This document shows, piece after piece, positions 1 through 64,000 of a DNA stretch of 64,000 nt. Below the pieces are notes generated by a model. That model saw only the letters and a program-made list of their open reading frames with translations, was not told the DNA's origin and did not search any database. This stretch comes from Rebecca billardiae RCC1528 (taxonomy: Eukaryota; Protista; Haptophyta), in NCBI GenBank assembly GCA_965240325.2, contig OZ251242.1:62001-126000 (forward strand), read 5' to 3'. The translations under genes and the position numbers were made by a program. Within the stretch, counting starts at the first letter, position 1, and every line of letters begins with the position of its first letter.

Positions 1-3000
1 GCGCCGCGTCGACGCGTCCGCGCCGCTCGAGGTGGACGCCTCGGCCTCGCGCGACCCAAACGTGCCGCCTGCGGGTGCGGGGGGCTCGCACCTGGTCTGG
101 GCGTGGGACGTGCGGCGCGCGAGCGCGCCCGCGGGCGCGGGCGGCGGCGGCGTCTCCGCGCTGGGCCCGCCGCTCGCGCTGCCCAACGGCTCGCGCACCG
201 CCTCTCCCGTGCTCCGCCTCCCGGGCGGCGCGCTCGGCGTCGGCTGGTACGTCGCGTCGGTCACGCTCAGCGCGCCTGGCCTCCCGCCCGCGCGCGCCTC
301 GGTGGCGGTGGAGGTGGTGAACGGGACGGGCGGGCCGCCGCTGCCGACGCTCTCGCTCGCGCACCTCGGCGGCGCCGCCTCCAACCCGGACTGGCACGCG
401 CTCGCGCCCAGCTCGGGGCGCGTCGTGCTGCAGGCGAGCCTCGACGCCGCCTCGCGCGCGCGCGCCGCGCGCGGCGAGGAGTCGTTCGCCTTCGAGTGGC
501 GCGCGTACACGCTGGGCGCGGGCGGCGCGCGGCTGGGCGCCGGGCTCGAGCTCGCGGACGCGGGCGGCGTGACGACGACGGGCGCGGCGCTGCCCACGCT
601 CGCCTTCCGCCCGGGCGCCCTCTCCGGCGGCGAGACGTACGTCTTTGAGCTCACCGTGCGCGGCTCAGCCTCGCGCGAGGCGCGCGCGGCCGTGCGCGTG
701 CGCGTCAACCTGCCGCCGTACGGCGGCGGGCTGGCGGTGCGGCCGGCGGCGGGCGAGGCGCTGACCACGCAGTTCGAGTGCGAGGCGGCGGGCTGGCTCG
801 ACGACGTGGAGGACGGCGCGGACGCGCTGCCCCTCAGCTACGCGTACGCGCACGCGCTCGCGGTCGACGACGACGGCGGCGACGACGGCGGCGACGACGC
901 GCCCGGCGGCGGCGGCGCGCCGTCGCAGGCGCTCGGCCGCGGCGGCGCGGGCGTGGCGGTGCTGCGCGGCGTGCGGCTGCCGGGCGGGAACCGCACGCTC
1001 ACGGTCGTCGTGTCCGACGCGTGGGGCGGCGCGGCGTCGGCGCGCGCGCCCGTGGCCGTGCGCCCGCCGCCGCCGAGCGCCGCGCTCGGCGTAGCGCTGC
1101 GCGCGCTCGCGCAGCCGGGCGGCGGCCCGGTGCCGCCGCCGCTGCTCGGAGGCGGCGCCGCCGTCGCGAACGCGAGCACCGTCGCCGAGCTGGTCGCGGC
1201 GTACGGCGCGCTGCTCGACGAGGCGCGCGCGGCGGTCGCGCGCGCGGACGCGCCCGACGCGAAGCGGCTCGTCGGCCTGTTGGGCTGGCTGCTGCAGTAC
1301 GCGGGCGCGCTCGGCGCGCTCGCGCGCGCGGGCGGCGACGTGTCGGATCTGGGCGGGCTGGTGGTGGCGCTGCTGAACGTGACGGCGGGCGCGGCGGCGG
1401 TCGCGCCGCCGACGGCGGAGGCGCGCGCGCAGTGGGCCGCGGCGCTCGTCGCCGCGCTCGGCGGGCTCGGCGGCGCCGCGCTGCCGTGCGCCGCGCGCGC
1501 GTCCGCGCTCGCGCAGGCGGCGCAGCTCGTCGACGGCGCCGCGGCCGACGCGTCCGGCCTCGACGAGCCCACCGGACGCCTCGCCTTCTCCGCGCTCGGC
1601 GCGGCGCTCGCCGGCGCGGCCGTGGCGTGCGGCGTGGACGGCGCCGCGGCGCTCGAGGCGGCGGGCGCGGACGGCGCGGCGGCGCTCGCGCGCGCGCTGC
1701 TCGCGCGCGCGGCGCCGTCCGAGCCGGCGCTGGCCCTCGTGTCTGCGCCGCTCAACCTGACGGCCGCGCGGCTGCACGCGCCCACGCAGCTCGCGCTGCC
1801 GCTGTGGCTGCCCGGCGCGGGCGGCGCGGGCGGGATGCTCACGCCGCCCGCGCTCGCCGCCGCGCTCTCGCCGAGCGGCGCGCTGCTCGCCGTCGACGTG
1901 GTGCTCCTCTCCGCTGGCGCGAGCGCGCGCACGGCTGGCGCGCTCGGCGGCGGCGGCGCCTCTGCAGACGGCGTGGAGGGCGGCGCGCTCGCGTTGGGTA
2001 CCAACGGCTCGGCGGGCTCGCTCGTGCAGCGGCCGCTCGCCACGTCGGCCTTCAGCGTCACCCTCTTCGACGGCGGCGGCGGCGCGGCCGCGCTCTCGCT
2101 CGACGAGGCGGCGCTGGCGGGCGCGGCGGGCGCGAGCGCGGGCGCGGCGCTCAACGTGAGCGCGCTGCCAGAGCCGATCATCCTTGGGCTGCCGCCGCTG
2201 CCCGAGGGGCCTCTGCCCGGCGCCAACGCCTCGGCCGCGCAGTGCCACTACCTGGACGAGGGCGCGGGCGCGTGGCGCACGGACGGCGTGGCCGCCACGC
2301 CCGCGCCGCCCGAGCTCGCGGCCTTGTCGGTGGCCGTGTCAGGGTCTGTAAGTGTGTCCGCGTCTGTGTCTGTGCAGCTCTTCTGCGGCAGTACGCACCT
2401 CACGCAGTTTGCGGGGCTGGCGCCGGCGCTCGGAGGCGGCGGCGGCGACGGCGGCGGCGGCGGCGGCGGGGCGAACGGCACCGAGCCCGACGCGGGCGGC
2501 CCCGGCGCGCAGGGCGGCGCCGCCTTCGCCGTCGGCGCGGGCGCGCAGTCGTCCGTGCTCACGCCCGCGCTGCCCGCGGGCCGCACCCAGATTTTACCCG
2601 TCGTCTACTCACTCGGGGGCGCGTACGCGCTCGCGCTGCTGCTCGCGCTCGGCGCGGAGCGGAGGCGGCGGCGCGAGTGGGAGCGGTGGCGCCGCGCGGC
2701 GCTGGGCGCCGTCTCGCCCGCCGACGCGGAGCGCCGCTCGCCGCCGCCGACGACGGCGGCGGCGGCCGCAGGCGCCAAGCTCGGGGGCGGCGCCGGCCGC
2801 GTGCTGGGGGTCAGCCGCGCCGCGCGCAGGCCGGCCGCCGCCGACGGCGGCGGCGGCGTGGGCGCCAAGGGCCCGGTGTCGTGCCGCCGCGCGGCCTCGG
2901 CCGCCTCCTCCGGCCCCTCCTCCCCCTCCGAGGCCACCGCCGCCTCCTCCTTCGCCAACGAGCAGGGCTGGTCGTGGGCCAAGCCGCCGCCGGCCGGGCT

Positions 3001-6000
3001 GGCCGCGGCCGCGCTCGCGCGGCGCGAGCGGCGCGCGGCCGTCTCGTCCTCGCCCGCGTCGTCGTCCGCCGAGCGCGACTCGGGCGACACGGACGAGCCG
3101 GGCGCGGAGGGCGGCGGCGGCGGCGCGGCCCTCGGCGCCGCCGAGCACCCCGCCGCCGCCGGCCGCGGCCCGCGCTGGGGCTGGTGGGCGGACGAGCACC
3201 CGCTGGGTCAGCTGCTCCGATGGCAGCTCGCGCGGCCGGTGCCGCCGTGCGCGCAGCTCGTGCACGAGGCGTTCGGCGCGGCCGCGCTGCAGCTCGCGGC
3301 GAGCTGCGCGCTGCACGGTGGCGGCGGCGTCGCGCGGCTGCTCGGGCTGCGCGGCGGCGCGCCCGCCGTCGCGGCCGCGCCGCTGCTGCTGCGCGCCGCG
3401 CTGTGCGCCGCGCCCGCCGCGCCCGCGCGCGCCGCGCTCGGCCGCGTGTGGGCCCTTGCCGCCGCGGGCGCGCGCCGCTCGACCGGCGCGCGGCTGCAGC
3501 GCGCGCTGCGCGCGCTGCTGGACGCGCAGCAGCACGGCGAGGGCGGCGGTGGCGCCGGCGGTGGCGCGCTCGGCCGCGTCGCCGCCGCGGCCAAGCCCAA
3601 CGCCTCGACGGGCGGCGGCGGCGCGCCGCACGGTCCGCAGCCGAGTGCTGACAGCCGCAGCGGCGGCCGCTCGGCCGCCGCCGCGCGCGCCGCGCGCATG
3701 TCGCGCATCCGGGAGGAGCTTGGAGCGGGCTCCGCCTCGCTGCGCGCCTCGCCCGCGGGCGGCGCCGCGCCGGGCGGGCCGCTCGCCGTGGCGGGCCCGG
3801 AGTCGCCGCTCTCGCCGCGCGCGCCCGGCAGCGGCGAGCGCGTCGTGCCGCTGGACAGCGCTGCGCCCAAGCGGTGTGGCGGCGGCGGGCGCGGCTCCGT
3901 GTCCTCCGTCTCCTCCGAGTGCTCGGACGGCTCAGAGGCCGCCGCCGCCGCCGCGTGGGGGAAGGAGGCGGAGGCGCGCGGCGTGCTCTCGCCGCCCGGG
4001 GCGCGCGGCGCGGGGCGGGTGGTGCCGACGGGCACGGCGGGCTCGCGCGCGCGCAAGCCGAGCAGACCGGGCCCGCCCGCCGACGCGTCCGCGGAGCCGG
4101 GCGCGGCGGCGGCGCCGCCGTCGCTGGGCGCGGCGCTTCGGCTGCGCGTCTCGTCGGGCGAGGGCTCGCAGCGTGCGTCGCTCGCGCCCTCGCCGCGCGG
4201 CATGCTGATGGCGCCGTGGACGCCCAGCCCGGGCGCGGAGCGGGCGCAGCGCCCCGCCTCGCTGCACGCGGCCGAGGCGGAGGCGGAGGCCGAGGCGGCA
4301 GCGGAGGCGCCGCCGCGCGTTGCACGCGCCGCACGCGCCGCGCCCGCCGCCGCGCCCGCGCGCGAGGCGCGCAAGGGCGCGCGGCGCGGCAGCGGCGGCG
4401 GCGCGTGGACGGAGGAGCGCAAGGAGGCGGCCGCGCGCACGGTGGCCGCGCTGCTCAGCGCGGCGCGCGCCTCCGACGCCGACGGCGGCAGCGTGCGGCA
4501 CGACGTCAGCGTGTCGATGCGCGTGCGCACCGCGGGCACACGCCCCGCGCGCGCCTCCGCGCTGCACACCGCGCCGTTCGGGCTGGTGGAGCCCGCGCCC
4601 GGCCCGCCCAGCATCGTGCGCCCCGCGCCCGCGGCGGCGCCGCAGCCGGCGCCCACGGTCGCGGCGGCCTTGGCGGCGGCGCGCGCGGCCCACGCCCAGC
4701 CGGCCCGCGCGCCGCCGCCGCCGCCCGCCACGCCGCCCGCCGCGCCCGCTGCCGCCGCCGCCGCCGCGCCCCAGCACGACGCGGGCGGCTGCGCGCTGCA
4801 CGTGCCGGGCACGGCGGTGAGCGGCCGCGGCATCGTGGCGCCGATGCAGCGGCGGCTGCAGCTGCCCGAGCGCTGCAGCGACGACGACGACGACGACGAC
4901 GACGAGGAGGAGGCGGGCGCGCGCGGCGACGGCGGCTCGGAGGGCGGCGGCGGCGGCGGCGTGCTAGCCGCGCTGCGGCGCACGCCGCCCTTCGCCTCGC
5001 CCTGGGCCACGTCCGCCGAGCCCTCGCCCTTCCGCCGGCCGCGCACCTCGCTCGAGGCCGCCGTCGGGATCCGCGCGCCGCGCAGCAGCATGGAGCCCAG
5101 CGCCGCGCCGCCCGACGGCGGCTGGCGCCGCCGCCGCCCCTCGGCGGAAGAGCTGGGCGTGCCGCGCGGTGGCTGGCGGCGCGCGCGGCCGAGCGCAGAG
5201 GCGGGCGGAGCCGGCGCCCCGCGCCCGCATGCGGGCGCGGCGGGCGCGGCGGCGGCGGCGGCGGCGGCCGCGCTCGTCGCGCCCGCGCGTGCGCACGCCG
5301 CCTCCTCCTCCGCCTCCTCCGCCTCCTCCGAGGACGACGAGTTCCGCGTGGGCGACGACGCGCGCCAAGACGCACACGGCGGCGCGGACGCGGAGGCGGC
5401 GGAGGAGGCGGAGGCGGCGGCGGAGGCGGAGGAGGCGGAGGAGACGGAGGGGGACACGTTCGACGAGGAGGGCGGGCCGGGCGCCGCGGTCGGCGTGCCG
5501 CCGAGGCCGAGGCCGCGCGTCGGCGCGTGCGCCGCCACAGCGCCCTCCTCCTTCTCCCGACGCGCCGCCGCGCGCGCCGCCCCCTCCGGCGCGTGTCGCA
5601 CTGCGTCCAACTCCTTCTCACGCCATCAGCCGGGCCAGTGCGCCGACGCGTGCCTGCTGCCAGAGCGGCCCGAGAGCTCGCGGCCCGCGAGCGTCGCGCT
5701 GCCGCCGCGCGCGAGCGAGGGCACGGCGGCGCGCAGCAGCAACGGCAGCGCGCCGCGCTCGTCGGGGGCGGGCAAGACGCGCCGTGCCACGTTTGCAGAC
5801 GAGCACGGCGAGCAGGGCGGCGGCGCGGCCGCGCCTGCGCCCTCGGCGGCGGCTGCGGCTGCGCAGCCCGCCGCGTCGCGCGCGCGCGCGAGCCACACCG
5901 CCGCGCTTGCGGATGGCGGCGGTGGCGGCGCGGGTGACGACGGCGGCGGCGGTGCTGGCCGCGCGAGCAGCGGCGGCCGCGACAGCAGCTTTGGGCTTGG

Positions 6001-9000
6001 CAGCAGCTTTGGGCGCGAGCGCGCGCCCCTGCCGACGCCGGAGCTGCCGTCCTCGCTGCCGCCGGTGCCGACCGCCACGCGCTCACGCCGCACCACGGAA
6101 GTGGGCGACGGAGGCGGCGGCGGCGGCGGTGCGGGTGCCGATCGCGCGAGCAGCGTCGGCCGCGGCAGCAGCTTTGGCGGCGGCAGCAGCTCGGGGCGCG
6201 AGCGCGTGCCGGCGGCTCCCGGCCGCAGCGCGTGGGCACCACCGCCTCTGGCCGGACTGGGCGCGGAGTGCAGCGGCGCGTGGGCGCCCCCGGCCGCGCG
6301 CTCGAGGGTGGAGCCCGAGCTGGGGCAGCCGCAGCCGCAGCAGCCGCAGCGCTCGCCCTCGCCGCAGAAGAAGCCCCGGAAGAAGAGGCAGCAGCAGGCA
6401 CAGCAGCAGGCGGCGGCGGCGCCGACGGCAGCGGCAGCCTGCGCGGAGGAGGGCGCGCCGAGCGCCGCGCCCGCGCGGAAGCCGCGCCGCTCCCGCCCGT
6501 CCGGCCCCCATCACCCCCCCGACGCGCCCCGCTGGACCACCGACCCGCCCGACGGCCCGACCGAGCACGCGTGGCTGCAGAGCGTCAGCGGCGCGGGTGG
6601 CGGCGACGACGGCCCGCCGCACGACGGCGCTGCGGCGGAGCGCGCCGCCGAGCGCGTCGTCCGTCTGGAGCGCCGCAGGGCGCTGCGCCCGGCCTCGGCG
6701 CGGCCCGCCGAGGGCGCGCGCGACGACGGCCCGCCGCCGCCCTCGCCCGAGCCCAACGCCGGCCGGCTGGCGCGCGCGCGCGAGCTCGCCGCCGCCGAGC
6801 GCGAGACGACGGCCGCCGCCGCGTCCGCCCAGCCCGGCGGCGCGCCGGCGCGCGCACCCGCCGCCGCCGGCTCGGCCGCCGCGATGCGGAATGCGCGGCC
6901 GCGCTCCGCCGCGCCGCCGCGCGGCTCGCGCGGCCTGCTCGTCGAGACGGCGGGCGGCGGCGCCGAGCAGCCGCCGCTGCTCTCGCCCAGCGCCGCGGCC
7001 AACCTCTCGCCGCCGCCGCGGCCGCCGCCGGCCGCCGCCGCTTCCGCGCGCGCCTCGGGCTCGTCGTTCAGCGCGCGGCCGCGCCCCGCGACCGCCTCGC
7101 GCTCGCGCTCGGCCGCGCCGCCGCGCGGCGCGCTCGCGCTCTTCGCGGAGGCGGCGGACGGCGAGCGGCCGCCGCTGCTCTCGCCCGGCGCCGCGGCGAG
7201 CCTGACGCCGCTGCCGCACCCGCCGCCGCGCCACGGCCGCCGCGCCGCGTGGGGCACCGACCACGGCGCCGCCGAAGCGGGCGGCGAGAGCGCGCCGCCC
7301 TCGCCGCCGCCCTCGCCGCCCGCCGCGCGCCCGCCGCCGCGCGCGACGCCGCCCGCGCCGCCCACGGCGCTCGCGCTGCTCGACGCGCCGGTGCGGGCGG
7401 GCCGCGCGCAGCTGCCGCCGCTCTCCGCCTTCGCGGGCGCGGCGCTGCCGCCGCTGCCCGCCGCCGCGCCGCCGGGCGGCGCGCAGCCAGCCGCGGGCGC
7501 GCCGCCGCCCGCGGCCGAGCGCGCCGCCGCCGTGCTTGCGCCGTTCGCGCCGTCACAGCCCGCGCGTTCGCGCGTCGCGCCGCCGCCGCCGCCCGGCGCC
7601 GCGCTCCTCGCCGACGGCGCCGTCCCGGCCGACGCGGACGACTCCGACTCCGGCGGCGAAGGCGCGCGCCCGCCCGTGCGCCGCTCCGCCACGCTTCGCT
7701 CGAGCATCTCCGAGGCGACCAGCTCGGACCTCACCTCTGACGCGGCTGAGCTGGGCGGCGGCAGCGGGCGGCGCGCGTCCGCGGCCGCGCTCGCGGCCGC
7801 GGACGACTCCGACTCCGACAGCGACGCGGCGGACGCGGCCGCGACCGCCGCGGTGCACGAGGAGTTTGGCTCCGGCTCCGCCGAGGAGGGCAGCGCCGGC
7901 GGGCGGCCGTCCGGCGGCGGGCGCGAGTCGCGCCGCGGCAGCAACGGCTCGCGCCGCGGCAGCAGCGGCAGCAGCGGCCGCGCGCGGCACTCGCGCCGCG
8001 AGCGCGGCCCCGCCGCCGCGCCGTCGGTGCGCTTTGCGCCCGGCAGCGCGCCGCCGCAGCCCGCCGCCGCCGCCGCCGCCGCCGCGCGGGCGCGCGGCCC
8101 CCGCGGCCTGTCCGTCCAGACGTCGCGGCGCGGCGCCGAGCAGCCGCCGCTCCTCTCGCCCAGCGCAGCGGCCAAGCTCTCGCCGCCACCGCCGCGGCCG
8201 CCGCCGCCGCGCGCCGCGGGGCGCGGCCAGGTGTCGCCCGTGCGCCGTGGGCCTCCGCCGCCCGTGGCGGTCGCGGGCGCGCCCTCGCCCGGCCGGCGCG
8301 GCCCCGGCTTCGCGTCGGGCGCCGCGCCCTCGCCCGGCCGCGGCGGCCCCGCCGGCTTTGCGGCCGGCGGCGCCGTCTCGCCCGGCCGCGCGCGCTGCAC
8401 GCCGCCGATGGCGCGGCCGACGCCGCGCCCGCCTCGCCCGTCGGAGGAGCGCGGCTCGAGCAGCGGGCGCGGCGCGCGCGCCGCGGTGCTCGGCGCCGCG
8501 CGCCTGCTGCGCGCCGCGCGCCGCGCCGCCGCGCCGGAGGCGGCCGCCCCCGCCGCCTCCCCGCCGCTGCGCATCACCGCGCTGCCGCCGGGCGCGCGCG
8601 GCGCGCAGCTGCTGGGGCTGCGGCACGTCGTGCGCCTGTACGGCGCGGGCGGCACGGGGGACGGAGAGCTGCGCGCAGGCTCGCTGCGCGCGCTGATGGC
8701 GGACGTGCACGACCCGATCACCGAGGTGGAGGAGCGCCGGCTGCTGCGCGCGATCGGCGTGCCGCGCGGCGCGGCGCGGCCGGGCGCGCACGCGCTCGCG
8801 CTGCAGCGCTGGTACGGCCGAGCGCGCCTCGTGGAGGGCGTGGAGGCGGCGTGCGCGCGCTGGCTGCCCGCGCCGCCGCACCGCGCGCCGCTCGCGTGGG
8901 TCGCCTCGCTCGCCGCCTTCGCCGCGATGTGCCTCCTCGCCGTCGTCTCCGCGGGGCCGCTCGACTCCGAGCAGCTGTGGGGTGCGCTGGGCGCGTGGGC

Positions 9001-9091
9001 GCTCAGCCTGGGTGTGGCGCACGGCGTGGCCGAGCCGCTGTGGGCGGCGCTGGCGAAGGCGTGCCGCCGCGGCTGGAGCGCGCTGCGCTGA
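1..9091 (+). CDS. Polycystin-1/PKDREJ-like membrane protein (REJ + GPS, ~5 TM, very long low-complexity loop); 5' end lies outside the window
   Basis: Frame is open from the window edge to TGA at 9089-9091. REJ-like segments (L.F.PGALSGGETYVFELTV, VNLPPYGGGL.V.P..GEALTTQF, PLSY.Y, VVVSDAWG). GPS motif CHYLDE...W.TDG...C...HLTQFA at ~2243-2413, followed by a TM helix. PKD1-like HPL...W motif at ~3195. Two terminal hydrophobic helices ending in EPLW. Confidence 0.75.
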   Translation, partial: RRVDASAPLEVDASASRDPNVPPAGAGGSHLVWAWDVRRASAPAGAGGGGVSALGPPLALPNGSRTASPVLRLPGGALGVGWYVASVTLSAPGLPPARASVAVEVVNGTGGPPLPTLSLAHLGGAASNPDWHALAPSSGRVVLQASLDAASRARAARGEESFAFEWRAYTLGAGGARLGAGLELADAGGVTTTGAALPTLAFRPGALSGGETYVFELTVRGSASREARAAVRVRVNLPPYGGGLAVRPAAGEALTTQFECEAAGWLDDVEDGADALPLSYAYAHALAVDDDGGDDGGDDAPGGGGAPSQALGRGGAGVAVLRGVRLPGGNRTLTVVVSDAWGGAASARAPVAVRPPPPSAALGVALRALAQPGGGPVPPPLLGGGAAVANASTVAELVAAYGALLDEARAAVARADAPDAKRLVGLLGWLLQYAGALGALARAGGDVSDLGGLVVALLNVTAGAAAVAPPTAEARAQWAAALVAALGGLGGAALPCAARASALAQAAQLVDGAAADASGLDEPTGRLAFSALGAALAGAAVACGVDGAAALEAAGADGAAALARALLARAAPSEPALALVSAPLNLTAARLHAPTQLALPLWLPGAGGAGGMLTPPALAAALSPSGALLAVDVVLLSAGASARTAGALGGGGASADGVEGGALALGTNGSAGSLVQRPLATSAFSVTLFDGGGGAAALSLDEAALAGAAGASAGAALNVSALPEPIILGLPPLPEGPLPGANASAAQCHYLDEGAGAWRTDGVAATPAPPELAALSVAVSGSVSVSASVSVQLFCGSTHLTQFAGLAPALGGGGGDGGGGGGGANGTEPDAGGPGAQGGAAFAVGAGAQSSVLTPALPAGRTQILPVVYSLGGAYALALLLALGAERRRRREWERWRRAALGAVSPADAERRSPPPTTAAAAAGAKLGGGAGRVLGVSRAARRPAAADGGGGVGAKGPVSCRRAASAASSGPSSPSEATAASSFANEQGWSWAKPPPAGLAAAALARRERRAAVSSSPASSSAERDSGDTDEPGAEGGGGGAALGAAEHPAAAGRGPRWGWWADEHPLGQLLRWQLARPVPPCAQLVHEAFGAAALQLAASCALHGGGGVARLLGLRGGAPAVAAAPLLLRAALCAAPAAPARAALGRVWALAAAGARRSTGARLQRALRALLDAQQHGEGGGGAGGGALGRVAAAAKPNASTGGGGAPHGPQPSADSRSGGRSAAAARAARMSRIREELGAGSASLRASPAGGAAPGGPLAVAGPESPLSPRAPGSGERVVPLDSAAPKRCGGGGRGSVSSVSSECSDGSEAAAAAAWGKEAEARGVLSPPGARGAGRVVPTGTAGSRARKPSRPGPPADASAEPGAAAAPPSLGAALRLRVSSGEGSQRASLAPSPRGMLMAPWTPSPGAERAQRPASLHAAEAEAEAEAAAEAPPRVARAARAAPAAAPAREARKGARRGSGGGAWTEERKEAAARTVAALLSAARASDADGGSVRHDVSVSMRVRTAGTRPARASALHTAPFGLVEPAPGPPSIVRPAPAAAPQPAPTVAAALAAARAAHAQPARAPPPPPATPPAAPAAAAAAAPQHDAGGCALHVPGTAVSGRGIVAPMQRRLQLPERCSDDDDDDDDEEEAGARGDGGSEGGGGGGVLAALRRTPPFASPWATSAEPSPFRRPRTSLEAAVGIRAPRSSMEPSAAPPDGGWRRRRPSAEELGVPRGGWRRARPSAEAGGAGAPRPHAGAAGAAAAAAAAALVAPARAHAASSSASSASSEDDEFRVGDDARQDAHGGADAEAAEEAEAAAEAEEAEETEGDTFDEEGGPGAAVGVPPRPRPRVGACAATAPSSFSRRAAARAAPSGACRTASNSFSRHQPGQCADACLLPERPESSRPASVALPPRASEGTAARSSNGSAPRSSGAGKTRRATFADEHGEQGGGAAAPAPSAAAAAAQPAASRARASHTAALADGGGGGAGDDGGGGAGRASSGGRDSSFGLGSSFGRERAPLPTPELPSSLPPVPTATRSRRTTEVGDGGGGGGGAGADRASSVGRGSSFGGGSSSGRERVPAAPGRSAWAPPPLAGLGAECSGAWAPPAARSRVEPELGQPQPQQPQRSPSPQKKPRKKRQQQAQQQAAAAPTAAAACAEEGAPSAAPARKPRRSRPSGPHHPPDAPRWTTDPPDGPTEHAWLQSVSGAGGGDDGPPHDGAAAERAAERVVRLERRRALRPASARPAEGARDDGPPPPSPEPNAGRLARARELAAAERETTAAAASAQPGGAPARAPAAAGSAAAMRNARPRSAAPPRGSRGLLVETAGGGAEQPPLLSPSAAANLSPPPRPPPAAAASARASGSSFSARPRPATASRSRSAAPPRGALALFAEAADGERPPLLSPGAAASLTPLPHPPPRHGRRAAWGTDHGAAEAGGESAPPSPPPSPPAARPPPRATPPAPPTALALLDAPVRAGRAQLPPLSAFAGAALPPLPAAAPPGGAQPAAGAPPPAAERAAAVLAPFAPSQPARSRVAPPPPPGAALLADGAVPADADDSDSGGEGARPPVRRSATLRSSISEATSSDLTSDAAELGGGSGRRASAAALAAADDSDSDSDAADAAATAAVHEEFGSGSAEEGSAGGRPSGGGRESRRGSNGSRRGSSGSSGRARHSRRERGPAAAPSVRFAPGSAPPQPAAAAAAAARARGPRGLSVQTSRRGAEQPPLLSPSAAAKLSPPPPRPPPPRAAGRGQVSPVRRGPPPPVAVAGAPSPGRRGPGFASGAAPSPGRGGPAGFAAGGAVSPGRARCTPPMARPTPRPPRPSEERGSSSGRGARAAVLGAARLLRAARRAAAPEAAAPAASPPLRITALPPGARGAQLLGLRHVVRLYGAGGTGDGELRAGSLRALMADVHDPITEVEERRLLRAIGVPRGAARPGAHALALQRWYGRARLVEGVEAACARWLPAPPHRAPLAWVASLAAFAAMCLLAVVSAGPLDSEQLWGALGAWALSLGVAHGVAEPLWAALAKACRRGWSALR

Positions 9092-9907
9092 GGCCGCGGG
9101 CGGCGGCACTTTGCCTCCGCGTCCGCGTCGTCCGAGTCGCGCGCTGCTGAGTCCCGCCGAGCAGCTGAGCTGCCATCGTCAGCCGAGTGATGCCGCCGCT
9201 CATTCAACAGACGAACAGTCGCGTACTACGGAAGTCGGTCGTCGCTCGTCATTTGACGACGACTGCTTCATCTATAGTAGTACGTACGGAGAGTACTGCC
9301 ACGACGACTACCAGCATCGGTAGAGTATAGCGCGCGCTATACGCCACTGCTACCCGCGCGTTTTCCCGCGCGCCCGTGGACGACACACGACGAGCAGCCC
9401 GCCGGGCTGGCCGGCGGGGCCGGCGCGCAGCAGCCGCCATCTTGCTGACGGCGTCACTCGTACAGGTCGCTGCTTCAACTTTCGGACCCGATTGCTGTTC
9501 ACTTTTTGTGCACGATGGCGGCGGCGCCCCCGGGGGTCTGCGGCGCTCGAGATCGCGTCTGGCGGCACCCCCAGGGTGTGCCTGAGGTACAACCCAGCGG
9601 GTATGTACCATTTAGACGACTTTGTTCCACTACCATGTGCCCCACGGACGCCACGAGGTCCACGACGGGGCCGCCGACGGCATGCTTCAACTTTCAGACC
9701 CGCGGGCTCTCACTCAGACTCTCAGCGCGCGCGCCGAGTCAGAGCCGCTGTCTGGTGAGCCGTGTGAGTCGGGCTAACGGCATCATGCACTCTAGATACC
9801 ACATACATGCAGCAGACCACCTCAGGGATTCACTAGGCTTCCGCGCCACCGCCAGCCGGCGCTGCGGCTGCGCGGCCAGCACGGTCGACGACGACAGCTC
9901 ATACTAG

Positions 9908-11290
9908 TCATACTGACGCGGCGGTGCCCGGCGCGGCCGGCGCCGGCGCCGACTGCTTGCGAGCTTCCGAGCACTCGGCCTTCTTGCACAGCCACCCTCG
10001 GAGATCGATCTTCTGGCACGTCGGGCAGCGTCTCGCCTTCGCCATCGGGCAGGGCGACACGCCGCACGAGCAGGTCTGGTGACAGCGGTCGAAGCTCGCC
10101 TCGAGCTCAGCAGCAGCTGCCTCCGCCTCCGCCTTCTTCCGCGCACGCTCGGATGCGGCCGCCGCCTTGCGCGCCGCCTCGGCCTCCTTCTGCGCGGTCT
10201 GCGCGGCCTTCTGCGTGTTGATCTCACGCAACGACCACGAGCCGTTTTGGCTGTCGAGCCGCGTGTTGTCCGGCTTCGGCGCGGCGAGCTCCACGGCGGG
10301 CACTGGAAGGACACCGAGCTGGTCTGCGAGCTCACCCGGGTCGAACCTCACCGCCTTGCGCACCGCGGCGAGCTCGGCGTCGTGCTCATCACGCTCGCGC
10401 ACGAGCTTGGCGGCCTGGCGGCCGGAGTACTCCTTGGCGAGCTCGAGCTTGGCGCGGAGGGCTGGAGCAGTGTTCGAGCGCATCCCCGCAGGCGTGGCTG
10501 TGAACGCACTAAACGTAGGTGATGCGTGCGCGCCAGAGGGCTCGCCGTCGTCGGCCGAGCGCGCAGCCCCGCGCTCCGGAGTGCTTGGCGCCGCTGCCGG
10601 CGCCGCCGCCGCGAGCGACGCGGCATCGGCCTCCTCCTCTTGCCGCCTGCGCTCCGCCTTCGCCTGTGCGGCATCGAGACGATCCACGAAGTCCTTCCTG
10701 TTGATCTGGTCCGGGTCCAACACGTTGCCCGTGATGCCCACCTTGCGCCACGCGTTGATGATGTCAAAGGTGTCACACCACGAGAACCACGCACCCGGCG
10801 TGGACAGCTCCTCACAGCCGCCGAGGATCTGGAGGAACTCGCGGAGGCCGATCGTGGGCTCCTTGCCGTAGCTCGCCGTGTACGCGTGCTTGAAAGACGC
10901 CAGGCCCTTCTGGTATTGCGAGTGGAACTTGTGGTTGTACTGATCGAGAGCCTTCACGGTGCGTGCGGCCGCGCGAGGGCGGAGAGGTGATTGTGCGCGC
11001 GTCGCGCGCGCGCGCCGGGCCGATTGCACGCCAGGTACACCCGGGGCACGCGCGCGCGCCGGAGAGGCGCTGCAGCCGTCCGCGCGCACGGGCGCCTACC
11101 TGTAGGAAGTGCGACGTGTTCGGCTCCTCGGTGAAGATGCGGATGCCGAACTCGGACTCAGCAGTGCCGAGGGCTGCGAGCACGTCCTCCGTGTACCGCG
11201 ACGAGTGGTTGTCGAGCAACAGCACGATCGGGAAGGCGATGGGCTCCAGCCCCGCAGCCACCAGAGCTGCGTTGAGGTCACCAGACGCGC
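9908..11290 (-). mobile_element. Truncated pogo/Tigger-like DDE_1 transposase remnant with one intron (11099-10952) and a C-terminal Cys-rich tail
   Basis: IVLLLDNHSSR and EPNTSHFLQ|ALDQ match the DDE_1 motifs LLxDxHxSH and PNTxxxLQPLD once a GT...AG intron is removed. IINAWRKVGI is typical of the family. The N-terminal HTH domains and first catalytic Asp are absent, and no TIRs were found. Confidence 0.65.
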
Positions 11291-11499
11291 CGACAGGCCG
11301 CCTAGCCCTGCCGCGCGGCGCCCGCCACACAGCAGCCGCTGCGCGAGGTGCGTCGCCATCGCCGGGTCTGAAAGACGAAGCAGTCCGAAAAACGAAGCAG
11401 CGACCTGTAGTCGTTTTCGTCGGACGAGCGACTGCGTGCTGGCGATTTCGGAAATGGCTGGCTGCATGCGCGTCCGTGGGTCTTCACCGTCACGGCAGC

Positions 11500-12636
11500 A
11501 TGGCGCCGCAAACGGCGCGGGTCGGCATCGCGACGGTGGTGGCGCGGCGCGCGTACGTGCCGCTGCTGGCGGCGTGGCTCCACTCGATCGGCTCGGCGCA
11601 GCTGCGCTCGCGCGTGCGCGCCGACGTGCTGCTCCTCCACTGCCGCACGCACACGCGCGCGCTCGGCGCGATCGCGCAGTGCGCGCGCGACGCGTTTCCC
11701 GCCACGCGCGTCTCGCTGCTCGAGTCGTGCGTGGCGCACCCGTCGGAGAACCACACGCACTTCCACCGCGCGCGCGCGCTGCACACCGCGCACGAGCGCT
11801 TCCTCGACACCTTCCACTGGCTCTCCCTCTTCGGCGCGACGCATTACGAGTTGATTCTCTTCCTGGACGTGGACACGGTGGTGCTGCGGCCGCTGGACGG
11901 GCTGTTCGAGGAGTTCGGGGCGGCGGGGCCGGGCGAGGCGGCGCGCGGAGCCGCGCCGCGCGCCGGCGCGCCGCCGCCGATCCCGCTGGCGTGCGTGCAG
12001 GTCGAGCGCAACGAGGCGTGCAACTCGGGCGCCGTGCTGCTGCGGCCGAGCGCGGCCGTGCACGCGCACGTCCGCGCGGCGCTCGCCAAGCTGGCGGCCG
12101 CGCGCGCGTTCGTGCTGAGCGACCAGAGCTTCTTCAACCTGATGTTCCGCGGCTGCCGCACGCTGCTCGACCGCGCGTACAACTACGCGTGGGTCCCCGC
12201 CGGCGCGCCCATCCCCGCCAGCACGGCGGTGCTTCACTTCCAGGGGATGCACGGCTGGAACAAGCCGGTCGACTTCTCACGAGGGGGCCTCCTGCGGTAC
12301 AACCGGAGCGCGCCGGACTGGCCCGTGTTCCGGATCTTCGAGGCGCAGCTCGCGCCGCTCGCGGCGTGCTACGAGCGCGCCGCCGCGCGCGCCGCGCCCG
12401 CCGCGCCGCTGCCGCCGCTCTACCCGGACGCCGCCGCCGCGGCCGCGGCCCCGGCCGTGCGCGCGCACCGCGTGGAGCACGCGCTCGGCAACTTTGACGC
12501 GGGCGCGAAGCGCGCGCTCAAGGCGGAGGCGCTGCTGCCGGTGGACGGGGCGGGCGCGCCGCTCGCGGGCGGGCGCAAGGGCGCGAGCGCGCCGGGCGCT
12601 GGCCGCCACTACTGCGCGCTGCCGCGGCCGCCGTGA
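11500..12636 (+). CDS. Glycosyltransferase family 8 (glycogenin-like)
   Basis: ATG at 11500. Motifs ILFLDVDTVVLRPLDGLF (DxD), NSGAVLLRPS, SDQSFFN, YNY and VLHFQG...KP. Confidence 0.85.
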   Translation: MAPQTARVGIATVVARRAYVPLLAAWLHSIGSAQLRSRVRADVLLLHCRTHTRALGAIAQCARDAFPATRVSLLESCVAHPSENHTHFHRARALHTAHERFLDTFHWLSLFGATHYELILFLDVDTVVLRPLDGLFEEFGAAGPGEAARGAAPRAGAPPPIPLACVQVERNEACNSGAVLLRPSAAVHAHVRAALAKLAAARAFVLSDQSFFNLMFRGCRTLLDRAYNYAWVPAGAPIPASTAVLHFQGMHGWNKPVDFSRGGLLRYNRSAPDWPVFRIFEAQLAPLAACYERAAARAAPAAPLPPLYPDAAAAAAAPAVRAHRVEHALGNFDAGAKRALKAEALLPVDGAGAPLAGGRKGASAPGAGRHYCALPRPP

Positions 12637-12880
12637 CGGCAGGTAGCAGTCTCCACGGCGGCTGATGCCCGCCACTGTGTGGACGGATGATATGGATCGT
12701 GCGGTTACTACTTGACTCTGCTGTTGACGAACCGGATTGGTCGTCGAGCTCGCTTGACGATATCGAGCGCTGTCCATGGGCGGAATCCGTCGGAACAGCT
12801 TCGGCGGAACGCACTTTCAGGCTCGGCGCGACGTCAGGCGCATCAGCAGTGGCAGCAGCAGGCCGCCCGGGCCGGCCGCG

Positions 12881-14380
12881 ATGACGACGGGCACCGCCGA
12901 GACGCGGTGCGGTGCGCGGCTGGCCGAGCTGCCCGCGGACGTGCTCGCGCGGATCCTCGAGCTCGTCGAGGACGCGCTCGACATCGCGCGCCTCGGCCGC
13001 GCGTGCCGCGCCTTCCGCGCTCCGCACGGCGCGCGCGGGCGCTCGCTGGTCGAGGCCGAGCTGCGCGCGCGCGCGCACCGCCGCGGGTGGCGGATCCCGC
13101 GCTGGCTCGCGCACGGCGTGGGCTCGTGGACGGACGCGCTGCTGCTGCACGAGCTCCGCCGCCGCGCCGGCGCCAGCTGCGCCGCCTCCGCCGGCGCGCT
13201 CGTCTCGGCCTTTGTCGACCGCGACGGTCGTCTGCTCGCGTGCGGCGGGCTGGCGCGCGGCGCCGAGCGGCACGCGCACGCGATGCGGCTGAACGCGGCG
13301 GCGGCGCTCGGGCTGGGCGTGGTGCCCGCGCCGGGCGAGGACGTCCTCGCCCCGTGGCCGCAGCCCACCGTCCCGCCCGCCGCCGTGCGCGTCGTCTCCG
13401 TCTCCGCCGGTCCGATGCACCTGCTGGCGCTCGCGGCCGACGGCGGCGTGTACAGCTGCGGCGAGGGGCGCGCGGGCGCGCTCGGGCACGGGGACGGCGA
13501 GCGGCGGTACGCGCCGACGCGGATCGGCGGCCTCGGCGGCGCGCGTGCCGTCAGCGTCTCCGCCGGCCTGCAGCACTCCCTCATCCTCAGCGCGGCCGGC
13601 GCCGTCTTCTCGTGCGGCGCTGGCGCACACGGAGAGCTTGGCCACGGCGACAGGCTGGGCGGCGGCGCGCCGCGGCGCGTGGAGGCGCTGCGCGGGGTGC
13701 GCGTGCGCGCGGTGGCGGCGGGGGACGAGCACAGCCTCTTCCTCGACGAGCACGGCGCCGTCCACGCCTGCGGCTCCGGCCGGGGCGGCCGGCTCGGGCT
13801 CGGCGACCATGGCGGACGCACCGCGCCGTGCCGGCTGCGCGCACCCTCGCTCTGCGGCGTAACCGTCGTCGGCATCTCGGCGGGCGGCGCGCACAACCTG
13901 CTCGTCGGCGCGGGCGGCGAGCTGTTCGCCTTCGGCTTCGGCGCGTCGGGCGAGCTCGGCCTCGGCGCCGACGCCCCGCAGATGCAGCCGACGCCCGCGC
14001 GCGTGCCTCTCCCGGAGGGCGCGCGCGCGGCGCTCGCTTGCGCCGGCAACTGGCACAGCCTGGTGGTGGCGGAGGGCGGCGCGGTGTACGCGTTCGGCTG
14101 CGGGGGGCGCGGCCAGCTGGGGCTGGGCGACCTGCACCCGCGGCTCGAGCCGCGCCGGCTCGAGCTCGGCACGCACACACCCGTCGTGTGCGCCTCCGCC
14201 AGCCGGTGCTGGGAGCCTTGGTCATGTGTGTCGCTGCTCACGGACGCGCGCGGCCGCGCGTACGCGTGCGGCGCGGGCAAGGGCTGGCGGCTGGGCGGCG
14301 GCGACGAGGCGGAGCGGCTCACGGCGGAGCGCGTGCGCGAGGACTCGGACGGCGCGCCGCTGCGGCTGCTCGTGCACTGA
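12881..14380 (+). CDS. RCC1-repeat protein with an N-terminal F-box-like motif
   Basis: LAELPADVLARILELV...LGRACRAFR (F-box-like), followed by about six RCC1 repeats (VSAG..HSL.L...G.V.SCG.G..G.LG.GD). Confidence 0.8.
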   Translation: MTTGTAETRCGARLAELPADVLARILELVEDALDIARLGRACRAFRAPHGARGRSLVEAELRARAHRRGWRIPRWLAHGVGSWTDALLLHELRRRAGASCAASAGALVSAFVDRDGRLLACGGLARGAERHAHAMRLNAAAALGLGVVPAPGEDVLAPWPQPTVPPAAVRVVSVSAGPMHLLALAADGGVYSCGEGRAGALGHGDGERRYAPTRIGGLGGARAVSVSAGLQHSLILSAAGAVFSCGAGAHGELGHGDRLGGGAPRRVEALRGVRVRAVAAGDEHSLFLDEHGAVHACGSGRGGRLGLGDHGGRTAPCRLRAPSLCGVTVVGISAGGAHNLLVGAGGELFAFGFGASGELGLGADAPQMQPTPARVPLPEGARAALACAGNWHSLVVAEGGAVYAFGCGGRGQLGLGDLHPRLEPRRLELGTHTPVVCASASRCWEPWSCVSLLTDARGRAYACGAGKGWRLGGGDEAERLTAERVREDSDGAPLRLLVH

Positions 14381-14594
14381 GCCGCCGCACTCAGCCGCCG
14401 CACTCAGCCGCCGCGCCGGCCGCAGCCGGCCGCCGTGAGGCGAGGCGGCGGTGGCGGCGCCGCCGATTGGCCGCGACGACGCGCCGTGGCGTTGGCATGA
14501 CCGTTGGCCGTGCTGGCGCGGCTCTGGTGGCAGCGCACAGCGCTGACAGCGACGCTCCCGCGGTCGGCGTCACCGGGCTCGCCGCGACTCGCCA

Positions 14595-14648
14595 TCTCGT
14601 CGCAATCTCGTCGCAATCTCGTCGCAATCTCGCGTCGCAATCTCGTCG
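14595..14648. repeat. Short tandem repeat of ATCTCGTCGCA (11-mer, ~5 copies)
   Basis: Directly visible: atctcgtcgca atctcgtcgca atctcgtcgca atctcgcgtcgca atctcgtcgc. Confidence 0.85.
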
Positions 14649-15093
14649 CGTCTGTACTTTGTACTACTCGCGCGTGTGGCGGTGTGCCGCCTGCAGCCTG
14701 CTGATGGGGCGAGCGCGCCGTGCTATTGCGGATGTGCTGCCGCGTGGGCCGGGCAATGCCGCCATCTCATAAGTCATAGTGCCCCAGAGCCGTCACTGTC
14801 GAAGCACTCATTGGCATAATGGCATATAATCTGTTGCCATGGACGTCATGCTCACACTCGGCCTCCCGCAGCCCATCCCCGCATCCGGGCCGGCCGTTTG
14901 CGAGCCCGCGTCCGGCGCTTGTGATCTGGCCGGAAGCCTTGCGCCCTTCTCGAGGTTTCGGCGGCCCCAGATTCCCCCGACGCAGCAGCCGCAGCGCAGC
15001 AGGCCGTGGCGTCCTCGCGCCGCGCGTGAGCCGAGCAGCAGCACGCTCGCACGCACGCTCGTGCGCTGGGCGCGCGAGCAGCTGCGCGTCGTC

Positions 15094-16500
15094 ATGCGCC
15101 TGCTCGTGCTCGCCATCACCGCGCTCGGCGGCGGCCGCCTGCGCGCGCCCGCCGCCGCGCCCGCCGCCGCCGCGCGCCGCGCGCCGCCGCCGCGCCACCA
15201 CCCCGCCGTCGTGCCGCCGGGCGTGACGGACGAGCAGGGCGTGTACTGCGCGGAAGGCGCGGCGCTCGCGCAGCGCGTGCTCGCGGAGTGCCCGCAGCTC
15301 CACCCCGCGAGCTACTACGCGCCGCCCCCGCTCTGGGGCTCCAACGGCCACGCGCAGACCATCCTTGCATCCGTGCTGCGCGCCACGCGCCGCGTCGAGT
15401 ACGCGCGCGAGCTGCTGCGCACGCCGGACGGGGGCACGCTCGCGCTGGACCTGCTCGTGCGCGTGGAGGAGGACGTCGCGTCGAAGGGCGAGGGCGCCAC
15501 CATCCGCCCGCTCACGCCCGCCGACGCGGCCGAGCGCGGCGCTGGGAGCGCGCGCGGCGCCCCGCCGTTTCTGCTGCTCACCTCGGGGCTGGGCGGCGGC
15601 TCCCAGGACGCGTACGTGCGCAGCATGGCGGCGGCGGCGGCGCGCGAGGGGTGGCGCGTGGGCGTGCTCAACATGCGCTCGTGCGGCGGCTCGCCCGTCA
15701 CCTCTCCGCGCCTCTTCTCCGCCCACCGCGGCTCGACGGACGACCTGCGACTCGCGGTCGCGCACGCGCGCGCGTGCGCACACCTCGCGGCGCACTCGCC
15801 GGTGCTGGCGGCGATGGGCTGGTCGAACGGCGCGACGATCGTGAACAACGCGCTGGCGGAGCAGGAGGAGGAGGGCGCGCGATCGGGGGGCCTCCCGCGC
15901 GGCGCATCGCGCATCGACGCCGCCGTCTCCCTCGCAGGCCCGCTTGACATGCCGGGCTGCGAGGCCAACCTGCGCCGCCCCTTCCACGCCGCCGTGTACG
16001 ACCGCTCGATCGCGGCCGGGCTGGTGCGCAACTTCCGGCAGTCGGGCGCGGAGGCGGTGTTCGAGCGGGCGCAGGCGGGCGGCGGGTGCGTGGCGGCGTG
16101 GGACGGCGCGCCCCTCCGCGTCGACGTCGACGCGCTCATGCGCAGCACCACCATCCGTCAGATTGACGAAGCGCTCACGCGCCGAACCTTTGGCTTCGAC
16201 TCGGTCGACGCCTACTACGCGGACGCGTCGAGCGCGCAGCGGCTGGGCGACGTGCGCGTGCCGCTGCTGCTGCTCAACGCGCACGACGACCCGCTCGCGC
16301 CGGGGCGCACGCTGCCGTACGCCGCGGTCCGCGCCTCCGAGCACGTGCTGCTCGCCCTCACCGCCCACGGCGGCCACCTCGGCTGGTGCGACGCCGCGCG
16401 GCCGTTCGGCCCCCCCCGCTGGGCGGAGGACGCGGCCTGCGCCTTCCTGGCGAGTGCGCTCGGCCTCGGGGACGAGGTGCGCAGCCCGCGCTGGCTCTGA
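15094..16500 (+). CDS. Alpha/beta hydrolase of the ABHD1/3 / YheT family (lipase/esterase/acyltransferase-like)
   Basis: NGHAQTI, RELLRTPDGGTLALD, GLGGGSQDAYVR, nucleophile GWSNG, DDPL (Asp) and GGHLGW (His). The start at 15094 was chosen because it gives a signal-like N-terminus. Confidence 0.85.
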   Translation: MRLLVLAITALGGGRLRAPAAAPAAAARRAPPPRHHPAVVPPGVTDEQGVYCAEGAALAQRVLAECPQLHPASYYAPPPLWGSNGHAQTILASVLRATRRVEYARELLRTPDGGTLALDLLVRVEEDVASKGEGATIRPLTPADAAERGAGSARGAPPFLLLTSGLGGGSQDAYVRSMAAAAAREGWRVGVLNMRSCGGSPVTSPRLFSAHRGSTDDLRLAVAHARACAHLAAHSPVLAAMGWSNGATIVNNALAEQEEEGARSGGLPRGASRIDAAVSLAGPLDMPGCEANLRRPFHAAVYDRSIAAGLVRNFRQSGAEAVFERAQAGGGCVAAWDGAPLRVDVDALMRSTTIRQIDEALTRRTFGFDSVDAYYADASSAQRLGDVRVPLLLLNAHDDPLAPGRTLPYAAVRASEHVLLALTAHGGHLGWCDAARPFGPPRWAEDAACAFLASALGLGDEVRSPRWL

Positions 16501-17719
16501 GCGCGGCGGCGGGCGGGCTGCGGCGGGCGCGGCCGGGCGCGCCGATGCGGGCGCGTGCGCTGCGCCGTCGCGGCCGGGCGCGCGCATGACGATCGACCCC
16601 GACGATCGACGAGCCCAGAGCATTTAGCTACTGCTATACTGCTGCTACTATATACTGCTGCTACTGCTGGTGCGTTAGGACTCGGTGCGGCCGCCCGGCA
16701 GGGGCGGCGCGGGCCCGTCGTCGTATCCGCGGCGAGAATACCGGCACCGGCCTCGTCGTCAACGTCTGAACGTGTAAATCAGTCGGTGGTCCACCGGCGA
16801 GTTATTTAGTAAATTAAATATATGCTGTGGCGTATGCGTTATAACGGAGTTATATAACCGAGTGTGTCGGGAGGCTGGAAAGGCGACGCGCAGCTGGTGG
16901 ACAAGGGCCGCCGCCATCGTCTTCTAGGTCCTGCAGGTAGTTGTAGCCGATTTCCGGAGCTCAGTCAGTCAGTCGGCCGCCTCGGAGCTATCCTTTATCA
17001 TCATCATCATCCATCATGGCGGCCGCTGGTCCTTTCAGATGAAACGGGCGGCGGCTTTCATATATATCGCGCCCAATAACCACACTGGCTCCGCCGCCTC
17101 TATAACTGTACCCGCTCCTCTCCACTATCCGGCGCTCGAGATCATATCCAAGATCATCTTAAGTCGGCATGGCAGCTTATTATTATACCAAAGTTCATCA
17201 AGCAGCCCACCTAGCTGACCTAGCAGAGCTCGCTCGATCATCGGTTACACGACCTTTCCGCTTTCGGGCCAAGCTGCTCATCTCTAGGCCACCCCTGCTT
17301 GCCTGCGCATCGCCATCAGCAAAGCCCGAGGTCTCATCTCCTCTGCGTTCCTTGCTTGTGCTCGTTGCGAAACCCGCCATGGCGCCCCTGCAGCCTCCGT
17401 TGTGGTTGACGACCTTGTCGTCAGGCCTGTGAGTCAGTGCTGCGCTTGCCTGAGCCAGGGACCTTGCTGCCACGCTGGCGCAGTCTGCGCGCAGCTTTGG
17501 CACCGTCGGCTCAGTCGCTCTTCCCGTTCAGCCAGGGTCAAATCCCCACCATGCGCAAGTATATATATATATACATCACCATTTCTGCATGGTGTGTATC
17601 ATCGGCATTTGCTGTATGCTCACATATGTGCTGCAATACCTGCCCTCGCATGCACATCACGCAGACTGTGGGTGATGTTCGTCCATACTCAATGGCGTCG
17701 CGTCGCTTTCTATGCAGGA

Positions 17720-17722
<3 letters not shown>

Positions 17723-17788
<66 letters not shown>

Positions 17789-17855
17789 TGTATGTATGTA
17801 TGTATGTATATATGTATGTATGTATGTATGTATAAATATATATATATATATATAT
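17723..17855. repeat. Compound microsatellite (CA)n-(TGTA)n-(TA)n
   Basis: Directly visible. Confidence 0.97.
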
Positions 17856-19873
17856 CAGCAATATAATCCGACTGCTAGTAATACGACGTCGTCGTAGTAG
17901 ACGTAGTGCCGTGCCCGGGCGGTTTCGGCGGTCGCGCGTCGATCGCCGACGACATCGCGTATAGTAGTCAATGTCATTGACGATGAATTATCAATATATA
18001 ATACTTAAATGCGCGGCATCACGGCATGCCGGCGCGCGCGGCGTTCGGCGTTGCCAGCTGCTTCGTCGGCCGCATATAGGCTCTCGTACACTCGTACAGG
18101 CAATCGCGCGGGCGCAATAAGTTATTGCGATGAATATAAGGGGTTAAGCCACTATAACTGTCAGGCAGCCGCCATCGTGCGGCGACGTGCCCACGGCCGA
18201 CGTGCGCGAATTTGTGCGACGGCGGCAGCGACGAGGTCGCGGTCCCCGGCCGCTCCGACGCGCTCTTGACTTCCGCGTGGGACGTGCGGAGGTCAAGAAC
18301 CCATCCTACTCGTCGCCGGTGCCAACCTCGCCGCTAGCGGCGTCGCACAAATTTGATGATTGGTACCTTGGGCATGGCCCGCGGCCCGCATGCCAGGTCC
18401 GCGCGGCGCTCTGTGGGCAAGCGAGCCAAGGGGCGCAGCGAGTCCGGTGCGGCTGTCGTACGGGTCGAGCGCGAGCGCCGAGTCGCAGCCGCGCGCGCGC
18501 CGCGCCGCTGGCGCCGGGTCGCCCGGGGGAGAAGGCGCAGCTGCAGTGCTCCTCTGCCATCACGCGATCCGCCGGCAGAAAGACCAGACTTTGCGCCCAG
18601 TTTTGACCAAAACGATGGGTTTTTAACTCCGCGCGATCTGGGTAACCTGACACTTATAGTGGCTCGGCCCTTTAGTGAATAAGAAGTCGTAGTCATCAGA
18701 GATCTCATAGCACGGTCTAGTCTGGCGGGTTTCTTCGCCGCTCGGTAGCCCCTAAGCCCGAGCGCAGCCTACGGAGTCTCAGTTTCTTAGCTAGGTCCGC
18801 CCGCCGCGCAGGCGCGGGGGGCGCACGAGGGGGCAGAGCCGCCCCCGCTGAGTCTTTAGGCCCGGCCGGCGAGGCAGCGAAGAAAATTTTGGGCCATTAC
18901 TTATTTGGATAGCAAATCTGGCATCATGAGGTTGCATCCTGGATGCTACGGTGCACCAGCCAATAAGAGTCAGTCATCAGGAGAAGTCGGGACTTGGCCT
19001 GTACATGAGCTAGTACATCATACTCGTAGTCGGGCCGCGCGCCGCGGGCCCGCACGGGCCGGCACTCTGCACTCACGGGCCACTGCGTCAGCCTCGTCGG
19101 CGGACCACGTCAGCGGTCGTCCGGCCGGTAGCAATGACGACGTAGTCCCGCGCAGTTTGATTTCTTCGTGTGACGACTATGCGTATATATATATATATAG
19201 CGAACCAGCCAATAATAATAATATCGCTAGTCTCAGTTTCTAGGCCAGATCCGCAGATAGCATCAAGCCCCATAATATATATATCGTCATCATTGTCAGC
19301 ATTGTTTCATCCGCCGTAGTTGGCGATCACGTGCTGCTGATGACAGCTCGTACGTTATTTAGATTCGCGGCGGCCCCGGGCCCGGCGCCGGCGGGCGGCG
19401 CCGGGCGCCCGGGCGCCGCGTATAACTCGATGGCGCGCGTCAATTGGGCGCTACTACTGATCGACTGCTGCTGCTGTAGTACTGACGCGTCACTCATCAT
19501 CAGCAGCAGCATGCGACGTCGTTCCGAGCAGCATACGACTGGCATTGATGTCTTCAGCCTGATTATTGGTAGTGCCGCGCCCACCCCGACTCACCCGGCG
19601 CTCACACTGACTGTCGCGCTCAGCGCCGCCACCGACTCACTCACTCACGGACGGAGTGACGGAGCCAGCAGCCCCACGGCGCCATGGGCATGGCACTCGC
19701 ATCGAGGCCGCTGCCGACCCGGCCGCGTGCGCCGTGCGCCGCGCGGCTGGGCGGCGCACGCGCGAGCCGGGCGCCGCCGCGCCGGCTCGGCGCGCGGCGC
19801 CGCGGCCGAGCGCGCCCGTTGCAGCGCGCGCGCACGGCCGACGGCTGCGGCCGCGCGCTGGGCGGTGTGGCCC

Positions 19874-22240
19874 TCAGCGGTGGTACCCGCCGCCGCCCGC
19901 GCGGCCGTACCCGCCGCCGCCTTCGACCGGCGGCGGCGGGCCCCAGTCGCCGCCGCGGCGCGGCGGCGAGTAGGCGCCCTCGTCCTCGCGCGAGCGCCCG
20001 CGCGCGGGCGGCGGCGCGTACCGGGCTCCGTCGTGGTGGTAGTGCTCGGCCGGCGGCGGCGGGCCGTGCGGCGGTGCGCCGTATCCGTCCGCGGGCGTCG
20101 GCGCGTACGGCGGCGCGCCGCCTCTGTCGTACCCGCCGCCGCGCGGCGGCGGCGCGTACTCCGCCGACGCGCGCCGCTCGTCGCGCGGCGCGTGCGGGTG
20201 CGGGCCGTACCGGTCGTACTCTGCGCCGCCGTGCGGCGGCGGCGGGTGCTGCGCGTAGGGCGGCTCGGCGCGGCTGTCGTGGTACGGCGCGTGCGGAGGC
20301 GGGTACGCGCCGCCCGGCGCGCGCCGCTCGGCGTAGCCGTGCGGCGGCGGCGCGCGCTCGGGCGGCGGCGCGTACCCGCCGGCGCCGCGCTCGGCGTACC
20401 CGCCGGGCGGCGGCAGGCGGCGCTCGTCGTAGCCGGCCGGCTCGCGCGCCGGGTGGGCGTAACCGCCGGCGTAACCGTCGCGCTCGGGCGGCGGCGCGCC
20501 GCCGCGCGCGTAGCCGCCGTGCGCGCCGCGGTCGTCGTGGGCGTAGTAGGCGCGCTCGCGCTCGCGCGGCGACGGCGCGGGCCGCTCGTACCGGCCGTCG
20601 TACCGGGAGTCGTACCGGTCGGAGCGGTGCGGCTCGTAGCGCGCGGGCGGGCGCTCGGCGCGCTCGTAACGCTCGTAACGGTCGTACCGGTCGTACCGCT
20701 CGGAGCGGTGCTCGGGCGGCGGCTCGTAACGGTCGTGCCGCTCGTAACGGTCGTAACGGTCGTGACGGTCGTCGCGCTCGGCGGGGCGGCCGTACCGCTC
20801 GCGCTCCGACGGCGCGGCGCCGCGCTCCGCGTCGGCGCCGCCCGGCCCGCCGCGCGCGCGCGCGGTGCGGTGATTATAGTCGAGGCGCAGCGCCACCCCG
20901 TGCAGTGTCTCCGTGGAGGCGTACGCCTCGGCCGCGTCGTCCGCGCGCTCAAAGTCGACAAAGGCGGAGCGGTACGAGCCCTTCTGCGGCAGCATCTTCA
21001 CCGCTTGCACTGCGCAGCGGCGGCAGCGGCGGCAGCGGCGGCAGCACACACGCCCGGACGCGTCCGAGCAGACGCGGCGGCGGCCGAGGTGGCGAGAGTG
21101 GCGGCGGTGTGGCGGCGGCAGCGGAGGAGGAGGTGGAGGAGGAGGAGGGCGCGGAGGAGGACGCAGCGGCGGGCGGGGGCAGGCGGGGGCGGCGCGCGCG
21201 CAGCGGGCGCGCAGGGCGGCAGGGCGCGCCGGGTCAGCTCAGCGCACAGCGCACAGCGCGCACCGCCCAGCGGCGGCAGCAGCAGCAGCGCCCCACGGCC
21301 CCACAGCAGACCGCCACGCCGCCAGTGCCTGGGCCCAGCCGTGCACCAGCCAGCACACCAGCCAGCACACCAGCCAGCACACCAGCAAGCACACCAGCCA
21401 GCGGCCCAGACTCGGAGCCCCAGGTGCGCGCAAGGTGCGCGGCGGCCAACCAACCAGCGCGCTGCCCTCGGCTCGGCCGCAGAGCCACAGCGCACAGAGC
21501 CGCTCAGAGCGACAGCGCCACTGCCCCCAGGCCACTGCCCCCAGGCCACTGCCCCCCAGGCCGGCCCAAGCACCAACACCAGCACCAGCGCCCATGGCAC
21601 CCATCGGTGGGCAGCACGCGCGCGCCATCCCGCGCGCAGCCGCCACGCCGCCCCAGCCAGGCGGCGCGCCACTGCCACCACGCGCGCCGCTGCCGCCGCT
21701 GCCTCCCAGCGGTGCCAGCGGTGCGCGCGGTGCCAGCGGTGCGCGCGCGCGCGCCAGCCGCTCGACTCCGGGTGCCCGGCGGCCAGCAGCCATCGCCCCA
21801 GCCATGCGCACGGTCGCCAGCAGCCCCAGCCAGCAGCAGCAGCCCCAGCGGCCCCACCACGCGCCCAGCGCCGCACCGTTTCCGTGCTGCGCGAAGAACT
21901 CGGTGAGCTCGTCCGCGGAGACGGCCTCGGGGATGCGCGCCACGTACAGGTGGCGCGAGCCGCCGCCAGAGGGGGAGGGCGCGGGGTCGCGCGGCTCGTG
22001 GCGCGGGCGCTGGCCCTCGGAGCGTGCCCAGTCCACCTGCAGCCCACGCCCCTGGAACTGCCGGCCCTGCAGCTCCTCCTTGGCCTTCTCCGCGTCGGCC
22101 GCGTCCTCAAAGTCGATGAAGGCAAACCCCTCGCGGAACGTGACGTTGGAGATCTTGCCGAACTTGAGGAACTCGGCCTCGAGGTCGTCCTGCGTCGCGG
22201 TGTACGTGATGTTGCCCACCCACAGCCGGTGCGACGGCAT
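19874..22240 (-). CDS. Two-RRM RNA-binding protein with an R/Y/D/G/P-rich low-complexity tail (SR-like); exons 22240-21877 and 21009-19874
   Basis: RRM1: LWVGNI...GFAFIDF. RRM2: LYVARI...SAFVDF, restored by splicing a GT-AG intron 21876-21010 (HGN-V-QAVK). The tail is rich in YDR/YER repeats. Confidence 0.85.
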
Positions 22241-22455
22241 CGCGACCACGCGCAACAACGAGCGACCCCACCAAGCGAGCGCCCACGCACGAGAGAGAGT
22301 CGGGGCGGCGTGCCGTGCGCACGCGCGAGTCTGAACGCGAGGAGCCGACGACGGGAGCGGGGCGGGCGCGGCGGCGGCAGGCGGGCGGCCCCGGGCTGGT
22401 CCGGGCGCGACCGCGAGGCGCCGGCGCCACCGGACCGGCCGCCGCGCCCACTCCG

Positions 22456-23950
22456 ATGCGCGCCTCGGCCCTCATCAACGCCGCGGCGCTCGCTCTCGCC
22501 TCGGGCGCCGTCGCGGCAGCGTCGGCCGTGCGCATGTCCGCGATGTCGGCGCAGCACCCGCCGATGCTCAAGGGTGCGCGCCCGCGCCGCGCGCGCACCC
22601 GCGCACGGGCCGCTCGGCGCGCGCGCGCGCGCGCGCGCGGCCGCCCACGCGGCGCGGCGCCGCGCGGTGCGCGCGCGCGCGCTCGCAGCGACGGACGGGC
22701 CGCAGACGTTCACGTACGACACGGTGAGCCGGCGCCTCCCGCTGATCGTCGAGTCGGTCATCGCGTCCAACGGCTACACCGACGCCCTCGCCGCCTCGCT
22801 CCAAAATCTCGCCGACGAGATCCGCGCAGACGCGCCGCTGGTGCCACTCGCGCGCGCCGAGGACGCGCGCTGGAACGAGTACCCGCTGATGGCGGCGGCG
22901 CTGCGGGAGGGGCAGAGCTGGTTCTCCGCGCCGTGGTGGCTCGTCGAGAACTACCTCTACCGGCGCATCCTCGAGCTCCTGCGCGCCGCCGGCGACGGGC
23001 GCGACCCTTTTGCCGCGCCCAAGGCGCAGGCCCTGCTCGCGTCCGCCGCGCCGCTTCGCGAGACGGTGCTGCCGCTGCTCGGCGCGGAGGGGGTGGGCGT
23101 GGAGCACTACGTGTACCGCGCGCTGTGGGGCAACCGCGCCGACCTCTCCATCTCCGCGGGCGACGCCGCCGCCGCGCTCGACGCCGCCGCCGTCACGGCC
23201 ACCGCGCGCGCGGCCGGCGGCGCGGCCGGCGGCGGCGCGGGCGCGTGTGCGGGCCCGTCTCTGGAGAGCGTGCGCGACAGCGCGTCGCTGCTGTGTGACG
23301 ACACGGCGCGCGCGCTCGAGGTGCTGCGCGCCGCGCAGGGCGCCCACGTCGTGCTCGTCCTCGACAACGCCGGCCTCGAGCTGCTCGCCGACCTCGCCCT
23401 CGCCCACGGCCTGCTCTCAGCAGAGGGGGGCGCCAGGCCCTGCGCCAGCTTCGTCACGCTGCATGCCAAGCCAGAGCCCGTGTTCGTCTCGGACGTGACG
23501 GCGGCGGACGTGGAGCTCACGCTGGGCTGGCTCGACGACCACGGCGGCGGCGCGCTCGCCGACGCGACCCGCGCCCACCTCCGCGCCGGCCGCCTCACCG
23601 TCGACGCCTCCCACCACTTCTACATCTCCCCGGAGCCCTTCTGCTCGGCCGCGCTGCCGGCCGAGCTGCGCGCGGCGTACGCGCGGGCGGACCTGGTGGT
23701 GCTCAAGGGGGACGCGAACTACCGCCGGCTGCTGGCCGACGCGGCGTGGGCGCACGACACGCCGTGCGCGCGCGTCCTCCCCCCCGGCTGGCCCACGCCC
23801 ACCCTCTGCCTCCGCACGTGCAAGAGCGAGGTGCTCGTGGGCGTGGCCCCCGAGCAGACAGCGCGCGCTGCGGCCGCGGCGCCCGACTGGCTCACGAGCG
23901 GACGCTTTGGCGTCGTGCAGCTCTTCGAGCCCGGGGGCGCGGCGGCGTAG
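22456..23950 (+). CDS. ARMT1/DUF89-family damage-control phosphatase; exons 22456-22573 and 22689-23950
   Basis: F...TV..RLP.I, W..APWW..ENYLYRRI, DPF...K, LWGNRADLS, LDNAG.EL..DL, K..P.FVSD, KGDANYRRL, LRTCKSEV.VG and W..SG.FG. GT-AG intron at 22574-22688. Confidence 0.88.
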
Positions 23951-24249
23951 GCTGCGCGCGGGCGGGCACGGCGCGCGGCCGATATAGTGAGCGCAGTGGC
24001 AGCAGCGGGCCGGCTATTGCGTGCGCATATTCGTCCCGGCACCGATGACCAGACGGTCGTACTCGTCTGCTGATGATCTGGCAGCAGTCAGTGACAGTGA
24101 CGACTGTCAGTGTATAGTGACGAGTCGTGAGTCTGTGAGTGCCCGGTGTTGAGTGACGCGCGCCGACTCCGCGCCGCGCCGCGAGGACTCGACTCGACGT
24201 ACGTCACACTCACAGACGGTAGAGTCTGTTAGACGCCGTGAGGCGATCG

Positions 24250-24364
<115 letters not shown>

Positions 24365-25135
24365 TTATATGATGGCCCGCGGTGCAGGGCGGAGCGCGCA
24401 GCGTGGAGCCCGCACCAGCGGGCCCGAACCACGTTTCAAAAAGATCTTTGATCAAAGAAAAAAGGGACGGGCCACGGGGGACAATTTTAGGGCTGGAGGA
24501 GACCGCGAGTTTCGAATTTTGAGACTCCCTTACAGGTGCATCCTCGTCGAAAAAGGACGCGTCCGCCGTCTTGAATAGTGAACAGAGGAATCAACGAAAC
24601 CCACGCCCAAGTGTGCGAGGCAGGGTACACCTTGAAAACTGACAGGCGGGCTGCGCGGCGACGCAAAAAGAACCTCACGTGAACTGCATAGGGGCTCATT
24701 TTTTGATCGCCTAAGGTGCACTTACCTGCGCCAATATTCAGCTGGGAAGCGTGCGAATCTCGGACGATAGGCGCCGAAGCCGGAGATCCGCAAGCTCCAG
24801 CAAAGGGATTTCGGGAGTGGACCCTTTCACTACTAGCCGCGTGGGTCTTCGTTGGAGGACGGAGGCGGCGCTTTTTGCCCTTCGCCCGTCCGCCGCCACC
24901 GTTGTACTGGGCCGCACGAAACGCGTCCGTCGCCGCGTTGCCCTGCAGTGGGCGCGCGCTGCATGGGCTGCGGCAGAACAGCATCACGCGCGACGCTGCC
25001 CTACGAACGTTCTCCCTTCCCACCGCCTGCGGGTCTCGAAGGGTTGGTCGCGGCGGCGTGCAACCGCGAAGTCGCGGAAGCAGACCGGTCTCGCCCGTCA
25101 TTGGCGGCGGTAGCAGGTCAGTAGGGAGAAGTGCA

Positions 25136-26330
25136 CAGTGAGAGATATAGGGAGTCGATCCGCTGTGGGACGTGGACGAGCGTGGCCCTGATTACCGCGC
25201 GATCCTTCGCGCCAGCTTGGGCCCACACGTCTGTGCAGAGAGCAGACGACCATCCGCAGAACCGCGGGCTCGGATTCAATGACGGCGCCGGGCTTGAGAG
25301 CGTGCACGCCTTTGGTGCGCGACAAATCTACGGGTGGATGCGATCCAGGTGGCTCAATATGCGCCAAGTAAGGCTGCATTCGCCTGTAGCGGTCACGCCT
25401 GCAGTGCTCCCTGTCGCTCATCACGCGCGTGCGCACTCCCCGCTGATCAGTCGGATCTGATCGGCTTCCCTCCCTTGTCCGCAACGGGTGGCGCGCATGG
25501 CTTTGAGACGCTGAGACGGTGCGCGTGCATAGTGAGAGATATAGGGGGGTGATCCGCTGTGGAACGTGGGCGAGCGTAGCTATGATTACCACGCGATCAT
25601 TCGCGCCAGTATGGGCCCACACGTCTGTGCAGAGAGCTGACGACCTGCAGTGATCACTTCCGCGGCCGATTCGCGGGAACCGGCGCGGACTGACAGGGCG
25701 CCGGGCTTGAGAGCGTGCACGCCTTTGGTGCGCGACAATTCTACGGATGGATACGCTTCTGGTGGCGCAATGCGTGCCAAGGAATGGCTGCATACGCATG
25801 TAATGGTCACGCCTGCAGTCCACAGTGTCGCTCGTCATTGATCGGCTGCTTCTGCCCTTGAGTCCGCAACGGGTGGCGCGCGGCTGCGCGCATGGCTTTG
25901 AGACGCTGAGACGTCGTCAAGGAGGAGCGCGCGTGCGGCGAAGGCAAGCATAGTACTGTTCTGCAGCTCAAGCAGCCCCAACGCGCTCTCGCCAGTACGC
26001 GCCTGCGCGTCTGCGCAGACGGGCGGAAAGCTCGGACCGCCGGCTGAGAGAGGGAGCGCGCAAGCCCTCGTGCCACTGCGAGTGAATGCGTCGGCGGACT
26101 TCGGGGGGATACCCACCATGCGCCCACGAAGAGCTACATTCACGGACATGGCAGTTGCGACGCCGACTCACGGTGTCGCGCATCATGCGCGCGCACGCTT
26201 GCACCATACCGACACACCCAAAACATTGACCGGGCGCGCGGGACCCGCGCGCACGGCTTCCAGACTCGGAGACGGTGTCAAGGAGGAGCACTTGCGGGGC
26301 AGGCTGAAGCACAGTGCTGATCTGCCGCAG
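25136..26330. repeat. Diverged ~390-bp tandem duplication (two clear copies plus a degenerate third)
   Basis: agtgagagatatagg...gatccgctgtgg, gggcccacacgtctgtgcagagagc, ggcgccgggcttgagagcgtgcacgcctttggtgcgcgacaa and catggctttgagacgctgagacg each occur twice, ~390 bp apart. A weaker match (gtcaaggaggagc) recurs at ~26280. Confidence 0.8.
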
Positions 26331-27606
26331 CCCAGGCAGCACACGCCCGCAGCAGGGCAACGGAACGGCTGCACGACCTCACGCGATGCGTGGCCCAGCC
26401 CCCCCCCCGGCCCGGGGTACCCTCGCTTGCTCGGAGAGGGGCGACCGCCCGCTTTCCGACGAGCGCAGCTTGCGAAAGTGACCGGGCCCCTTGTTCTTCG
26501 TAGAGCAGTTGCAGATGATTGGATGCCGGGAGGGAATGATAGCAAATGGCTGACCAATGAGACAGCGCCGTTGCGCCTACCCGCATTACTTGCCTCGCCG
26601 GAATCTTGAGTAAATCGATTTGGCCCTTTTGATTGGTTGCCTCCGCAATAGGCTTCTTTTTCGCATATGGCTGCTGACTTATGGAGATTCCAGGGCTGAG
26701 GCTTGCTTTTCAAGTAGGAGAACCTCTTGATTGATGCCACGAACCCCCTGGCCCTGCGCCCTTTTTCAAGGTGATTGTGGGTAGACTCTCCTTAATGTAG
26801 TGTGACCATAGTAAAATAATATGGCCTCGCCGCTGCAAGATGCCAAGAACGACCGTTGACATAATCGTCCAACCAACTTCAATAGTGCGAGACATTGAAA
26901 ATACCCGCCGCAGCTATCCGTATAGTCGGAGCCGGAGCGGGGGCGCGGCGGCGCGCGCGGCGTGTCAGCGGCCCGCGCGTTTGTACGCCGCGGCTGCGGC
27001 GCCAGGAGCTCCGAGGAGGCGAGCCACGAGCGACCGACGGGTGAGGACGGCGATGGGCAGGTGCGCGCGGCGAGTGGCGCCTGGAGCGCGCGGCTGCGGC
27101 GGGTCCCGACTGCCGTCGACATCGCGTTCGTGCCCCCGCTCACTCCGCGCGCCCCCGCCGCCCCGTGTCGATGCCTGCGCGCGGCCGCGCGCCCGGTCGC
27201 CGCGGGGCGCCCCGGCCGCGCCGCGGCAGCCGCCCTGTATTCGGGCTCTCGCAAGCTCGGGGGCAGCGGCGCCTGATGCCGGACTGATCGATCTCTGAGT
27301 CTTCGACTTCACCACGCGCCGCCCTTGCCATGCCTTTCCGGGGAGCAGCGCCCGGACGATCCGAGTCCATCGCGTCGACGGTCGACTCTGAGCGAGGGCT
27401 ACGCCTCGGAACTGAACGGTACTCTTATTAACTCTACGAGGAGGACGAGCTGCGTGGGCGACGGTGGTGCGTGACGTCCCCAGAGCTGGCTGTGCCTCTG
27501 CAACGCGTGCCGAGCCTGATCGAGGTGTGTCAGCCCGTGCACGCGCGGCGTGCGCCGCCGTGCGCGAACGATCCGTGACTGGTGCCCGCTCGCACATCCG
27601 ACCTCG

Positions 27607-27940
27607 GCACCGTGCTCCCTCGGGCTGTCAGCTCCGCGTGGCCTGGCGTGCACGTAGAGTTGCGCTCATGCGTCGATCACGCCTCGCGCCCGCCTGTCGG
27701 CCGTCGCGCAGGCGCTGGTCGAACCCTACTCGGACCGGACCAGTGCAAATCATCTGCTACTATCCTGGCGCTGCCGGTGCGCGGTGACCCGCGGGACAGC
27801 GCCACAGCGGTCAGTCAGCAGCAGCGGCCCGAACGAATCCGCGGCCCCGCACCGTGCTCCCTGGCTGTCAGCTTCGCGTGGCCTGGCGTGCACGTGGAGT
27901 CGCGCTCATGCGTCGATCACGCCTCGTCGCATCCGCCTGT
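27607..27940. repeat. ~90-bp imperfect direct repeat (27607-27697 and 27849-27940)
   Basis: gcaccgtgctccct...gcgtggcctggcgtgcacgt...gctcatgcgtcgatcacgcctcg occurs twice. Confidence 0.85.
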
Positions 27941-28325
27941 ACACAATCGGCGCCGCGCCGGCGGCTGCGAAGTGCGATGGGCCCGCGCCCGGCGCGGCGG
28001 GCGGCGGCGCACCGCTGGAGTCTAGTTGTACGGGCATGCAACTCCGGGTCTGTCAATAGACGACTGCGATGGAGGGTGCACCGCCACCGCGGGCCCTGAA
28101 CTACGTTCGTTGGCTACGGAAAAGGATTAGGACCGCGGAACGCGGTCCGATATATATATATATGAACACAGCAACGACTTCTTTTTTAAAGCGGCCGTTA
28201 GCGTGTCCAGCGGCCAGATTAATTTTCGAAAAATTACTATGCGCTGCGCGCGCGCCCCTAGGGGGCGGCGCGCGCGCGCGGCTGGTCCCCCCTGCATGCC
28301 CGCACCGTCAGCTGCCTGATTGCCG

Positions 28326-31060
28326 CTACCCAGCCCCGCTACCGTCGCGCGCGACATCCGCGCCGTAAATCACCGTCACCGAGCGGTCCGGCGAGCGCGC
28401 CGCCATCAATTTGCTCCTGAGTGCCGAAAACTCCTTCTCCGGAAGCCCAGCCTCCTCGCGCAGGAGCTTGCGCGCCGTCATGCACTCCGCGATCAGGTCG
28501 ATCGCGTCGGTCTCCGCCCTGCGCTGCCATTCGCGCTGCCGCTTGGCGTACTTCTTCAGCCAGAGCCGCCGCACCTTGTCGCCGAACTCCTCTGCCCACG
28601 TCGCAAGCGACACGCGGCGCACGAGCTGCGCGACCGTCGAGATGTGCGGCTCCGCCGTCGACTTCTTCCCCTCGGCGTACTCGCGGACGAATGAGTCGAG
28701 TGACTTGCGCGCGTGCACGAGCGGCATCGCACGCTTGGTCACCTGCACGAAATGCCCCTGCACCTGCTCGTCCGCGAGCTGCACGAGGCGCCCCCGCCGC
28801 CTGAGGCGAGACGCCGTCTGCGCCCGCCTCCGTGACCGCCCAGACGTTGAAGCGGAGCGGTGGGACGTTGTGCGAGCCCTGGCCGGCGAGGCTGGCGAGG
28901 CTGACGTAAGCGCCGGTGCACGCCACGATGGCCTTCTGCTCCTCCGCGTAGTCGGCCGCCTCGGCGCCGCCGCCAAAACCGCCGCCGGCCGCGCTGCCGC
29001 CTGCCGAGGCAGTGCTGCCACCGAGGCCGCGCTGCTGCGCGCCGCCGCCGGCCGCGCCGCCGCCGGCCGCGCCGCCACCAGCCGCACCACCACCCGCACT
29101 GTCAGCCGCGCGGCTGGCCGCGCCACATGCCGCGCCACCGGCCACGCGGACGCCAGCACCGGCTGTGCCGCTAGCCACGCCGCTGCCACTGCCGGCCGCG
29201 CCGCCCACGCCGCCGCCCGCGCCCGCGCCCGCGCCCACGTTGCCAGCCGCGCCCCCGGCCGCGCCCCCGGCCGCGCCGCCGGCCGCGCCACCGGCCGCGC
29301 GGACGCCAGCGCCAGCGGTGCCGCCAGCCACGCAGCTGCCGCTGCTGCTGCCACCAGTGCTGCTGCTGCCGCCCGCACCGGCCGCGCCGCCGCCGGCCGC
29401 GCCACCGCCGGCCGCGCCGCCGCCGGCCGCGCCGCCGCCGGCCGCGCCGCCGCCGGCCGCGCGATCGCGAGCGCTGTCAGCCGCGCCGCTGTCCGCGCCG
29501 CCGGCCGCACCTCCGGCCGCGCCTCCAGCCGCGCGGACGCCAACGCCAGCTGTGCCGCCAGCCACGCCACTGCAGCTGCCGCCCGCGCCGCCCGCGCCGC
29601 CGCCAGCACCCGCGCCCGCGTTGCCAGCCGCGCCGCCGGCCGCGTCCGGCCGCGTCGCCGGGCGCACCGCCGCCTGGCGCGCAGTTGTCGGGCGTGCCGC
29701 CGTCGGGCGCGCCGCCACCGGGCCCGCCATCGCCCGCGCTGTCAGCCGCGCCGCCGGCCGCGCCGCAGGCCGCGCCACCGGCCGCGCGGACGCCAACGCC
29801 GGCTGTGTCGCCAGTCACGCCGCTGTCGCTGCAGCTGCCGCCGCTGCTGCCGGCCGCGCCGGCCGCGCGCGGCCGCGCCGCCGGCCGCGCCGCCGCCGGC
29901 AGTGCCGCCGCCGGCCGCGCCACCGCCCGCGCTGTCAGCCGCGCCGCTGGCCGCGCCGCCGGCCGCGCCACCGGCCGCACGGACGCCAGCGCCGACTGTG
30001 CCGCCAGCCACGCCGCTGCCGCTGCCGCTCGCGCCGGCCGCGCCGCCGCCCGTGCCCGCGGACGCGCCCGCGTTGCCAGCCGCGCCGCCCGCCGCGCCGC
30101 CGGCCGCGCCGCCGACCGCGCAACCGGCCGCGCGGACTCCAGCGCCGGCGGCACCGCCAGCTACGCCGCTACCGCTGCCGCTGCCGCCGCTGCCGCCGGC
30201 CGCGCCGCCGGCCGCGTCGCCGGCCGCGCCGCCTGCAGCGCCGCCAGCCGCGCCGCCCTGCCGCGCTGGCCACGTGCAGCGGCGGCAGCTGGCGGCGCCG
30301 GTCGCGGTGGGAGCCGGCCGCTCCGGATCACGTCATTGATCCCGTCGGCGTCCGCACTCCATAGCTCGGGCATGTCCGAGTCCGGCCGCTCCGAGATGGC
30401 GATCGCCTCCGACGACGCGAGCGCAACACCCTCATAGTTGCGCACGATGGCGATCGTGGCCGCGCGCGAGTGCGCTGCGTTTGGCCCGTGTCCGCCGAGA
30501 GGAGGAGGACATGCGGCTGCCCGCGCGGGCGCGCGGACTTGCCGTAGTGCTCCAAGCGATCCAGCACGGCGCCCACGGCCTGCGCCCACGGCCGCGCCGC
30601 CGACTCGCTGCCGATCATCATCACGCCCGCGCCCGCGTGCTCGCGATTGCGCAGCGCGCTCTCACGTGAGCCAGCCACCGGCGGCGGGATCGGGTGGCGC
30701 ATGCCCAGGTTGAGCCACGTCGAGAACTCTCGGGCTGGCGCGAGCCCACGATGCTCAGTGTGCGGTCCTTCTCGCGCGCCTAGTGCACGACGCCCTCGTC
30801 GTCGAGCGAGGTGAAGGCATGCAAGACGAGCGCGTCTCACGAGAAGAGCCGCAGCTTGGCTACACGCAGCAGGTTGTTCTTCTTCCGCTGGGCCTTGATG
30901 GCGACGAGGCTGTTGACGCTGCGCTTGACCTCCGCCAGGTAGTTCTCGTTCGGCATGATCGAGTGGTCCACCTCGCTCGCGGCCTCGCGCGCGCGCAGCT
31001 TGAGCATCTCGTGCGGCTGAGCGCCGCGGCCATGCGCAGCCATGCAGATGCGGCAGAGAC
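28326..31060 (-). pseudogene. Disrupted cargo ORF of unknown family with a central Gly/Ala repeat block
   Basis: Protein-like segments in different frames (EVDHSIMPNENYLAEVKRS...; AVGAVLDRLEHYGK...; IAIVRNYEGVALASSE...; DYAEEQKAIVACTG...; VQGHFVQVTKRAMP...WLKKYAKRQREW) are separated by stops or frameshifts. Confidence 0.45.
29030..30290. repeat. Higher-order GC-rich minisatellite (CCGGCCGCGCCG arrays with recurring GCTGTCAGCCGCG and GGACGCCAGCGCC cores)
   Basis: About 7 degenerate units that read GGAAGGAADSA...SGVAGGTAGAGVRAA on the minus strand. Confidence 0.85.
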
Positions 31061-31683
31061 GTGGCGCCCGATGCGTTAGGCACCTTTGCGATGCAGCTTG
31101 GGCTTCCTAGGCTTCGCGCAGGAACGCTTGCCCTTGCCCACGGTGAGCACAGCCGTCGCCATTGCTGCGCGCGGCGAGCGCGGTGCGGCGCGGCCGGGCC
31201 GGGCGCAGCCGCAGCAAGTTAGTCTGATGCAAATTCCCGGTCACCCATGCAAAAGTAAGCGTTCCCGCTGCGCATGTGCGTGCATCACGAGTAACCCGCC
31301 GCCTGAATAACAACTCCGCGCCCCTCCATACACTTCCTGCATCCCCGCGCGCAGCGGCGTGCGGGCGGGCGCGAATTCGCACCGTGTTACGAACAGACCT
31401 AGCAAAGTAGATCGGTGTGGCGCGTCGGGACGCGGAGCGGGTGCGGGGCAGGCGGGGGATAGGTTGGGGAACACCCGCGATTAGAGCACCGGTGGCGCAG
31501 CGGCGACGTGGACGCCGCCACACGCGCACGCACGGCGCGCGCTCGCACCGCGAGTCGAACGTCCGCTCGCCAAGCCCTGCGACGGCGTCCGTGCGACGCC
31601 GAGCGACGAACGCTCTCGGGATTTGGCCCGGACCACCAGATTCAGCCGTTAACGGCCGAAAATTCATTTGTTGGAGTTTCCTT

Positions 31684-32009
31684 TGTCAAAGGGTGAAGAG
31701 AGCGACAGGGCGTGAGGCCCGAGAGCGTGACGAGGGGGGCGAGGATGCCCCGAGAGACGGAGGTTCGACTGATGCAATGCGAAGCGGTATGAACTGAACG
31801 AGCCGGTCACTAGGGGGGCATCCGACAGTCCTAGGACCGTGTAGGAGGCACTGATAGCCATCAACGGGTAAGTCGTGAAATGAACCATGATGGGAGTAAG
31901 AGTGATGCCGACCTGATAATGAGAGTCGGCGTATGTGGTGTCCAGTGACGGTTGGTGATCCGGGTGTGTACGCACAGGAGAGCGAGTCCGGTAACGTTGG
32001 ATCTTGACA
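31684..32009 (-). repeat. 3' LTR of the copia element (326 bp)
   Basis: TGTCAA...TTGACA termini, adjacent to the PPT. Confidence 0.95.
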
Positions 32010-32275
32010 CCCCCACCCAATCGCAGCGGTGGTCGTACGAAACCTGGTCGACCCGAAGGGACTGGGTGTAGACGTGTGACCGTCGTGTGATTGTAGATGA
32101 TGCGATGTTGCCGTATGGGATGCATGCGTCGGAGCGGTTGTCCGAGTAGACGATGTAGAAGTCGGGCGAGTCGGTGCCGGCAGCGTCTCCGTTCAGAAGA
32201 GACAGCGCGAGGTCAATGTGCGTCCGACGAGCGGCGACCGATGTAGCACTGGGACTTCGTGTGTGCGGCGAGGCC

Positions 32276-35200
32276 TTACATGCCCAGGATCTGAGCACGA
32301 AGTTTGAGGAAGGCGGCCGGGCCGAGCGGCTTGGTCATGATGTCGGCCGGGTTCTCGGTGCCGGGGATCAAGAAGAGCTTGAAGGTGCCGGCGCGGGCGT
32401 GCTGACGGTTCCAGTGGTACTGGACGTCGATGTGCTTGGTGCGGTTGTGGTACTTCTCGTTGTCCGTGAGGTCCACCACAGCCTTGTTGTCCTCGAAGAG
32501 CTTGGTCGGCGCGAGCTGCGGGTAGCCGAGGTCGGTGAGCAGCTTGCGCATGAAGATGATCTCCTTGCCGGCGGAGGTGACGGCCATGTACTCAGCCTCG
32601 GTCGAGCTCAGAGCCGTCGTGCGCTGCTTCTCGCGGCGGCCGCTCACCGTCGAGCCGCAGAGGTGCATCACGTAGCCGGTGACAGACTTGCGCTCGTCGT
32701 GGAGGTCGTTGGCGTAGTCGGCGTCCACGTACGCGATGAGCGTGACGTCCGAGCCCGAGCGGAAGAAGAGGCCGAGGTTCGGCGTACCGGCGAGGTAGCG
32801 GATGATGCGCTTGGCAGCCTCGAGGTGCTTCTTGCCCGGCTTTGACATGAAGTGGGTGAGCGTGCCGACGGCGTAGGCGATGTCCGGGCGGAACTGCGTG
32901 ATGTGGATGAGCGAGCCGACCACGGAGCGGAAGAACGTCGTCGTCTCCGCGTCGAGCGCGTCCGACTCGGAGCACGGGCCGAGCTTGAGGCCCTCGGTCA
33001 TCGGCGTGTCGGACGTGTTGCAGTTCATGAAGCCCGTCTTCTCGAGGAGCTCGAGGATGTTCTTGGTGACGGTCACCATGATGCCGTCCTTGGAGCGCGT
33101 GAGCGTGGCCGACAGGTAGCCGTCGATGTCGGCCGTGATGGTCATCTTGTACGAGGATGTGATCTTCGAGATGAAGTTGTCGCAGGCGGTCGGGTCGTCG
33201 CTGTCGTCGAGGATGAGCATGTCGTCCACGTAGATGCACACGGCGATGATGCCCGACTGCGTGTTGAGGACATAGAGGCACGGGTCGGCCTGGCTCTGCG
33301 CGAACCCGTACTCCTTCATCCAGTCGTCGATCATGAGACGCCAGTTGCGGCCGGACTGCTTGAGACCGTAGAGGCTCTTGAGGAGGCGCAGCACGACGTC
33401 ACCCTTCGCCTTCGGCTTGTACCCGAGCGGCAGCTCGAGGTAGATCTCGTAGTCGATCGGCGCGTTGAGGTACGCCGTCGTGAAGTCGCCGTGGAAGAGG
33501 CGGCGCTGCTTGGCCGCGGCGATGGCGATGATCATCTTGAGAGTCTCGTAGCGGACGACCGAGGAGAACGTCTCGTCGTAGTCGATGCCCTCGATCTGCG
33601 TGAAGCCCTTGCCCACGACGCGGGCCTTGAACCGCTTGATGTTGCCCTTCTTGTCGCGCTTGATGTTGAACACGGGCGCCGCCTTCAGCGTGCGCATCCC
33701 CGGCTTGCGCGGCACCTCCACCCACGTGTTGTTGGCCAGGATGGAGGCGTACTCGGCGTCGAGAGCGGCGGCGAACTGCGTCGCATGCGGGCCGTTGAGT
33801 GCTTGCACCGCCGTCGGCGTGTCCGAGAGTCCGATGGAGAGCAGGAGCGCGTAGATGCGCGGCAGCTTGGAGTAAGTCGGCGACGCGACCGAGTTGACGT
33901 GTGCGCGCGCGCGCGTGCGAGATGAGGGCGGGTCGTCGTCGTTGAGCGCGTTGCCGACATCGAGGGAGTCCTCGGCGCCGGCGGCGTCGTCGTCAGCGTC
34001 TCCGACGTAGGCGTGCGGTGCGTCCCCCACCCGCTCAGCGTGTCCGAATGAGCCGGCGCCATCGCGGCGCCGCACGGCGCCGTGGGAACTTCCCCCATTA
34101 CCCACATCGGCAGCATGGAGGTCGAGCGGCGGCGGCGTCGGCGGCAGCTGCGGCGCGGCGGCGAGCGGGTCGCGCGCGATGTGAGCGGCGTCGGGGTGGT
34201 CGACGTAGAGCGTGTCCTCGTCGAAGCGCACGTGGTGCGAGATGATGAACATGTCCGGGACGATCTGGCCGTCGCCGGGCACGCGCACGATGATCGCCTT
34301 CGTGTAGCGCGTGCGGTTCTTGGGCGGGACGTTCACCATGTGGCCGTCGTCGCCGTGGCCGACGTAGACGCCCATGACGGCGCGCGGGTCGAGCTTCTTG
34401 AAGTGCGTGTTCGGCGGCACGACGTAGGCGACGCAGCCGAAGACACGCAGCTGAGCGAGATCTGGCGGGAAGCCGCGCAGGAGCTCGAACGGCGTCTTGT
34501 TGAACGTCACCGGCGTGGCGATGCGGCGGATGATGTACGCGGCGTGGCGCAGCGCGTCCTTGGCGTAGGCGTCGATGCGCAGCTTGGAGTGGAACAGGAT
34601 CGAGCGCGCCGCGTTGAAGAGCGTCTGGATGAAGCGCTCGGCGATCGGGTTGTGCTGCGGCGTGTCGGGCGGCGTGACCTGGTTGGGGGCGATGCCGTGC
34701 GCGCGGCAGATGCCCTCCCAGTCGGTCGAGTTGAGCTCGGGGGCGCCGTCGACGCGGAAGCGGCTGACGGTGCGGCCGTAGACCGACATGTCGTCGATGA
34801 AGCGTCGCATCGCCTCCGGTGCGTCCGAGCGGCGGTCGAGGAAGTAGATGAAGCCGGCCCGGGTGTAGTCGTCGACAAACACGATCACGTAGAACTTGGC
34901 AAAATCGTCCGGGTTCACGATGAACTTGCCGTCGACGTAGCCGGCGACGTCGACATGGACGAGCACGAACGCCTTCTCCGAGCGGGGCGACGTGGACGTG
35001 AACGAGTTGCGCTTCATCTTGGCGAGCGCGCACGAGCAGTCCGACTTGAGGTTGCGCGCGCCGAGGTGCTTGGATGCGGCGAGCGTGCGGTTGACGGCAG
35101 CTGCGTGAGCGTGGCCGAGCCGGAGGTGAGCGACGCGCGAGAGCTCGTCGGTGTCCTTGAACTCGACGCAGCACTCGTCGCAGAACGTGTCGTCGTCCGG

Positions 35201-38032
35201 CGCGAGGTCGGCGGTCTGCGAGGCCTGGTCCATGGTCCCGATGACGAGAGCGCCGTCGGACGTGGGCGGCTGCGCCGGCGGCGGCGGCAGCGAGGACTGG
35301 AGCGGGGCGGGCGGCACGTGGAGGCCGGACGCGGCGATGGTGGGCGACGGCGAGTCGTCGTCCGGGATGAAGACGGCGCATGCGAGATCGCGGCCGTGCA
35401 GAGGAACGAGCTTGTCGCCGTACAGCAGGTACCGGCCGCCCTGCGCGTGGATCGGGGTGGCGCCGGACATGAAGGTGGTCGGCGCCGCGAGCGAGATGAA
35501 CGAGATGCCGAGGCGGGTCAGCCAAGTGTCGCTCATGTAGAAGCCCGGGACGTCTGGAGAGAGCGGGACGTCCATGAGCGGCAGCGTGATGAGGTCGCCG
35601 TCGATCGAGCGCATGCCGAGGGCGAACGAGGCCGAGGTGTTGATCTTGATCCGCGTGCCGTTCGCCGCGCGCGCCTCCGAGAACTGGCGGAAGGACTTGG
35701 CGGCAAACCGAGAGAACGCGGTCGAGGCGATGGTGGTGTCCGCGCCGGTGTCGATCATGATCGAGATGCTCGCCTGGGCGATGTCGCCTGTGAACGGCGT
35801 GCCGATGGCGAAGGAGATCGTCGAGTGCACGTTCTCAATCTCCTCCGGATCGGCGAGCAACGGCTGCTGGATGCAGGTCGGGTTGATCGGGTCAAACGAG
35901 CGGGAGACGCCGCAGATGATGGGCGGGCCGGTGCGGGCGCAGCAGGTGACCGCGGTGAGGATCGAGATGATGGCGAGGACGGCGAGCGCGACGAGGAAGA
36001 GGAAGGCACCGTGCGACGACTTGAAGAGCGCGCGGAGCCGACCCTCGTGCTTGAACCGCGGCGGCGGCGGCTCGTACCGGACGATCAGGTCATCGATGTA
36101 GGCGCCGGCGTCACCGAAAGACCGTGCGCGATGGATCTCGGCCTCGGCCGCGGCGGCTGCGGCGAGGAACTCGTACGGGCTGAGCGTGAGCGGCTCTCCG
36201 GCGAGCTGGCCGAGGTGGCCGAGCGGGTAGGTGTAGTTGCCCGCGGTGGAGACGTCGTCCAGGCTGGGGCAGTCGTCGGACGTGTCCGAGGCCGCGTCCG
36301 AAGCCGAGGTCGTGGACGAGGGAGTGCACGGGACAAGGTCCGGCAGCTCATCGTCCGTCTCCGAGGCCGAGTCGGAGGCGGAGTCGTCGCGGTCGTCCGG
36401 GGGGTTGGCGAGACGGAACGGCTTGAGGTGGAACGGCTCGTAGGAGGCGGGCTTGCGGATGGACTGGCGCAACGCCATGATGAGCACATTCTGGCCGCGC
36501 TCGAGCTCGGCCGCCGTCGCGAGCTGGATCGGGGAACCGGCTTCAGACGCCGGCGGCGACGGCGAGTCGGCCTGCGTCGGCGGCGACGGCGGGCCGAAGG
36601 GCGGCGGCGGCGAGTTGGCCTGCGTCGACGGGCCGAACAGCGGCGGCGGCAGCGAGTAGAGCACCGGCTGCGGGTTGATGAGCGGCAGCGCCGGCTGCTG
36701 CGAGTCGGCGGGCGGCAGCAGCGGCGGCGAGTTGGTGAGCGCCGGCTGCGCGTTGGAGTGCGCCCGCGACAGCGGCGAGTCGGCGGGCGGCGGCGAGTTG
36801 GTGGGCGCCGGCGGCGGCGGCGGCGCGCCGGCGAGCTGCCGCGACGACGGCGTGAGGACGAGCGTCGGCAGCGAGTTGGAGCGCGCCTGCGACAGCGGCG
36901 AGTCGGCGGGCGGCGACGAGTCGGCGGGCGCCGGCGACGGCGCGTTGGCGTCGGGCGCCGCCGGCTGCGAGTTGGAGCCGGACGCCGAGCCCGAGACGGA
37001 GATGGCGTTGAGCGTCGGCGTGCCGTCCTGGATGAGCCGCACGCGCGTCGTGGTCGCCGACGGCTTCGCCCGCTGCGGCGTCGGCTGCGGCTGCGACTGC
37101 GAGGGCGCGGAGGGCACGCGCTGGAGCTTGTTGGACTTGTGAGTCGGGCGGCGCGCGCCGCCGGAGCGAGCGTCGGCTGCGGGCGTCGCGCCCGAGGAGC
37201 GCGAGGTGGACGTCTGGGGGCGGTTCGGGCAGTCGCGGTTCCAGTGCATGCCGCCGCAGTACTTGCACGGGGTAGGAGGCATGGATGCGCCGGGCTGGCC
37301 CTTGGAGGTGAGCGCGTTGACGGCCTGGCGGTTGGGGTTCGTGCCGTTGGCGGCGGCGGCGACGCGGTCGAGATCGTGCACGCGCTCGATGAGATCCTCC
37401 ACAGAGATGGGCTGGTCGTTCATCGTCGCGATCACCGAGCTGACAAAGGACGGGTTGCGGCCGTAGAGGTTCACGAGGATGACGACGAGCGTGAAGATGT
37501 CGTCCTTGATCTCGACGCCGCGCAGCTCCGTGGCGTTGGACATCACACGAGCAGCAAAGGTGTGGAAGCTCTCGCTCGGCGACATCTTGATCGAGAGCAG
37601 GGCGTACAGCTTGGCGACGAGCGAGGAGGGGCGGGAGCTGTTGCAGCGCACGTTGAGCGCGTTGACGAGATGAGACAGCTCGAGCCCGAGACCCGAGTGC
37701 TGCAACTGCGCGATGATCGGGTCGAGGATGCGAGGAGCGACCGCCTTGAGAAGCAACTGCACGATGAAAGCCTGCGTGCGCAGCTGCTTGGCCTGGATGG
37801 TGGCGGCGGCGGTGGACGGGGGGCAGACGATGGGCTTGTCCGCGCCGGTATCGTCCTTGCCCGGCTCGAGGGGCGAGGACGGGTTGGAGAACGCGAGCGC
37901 GACGTCCATGTCCGGCTTCGACGTGACCATGACCACAAGAACGGAGATGGCCGTGCGGAGGTCCTGCGGCTTGAGGACGAGAGCTCGCGGCGGGAGCTGG
38001 TCACGCATGTCGCCACCCGGCGGCTCCGCCAT
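32276..38032 (-). CDS. Copia Gag-Pol polyprotein (1918 aa)
   Basis: Zn knuckle CKYCGGMHWNRDC; protease IDTGA; HLRLGH and integrase VHVD...RVDGAPE...NPIAER; RT KARVVG.GF.Q, LYGLKQSGRNW and YVDDML; RNase H YVDADYA...STEAEY...EDN...ADIMTK. Confidence 0.96.
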   Translation of the reverse strand: MAEPPGGDMRDQLPPRALVLKPQDLRTAISVLVVMVTSKPDMDVALAFSNPSSPLEPGKDDTGADKPIVCPPSTAAATIQAKQLRTQAFIVQLLLKAVAPRILDPIIAQLQHSGLGLELSHLVNALNVRCNSSRPSSLVAKLYALLSIKMSPSESFHTFAARVMSNATELRGVEIKDDIFTLVVILVNLYGRNPSFVSSVIATMNDQPISVEDLIERVHDLDRVAAAANGTNPNRQAVNALTSKGQPGASMPPTPCKYCGGMHWNRDCPNRPQTSTSRSSGATPAADARSGGARRPTHKSNKLQRVPSAPSQSQPQPTPQRAKPSATTTRVRLIQDGTPTLNAISVSGSASGSNSQPAAPDANAPSPAPADSSPPADSPLSQARSNSLPTLVLTPSSRQLAGAPPPPPAPTNSPPPADSPLSRAHSNAQPALTNSPPLLPPADSQQPALPLINPQPVLYSLPPPLFGPSTQANSPPPPFGPPSPPTQADSPSPPASEAGSPIQLATAAELERGQNVLIMALRQSIRKPASYEPFHLKPFRLANPPDDRDDSASDSASETDDELPDLVPCTPSSTTSASDAASDTSDDCPSLDDVSTAGNYTYPLGHLGQLAGEPLTLSPYEFLAAAAAAEAEIHRARSFGDAGAYIDDLIVRYEPPPPRFKHEGRLRALFKSSHGAFLFLVALAVLAIISILTAVTCCARTGPPIICGVSRSFDPINPTCIQQPLLADPEEIENVHSTISFAIGTPFTGDIAQASISIMIDTGADTTIASTAFSRFAAKSFRQFSEARAANGTRIKINTSASFALGMRSIDGDLITLPLMDVPLSPDVPGFYMSDTWLTRLGISFISLAAPTTFMSGATPIHAQGGRYLLYGDKLVPLHGRDLACAVFIPDDDSPSPTIAASGLHVPPAPLQSSLPPPPAQPPTSDGALVIGTMDQASQTADLAPDDDTFCDECCVEFKDTDELSRVAHLRLGHAHAAAVNRTLAASKHLGARNLKSDCSCALAKMKRNSFTSTSPRSEKAFVLVHVDVAGYVDGKFIVNPDDFAKFYVIVFVDDYTRAGFIYFLDRRSDAPEAMRRFIDDMSVYGRTVSRFRVDGAPELNSTDWEGICRAHGIAPNQVTPPDTPQHNPIAERFIQTLFNAARSILFHSKLRIDAYAKDALRHAAYIIRRIATPVTFNKTPFELLRGFPPDLAQLRVFGCVAYVVPPNTHFKKLDPRAVMGVYVGHGDDGHMVNVPPKNRTRYTKAIIVRVPGDGQIVPDMFIISHHVRFDEDTLYVDHPDAAHIARDPLAAAPQLPPTPPPLDLHAADVGNGGSSHGAVRRRDGAGSFGHAERVGDAPHAYVGDADDDAAGAEDSLDVGNALNDDDPPSSRTRARAHVNSVASPTYSKLPRIYALLLSIGLSDTPTAVQALNGPHATQFAAALDAEYASILANNTWVEVPRKPGMRTLKAAPVFNIKRDKKGNIKRFKARVVGKGFTQIEGIDYDETFSSVVRYETLKMIIAIAAAKQRRLFHGDFTTAYLNAPIDYEIYLELPLGYKPKAKGDVVLRLLKSLYGLKQSGRNWRLMIDDWMKEYGFAQSQADPCLYVLNTQSGIIAVCIYVDDMLILDDSDDPTACDNFISKITSSYKMTITADIDGYLSATLTRSKDGIMVTVTKNILELLEKTGFMNCNTSDTPMTEGLKLGPCSESDALDAETTTFFRSVVGSLIHITQFRPDIAYAVGTLTHFMSKPGKKHLEAAKRIIRYLAGTPNLGLFFRSGSDVTLIAYVDADYANDLHDERKSVTGYVMHLCGSTVSGRREKQRTTALSSTEAEYMAVTSAGKEIIFMRKLLTDLGYPQLAPTKLFEDNKAVVDLTDNEKYHNRTKHIDVQYHWNRQHARAGTFKLFLIPGTENPADIMTKPLGPAAFLKLRAQILGM

Positions 38033-38358
38033 GTCAAAGGGTGAAGAGAGCGACAGGGCCGTGAGGCCCGAGAGCGTGACGAGGGGGGCGAGGATGCCCC
38101 GAGAGACGGAGGTTCGACTGATGCAATGCGAAGCGGTATGAACTGAACGAGCCGGTCACTAGGGGGGCATCCGACAGTCCTAGGACCGTGTAGGAGGCAC
38201 TGATAGCCATCAACGGGTAAGTCGTGAAATGAACCATGATGGGAGTAAGAGTGATGCCGACCTGATAATGAGAGTCGGCGTATGTGGTGTCCAGTGACGG
38301 TTGGTGATCCGGGTGTGTACGCACAGGAGAGCGAGTCCGGTAACGTTGGATCTTGACA
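38032..38358 (-). repeat. 5' LTR of the copia element (327 bp)
   Basis: Near-perfect copy of 31684-32009, adjacent to the PBS. Confidence 0.95.
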
Positions 38359-38606
38359 TCCTTAACGGCCGCTTTAAAAAAGAAATCGTTGCTGTGAACA
38401 GCAGCGCATCATGCTAACGATATCGTCCGTTCACTACGTATTATATATATTAGATATAGTCTACTACAGTATACACCCGACCGTCCCCGCCCAGGACTCT
38501 CAGGATAAGCCCTGGGCGGCTTGGCGCGCGCCGTCGCCGGCAGGCGAGCAGCCGGCCGCGCTGCAGCCGGCAGCAGGCAGCGCCACCGCGCCTAGCGGCG
38601 CCCCCT

Positions 38607-39882
38607 CTACTGGGCGGCGCCGGTGGCGCGCTGCCAGATGCCGCCTCCGGGCATGAAGAGGTGGTACGGCGGCTTCTCGGGGTCAGCCGCCGCGCCGAGC
38701 CTCTGCAGCGCGCTCAGCAGCAGCTTGACGGGCGTGGTGACGAGGCAGCCCACTGACAGCGAGATGGCCATGATCAGCGCGCCCGCCACCGTCGAGCGCG
38801 CGTAGTTCTTCGGCCTGAAGAACGCCTTGAAGCCCAGCCGCTTGTCCTTGGGCTGCAGGTAGTACCCGCGCAGCTCGTTGCCGGGCGAGGAGAGGACGCA
38901 CGAGAGCAGCACCGTCGGGAACAGCAGCGCCGCGCGCCCCCACGTGCTGCCCACCAGCGCGGGGTACGCGAGCAGCAGCGCGGTGTTGAGCTTGGTGCGC
39001 GAGATGCCGTACGCAATGTCGCGCAGCACGGTCGGGAGGTACGCCTGCACGCACGCGACGAGGGAGGGGGGGAGGGGGGGAGGGGCGTGTGATGCTCACG
39101 GCCAGCGCGCACGCGGGACTGTGGGGGCCGTGGTGCCGCGCGCCGCGCTGGGCGGTGCTGCTGCGCGCCCGGCAGCGGCAGGCGCGCGCTCTGCCTGCCT
39201 GCGGCTGTGGCTTTGGCTCTGGCTGTGGCTGGCCGTGGCTGCGTGTGTGCGTGTGCATGTGCGTGTGTGCGTGTGTGCGTGTGTGTGCGTGTGCGTGCGT
39301 GTGTGTGTGCGTGTGTGCATGTGTGCGCCGCACCTTGAAGAGAGCACCCCCGTCCACCGGCAGCTCCATCGACTTGCAGAAGCGGTAGTTGGTGATGGGC
39401 AGGGTGAGCGTGGTGAAGAGGAAGCCCGTGACCAGCCCCTTCACCGCGTCCGGCACCGCCACCGCCTCCATCACGCAGTTCACCGCCTCGAAGAGCGGGA
39501 ACTTGAGGAAGTTGGTCGGCAGCGTCGTGCGGAAGAATTGCACAGACTTGCCCACGTCGAGGCGCTTGATCGACTCGGAGACGGTGATGCGCTCGACGAG
39601 GATGCGGTTCACCACCGGCTCGGTGAACGCCGAGAGCGTCGCCGCGACGAACGCGCCCACCGCGCCCTGCGTCGCGCCCGTCACGATGCGCGCAGCTAGG
39701 TCCTCCACCACCGCGCTCGGCGCCGCGCGCGCAGCCTCGAGCGGGACGGCGCGGCGGGGGAGCGCGACGGGGCGGCCGAGGGGCTGCCGCGCGCCCACGA
39801 CGTGCCCGTCCACGCCGGCCGCGCCGATCGCCGCGAGCACGGCAAGCGCCCCGAGCAGGCCCCCTCTCGGCGACGTCGGCAT
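38607..39882 (-). CDS. Divergent mitochondrial-carrier-like membrane protein with an N-terminal signal-like leader; exons 39882-39334 and 39044-38607
   Basis: Three helix-Pro repeats (AFTEPVVNR, TLTLPITNYR, VLSSPGNELR) and YLPTVLRDIAYG resemble degenerate carrier motifs. The GT-AG intron 39333-39045 joins the two frames. Confidence 0.55.
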
Positions 39883-40144
39883 CACGGCCGATGCGCTGCT
39901 GCTGCGCTGATGAGGGGAGAGCGCGGGCGTGGTCGCTCAGGATCCAGAGGACGGGCGGGCGCGGGTACATAGATCGCCGTTTGATTCCGGCCGTGGCTGC
40001 AGCGGCCGCAGCGGCCAGACTGCAGCGGCGGCCGCGGATGAACGCAGTGCAGAAGGTGCACTTCTTAGTTTATTTCGACTACTCTTTTGAGTCTTTTCCG
40101 GCCAAGTCGACCCAGCATGGCGGCTTGTCCGTGACATCGCTCAC

Positions 40145-40444
40145 ATGGCGACGCAGACGTGCGTCAAGTGCCGCACAAACTTCGTGGTCGACCAGCCCGG
40201 CAGCCCGTGCCGCATCCACGCCGGCTCGTTCGCCGGCTTCGAGCGCGGCAAGCTCTACGGTGGCGCCACGGCCGACTTTCCCGCCGAGGCCAGGACGTGC
40301 TACGAGTGGTCGTGCTGCGGTGAGCGTGACGCGAACGCGCCCGGCTGCGTGTCGGGCATGCACGTCAGCGTGGACGGTAAGGAGAGCAAGCTGAGGGCGG
40401 CCGAGCAGCAGGCCGTACCGATCGCGCATCCCCAGTCGTCGTAG
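40145..40444 (+). CDS. Small (99 aa) Cys/His zinc-binding protein with a Btk/CHORD-like motif
   Basis: CxxC...C.IH.G...WSCCG......PGC...H pattern, with strong coding-type codon usage. Confidence 0.7.
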   Translation: MATQTCVKCRTNFVVDQPGSPCRIHAGSFAGFERGKLYGGATADFPAEARTCYEWSCCGERDANAPGCVSGMHVSVDGKESKLRAAEQQAVPIAHPQSS

Positions 40445-41710
40445 GCTGGCACCCCGCTCGGACGGGCCGACAGTAGTCGCGCCGGCCGCTGGCACGGCCG
40501 GCCGCGCCTCCGCCGGCGGCCACATCAGAGCACTGAGCAGCAGGCACATGGCTGCCGCCTGCCGCGCGCTACCGACTGCTGATATGCGCGCTGATGCACG
40601 CCCGCTACACTGATGACCATGCGCGCGCATAGAGTAGAGCTCGATGATCGATCTCATCATGGCGAGGATCCGCGCGTCCGACATAAGCCCGGTGTCGCGC
40701 ACAGACAGAATTTTCACTACAGGCCCGACTGGTCCGCGGTCGGCCTGGTCGGTGATCCGTGCCCGTGGCCCGTGGGCATCGCCGTGCCAATCGCCATGCG
40801 CCCGCATGGGCATCCGACCTGACGGCGCGGCCCTCAGCCGCGGCCGGGCGCGCTGGCCACTGATGATTGTGATGTAGTTCGCGTCAGAGCCGCGGGGTGC
40901 GGCGGGCTTACCGCCGCGGGGCCTCAGATACTCATCATTCTATATATATAGCAGAAGCCTATATGCCCGCCGATTTATTAACGACACAGGTAGCAGGACG
41001 ACGCGGGTCTCCTTATGATTCGGCGGCGGCAGTGCCCGATCGTCGACACGAAGTCAGCGTTGGTGGCAGAGCATAGCCTGCACCGCGCCTCGCAAAGCTG
41101 CTTGGCCTTGACCGCGACGGCGCGGCCTGTGCAGACTCTTGAGCAGTGCCGTGACTGAATCGGAATGAAGCGGCTCGCATGGACCGCCGGTGCTGTGCCC
41201 CGAGCGAGGGTATAACGGTGCAGGTCCGGATGTCCGAGTCTCAGCCGCTTCGGTACGGCCGCGGATCATGGTCGAGCCTGCCCCGTGCAGCCCGGCCCGT
41301 GCTCCCCGCCCCCGGGCGGTCGCGTACGCGCTTGCTGCTCGTAACAAGCCATGCATATATAAATAATAACCGTACAGGCCGTCTGTCAGGCGGCATTGAT
41401 GCGCCGCGCGGGTGCCCACCCGACCCGCACGGCGCACCGCGCGGCGACCGCGGCCGCGGGCGCCCGGCGGCCCCGTAACTTACTACTGCTAGTCGGACGG
41501 TCTGTTGAGCAGTGACGCCTGCTGCGGGCCGTCGGAGTCATCGAGTCATCACTACTGCCGTACTGGCCGGGAGTCGCGCCGCCCCAGACTCTCGCCCCCA
41601 TCAGCCCCAGCCCCAGGGCCAGGCCCAGACCGGGTCCGGTGGACAACATCGATCGGTGTCAGACACCGCTGACACCGGTCGCCGGTCACTGGCTGCGCGC
41701 GCTGCTAACA

Positions 41711-42838
41711 CTAACGACTGAAGGTGTGGCACTGCCGTCGCTCCCTCTGCGCGGCGAGCTCGCGCATCGCCGCCTCCGAGCCCGCCATGGCCTCCAGCGC
41801 GTGCCGCGTGCACGGGTGCTTCGCGTAGCGGCTCCGGAGCGTGCGCATCGCGGCGGCGCGCGCGCCCTCGAGCTCCCGCGTCCGGTTCCACACTCTGTAG
41901 TCGAGCAGCCGGCCCAGGTCGCGCGGGTACGCCGCGCAGTGCATGGCGAAGGAGCGCTGCAGCCCTTGCCACGCGGGCACGCGCGCGCCGCGCACGAGGT
42001 CGTCGCGCAGCCAGATCACGTCGAGGGCGGCCACGCGGTGGATGATGGAGTAGCCAAACTCGGCGGCGAGCAGCCGCCACGTCTCGAGCGAGGCGCCCCA
42101 CGCGCAGTTGGCAAACGCCGAGCCGTACCCGCCGCCCGGACCGCCCGGCAGCATGGTCGGGTCGTCGAGCGTGAAGGCGTCCCCCTGGCGCCAGTTCACG
42201 TTGAACTCGGTGACGATGACGCGCGGCCGGTACCCGCCCTCGAGGATGGCGCGCAGCACGAACGTGTCGTGTGAGTCCATGTCGCACGAGACGAGGTCTG
42301 GCGCGCGCGGCACGCCGTACTGCGCGAAGAGCCGCGCGACGTTCGTGCGGTCGAGGAAGTGCGCGTGCAGATTGATCGACGCGTTCGACCAGCGGCTGTC
42401 GAGCAGCAGCCCGTCGAAGCCGTGCTCGTGCAGGAAGAGCGTGTTCGCGCCCGAGCCGCCCTCGTACGTGGCAGAGTTGAAGCCAAACTCGACGTAGTAC
42501 CGGTTGGTCACGCCGACGCGGTCAAAGACGCGCATCAGGACGGCGTCCTGGTTGGCCTGCGAGTGCACCTTCGCGCGGGGCGGGATGGTCGGCAGCAGCT
42601 CCATCCAGTCCGCCGGCGCGTCGTCCACGGGCGCCGGCCGCGGCCGCCACGCGCGCAGCCTGGCCACCCACTCGTCGGCCTTGCTGCTCCTCACCTGCGG
42701 CGCGCGCGGCCCGTCGGCCACTCGGTCGGCCTCGCGCGGCCCGCCCGGGCTGCTGGGCTCGGTCGCGAGAGCGTGCGTGGCGCCTGCCGCCAGCGCCACA
42801 AGTGTGCGCCACGCGTGCTGCCGCCGTGGCGCAGCCAT
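41711..42838 (-). CDS. FkbM/Methyltransf_21-like SAM methyltransferase with a signal peptide or anchor
   Basis: SQANQD.VL..VF..VG..N.YYVEFG, ANT..L...G.DGLLLD, DL.S.D.DS.D..VL.AIL...YRPRVIV.E.N and WGASL. Confidence 0.75.
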   Translation of the reverse strand: MAAPRRQHAWRTLVALAAGATHALATEPSSPGGPREADRVADGPRAPQVRSSKADEWVARLRAWRPRPAPVDDAPADWMELLPTIPPRAKVHSQANQDAVLMRVFDRVGVTNRYYVEFGFNSATYEGGSGANTLFLHEHGFDGLLLDSRWSNASINLHAHFLDRTNVARLFAQYGVPRAPDLVSCDMDSHDTFVLRAILEGGYRPRVIVTEFNVNWRQGDAFTLDDPTMLPGGPGGGYGSAFANCAWGASLETWRLLAAEFGYSIIHRVAALDVIWLRDDLVRGARVPAWQGLQRSFAMHCAAYPRDLGRLLDYRVWNRTRELEGARAAAMRTLRSRYAKHPCTRHALEAMAGSEAAMRELAAQRERRQCHTFSR

Positions 42839-43223
42839 TCTTGTCAGGCCACTGGCTGAGTCCGGGAGCTGGCACAGCCGGAGCTGGCCAGCTGCTCACC
42901 AGCTGGGCACGGCTGGCGCGGTCTCACTGAGTGTCAGACGTCTGACTGTCAGTGTCATCACTGTCAGCTGTCTGCTCTAGTCGGCCCGTCTGATTGAGTC
43001 GATCGTCCCGCCGCTAGTCATCATCAGCAGCACTGCTGTCTGACCGGCGCATTGGCATCCGATGTGCGCTCACTAGCGTTGCGCCGCGCCCATCGCGGCA
43101 GCGCTGCGCCGTGCGCGCGGGCTGCGCCTCGCCCGCGCAGGAGTTCCAGTGAACAGTCGTAGTGAATCGCGGACCGCGTGGCGCGGCGGCGCGGCCCGCC
43201 GCGCCGCTCGCTTCCATGCTCAG

Positions 43224-43612
43224 CTAGGCGTCCGCCCGCCGCGCGGCTGGCTTCTCGAAGAGGTAGTGCGAGACGTACCACACGTTGCCGCCGTCGTACC
43301 CCCACAGCTCGGCGCACGCGAGGTAGAAGGCGCGCCAGCGCGCCCACCACAGCGCCGTCTCTCCGGGCGGGTACGTGGCGCGGAGGATCTGCAGCACCTC
43401 CGCCTTGCGCGCGTCCATGCGCTGCAGCCACGCCTCGGCGGTCATCTGGTAGTGCCAGCCCGAGACGCGCCACTGGCGCAGCAGCGTGAGGTCGCGCTGG
43501 AAGTAGTGCAGCAGGTCGTCCGACGGCATCGTGCCGCCCGCGAAGAAGTAGCGCGCCTGCAGCGGCGGGGGAGGCGGCGCGGCGCGGCACGCGCGCGGCG
43601 CGGCTCGGCTGA

Positions 43613-43667
<55 letters not shown>

Positions 43668-45361
43668 TGCGCGTGCGCTGCGCGTGCGCTGCGCGTGCGC
43701 GGCGCGTGCGCTGCGCACCATCCAGTCCGCCTCGCTCTTGGCGATGAAGTGGTAGGGCGTGGTGCGGTGCACGAAGATATGCACAAACAGACGGCCGCCC
43801 TCGCGCAGCGCCTGCGCGCGCGAGCGCACACGCACGCACGGCGGCGGCGGCGGCGGCGGCGGCGGGCGGCGGCGGCGTGAGCGCGCGTGGCGCAGCAGCG
43901 GCGGCGCGCAGCGCACGGCACAGCGCGGGCGCCCGCGCCCAGCCCGCCCTGCCCCGCGCAGCGCACGCCCGCGCGGCCCCCGCGCACCTCCGCGACGTTT
44001 CCGAGAAGCTTCTGGTAGTTCTTCATATGCTCCAGCATCTCAAGCGACACGACGCGGTCAAAGAGCGGGCGGCCGCCCACGCCGCGCAGCGCGCCCAGCG
44101 CCTCGCGCGCCGCGTCGGCGAAGGGGGCGCGCGAGACGTCGCACGTGACCACGTCGATGTTGCTCAGCCCGCGCCGCTTCGCGTCCGCGAGGATGTGCGC
44201 GCGCTGCGAGTGCGAGTTGGACACGCCGACGACAAAGGCCGACGGCAGACGGGACGCGTAGTGCAGCGCGCCCGAGCCCCAGCCGCAGCCGAGGTCGAGG
44301 ATCGCCATGCCGCCCGCCATGCCGCTCCGCGCCATCACCTCGTCGAGCGAGTCGATCTCCGCCTGCGGCAGCAGCGCCGCCGCGTCGCGCGCCCGCGCGC
44401 CCGGCCTGAACTTGCAGCACGAGTACTTGCGCGCCGGGCCTGCGCGCGCGGTGGGGCGTGCGCGGAGGGGCGCGCGCGGTGGGGCGCGCGCGGAGGGGCG
44501 TGCGCGCGCGCGCGCGCGGCGGTGTGTCGATGGCGCGGGTGAGCCGAGTCGACTGCGCCGTGCGCGCGTGTGCGTGCGCGTGCGTGTGTGTGGGAGCACG
44601 TGCGTATGCGCACGTGTGCGTGTACGTGCGTATGCGTGTGCGCGTGCGCACATGCGCACATGCGCGCGCGCGCGCGTGTCGCGCGCGTGTGCGCGTGCGC
44701 GCGTGTGCACGCGTGCGCGCGTGCGCGCGCACCGAGGCAAATGTCGTAGAACTGCGCGCTCACCTCGTAGTGCTGCTCGTTGGCGGCGGTGGTGTGCACC
44801 GCGATCGGCATGGTCTTGAGCTCGTCCACGAACGCCTGCGTCAGCTCCTGCGGCGCCCGCCCGCCACGGCACGGCACAGAAGGGGGCGGGCGACGGCGCG
44901 CGCGAGGCTCAGCGCCGCGCCGCGCCGCGGGCGCGCGCGCCGGCGCCCGCGCGCGGCGCGCGCGCGGCGCGGGCGCGGCGCGGGCACCTGGCTGCGCTCG
45001 ACGCCGGGCGCCTCCGCCTCCATCTCGGCGAGCTTCTGCGCGCAGAACTTGCGGATCGCGATCCGCGTGAGCGCGTCCGGCACCAGCCCGCGGTCGAGCA
45101 TCGCGTGCCCCGCGTGCCGCACCGCGTCCCACGCGCCGCGGCGCGCGGCGAGCGCGCGCAGCGTGGACGCGCCGCCGAGCGCGAGCGTGGCGATGCCGAC
45201 GGGAAGTGCGGCGAGCCCGCCCGTCGCGGCGACGGCGAGCGCGGCGGGCGCGACGACGTAGGTGAGCGCGCGGCTCAGCACGCCGCCGCCCGCCGCGCCG
45301 CCCCCGCCCGGCTCCGCCGCGCCCGCGTCGTACAGCTCGCCGCCGCCGCGCACGCGCGAGA

Positions 45362-45395
<34 letters not shown>

Positions 45396-47955
45396 GCCGC
45401 CGCCCCCGCCGCCGCCATTCTTCTGCGGCTTGGCGTAGAGCAGCTGCTGCACGTCGATGTGCCGCGCGGCGAAGCCGGCCTCGCAGTACGCAAAGTAGTA
45501 GTCGAACTTGCGCGCGAAGCACCCGTCGAACGCGCCGCGCGTCGACACGCCGCCGGCCGCGTTCGCCTCGACCGACGGCGCGGCGCGCAGCGCGCCGACC
45601 GCCGGCAGCGCGGCCGCAAACGCGCGCCGCCAGATGGCGAGCGTCTTGGCGTACGAGAGGCCGAGCGAGCGCGTGCGCGCGTGCACGGGCTGCAGCCCCG
45701 CGCGCGCCGCGCACGCCGCCAGCACGCGCGGGCACGGCAGGTGGCTCCCCGGGAAGATGTGCTTCCGGATAAAGTCGGAGCCCCTCGAGTAGGAGGCGTA
45801 ACGGCCGTCTGGGACAAGGATCGCCTGGATGGCCGCGCGCCCGCCCGGCCGGAGCGCGCCGGCGATGGCGGCGTAGTAGGCGGGGAGGTAGGCGTGGCCG
45901 ACGGCCTCGACCATCTCGATCGAGAGCACCTTGTCGAACGACCCCGCGCCGAACTTGGCCACCGCCTCGCGGTAGTCGCACAGCAGCAGGCTGACCTTGG
46001 CCTCCAGCCCGGCCGCCTTGACGCGGGCGCGCGCCTCTTCGAGCTGCTCGACCGAGAGGGTGAGGCCGACCCACTCGCAGCCGAAGCGCTGGACGCAGCG
46101 GATGGCGGCGGAGCCCCAGCCGCAGCCGATCTCGAGCACGCGGTCGGTGGGCTGCAGCTCGAGCAGCGCCGCCATCGCGTCGAGCTTCGCCAGCTGCCCT
46201 TCATGCAGCGCCGAGCCCGCGCCCACGCCGCACGGCGGCAGCGCGCGCTGCAGCGCGACGTCGTCCTCGAAGAGCGCCGACGAGTAGGTCATCGTCGGGT
46301 CGAGGAAGGCGGCGAACATGGCGTTGGAGAGGTCGTAGTGCGCGGAGACGTTGCGCCCCGAGCCCTTGCCCAGCGAGTTGGGCTGCAGCGCGTGCAGCCC
46401 CGCGTTCCACAGCCGCGCCACGCTCAGCCGCGCCACGCTGAGCGCGAGCGGGGAGTCGAACTGCGCGCCCGCGGCGGCGGTGGCGGCCGCCGTGTTCCAG
46501 AGGGCGGCGCGGAAGAAGTCGACGAGGTCGGGGCCGACGGAGAGCTCGCCCGCGATGTACGCCTCGGCGAGGCCCATCCCCGGGTCAGCGAGCATGCGCC
46601 ACAGCGCGCGCTCGTGCGTCGCGCGCACCACCACCTCCTCGCAGCCGCCCCAGGCGCCGTTGTTTGCGTCACCAAAAGCGCCCGCCACGCGCACCGCGGC
46701 CGCGTTGGGCGCGGCCGCGGGGCCGCACGGCGCGCCGTCGCCGAGCAGCAGCTCGGAGCCGTCGGGGAGGACGAGGCGCGCGGTGCCCGCGCGGAAGAGC
46801 GAGCCGAGCCCGCGGCGCAGCAGCGGCACCACCAGCCAGCGCGTGAGCGCGTGCAGCTCGGGCGAGCACGGCGGCGGCGGCGGCGGCACGCGCGCGCCCA
46901 GAAGCTCGGCGACGCGCGCGCCCGAGCGCACGCCGTCCTCGTGGAAGCCGGCGTCCGTCCACGCGCCGCACGCGTACACGCCGCCCGCGCCCTGCGCGGC
47001 GCCGAGCGCGGCGCGCGCCGCGACCGCGTCCGTCGCGAGGCTCGGGTGCGCCATGCGCATGCGCCGCCACACGTGCCCCGCGCCCACCAGCCCGGGCGGC
47101 GGGTTGAGAGTCACAAGCACGTGCTCGCGCCCCGCGGGGCCGGTGACGGCCTGCAGCGCGTTCGCCCAGTACGTGACGGTGACGGACGGGGCGGCGTCGG
47201 CGGTGGCGCTGGGGCGGGAGAGGTAGTTCCACGCCGCCCAGCACCGCGCGTCCGCCGGCATCGCGCGCACGTCCGAGTGCACCACCACGTCGTTCTCGGT
47301 GCAGTCAAACTGCGCGAGCGCGGACGCGAGAGGCGCGGCGCCGGGCGCGCGCGTGGCGCCGTGGCGGAGGATGGCGGCGGCGTCGCGCGCGTGCACGGCG
47401 AGGACGACGGCGTCGAAGGCGCGGCCGGCGCACAGCGCCGCGCCGCCCTCGTCGAGCAGCGTGAGCGCGCGCCCGCCGCCCGCCGCCTCGCCGCCGTCCA
47501 CGATCGCGCCGACGCGCGCGCCCGTCACCACCGCGCCGGGCGGCAGCGCGGCATGCAGCCTCGCCACGTAGTCGGCGGAGCGGTGCTTGGGCGTGCGCCA
47601 GCGCGGGCGCGTGCGCTGCAGCATGCAGTGGTTGTCGAGGAACGCGAGCACCGCCAGCATCGAGAAGCCGTCCACACCCTCCCGCGGCGCCGACCAGATG
47701 CTCGCCACCATCGGGTAGAAGTAGCGCGCGCGGAACGAGGCGGAGTAGCGCCGCGCGCCCAGCCACTGCGCGACGCTCTCGAGCGCCGCGGCGTTCTGCG
47801 AGGCGACGGGGGCGGCGCGCGCGGCGCGGACGTACGCGCGCGCGTCGCGCTCAAAGGCGAGGATGCCGAGGAAGAGCGCCCAGCGCGACGGCGAGAGCAG
47901 CGAGCCCCAGCTCGGGAACGGCGCCTTGGACGACCATTCAAACAGCGGCGCGGAC

Positions 47956-47991
<36 letters not shown>

Positions 47992-50608
47992 GCAGAGGAC
48001 GGCTGCTGCTGCACGCTCGCGGACAGGCTCATGTCCGACTGGATGGTGAGCACGCCCAGCTCGTCGAAGAGCTGCGTCAGCCGCGGGTAGTTGAGCAGGT
48101 TGAACACCTGGAAGCCCACGTCCACCCGAGGCCCGTCGCCGTCGCCGCCGTCGCCGCCGCCGCCGCCTCGGCCGAGGCTGAGTGTGTGCGCGTGCCCGCC
48201 CGCCCGCCCCGCGTCCGCCTCGAGCAGCGTGACGTCGTGCGAGTGGCGCAGGTAGTACGCGGCGGCGTGGCCCGCGATGCCCGAGCCGACCACGGCGACG
48301 GAGGGGCGGCGCGGGGGCGAGGGCGCGCCGGCAGAGCCGCGCGCGCCCGCCGCCGCCGTGCCGCCGCCGGCTGGCGAGGGCGGCGCCGGCGGCGCGCCCG
48401 CCGCGGCCGCGCCCGCCGCGGCCGCGAAGACGCGCGCGGGCGCAAAGCCCGCCGGCGGCGCGGGCGCGCCGCCGCCGCCACTGCCGCCGCCCGGCGCGCC
48501 GCCCGCCCCGCCGCCCGCCGGCGCGGCGTCGGCGGGCGCGCTCTGCGGCGCGCGCCGCTGCACGCGCGCGCGCCGCGCGCCGCCGCGCGCCGCGCGCCGC
48601 GCGCGCACGCCGAGCGCGGCGGCGCACAGCGCGAGCGCCGCGCACGCCGCCGCGGCCGGCGCCGCGCCCACGCCGCCGGGCGGCGCGGCGCCGCCCGCGC
48701 CGAGCAGCGCCGCGCCCAGCGCGAGCGACAGCGCGAGCACCGCGGGCCCGCCGTGCACGAGCGCCGCGAGCGCGCGCGACGCGGCCGTTTTTGTGCCCTT
48801 GGGGTGCGGGAAGAATGTGGCGCCGCGCCAGAGCAGCATGGCGGCCTGCGCGTGGATGCGCCACTGCACGGCGTGCGGCAGCAGCGGCGCGGTGCGCAGC
48901 AGCCACAGCGCGCCGCGCGCGTCGAGCGGCCGCGCGCGCGCCATGCTCACACCCGCGGCGAACACGCGGAGCTGCGGCGGCGGCGGCGGCTGCGGCGCCC
49001 CCGGCGGCGGCTGCGGCGCCCCCGCGGCCGCGCCGCCGCCGCCGCCGCCGCCAGCCGGGCCGATGGCCGGGCACACGCCGCCGCCGCTGCCGCCCTCGCC
49101 GTGCTCGAGCAGCTCGACGCGCAGGCTGAGCGCCTCCGCGGGCGCGGCCATCGTCCACACCATGGCCTGCGCCATCGGCATGAAGGGCGACACGTGCATC
49201 GCCTTGCCCACCTGCACGCGCACGCCGTCCAGCGCCTCGGGCAGCCGGGGCGGCGCGGCGGGCTCGGCGGTGGTATTGGCGGCCGGCTCGGCCGCGCCGC
49301 GCGCCGCGCCCCCCGCGGCCGGGTGCTGCGCGAGGCGCACGCCCTCGCCCCCCTCCGCGCCGCCCATCAGCACGTATAACGCCTCCTCCCCCCACGGCGT
49401 GTTGGACACCTCAAGCACCGCGCCGCGCAGCAGCGGCGCGTGCGCGCGCAGCGCGGCGGAGACGCGCTGCGCGGACGCGGAGGGGGCGTGCTCGGCCGAG
49501 GCCGCGCCGAGCGCGGCGCCGAGCGCGGCGCCGATCGCGCCCGCCTCGGCGCCGCCGCCATCGCCGCCGCCGCCGCCGCCGTCCGCGCCGCCGCCGCCGT
49601 CCGCGCCGCCGCCGCCGTCCGCGCCGCCGCCGCCGTCCGCGCCGCCTTCGCCTTCGCCCTCGCCCGCGCGTGCGTCGGTGGTGAGCAGGTAGAGCGAGAC
49701 CGGGTTGAACGTGTACCCCGCGTGGCGCAGGTGCGTGAGCAGCAGCAGCCGGCACGCGCCGCCCTCCGCGGGCGCGCGCAGCACCTCCGCGCGCGCGGCC
49801 GCGCTCGGCGCGCGCTCGGCGAGCAGCGCGCGCACGCGGCGCGCGAGCGCGGCCGCGGGGTGTTCCGAGGGTGCCGCGCCCGCCGCGCCGCCGCCGAGCG
49901 AGCGCAGGTGGTCCTCCGCGCGGAAGGCGAGCGGCGCGGCGCGCGAGCCGTCCGTGCACAGCAGCCAGCGCGGGCACGGCAGCGCGCCCGCGCCCACCTC
50001 GTCCAGGTCGAGGCACACCCATGGCAGCCGATACGAAAACGCATGGGCCACGCCCTCGGAGGAGGTGCCGGCGGTGGGCGCGCGCGCGTGCCAGACCGTG
50101 CCGGCGTACACGCACGAGCGCGGGCGCGCGGCGCGCGGCGCGGGCGCGGCGGGCGCGGCGGGCGCCGCGCCCGCGCCGCGCGCGCCGGCCGCGCCGCCAG
50201 CGGCCGAGCGCGCGGCGGACGCGGCCGCGCCGGCCGCGGGCGCGTCGGCGGCCGCGCCGCCGCCCGCGTTGGCGTCGGCGTTGGCGGCGACGGCCTCCGC
50301 CGCCGCGTCCTCCGCGAGCTGCTGCTCGCGCACCTGCCGCACCAGCTCCCAGTGCGCGCCCAGCGCCGCGCCCATCGACGGCAGCGCCGTGTACGCCACG
50401 CCGTGCGCCGCGCACACGGCCGCCACGATCCGCTGCACCGCGCGCAGGTGGCAGTGGTTGACGGTTGGGAACATGTGGTGCGCGACTTGCAGGTTGAGCC
50501 CGCCGGAGAAGAAGAAGACGAAGGAGGCGCAGCACCGCGCGTACAGCGCGGAGAGCCGCGCGCCCAGCGCACAGCCCGCGCCCGAGCCCTCCGCCGCCGG
50601 CACCGCGC

Positions 50609-50641
<33 letters not shown>

Positions 50642-52166
50642 GCGCGCCCTTGCCCGCACCCGCCGCGTCGGCCGCGTCGGCCTCGGAGTCGGAGGCGGAG
50701 GAGGCGGCGTCGGAGGTGAGGTGCTCGTCGAGCAGCGGCGCGCGCGGCACCGCGCCGCCGCCGCCCGGCCGCCGCGCCTTCGCGCCGAGCACGGCAAAGT
50801 CGTTCGCCGTGCGCGCCTGGTGCTCGTAGAAGCAGAGCGGAGCGCCGCCCGCGCTCACGAGGTCGGACGCCACGGAGTCGGACGCGGCGGAGGAGGAGGC
50901 GGCGGAGGAGGCGGAGGAGGCGGAGGCGGCGGCTGGCGGGAGCGAGGCGCGGGAGGAGGAGGAGGCGGAGGAGGGCGGCGCGCTGGGGGAGCACGCGCCG
51001 GCCGAGGGGCACGGCACGGCGGACGGCGCGCCGCCGAGCGCGCCCAGCGCCGCCGCGCCGCCCGCGCGTCCCACGGGCGAAGCGGCCGACGCCGCCGCCG
51101 CCTTTGCGCGCGCGGCGGCGACGGCCGCCTCGGCGGCGTCGGCGGCGTCGGGCGTGAGGTGCGCGACCTGCGTGATCGCCATGAACGTGACCGACGAGAT
51201 CGCCGCGGGCACGCCCGCCCACACCGCCGCGCGGCCGAGCGGCCACACGGCGAACGGCCAGCCGTACGACAGCCACAGCAGCGCGGCCCAGCGACACACG
51301 TACTGCGCGCGCTCGGCGGCGGAGAGCGGCATGGCGTCGACGGCGTAGTTGTACGAGCCGGTGAGGAGCAGCCGCGCGGGCGCGAGGAGGTGCAGCCCGA
51401 GCGGCACCGCCACCGCCCAGAGCAGCGGCAGCAGCACCACCGCCGCGCCCGTGGGCACGCGCCGCCAGCGGTGCAGGTGCGCGTAGTCCGGGTCGTGTCC
51501 CGGAACGTTCGTGTGCACGTGGTGCCCGATCACGTGCTGGTGCGCCCAGTTGTACGGCGCGGCGATGGAGAAGCCGAGCGCGGTGCCGAGCGTGTTCACC
51601 CACGCCCGCGTCGACAGCGCCCCGTGCGACGCGTCGTGGAACACGTTGAACGTCGCCGCCGAGCCGACGAGCGGCAGCGCGAGCAGCGACCACCAGCGTC
51701 CGGCAAACCACGCGGCCGCGCAGCACGCGTACGCGGCGAGGAGGGCGAGGACGAGCGCCCACTTGGGGCCGTCGGCCTTGGTCACCGCGCGCAGGCTCAC
51801 GCCCTTCGCCGCCGCCAGCCCCTCGAAGTGCGCGCGCACCGCGCCGCGCACGTCGCGCGCGAGCGGCGAGAGCTCGGTCCACTCGAACGGCGGCGCGCCG
51901 GACGGGCGCGGGACGTCGTCGGGGTGCACGGAGGCGGGGTCGATGCGGTAGCGGGCGAGGGTGCGCTGCAGCGCGCCGCGCTCGCTCAGCGCGTGCACGC
52001 TCTCGAACAGCTCCGTCGCGTCGCGCGCGTACGCCATCCGCAGCATCTGCGCGCCGCCCGGGTGCGTCGACTCGAACGGCGCGAGGTCGTAGAGCGCGCC
52101 GTGGATGAGGCTGAGCGCGCGCCGGCCGGGCGCCGGAGCGCCGGCGGGGCGCGGGCGGGCGTCCAT
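43224..52166 (-). CDS. Multidomain fatty-acid-modifying enzyme: cytochrome b5 - front-end desaturase - DUF1365 - FAD oxidoreductase - CFA-synthase-type methyltransferase - TM linker - CNMT-like methyltransferase (~2723 aa); exons 52166-44988, 44847-44733, 44439-43988, 43811-43719 and 43556-43224
   Basis: HPGG (cyt b5). His boxes HDASH, HVIGHH and QVAHH. DUF1365 motifs Y.G.VWHAR...[32 protein letters not shown] and IH.QA..L. FAD domain [28 protein letters not shown] and GAW...GFHEDG. CFA domain [37 protein letters not shown] and FIRKHIFPG. Second methyltransferase [54 protein letters not shown] and W..F..ACAEL.GY.GG. Four canonical GT-AG introns keep the frame. Confidence 0.88.
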
Positions 52167-52825
52167 CGGCGGCGGGCGGTCGGGCGGAGGGTGGGCTGGC
52201 GCGGAGCGCGCGCGAGTGTGCGCAGGCGAATTGCCACGTGCGAATGTCGTGTGTGCCGGGGCTGGCCAAGCCACGCGAGGCCGCGCGAAAGGCCGAAGGC
52301 GTCTCGGCAGCAGCTGGATACCTTTGGCAGCCGCCGCCGCCCGGACGCGCTCGCTTTTCTACGGGGTGCGTACGCGCCGCGCCCAGTGCGGCGCGCCGGC
52401 GCCCGGAGCGCTGCGCACGTCACCTTTTCGCCAATCGCTGAGCCGCATCGCGGGTAGGTCGAGCCGCGGAGCCCAGGCGTACGCACCCCGTGCGCCCGCT
52501 AGTTGGAAGTCCGATGCAGCATCATACTCGGCTTTGATCTCGCGCGCGCGCGAGCCGGCACCTTCTCCAGTGTTCGCTTCGCCACCACACGCTCCGAGCG
52601 ACCCCGACTCCCGTCGGCGGCTGTGCCGGGCGAGTTCTCGAGGAGAGTCTGAGATCGAGCTGCTGCCGACCACTCGACCAGCCTCATGAGCAATCTAAAT
52701 CGATCACGATGGCAGAGCGATTCGGCGGCCCGCGTGGCTACAGTAGTGGCAGACCGCCTTGGGCGCTCTGTCTCGCGCGCCGCCGTGCCGCCCACACCGC
52801 ACGCCGCGCGCGCGGCGCGCACACG

Positions 52826-53605
52826 CTAGAGCGCGCTCTTCGAGAGGTACTCGAGCAGGTCGACACTGTGTCCGCCATGCTGACGCACCACCAGCCGCTC
52901 GTCCGCAATCCCGAGCTCGAGCCGGCTCTTGCCCAGCCGGTACACGTTCGGGCCCTCGCCCGGCTGCTTCCAGAGGGGGAGCGGCACGCCGCTCTGGCGG
53001 AAGCGCTGCTTGAGCGAGCTCACGTGCGCCTCGAGCATCGCGCCCGCGGAGCCGTCGTCCGCCGCGCCCGTCTCGCCGCCGCCGCCGCCGCCGCGCTCGC
53101 TGCCGCCGCCCGCGTGCTCGCGCGGGGTGAGCGGCACGCCGTACGGCATGGCCCACCGGTCGTCGAAGAGGCGCGTGCCGCTCTCCCCACCCGCGCCGCC
53201 GCCCACCGAGCCGTACGCCGCCGCCGACGCGCCCGGCGAGCCCTGCTGCTGGAAGGACTGCAGCTGCAGCGGCGACGAGTGCGGCGGCGGCGAGGGCGCG
53301 TGCAGCGGCTGCGCGTACGGCGCGCGCGCCGCGCGCTCGAGGGGCTCGAGCTGCTGCTGCAGGTAGTCCACCTTGCCCGAGAGCTGCTCCGCCAGCGCCT
53401 GCGACGCCACCGCCAGCCCGCGCTGCACGCGCACCTCGGTCGAGAGATCGTCGATCGCGCTCGCCGCCTCGAGCAGGAGCGACGCAACGTCGGAGTGCGG
53501 CGAGCCGGCGTGCGCGAAGACGGCGGAGGCGGCGCGCAGCTGCTTCGCCAGCACGCGCGCCTCGTCCGCGCCGCGCTCCTCCAGGTACGCGCGGTGCGTC
53601 GACAT
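52826..53605 (-). CDS. Coiled-coil protein with a C-terminal GAR/Gas2-like motif
   Basis: Heptad-rich N-terminal half. The C-terminal G.NVYRLG.......ERLVVR.HGG..VDLLEYL resembles the GAR consensus (YRFG...VMVRVGGGW..L.EFL). Confidence 0.5.
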   Translation of the reverse strand: MSTHRAYLEERGADEARVLAKQLRAASAVFAHAGSPHSDVASLLLEAASAIDDLSTEVRVQRGLAVASQALAEQLSGKVDYLQQQLEPLERAARAPYAQPLHAPSPPPHSSPLQLQSFQQQGSPGASAAAYGSVGGGAGGESGTRLFDDRWAMPYGVPLTPREHAGGGSERGGGGGGETGAADDGSAGAMLEAHVSSLKQRFRQSGVPLPLWKQPGEGPNVYRLGKSRLELGIADERLVVRQHGGHSVDLLEYLSKSAL

Positions 53606-53690
53606 GCCCGCTCGGCGCGCGCCCCACGCCAGCCGATCGCCCCACGCACAAATCCAAAACGAGCGTGTTGACGGCGCTGGTGGCGGCACG

Positions 53691-55138
53691 ATGGCGGCCC
53701 GTCGCGCGCGCTGGCTCGTGCTGCTGCTCGGCGCGCTGACGCCGCTCCTGCGCGCCGACAGCGAGGCTTCGTCGGCCGCGCCCGCCGACGGCCCGTGGAT
53801 CTACTGCCGCCACTGCGGCGCGCCGCTGCTGCCGTGCACGCACCTCGAGCACGTGCCCTCGCCGCGCGCGCGGGTGCGGCCGCGGCGCGCCGCCGAGCGC
53901 CGAGCCGCGCCGTCGCGCGCGCGCGCGGCCGGGCGCGCGCCGACCGCCCCCGGGCCCGCGGCCGCGCGACGCGCCGGCGGCGCGCACGCCCTCGCCCTCG
54001 CCGCCGCAGGGCAACCAGACGGTCCGCGCCTGCGGGCACGAGCACGCCGCGCAGGCGGTGCCGCATCCGCTCGGCCGGCTTGCGCTCACCGTGCGCGCGC
54101 CCTTCGAGGCCGAGATCGAGGCGTCGGGCGCGAGCTTCGTCAGCCCGTCGTACCTGCACGCGGTGACGGCGGAGCTCGCGCTCGTCAGCCCGGAGCACGC
54201 GTGCGCCCCCTTCATCTCGCGCTCCGCCCTCGCGGGCAAGCTCGCGCTCGCGCGCCGCGGCGGCTGCACGTTCCACCAGAAGGCGGCGCACGTGCAGGGC
54301 GCGGGCGCGGTCGGGCTGGTGGTGATGGACTCGGAGTCCGGGCCGATCGCGGGGTTCACGATGTCCGGTGCGGCCGCGCCCGGCCCAGCGCCGCTGCGCC
54401 CAGCGCCGTCCAGCGCCGCGCCGCGCGCCGCCGGTCCGAGCCTCGCGCTCGCGCCCCCCCCTGCCCCCGGCGTGCGGCCCCGCGGCTGCGTTGGCGCGCG
54501 GCGGCGTGCCGGGCGCAGGGCCGGAGGCCGAGGTGAGCGGCGTGCACATCGGCGTGGGGATCATCTCGCGCGAGGACAGCGCGGCGCTGCTGCACAACAT
54601 GCGCCGCGCGCGCACGCCCACCTACGCCACGCTCGGCGGCTTCGCCCGCACCGTGCTGACCGCGCGCGCGCACAAGGGCCTCTGGCACGACCCGCTCCCG
54701 GGCACGGGCGCGGCGCGGCAGCGCGCGGTCTCGTGGTTCCCGAGCCACAACTTCCGGCTGAGCAAGTGCCGCGTGTGCAACGCGCAGGTGGGCTTCTTCT
54801 TCAACCGCACCGCGGCGGTGGACGCCGGCGCCGCGCACGCCTGCGCCGCCCACGCCGCGCCGCCGCCGGGCTCGTCGGGCGCGGCGGCGGACGGCGAGGG
54901 CGGCGCTGCAGCAGCGGCCGGCGCGCGCGGCCAGCCGACGGCAGACGGCGACGCGGCCGGCGAGCCTGGCGAACCGGCGGCCGCCGCCTCGTGCGACCCC
55001 GCCCATGCCGCCGCGGCGGAGCGCTCGGGTGGCGCGCCCGCGCCGCGCGTGTTCCACGCGCTGTTCGCCGAAGACGTCGCGGACGCGCGGCTGCTGCGCG
55101 GCATGCTGGGGCGCATGCACACGGCGCCGGTGCTCTGA
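53691..55138 (+). CDS. Signal-peptide protein with a CULT (cereblon/yippee-like) domain interrupted by a PA domain; exons 53691-53873, 54010-54367 and 54519-55138
   Basis: IYCRHCG...HPLG, then a PA domain (ACAP...GKLALARRGGCTFHQKA..VQ.AGA.GLVV.D...IGVGIISRED), then SWFPSHNFRLSKCRVCNAQVGFFF...FHAL. Two GT-AG introns join the frames. Confidence 0.72.
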
Positions 55139-56189
55139 CTGAGTCTGAGGCGGGACGGTCTGCGTCTGAGTCGATCTGACCACCGTGCCACCGCCGCCGA
55201 GTGATATGGCCGACGGCACTCAACAGCGCGCAAGATCGATCGACGCTCTTATCGTCGTGTAGCAGCGTATAGACATCTGGACTGTGGGCGTAGTCCGGGT
55301 CGCGCCGTCAGTGCCGCACGATCCCGCGCGCCCCGCGGGCGCCACGGGCGCCGGTCGCGCCGGAGGCGGCAGACCGCAGGCGCAGACGGCCGACTGACTC
55401 GGCAGAGCCCGGCGGTCCCAGGCCCAGCTGCCGGCAGCAGACTACGGTCTCAGCTCACTACGGACCGACGCGGCTATTATTAGGGTACCGCACTGACACT
55501 CCCGTCCGACGGTCGCGGGCACTCCGAGCCGCGGCCGGGCATCCGACCGAGTCGGACCGTGCGGTGCGCCGTGGTAACACTACTAGTGGTAGTACTTACA
55601 CTCTCTACCTTCGGTGCCATCAGGCCCTTCCGTCGACTCTAGTCGTGCGTCCATATGCGCAGCATAGTCTGTCAAGCGCGCGACGACTTCGAGTTCGGAC
55701 TTGTCCGACTGCTCACAGTCACTGCCGCCGGCCCGCGAGCGGCCCGTGCCGCGGCGCCGGACCGCCAAACGGCCAAACGAGCCACCGCGCGAGAGTCACC
55801 CTCCAGCGCCGGCCACGCGACGCGTCGCGGGGCGGTGCTCTGTTTCGTCACCGGGCCCGATCTCTGAGGTTAGCCCCGGCCGCTCTGCGAGCGTGGTTCA
55901 CCACGCGCAGAGCCGAGAGCGAGCCGGGTTGTGTTGTATCGGCCAGGGCCCGGCACAGCCTCCGACGGGCCGACGAGCGCGCGGGTTCACTAGTACTTAT
56001 CCGCTTTAGATCTGCTTTCGCCGACGGCCGCCGTCCGTGGGCAGACGCTTCCCGAGCAACCGCCGCCGTCGGCCCGTTTGATGCATCAAGATTCGACGAG
56101 ACTCCGCGAGCGGCCGCCTTCGCGCGAATCCTTCCCGCCCAGCCCGCCGCTCTCGCCGCCGACGGCGCCGCGCTTGGTGACGAGGCCGC

Positions 56190-57843
56190 ATGAAGTTTGG
56201 CGAGCAGCTGCAGGAGCACATCCACTCGACGAGCGCGTACAGCTCGCAGGTGTATATCGACTACAACACGCTGAAGCGCTCCATCCACGCGCGCTGCACG
56301 CAGCATCGTGCGCACTGTCTCGCTGAGACCGCGCGCTTCAAGCGCGCGCTGCGCAAGGGCATGGCCACCGTGAACGCCTTCTTCGTGCGGATGGAGGCGG
56401 GGCTGCTTGAGCGGTGTGCCGAGAGCCCGCACTCGGCGCAGAGTGCCGCGAGCGTGGCCGAGCTGCAGCAGGTGCGCCCGCGCGCCGTGTGCGCGCATTG
56501 CCCATGCCAGCGCGGGGCGGCGACGGCCCGCGCGCGGCGCGCTGACGCGCTGACGCGCTGACGCGCGCACGCCGGCCCCGCGGCTGACACGCGGCGGCAG
56601 TACGCCGTGCTCAACTACGTGGCGGTGCTCAAGATCCTCAAGAAGCACGACAAGCACTGCGCCACGCGGCTCTACCCCGTGGTCGAGGGCATCTTGCGCG
56701 CGCAGCCGTTTGCGCGCGCTCTCCTCAGCTCCCCTCTCTTCTACGCGCCCTCCGCACCCGGACTCCCCGCGCCCGGACACTCGGCCGCAGCCGGGGGCGG
56801 CGGCACGGCGGCGGCGCCGCCGACGGGGCAGGCGCCGAGTGCGGCGGCGGCGGGCGCGCCGGCCGAGCAGCAGGCGCGCGCGGAGGAGGCGCCGTGCGCA
56901 ATCTGCCTCGAGTCCTGCTGCAACCCCCGGACTCTCGGCTGCTGCTCGGCGCCGTTCTGCATGCTGTGCCTCGCGAACGCGGCCGCTGCGGGGCTGCGGG
57001 GCTGCCCGCTGTGCAGGGCGCCCTGGCGCTCGCTGCACCCGGTGGACGTGGGGCTGAGGCAGGTGCGCACCGCGGCACGCGGGCGGCGGGCCCTGAGCGC
57101 GGGCGCGCGGCCGCGCGGGTGCGCGTGCACTCGCACGCGCGCGCTCGCTCACGCCGCCCCGCGCACGCGCCCACGCGGCAACACGCCGCCCACTCGCCGC
57201 CCCGTGGCCTCAGCTCAACATCTCGCTCCGGTACTCCCCGCGCGGCGCGGCGTCTGCGGTGGACGCGCCGCCCCGCCCGCCAGAGGCCGATGGCTGCGCG
57301 CGGGCGGTGCGCGCGCCGTGCGCCGAGCCGGCCGCGGAGGGCTGCGGCGCAGACGGCGGCTGCGTGCGCGGCGTCGCACAGCCGGCGGACGACGGTGCGC
57401 GCCCCGCAGGCGGCAGCGCGCTCCCACCGGCGCAGCAGCCGGCGCAGCAGCAGGCGCAGACACCCCGGCAGCAGCAGCAGCCCACGGCCGTCCTCAGCGC
57501 CTCTGGACAGTCGGCTCTCGGCGCGCTGCGGCTGCGGCGCGGCGCGGGGGAGCGGCGCGCGGGCGCGCTCAACCGGACGCGTGCGCTGTGCGGAGTACTC
57601 GTGGCGCTGGCTGCGCTCTGCTTCTGCCCTGCCGAGCACAGTGACAGCGGCGGCGTGGGCGCCGGGGCTGCTGTCTCCGGAGGCGCGCCGTACGTGCGCG
57701 CGGGCGCCGCCGCAGCGTGGGCGGAGCGCGCGGGCGCGGGGCCCCAGTCCGGTTGGCTCAGCGCAGACGAGGCGGCGGGTTTCTTCTCCGCGGCGGCGGC
57801 GGCGGGAAGCAGCGGCGTGCTCGCGCCGGACGAGAGCGACTGA
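56190..57843 (+). CDS. SPX-RING protein (NLA/BAH1-like E3 ligase architecture); exons 56190-56471, 56601-57062 and 57214-57843
   Basis: SPX motifs MKFG...YIDY..LKR.I and YAVLNYVAVLKILKKHDK. RING-like CAICLE...CC..PFC..C...CPLCR. A hydrophobic segment lies near the C-terminus. Confidence 0.85.
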
Positions 57844-58321
57844 CGATGGCAGCAGGCGTCAACTACGACTGCTGCGCGCGTGCTGATATGCGGGCTGGTG
57901 CTGCAATGTGATGAGTCATACTGATGACTCATATGGCCATGTATGCATGAGTCAGTGACTCGTGACTCGTGAGCTGGCGGCCGGGCGGCGCGGCGGTCCG
58001 TGCCGATTATGACGCGCGGTCTTATTAAAGTATAAGAAAATACTCATCAGACATCATACGACTTAAATCATAAATGCGCGCGCGTAGTACTATAGTAGTA
58101 TTCGTCGCGATATCAGCAGCATCATCGCCGCCGGCCGCCACCGTAGTGACCGTACTCAGACGGGCGATTGGCCGACGTCGCGGCTCGGATGGATGCGCGA
58201 CGATGTCGGTTTACATAGGTGCACGCATCGGCCCGCGCATCTGCTGCTGTCGTCCGAATGCGCGCGCACGCGAACTCCTCAACGGCCAGAGCGCCGCCCG
58301 CGCCGGGCACGAGGCTCCGCA

Positions 58322-59491
58322 CTACGTGGCGGCGGCGGGCGCGGCGGCGCCTGCCGCCGCGGCCGCGCGGCCGGCGCCGTGCCCCCACGGCGCGGCGTGC
58401 GGCAGCGTGCGCATGATCTCGACGGGCATCGCGTGCACGGGGTCGATCTGCTTGAGCCCCTCGTGCCCGAGCAGCGCGCACCCCGCGATCCCGAAGAAGG
58501 TGTGGAACACGTCCGCCATGTCGTCCGGCTTGTCGGCGATCCCGCCCGCCTCCTCGTCCTGGCAGCGGCAAATGAAGCGCTGCAGCGCACCGCCGTCGAT
58601 CCAGCGCAGCCGGTCGATCATCGAGAGGGCGGAGAGGACCCACCAGGAGTAGCACACGTCGGCGAGCTTCTCGGGCCGCCCGTTCAGCCCGCCGCTCGGC
58701 AGCTGCCGCTCCGCCAGCCACCACGCCAGCGTCTCGCCGTCGATGCGGTGCGCCGCGCGCGCGATGGTGAGCGCGCCCACGCAGCAGAAGATCTGGCCCG
58801 CGTGCGACTCGCCGCCGGGCGTGGCGCCGTAGCCGCCGTCAAAGTTCTGGCAGCGCGCGACGAAGTCGACCGCCTTGGGCACGTCGACCAGCTCCAGCCT
58901 GCCCAGCAGCGAGAGGCAGTTCAGCGCGCAGTACGAGAATCTCGAGTCGATCTCGCCCCACTCATCGCCTGCAAACGAACCGTCCGGCTGCTGCAGGCGG
59001 GCGACAAAGGCCGCGGCGGCGTCGGCGTCGATGCGCTCGAGCTGGCCGAGGAGCAGCATGATCTGCACGGCCGAGAGCGTGTACAGCATGTGCGCGTCGT
59101 GCCCCTCGTTCCCGCCGAACCCGCCCGACGCGTGCTGGCAGCGCGACACAAACTCGCCGATGGCCGCGCCGTCCATCTCGTCGATCGAGCCGAGCAGGTA
59201 CATGGCGCTGAGGCCCCAGTACACGCCGCTCATGCGCAGGTGCTCCGACACGACGAACTCGTACGACTCCTGCGGGGAGCGCCCGCGCGCACGCCGCGTC
59301 GGCGTCGGGTGCGCGCGCGCGCGCCGCGCGCGCGGAGAGCGCGTCCGCGCATCGTCGCGCGCGGACGCTGCGCGCGCGCGCACCGTGTCCTCGCTCACGC
59401 GCTTGACGTACGCCCTGTGCTTGGCGAAGAGGAGCGGCCGCTCGGCCTCCGACGCGCCCTCCGCCGCGGAGCCCGCGCCGCCCGACGACAT
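58322..59491 (-). CDS. RABGGTB: Rab geranylgeranyltransferase (GGTase II) beta subunit; exons 59491-59384 and 59269-58322
   Basis: [75 protein letters not shown] and [11 protein letters not shown]. Confidence 0.95.
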
Positions 59492-59718
59492 CGGCCCCGT
59501 CCGCCACAGCAGCACGCACGCGCGCCTGCGCGGCCACTGTGATGGGTGGCGCGACCCCTTCCGGCGGCGTGGCGAGATCTCGGGAGATCGCGTGGGCCGC
59601 CATCGTGCGTTTGCAGGACCAGGGCGTGGCTTTCGGCCCAGGGCACGCACGTGGTGCGGCGGCGGCCGCGTATCCACTGCCTGCACCCACCTGCGCGCGT
59701 GAGACCACCGCCGCCACC

Positions 59719-60413
59719 ATGGCTGAGGAGCGCACGTTCATCATGATCAAGCCGGACGGCGTCCAGCGCGGGCTGGTGCGCCGCGCCGCACCGCGCGCTC
59801 GCGCCGCGTCGCGCGCCGCTCGGTCCGCCGCCGAGCCGCCGACGACGCGCGCGGCGCGGCCGCGCGCGCGCGCGCGCATGCCTGCGCGGCGCGCGGCGTC
59901 CGCGCGCCCGCATGCACGCTCACGGCGCGTCTCGGCGCGCGCGTGCGCCCCCCCGCGCGCGGGCCCGTCCCCGCGCAGGTGGGCAAGATCATCCAGCGCT
60001 TCGAGGAGCGCGGCTTCAAGCTCGTCGCGCTCAAGTTCATGCAGCCGACCAAGCAGCTGCTGGAGAAGCACTACGCTGACCTCGCGGGCAAGCCCTTCTT
60101 CCCGGCGCTGATCGCGTACATGATGAGCGGGCCGGTGGTGCCGATGGTGTGGGAGGGCCTCAACGCCGTCGCGATGGGCCGCAAGATGCTCGGCGCCACC
60201 AAGCCCGCCGACTCGGAGCCGGGTACGATCCGCGGCGACTTTTGCCTCGACGTGGGGCGCAACCTCTGCCACGGCTCCGACGCGCTCGAGTCGGCGGCGG
60301 CGGAGATCAAGCTGTGGTTCGACGGGAAGGAGCTGGTGGCGTGGGCCGACCACTCCGCGCCGCAGATCTACGAGAAGCCGCCCGGCGCGCCCGCGGGCGG
60401 CAAGGGCGGCAAG

Positions 60414-60446
<33 letters not shown>

Positions 60447-61924
60447 AAGAGCGGCGGCAAGGGCGGCGGCGGCGGCGGCGGCGGCGGCAAGAAGGAGGAG
60501 GCGGACCCGGCGAAGGAGCGCGCGAAGCTGCTGGCGAAGGTGATCAAGGAGGGCGGCAAGAAGGGCGTCGAGCTCGAGGGCGCCTCCGACATGGGCGGCC
60601 TTGACTTCTTCTGTACGAGTGTCGACATGCCGGACGGAGACATGGACTTCCTCAAGCAGGTGCGTGGGGAGTGCGTGGGTAAATGCGGGTACTCGGCGGG
60701 CTGGGGCGGGGGCGGGGGGGTTGGGCGTGAGGGGCGGGGATGTGGTGGGAGGAGGGCGGCGGCGGCACGGGGGCGCGGCGGCACCGCACCGGGCGCGCGC
60801 GGGGGCGCGGGAGCAGCGGGGGCCAGGCTGGCACGCGCGCACGCGCACGCTCCCCCTCAGCCGGGCGGCGGCGGCGCGGCGTAAGCGCTGGCCGAGTGCG
60901 GAGCCTGCGGCCCCGCGGGGCCGCGGCCGGGGCGTGCGGCCGCTGATGACCCCATGCGTGACACCTGAGCCGAGCGGCGCCGCCTCGGCGGCGCCGGCTG
61001 CGGAGGCAACGCTGGCGGTTATGGATCTGAGGCACAGCGCGTGCCGGGGCCGCAGCGCCCGCCCGGCGCGGCGCGGCGCGGCGCGGCTGGGCGGCGGGCC
61101 GGGCGCGGGGCGGTGCGCCGTGCGCGAGCCAACCGCGGGCGGGGAGGCGGGTGGCGAGGGGGAGCCGCGGGCCGCGCGGCGCCTCGCGCACGCACGCACG
61201 CGGCGGGCGGTGGCGGCGCGCCTCGGCCACGTGCCTGCCGCGCGCCGCCGAGGGGGGAGCCGCCTCCGGCCCCCGGCCTGCCTGCCGCCCGCCCACAGCA
61301 GAACAGCGGTGCCCACCTGCCTGGGCCGCGCGCCCGGCCAGGGGCGCGGCCCCAACTGAGGGCGCCAACACGCACACGCGCGCGCACGCGCACACGCACG
61401 CGCCGGGGCCCGCCCGCACGCACGCGCGCGCGCGCCGCGCGAGCCTCACCGCGCTCTCCCGCGCCCCCTCCGCCCGGGCCCCCTCTCCGCCCGCGCCTGC
61501 CCGCGCTTTGCGCCGCGCCGCGCAGTCTGTGGGCGCGATGAACGCGGAGCCTGACCCGACGGCGGAGGAGCGCAAGGGCGGCGCGGGGCACATCGGCAAG
61601 ATGGTGTTCTCCGCGGGCACCAAGTCGCTCATCATGATGGCCACCGTCCCCGCGGACAAGCAGGGCAAGGTCTCCGCCAAGGAGTGGATGGCCCACGTCG
61701 TCAAGTCGGTCGGCGGCAAGCCAGTCGGCGACCAGAGCGCCGCGGTCGCTACCGGCGAGGCGCCCGCCGACCCTGACAAGGGCATGTTCCCGATTAAGAT
61801 GAAGGACACGGCCCTCGCCGCGGGGATCGCGTACCTCAAGGAGAAGGGCTGCTTCCCCGAAGGCGGCTCCGACGACGACGACAGCGACGTGGCGTACGGC
61901 GACGACGCCTTCGACGACTTGTAA
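59719..61924 (+). CDS. NDK: Nucleoside diphosphate kinase fused via a poly-Gly/Lys linker to an extra C-terminal domain; exons 59719-59775, 59979-60659 and 61526-61924
   Basis: [16 protein letters not shown]|[19 protein letters not shown] and PGTIRGDF...GRN.CHGSD (catalytic His). Perfect GCCGCCACCATGG start context. No stop codon before the second domain. Confidence 0.9.
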
Positions 61925-62570
61925 GTACATACCCCCATATGGAATCCCCTGCTCATTTGGAAGCAGCCGTTGCGCCGCGCGCTCGCTCGGCAGAGCCGGG
62001 GGTGCGCTCGCGCGCGCGCGCGCCAGTCACGGCGGCGGCGCGCCTCGTGGGACGGGCGGCGTGTCCTGCGGGCAGCAGGGGGCGCGGGCCAGCGCGTGAG
62101 GCGGCTGCCTCGCACAGGCGTCGCAGTGGCGCGCCGCACGTGGCCTCGGTCGACGCTGCCATCACGTGCCACACACGCGGCCCGTAAGGCGCTGCCGCGC
62201 GGCCGCAGGGTGCCGGCGTCCGGGCGGCTGCCGGCGCGCGATTCCGAGCCGCTGGTCGTGCGCTGCTGAGGCACGTGCTGTCAGTACAGCCCCTCGCGCG
62301 CGTGGTCGGCATTGACGACCGCCTCACCACTACGTGTTTATATAGACTGCTAGCACGCCACCGTCGTGCGACGCCCCTGGCCCCATTTAGGTTCATCAGG
62401 TTGGCCGCCATCGCATAATTCGCTTTCGGCTTTGGGTTCCACTGGACGACTTTCGGTGCACCAAATCTGACGAGATCGGGCTGCGGCCGCGCGGCTTGCG
62501 AGCGCGTCCGCGTCGCCCAGGCGCCGTCGCCGGCCGAAATTTCGCAATCGGCTGCTGGACGGCGGTAGTG

Positions 62571-63627
62571 ATGGCCGCAGTGTCGCCGCCCGAGGCGGCC
62601 TCGACGCTCTTCGCGTGGCACGGCGTGCTCGGCGCGAACCGGCCGATCTCGGAGGTGGCCCTCCGCGTCACCCAGGCCGGCCTCCTCGGGATGGCCGCGC
62701 TCGGCGTCCTCGACGTCGCGCTCGCGCGCTTCACGCGCGCGCGCTGGTTCTTCCTGCACGTGTGGGCAAACGTGTGGATCAGCCTGCTCTGCCTGCCCGA
62801 CGTGTACTTCGTGCTCACCGACCCGCTGCGCGCGCTCGCCTCGCGCGAGACCGTGCACTGGCCCATGGCCATCGTCTTCTCCGTGCACGTGTACCACGTG
62901 CTCTTCTTCAAATCGCTTCACTGGATCGACTGGCTGCACCACGTGCTGATGGTGGCGGTGGGCGCGCCGCTGCTGATCACGGGCGAGGTGGGCCCGCTGA
63001 TGAACTTCAACAACTTCTTCATGTGCGGCCTCCCCGGCGGGATCGACTACGTCATGCTCTTCGCCGTCAAGTCCGGCTGGATGCGGCCGCTCGCCGAGAA
63101 GCGCTTCAACGCGATCATCAACGTGTGGCTGCGCGCGCCCTTCCTCGTGTGCACCGGCACGCTGGTCTTCTTGCAAGGGTTCGTGCAGGAGCTCGACGAC
63201 GTGCCCAAGTACGTCAAGTACACGCGCATGTTCCTCATGTTCCTCGCCTGCTGGTGCGCGCCGCCCACGCGCGGCGCGCCGGCCGGCGCGCGCGCGCGCG
63301 CGCGCCGACGCGCGCGCTCACGCGCGCGCGCGCCCTCTGCGCGCCGGCAGGAACGCGCTCTTCTTCATGGAGCGCGTGGTGGGCAACTACCACGTGAACG
63401 AGTACAAGGAGAAGCAGCGACGAAAGGCCGCGGCCGCCGCGCAGCGCCTCTCGCCCACCTCCGCCGCCGCCTCTGTGCCCCCGCTCCTGCGGAGGGACAC
63501 AGAGGCCTCCTCGCAAGACCCGTACGAGACGCGCGAGCACGTCGGCGTCTCGCTCTTCATGTCCAAGGTGCTCTCGCACAAGGACCTGGCCGAGCTGGCG
63601 CACGTGCAGGAGAAGAAGGACGACTGA
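62571..63627 (+). CDS. TLC (TRAM/LAG1/CLN8)-like multi-pass membrane protein; exons 62571-63253 and 63351-63627
   Basis: RWFFLH...N, H.YH, DWLHH.LM, FFMCGLPGGIDY..L..VK, EK..N..IN.W.R.P and W|NALFFMERVV after splicing. Confidence 0.7.
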
Positions 63628-64000
63628 GGCCGCGCGGCGGGCGCCTCCGAACGGACCGGACCGGCACGGCGCCTGATGTGCCACTTCAATTCGTAGGGAG
63701 GTGGCGGGCCAAGTCTTGATCTGTCGGTAAGCGCGACCGGCCGATGGCGATGGTATGTATTGGTGCTGGCAGAGTGCCGGTCGCCGCGGCCCGGGCGCGG
63801 ACGGCTCGCAGCCCCGCTCACGCTGCGCACTGCTGAGTGCTGACTCGACCGCCCAGCGGCGCCCACTCGCCCGAGGTGCTATACTCCTAGCAATATATTT
63901 ATTTAATTATAATATATATATATATATCAGCAGGTCGTTAACGGTCTAACTGATGAATAATATTAATAATATATATAACGAACGGGCGCAGCCTGGTCAC

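Follow-up and report, generated by a model that had tools for sequence, protein, structure and literature searches.

A predicted five-exon fusion gene of the haptophyte Rebecca billardiae joins the four enzyme types of the bacterial furan fatty acid pathway to a cytochrome b5-desaturase

Gene structure

The window analyzed here is the whole 64,000-nucleotide stretch at positions 62,001 to 126,000 of contig OZ251242.1 (assembly GCA_965240325.2) of R. billardiae RCC1528. An ORF scan of its minus strand found 2,477 stop-free codons between positions 44841 and 52274, and a Pfam search of this ORF returned, in order, Cyt-b5, FA_desaturase, DUF1365, NAD_binding_8 (amine-oxidase type) and CMAS. The parts of a second methyltransferase (MT2) that lie downstream of the ORF fall in three other frames. 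A spliced model with five exons and four introns of 140, 293, 176 and 162 nt, all of the form GTGC...GCAG (GT-AG), gives an 8,172-nt coding sequence with a single stop at its end and a predicted product of 2,723 amino acids and 276 kDa (Table 1). From the N to the C terminus the modules are cytochrome b5, front-end desaturase, DUF1365, FAD oxidoreductase (AO), CMAS methyltransferase (MT1) and CNMT-like methyltransferase (MT2). An initial annotation of this DNA had described a stop-free frame of about 7.2 kb followed by four spliced exons, with these six domains in this order and a product of about 270 kDa. The gene model reproduces that description as one coding sequence, the start, end and approximate domain boundaries agree to within a few tens of bases, and the domains passed HMM thresholds.

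Table 1. Coordinates of the exons, domains and hydrophobic segments of the predicted fusion gene within the window
Feature	Position	Strand	Basis or content
Exon 1	44988..52166	-	7,179 nt, stop-free, ATG at 52166; b5, desaturase, DUF1365, FAD oxidoreductase, CMAS and N-terminal part of MT2 in one frame
Exon 2	44733..44847	-	Collinear with homologues
Exon 3	43988..44439	-	SAM-binding core of MT2
Exon 4	43719..43811	-	Gene model
Exon 5	43224..43556	-	TAG stop at 43226-43224 included
Cytochrome b5 domain	51984..52118	-	Pfam PF00173, E 2.5e-8; HPGG and second His present (alignment)
Front-end-type membrane desaturase	50331..51695	-	Pfam PF00487; family-invariant residues kept
DUF1365 domain (UfaO family)	48780..50129	-	Pfam PF07103, E 2.8e-34; Gly/Asp/Ala-rich loop inserts
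Two hydrophobic membrane-anchor-like segments, after DUF1365	48600..48773	-	Kyte-Doolittle scan
FAD-dependent amine-oxidase-type oxidoreductase (UfaD-like)	46887..48302	-	Pfam PF13450; GSGIAG dinucleotide-binding motif
CMAS-family SAM methyltransferase (MT1; UfaM-like, cluster type)	45411..46673	-	Pfam PF02353, E 6.5e-62
Hydrophobic linker preceding MT2	45159..45281	-	Kyte-Doolittle scan
Second methyltransferase (MT2; CNMT / LIME1 / FufM-like)	43227..45101	-	End of exon 1 plus exons 2-5

Since the antisense strand carries an ORF of 1,424 codons, which had no Pfam match, a long open frame is not by itself evidence of a gene at this locus. The case for a single gene is made by the significance and order of the domain matches, the single frame common to the blocks of exon 1, the GC content at third codon positions (GC3) and a near-gapless collinearity with homologues. 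Every domain block of exon 1 lies in the same frame and the four introns shift the frame. A frame check of the four linkers found no stop, and the first in-frame stop falls within the second exon of MT2 itself. The sole ATG of the linker regions stands where the MT2 homology begins, and none is able to start DUF1365, AO or CMAS. GC3 was 0.92-1.00 along exon 1, and the introns were flat in composition by codon phase. The GC3 periodicity was rejected as proof of coding for the Ala/Gly/Pro-rich linkers, since these, like the introns, have a high GC content at each codon position. The locus is thus predicted to encode one gene and not a GC-driven chance frame.

We infer that this is a single five-exon nuclear gene of a very GC-rich eukaryotic alga, with a predicted transcript structure in which low-complexity stretches may hide in-frame introns; a membrane-associated protein is the best explanation of its product. 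Homology searches used as queries a homologue poor in low-complexity sequence and a similarly clean region of the predicted protein. The genome's own annotated protein was not among the matches of the homology searches.

Domain modules

Translation and alignment gave the desaturase histidine boxes [12 protein letters not shown] and QVAHH. With HPGG in an N-terminal b5 domain and three histidine boxes ([16 protein letters not shown], QVAHH), the third containing Gln, the first two modules share the features of the front-end b5-fusion acyl-lipid desaturases, from which the window version differs in being fused to four further enzymes. Its identity to characterized front-end members is approximately 15-19% by structure-based alignment, and a conserved motif is bordered by low-complexity inserts, one of about 85 and the other of about 70 amino acids. 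The nearest reviewed proteins by structural matching were acyl-lipid delta4/delta5/omega13 desaturases, with a sphingolipid delta8 desaturase appearing only at rank 30, but these matches carry little weight because the predicted b5-desaturase model has a pLDDT of 62.

The DUF1365 domain retains the motifs DHLRS, FNP, EVSNTPW and HVSPF.PM, and all columns that are invariant among 67 aligned homologues are kept in the window. Its AF2 model had a pTM of 0.79, and neither a sequence search of solved structures nor Foldseek against solved structures found a relative of this fold. A wide structural search gave Z scores of 5-6 to small calycin-like barrels (OlmO spirocyclase, nitrobindin and Rv2717c), which are below the stated noise level and are therefore a lead only.

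The oxidoreductase is 40% identical to a homologue (P0001) whose aligned region is Pfam Amino_oxidase. At the positions of C139, E239, H266 and Y317 of E. coli Cfa, MT1 has S/E/Q/Y. It departs from canonical cyclopropane synthases of the bicarbonate-dependent kind (E. coli Cfa, CmaA1) at both bicarbonate ligands, with Ser for Cys139 and Gln for His266, while Glu239 and Tyr317 are kept. The invariant E/Q/Y signature is common to MT1, the CMAS proteins of the bacterial clusters described below and the plant AO-CMAS proteins. Plant AO-CMAS fusions of the MT1 subfamily make cyclopropane fatty acids. Because they carry the same Gln, the His266-to-Gln change was rejected as a marker of non-cyclopropane chemistry, and the chemistry of MT1 is not readable from its sequence.

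Spliced MT2 is 44-46% identical to the MT2-type genes of bacterial clusters, and the best solved relative of the MT2 of a fused homologue from Polarella is coclaurine N-methyltransferase (6gkv). In a phylogenetic tree the MT1 and MT2 clades separated at 100% support and each window domain fell in its expected clade. The window CMAS lies in one clade (100% support) with the bacterial cluster CMAS and plant CMAS domains, the tree giving the clade and not the order within it. NCBIfam, a database without a Ufa-specific model, produced sub-threshold cyclopropane-synthase matches only.

Bacterial gene clusters and the characterized pathway

A set of 80 bacterial DUF1365 loci from many phyla was compared with the window. 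The arrangement AO-DUF1365-CMAS was near universal (at least 76 of the 80), in line with the initial statement that this trio forms a conserved bacterial cluster. In 78 loci the gene that directly precedes DUF1365 is matched by the window oxidoreductase, and an MT2-type gene adjoins the cluster in about 65, so that the second, distinct methyltransferase proposed at the outset also has its subfamily in the bacterial setting. No desaturase was found in any of the 80 loci; the N-terminal b5-desaturase of the window is without counterpart there, and the role of this module is therefore a guess. The order likewise differs, as had been noted, with DUF1365-AO-CMAS-MT2 in the window against AO-DUF1365-CMAS in bacteria. 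Each of the four corresponding window domains is shown by homology to share its subfamily with a gene of this conserved four-gene cluster of bacteria.

A pathway running from UfaM through UfaD and UfaO to FufM has been demonstrated experimentally in bacteria, with DUF1365 as the furan-forming enzyme (Lemke 2020, PMC7380195). UfaM, UfaD and UfaO of Cereibacter sphaeroides and Rhodopseudomonas palustris, with FufM of R. palustris, are the same four enzyme types as those of the window, but are separate proteins where the window has one polypeptide, and the large low-complexity inserts and hydrophobic linkers are on the window side. The link from the window to the characterized proteins RSP2144, RSP1091, RSP1090 and RPA0924 runs via the bacterial cluster and published identities. 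The R. sphaeroides operon also holds RSP1089, presumably a CMAS-like protein. Deletion of this gene (402 aa) left furan fatty acid synthesis unchanged, an observation that counts against a furan product (PMC7380195). The assignments of the bacterial enzymes in the initial annotation agree with the published ones for UfaD, UfaO, UfaM and FufM (PMC7380195, PMC10940516), except that in R. sphaeroides the UfaM gene lies outside the ufaD-ufaO operon (PMC7380195).

The Arabidopsis homologues UFAMD1 (AT3G23510), UFAO1 (AT1G30130) and FUFM1/LIME1 (AT4G33110) reside on lipid droplets as three separate proteins, and LIME1, which is CNMT-like, shares 38% identity with FufM (Omata 2024, PMC10940516). In Chlamydomonas, CFA1, CFA2/CPLD27 and the DUF1365 gene Cre06.g269300 are separate and are co-induced by singlet oxygen via SAK1 (Wakao 2014, PMC4067076). 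Co-localization at lipid droplets and co-induction suggest that the plant and green-alga enzymes act together. Both organisms have homologues of the same four activities and share the AO-CMAS fusion with the window, but as three separate genes with no attached desaturase and with hypothesized products. The plant cyclopropane fatty acid synthases (AO-CMAS, approximately 865 aa) share the core, and as initially noted fuse the oxidoreductase and CMAS only, whereas the window has b5, desaturase, DUF1365 and MT2 in addition.

Fused homologues in other algae and protists

A search for the same architecture elsewhere, which the initial annotation had proposed, found it in other algae and protists. 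Polarella glacialis has a fused homologue of 2,154 aa, with the database name 'Cytochrome b5 heme-binding domain-containing protein', and Aureococcus anophagefferens has one of 1,777 aa (JL720_11029). These proteins and ORFs from marine metagenomes and transcriptomes have the domain order of the window and are collinear with it end to end at 40-55% identity per domain; their smaller size is due to the absence of the Ala/Gly/Ser-rich inserts present in the window. Tara metagenome scaffolds of 64% GC carry an uninterrupted fusion ORF of 2,117 codons, while the other frames have 35-85 stops each. The complete architecture is also present on a contig of 49.5% GC, and a 6.1-kb contig spans the desaturase through MT2 in a JGI sample that we take, from its numbering, to be a culture transcriptome. 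The closest relative (56-67% identity) has AO-CMAS-MT2 in one ORF on a transcript-sized contig, which matched the spliced model almost without gaps.

Eukaryotic DUF1365 and MT2 are repeatedly fused to AO and CMAS in varying orders, and desaturase-DUF1365 fusions recur independently, in one case together with a CRAL/TRIO lipid-transfer domain. The Symbiodiniaceae versions lack DUF1365, which, like the neutral RSP1089 deletion, speaks against a furan product, and a Symbiodinium homologue is named 'ufaA1' in one database. The architecture is thus not unique to this genome and is present in public databases as uncharacterized proteins. The initial statement that no such fusion was known holds in that no published description was found in the searchable literature, but not for the databases.

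Proposed function and alternatives

We consider it moderately probable that the locus encodes a single membrane-associated 276-kDa fusion that follows the bacterial route and acts on lipid-bound acyl chains, with methylated and probably dimethylated furan fatty acids as its products. The bacterial cluster and the UfaD/UfaO/UfaM/FufM assignments of the literature make furan fatty acid synthesis the best reading. The desaturase, with electrons from its own b5 domain, would introduce a cis double bond, which MT1 would methylate with a shift of the bond. The flavoenzyme would then add a second bond to give a methyl-branched conjugated diene, DUF1365 would close the furan ring by inserting a single O2-derived oxygen atom, and MT2 would add the second ring methyl. 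The domain order differs from this reaction order. The hydrophobic linkers probably hold all modules to one membrane or lipid-droplet surface.

It is very improbable that no single polypeptide exists and that at least two neighboring genes on the same strand (such as b5-desaturase-DUF1365, AO-CMAS and MT2) are merely joined by a stop-poor frame in DNA of approximately 80% GC. The long antisense ORF and the intron-like composition of the linkers are compatible with such an arrangement, as are split versions in some organisms, in which desaturase-DUF1365 stands alone or AO-CMAS-MT2 occupies contigs of approximately 4.2 kb, and the start of the closest relative's contig just upstream of the oxidoreductase. 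Separate genes would, however, have to share one frame across all blocks, with no terminating stop in the upstream units, no possible start ATG for DUF1365, AO or CMAS, and the first in-frame stop in MT2's own exon 2. Moreover, the full-length fusions of other species are uninterrupted ORFs in DNA of 50-64% GC, and the closest relative's ORF is open up to the 5' end of its contig.

If the fusion is real, its product could still be a cyclopropane, cyclopropene or mid-chain methyl-branched fatty acid, with AO-CMAS acting as in the plant synthase or as an actinomycete methyltransferase and flavin reductase pair, although we regard this as unlikely. The plant AO-CMAS proteins are clear homologues, sharing the CMAS clade and the E/Q/Y signature, and the name 'ufaA1' points the same way. 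The AO-CMAS proteins of Sterculia and cotton yield dihydrosterculate, and BfaA/BfaB form 10-methyl fatty acids. Such a product would leave DUF1365 and MT2 without a role, despite their conservation beside AO and CMAS in bacteria and repeated fusion in eukaryotes, and DUF1365 has been shown to be furan-forming (Lemke 2020, PMC7380195). Distinctly less probable again is action on sphingoid bases, in which desaturation, C9-methylation and further desaturation would yield the 9-methyl conjugated polyene long-chain bases of haptophytes. Sphingolipid delta8 desaturases are among the front-end desaturases with a fused b5 domain, and the sphingolipid C9-methyltransferases of fungi belong to the CMAS family. 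In haptophytes, glycosylceramides carry 9-methyl-d18:4(4,8,10,12) and C19:3(4,8,10) bases (PMC6315552), with a methyl-branched conjugated diene motif like that of the UfaD product. Against this stand the acyl-lipid ranking of the low-confidence desaturase model, the absence of a role for DUF1365 and MT2, and the conservation of the four-gene module over many bacterial phyla. Most of these phyla, to our knowledge, lack sphingolipids.

Implications for furan fatty acid synthesis

Furan fatty acids scavenge radicals and singlet oxygen potently, and pass from algae and plants through the food chain to fish and humans. The proven biosynthetic genes known to us are bacterial only, with plant and algal candidates identified by homology. 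The linking of all four enzyme types and a desaturase in one predicted gene is strong guilt-by-association evidence for a eukaryotic furan pathway, and shows that the plant 'cyclopropane synthase-like', DUF1365 and LIME proteins form part of one conserved module. The fused gene offers one clonable unit for pathway engineering, a handle on the mechanism of DUF1365 and a directly testable candidate for the synthesis of antioxidant furan lipids by marine algae.

Marine algae are taken to be the source of the furan fatty acids of fish, and a lipoxygenase route has long been proposed. The fusion could serve as a 'Rosetta stone', indicating that marine algae build furans not by that route but by the bacterial one of methylation, flavin desaturation and DUF1365 oxygenation, with a dedicated b5-desaturase and all five steps in one 276-kDa membrane protein acting on a lipid-bound chain; our judgment of this broader reading is evenly balanced. 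If it is correct, the recurrent desaturase-DUF1365 fusions would point to a direct coupling of the di-iron desaturase with the DUF1365 oxygenase.

Gene model and domain organization

The gene lies on the minus strand in a region of 75-83% GC; across the window, which comes from a eukaryotic genome, GC content is 73.6%. A 2,477-codon ORF without a stop (44841..52274, minus strand) was searched with Pfam, and five matches were found along it in the order cytochrome b5 (b5), front-end desaturase (Des), DUF1365, FAD amine-oxidase-type oxidoreductase (AO) and cyclopropane-synthase-type methyltransferase (CMAS), while NCBIfam returned cyclopropane-synthase matches below threshold and nothing else. 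A second, CNMT-like methyltransferase of the class-I/CMAS type (MT2) begins in frame within the tail of this ORF, and further pieces of it occur downstream in three other frames. Coding pieces were placed by tblastn with full-length homologues and intron ends were read from the sequence, giving a five-exon model. All four introns (140, 293, 176 and 162 nt) start with GTGC and end with GCAG. The spliced coding sequence of 8,172 nt has only its terminal stop and predicts a product of 2,723 aa and 276 kDa (Ala 22%, Gly 12%). Since the spliced MT2 aligns almost without gaps to Polarella (55% identity over 364 aa) and to the closest relative (67% over 380 aa), the splice junctions can be considered validated. 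The initial annotation, made from sequence alone, had proposed a candidate single-polypeptide megasynthase for furan or methylated fatty acids here; its gene boundaries are those of our model, and its first five domains were recovered by Pfam in the order it gave. Intron 2 (44440-44732, minus strand) consists largely of microsatellite-like repeats of the CA or CGCA type.

Domains and exons of the fused gene (domains in residues of the 2,477-codon ORF, exons in window positions)
Feature	Position	Strand	Basis
Cyt-b5	ORF residues 53-97	minus	Pfam, E 2.5e-8
FA_desaturase	ORF residues from 194	minus	Pfam, E 1e-20
DUF1365	ORF residues to 1159	minus	Pfam, E 2.8e-34
NAD_binding_8 (amine-oxidase-type flavoenzyme)	ORF residues 1328-1406	minus	Pfam, E 1.4e-10
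CMAS	ORF residues 1974-2278	minus	Pfam, E 6.5e-62
Exon 1	52166-44988	minus	gene model
Exon 2	44847-44733	minus	gene model
Exon 3	44439-43988	minus	gene model
Exon 4	43811-43719	minus	gene model
Exon 5	43556-43224	minus	gene model

ORF length is poor evidence in this DNA, because the antisense strand carries a 1,424-codon ORF (45105-49379, plus strand), whose frame has one stop across the entire exon 1; Pfam matched no family in it or in the other long overlapping ORFs. That separate adjacent genes have been joined by a chance open frame is nonetheless very improbable. All domain blocks share a single frame over 7.2 kb, and it is in the last 1.8 kb that three of the four introns shift the frame. 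The four inter-domain linkers contain no stop, and no Met except one exactly at the start of the MT2 homology; therefore DUF1365, AO and CMAS would lack a start codon of their own and the upstream units a stop. The first in-frame stop past CMAS falls within MT2 exon 2, read in the wrong frame. The same fusion also occurs in other organisms, in DNA where a chance frame is no explanation. From the ATG on, GC3 is 0.92-1.00 in each 60-codon window, a test that is uninformative in the Ala/Gly/Pro-rich linkers because all three codon positions are GC-rich there; in the introns and the DNA upstream of the gene, composition is flat by codon phase. The gene may hold short in-frame introns in low-complexity stretches, and the fusion would be unbroken even so.

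Related architectures in other organisms

Relatives were found by homology search using the first database match as query. The complete b5-Des-DUF1365-AO-CMAS-MT2 architecture is present in Polarella glacialis (2,154 aa), in Aureococcus anophagefferens (1,777 aa) and in marine contigs, so that the search of algae and protists suggested in the initial annotation gave a positive result. On two marine metagenome scaffolds (one from Tara Oceans; 63.6% GC) a full fusion of 2,117 aa is a single unbroken ORF, with 35-85 stops in each of the five other frames. Another contig, of 49.5% GC (L002), also covers the full architecture, with its desaturase interrupted by a single in-frame TAG. A JGI sample, by its numbering probably a culture transcriptome, supplied a 6.1-kb contig that runs from Des through MT2 and is interrupted only by a run of Ns. 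Our model is collinear with all of these full-length relatives and contigs, which, together with the shared frame and the gene model, bears out the fused multi-enzyme gene. The closest relative of the predicted protein (56-67% identity) is encoded on a 4.8-kb contig, which has AO-CMAS-MT2 in an ORF open at the contig's 5' end. The TAG of L002 (894-896) is the sole break in a frame of 2,115 codons and lies in a desaturase segment strongly conserved in homologues; sequencing error, RNA editing, a non-standard genetic code and pseudogenization are all possible causes.

Variant architectures include b5-Des-AO-CMAS-MT2, lacking DUF1365, in Symbiodiniaceae; CMAS-MT2 proteins of about 850 aa in many marine transcriptomes; AO-CMAS in plants; and Des-DUF1365 and DUF1365-AO-CMAS among database representatives. 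In a 1,380-aa protein of the oomycete Pythium oligandrum (P0043) the three shared domains are ordered AO-CMAS-DUF1365, which points to independent fusion events. One database representative (P0044, 1,021 aa) is a Des-DUF1365 fusion with a CRAL/TRIO lipid-transfer domain at its C-terminus; a CRAL/TRIO gene is among the SAK1-dependent, singlet-oxygen-induced genes of Chlamydomonas (PMC4067076).

Bacterial gene clusters and the published pathway

The DUF1365 profile matched 5,498 representative proteins, mostly of about 250 aa, with only a handful of long fusions. Each domain of the gene was then used separately as a query against 80 bacterial DUF1365 loci. At least 76 of the 80 have AO-DUF1365-CMAS in this order on one strand, in agreement with the initial annotation both that the trio is a conserved bacterial cluster and that its order differs from the eukaryotic DUF1365-AO-CMAS. 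A second methyltransferase adjoins in about 65 loci (about 28 downstream, about 26 upstream), and none of the 80 had a desaturase match. The CMAS-type and MT2-type genes of these loci are plainly of different kinds (median bits 192 versus 58 and 65 versus 289, respectively). A maximum-likelihood tree separated the two clades with 100% support, placed each methyltransferase domain of the window in its expected clade beside its closest relative, and joined the eukaryotic MT2 sequences in one group (93% support).

The pathway has been described in bacteria (Lemke et al. 2020, PMC7380195). Methylation of cis-vaccenate chains by UfaM yields 11Me-12t-18:1, the flavoenzyme UfaD desaturates this to a 10t,12t diene, the DUF1365 protein UfaO forms the furan 9M5 using O2, and a further methylation by FufM turns 9M5 into 9D5. 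In R. palustris, deletions of RPA2569 (ufaM) and RPA2570 (ufaO) were described and RPA2571-2568 were cloned as a single block; RPA2571 is taken to be ufaD by elimination. The R. sphaeroides UfaM is encoded outside the ufaD-ufaO operon, and furan fatty acid synthesis was unchanged when RSP1089, a gene of that operon, was deleted (PMC7380195). The Arabidopsis homologues AT3G23510 (AO-CMAS), AT1G30130 (DUF1365) and AT4G33110 (LIME1, which shares 38% identity with FufM) are made as three separate proteins, all of the lipid droplet (Omata et al. 2024, PMC10940516), and Chlamydomonas CFA1, CFA2 (CPLD27, "coclaurine N-methyltransferase") and a DUF1365 gene are separate genes, all singlet-oxygen-induced and SAK1-dependent (Wakao et al. 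2014, PMC4067076). In contrast to these separate plant and algal genes, and to bacterial clusters of separate genes lacking a desaturase, the window gene encodes one fused protein in which DUF1365 precedes AO and a desaturase is added. A 2025 review traces the furan fatty acids of fish to plants and algae, and states that PUFAs, linoleic acid in particular, are the starting material for the methylated forms, along routes that vary by species and involve a lipoxygenase or monooxygenase (PMC11945187).

What is new is the six-module fusion with its added desaturase; the pathway itself is already known. The initial annotation knew of no described fusion of this kind, and this held for the searchable literature mentioning DUF1365; the architecture is shared by other organisms, however, and was already in the databases, uncharacterised.

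Proposed function of the modules

From the domain set and the subfamily membership of the modules we infer a furan-forming mechanism. The b5-desaturase would introduce a cis double bond into a lipid-bound acyl chain, CMAS would methylate it, the flavoenzyme would produce a methyl-branched conjugated diene, DUF1365 would close the furan ring with O2, and MT2 would add a second methyl. The desaturase contains hydrophobic segments, and others follow DUF1365 (model aa 1132-1189) or precede MT2 (aa 2296-2336); together they suggest that all modules share one membrane or lipid-droplet surface. The b5 domain begins 17 residues past the Met, with no N-terminal extension ahead of it.

Compared with solved cyclopropane synthases, the CMAS module keeps Glu239 and Tyr317, whereas Cys139 is replaced by Ser and His266 by Gln (E. 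coli numbering), His266 being a bicarbonate ligand in those structures. All 78 CMAS genes of the bacterial clusters share this Gln, as does every algal fusion and plant AO-CMAS protein examined; it is therefore a mark of the subfamily, not an indicator of product. Plant AO-CMAS proteins belong to this same subfamily, as might be expected if the product were cyclopropane or methyl-branched fatty acids, a reading that leaves DUF1365 and MT2 without explanation and that we consider unlikely. Sphingoid bases are an improbable substrate. The same methyl-diene motif occurs in the 9-methyl conjugated polyene bases of haptophytes (PMC6315552), but the bacterial distribution of the module weakens this reading, as do the acyl-lipid affinities of the desaturase. 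The desaturase retains every family-invariant residue, and its low-confidence predicted structure (pLDDT 62) best matched reviewed acyl-lipid omega13, delta5 and delta4 desaturases, with a sphingolipid delta8 desaturase only at rank 30. The furan fatty acid interpretation is supported as far as computation reaches.

Sequence search found no solved relative of DUF1365. Its AlphaFold model is beta-rich (pTM 0.79, core pLDDT above 90); Foldseek against solved structures returned nothing, and a wide structural search gave only Z 5-6, below the stated noise level, to small ligand-binding barrels (OlmO spirocyclase, nitrobindin).

Genomic neighbourhood

Pfam identified no lipid-related genes among the neighbours within the window, which include an ARMT1-like protein and an RCC1-repeat protein. 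The next same-strand gene downstream (41711-42838, minus) is an ORF of 375 aa whose start resembles a signal peptide and in which Pfam matched nothing. A giant open frame of 3,019 codons (32-9091, plus) matches the REJ domain in its first 350 residues (E 1.4e-15), and Pfam found no match in the rest. An unbroken 1,918-aa ORF (32276-38032, minus) contains integrase core, retroviral SH3-like and RVT_2 reverse-transcriptase domains and resembles an intact polyprotein of a Ty1/copia-type retrotransposon.
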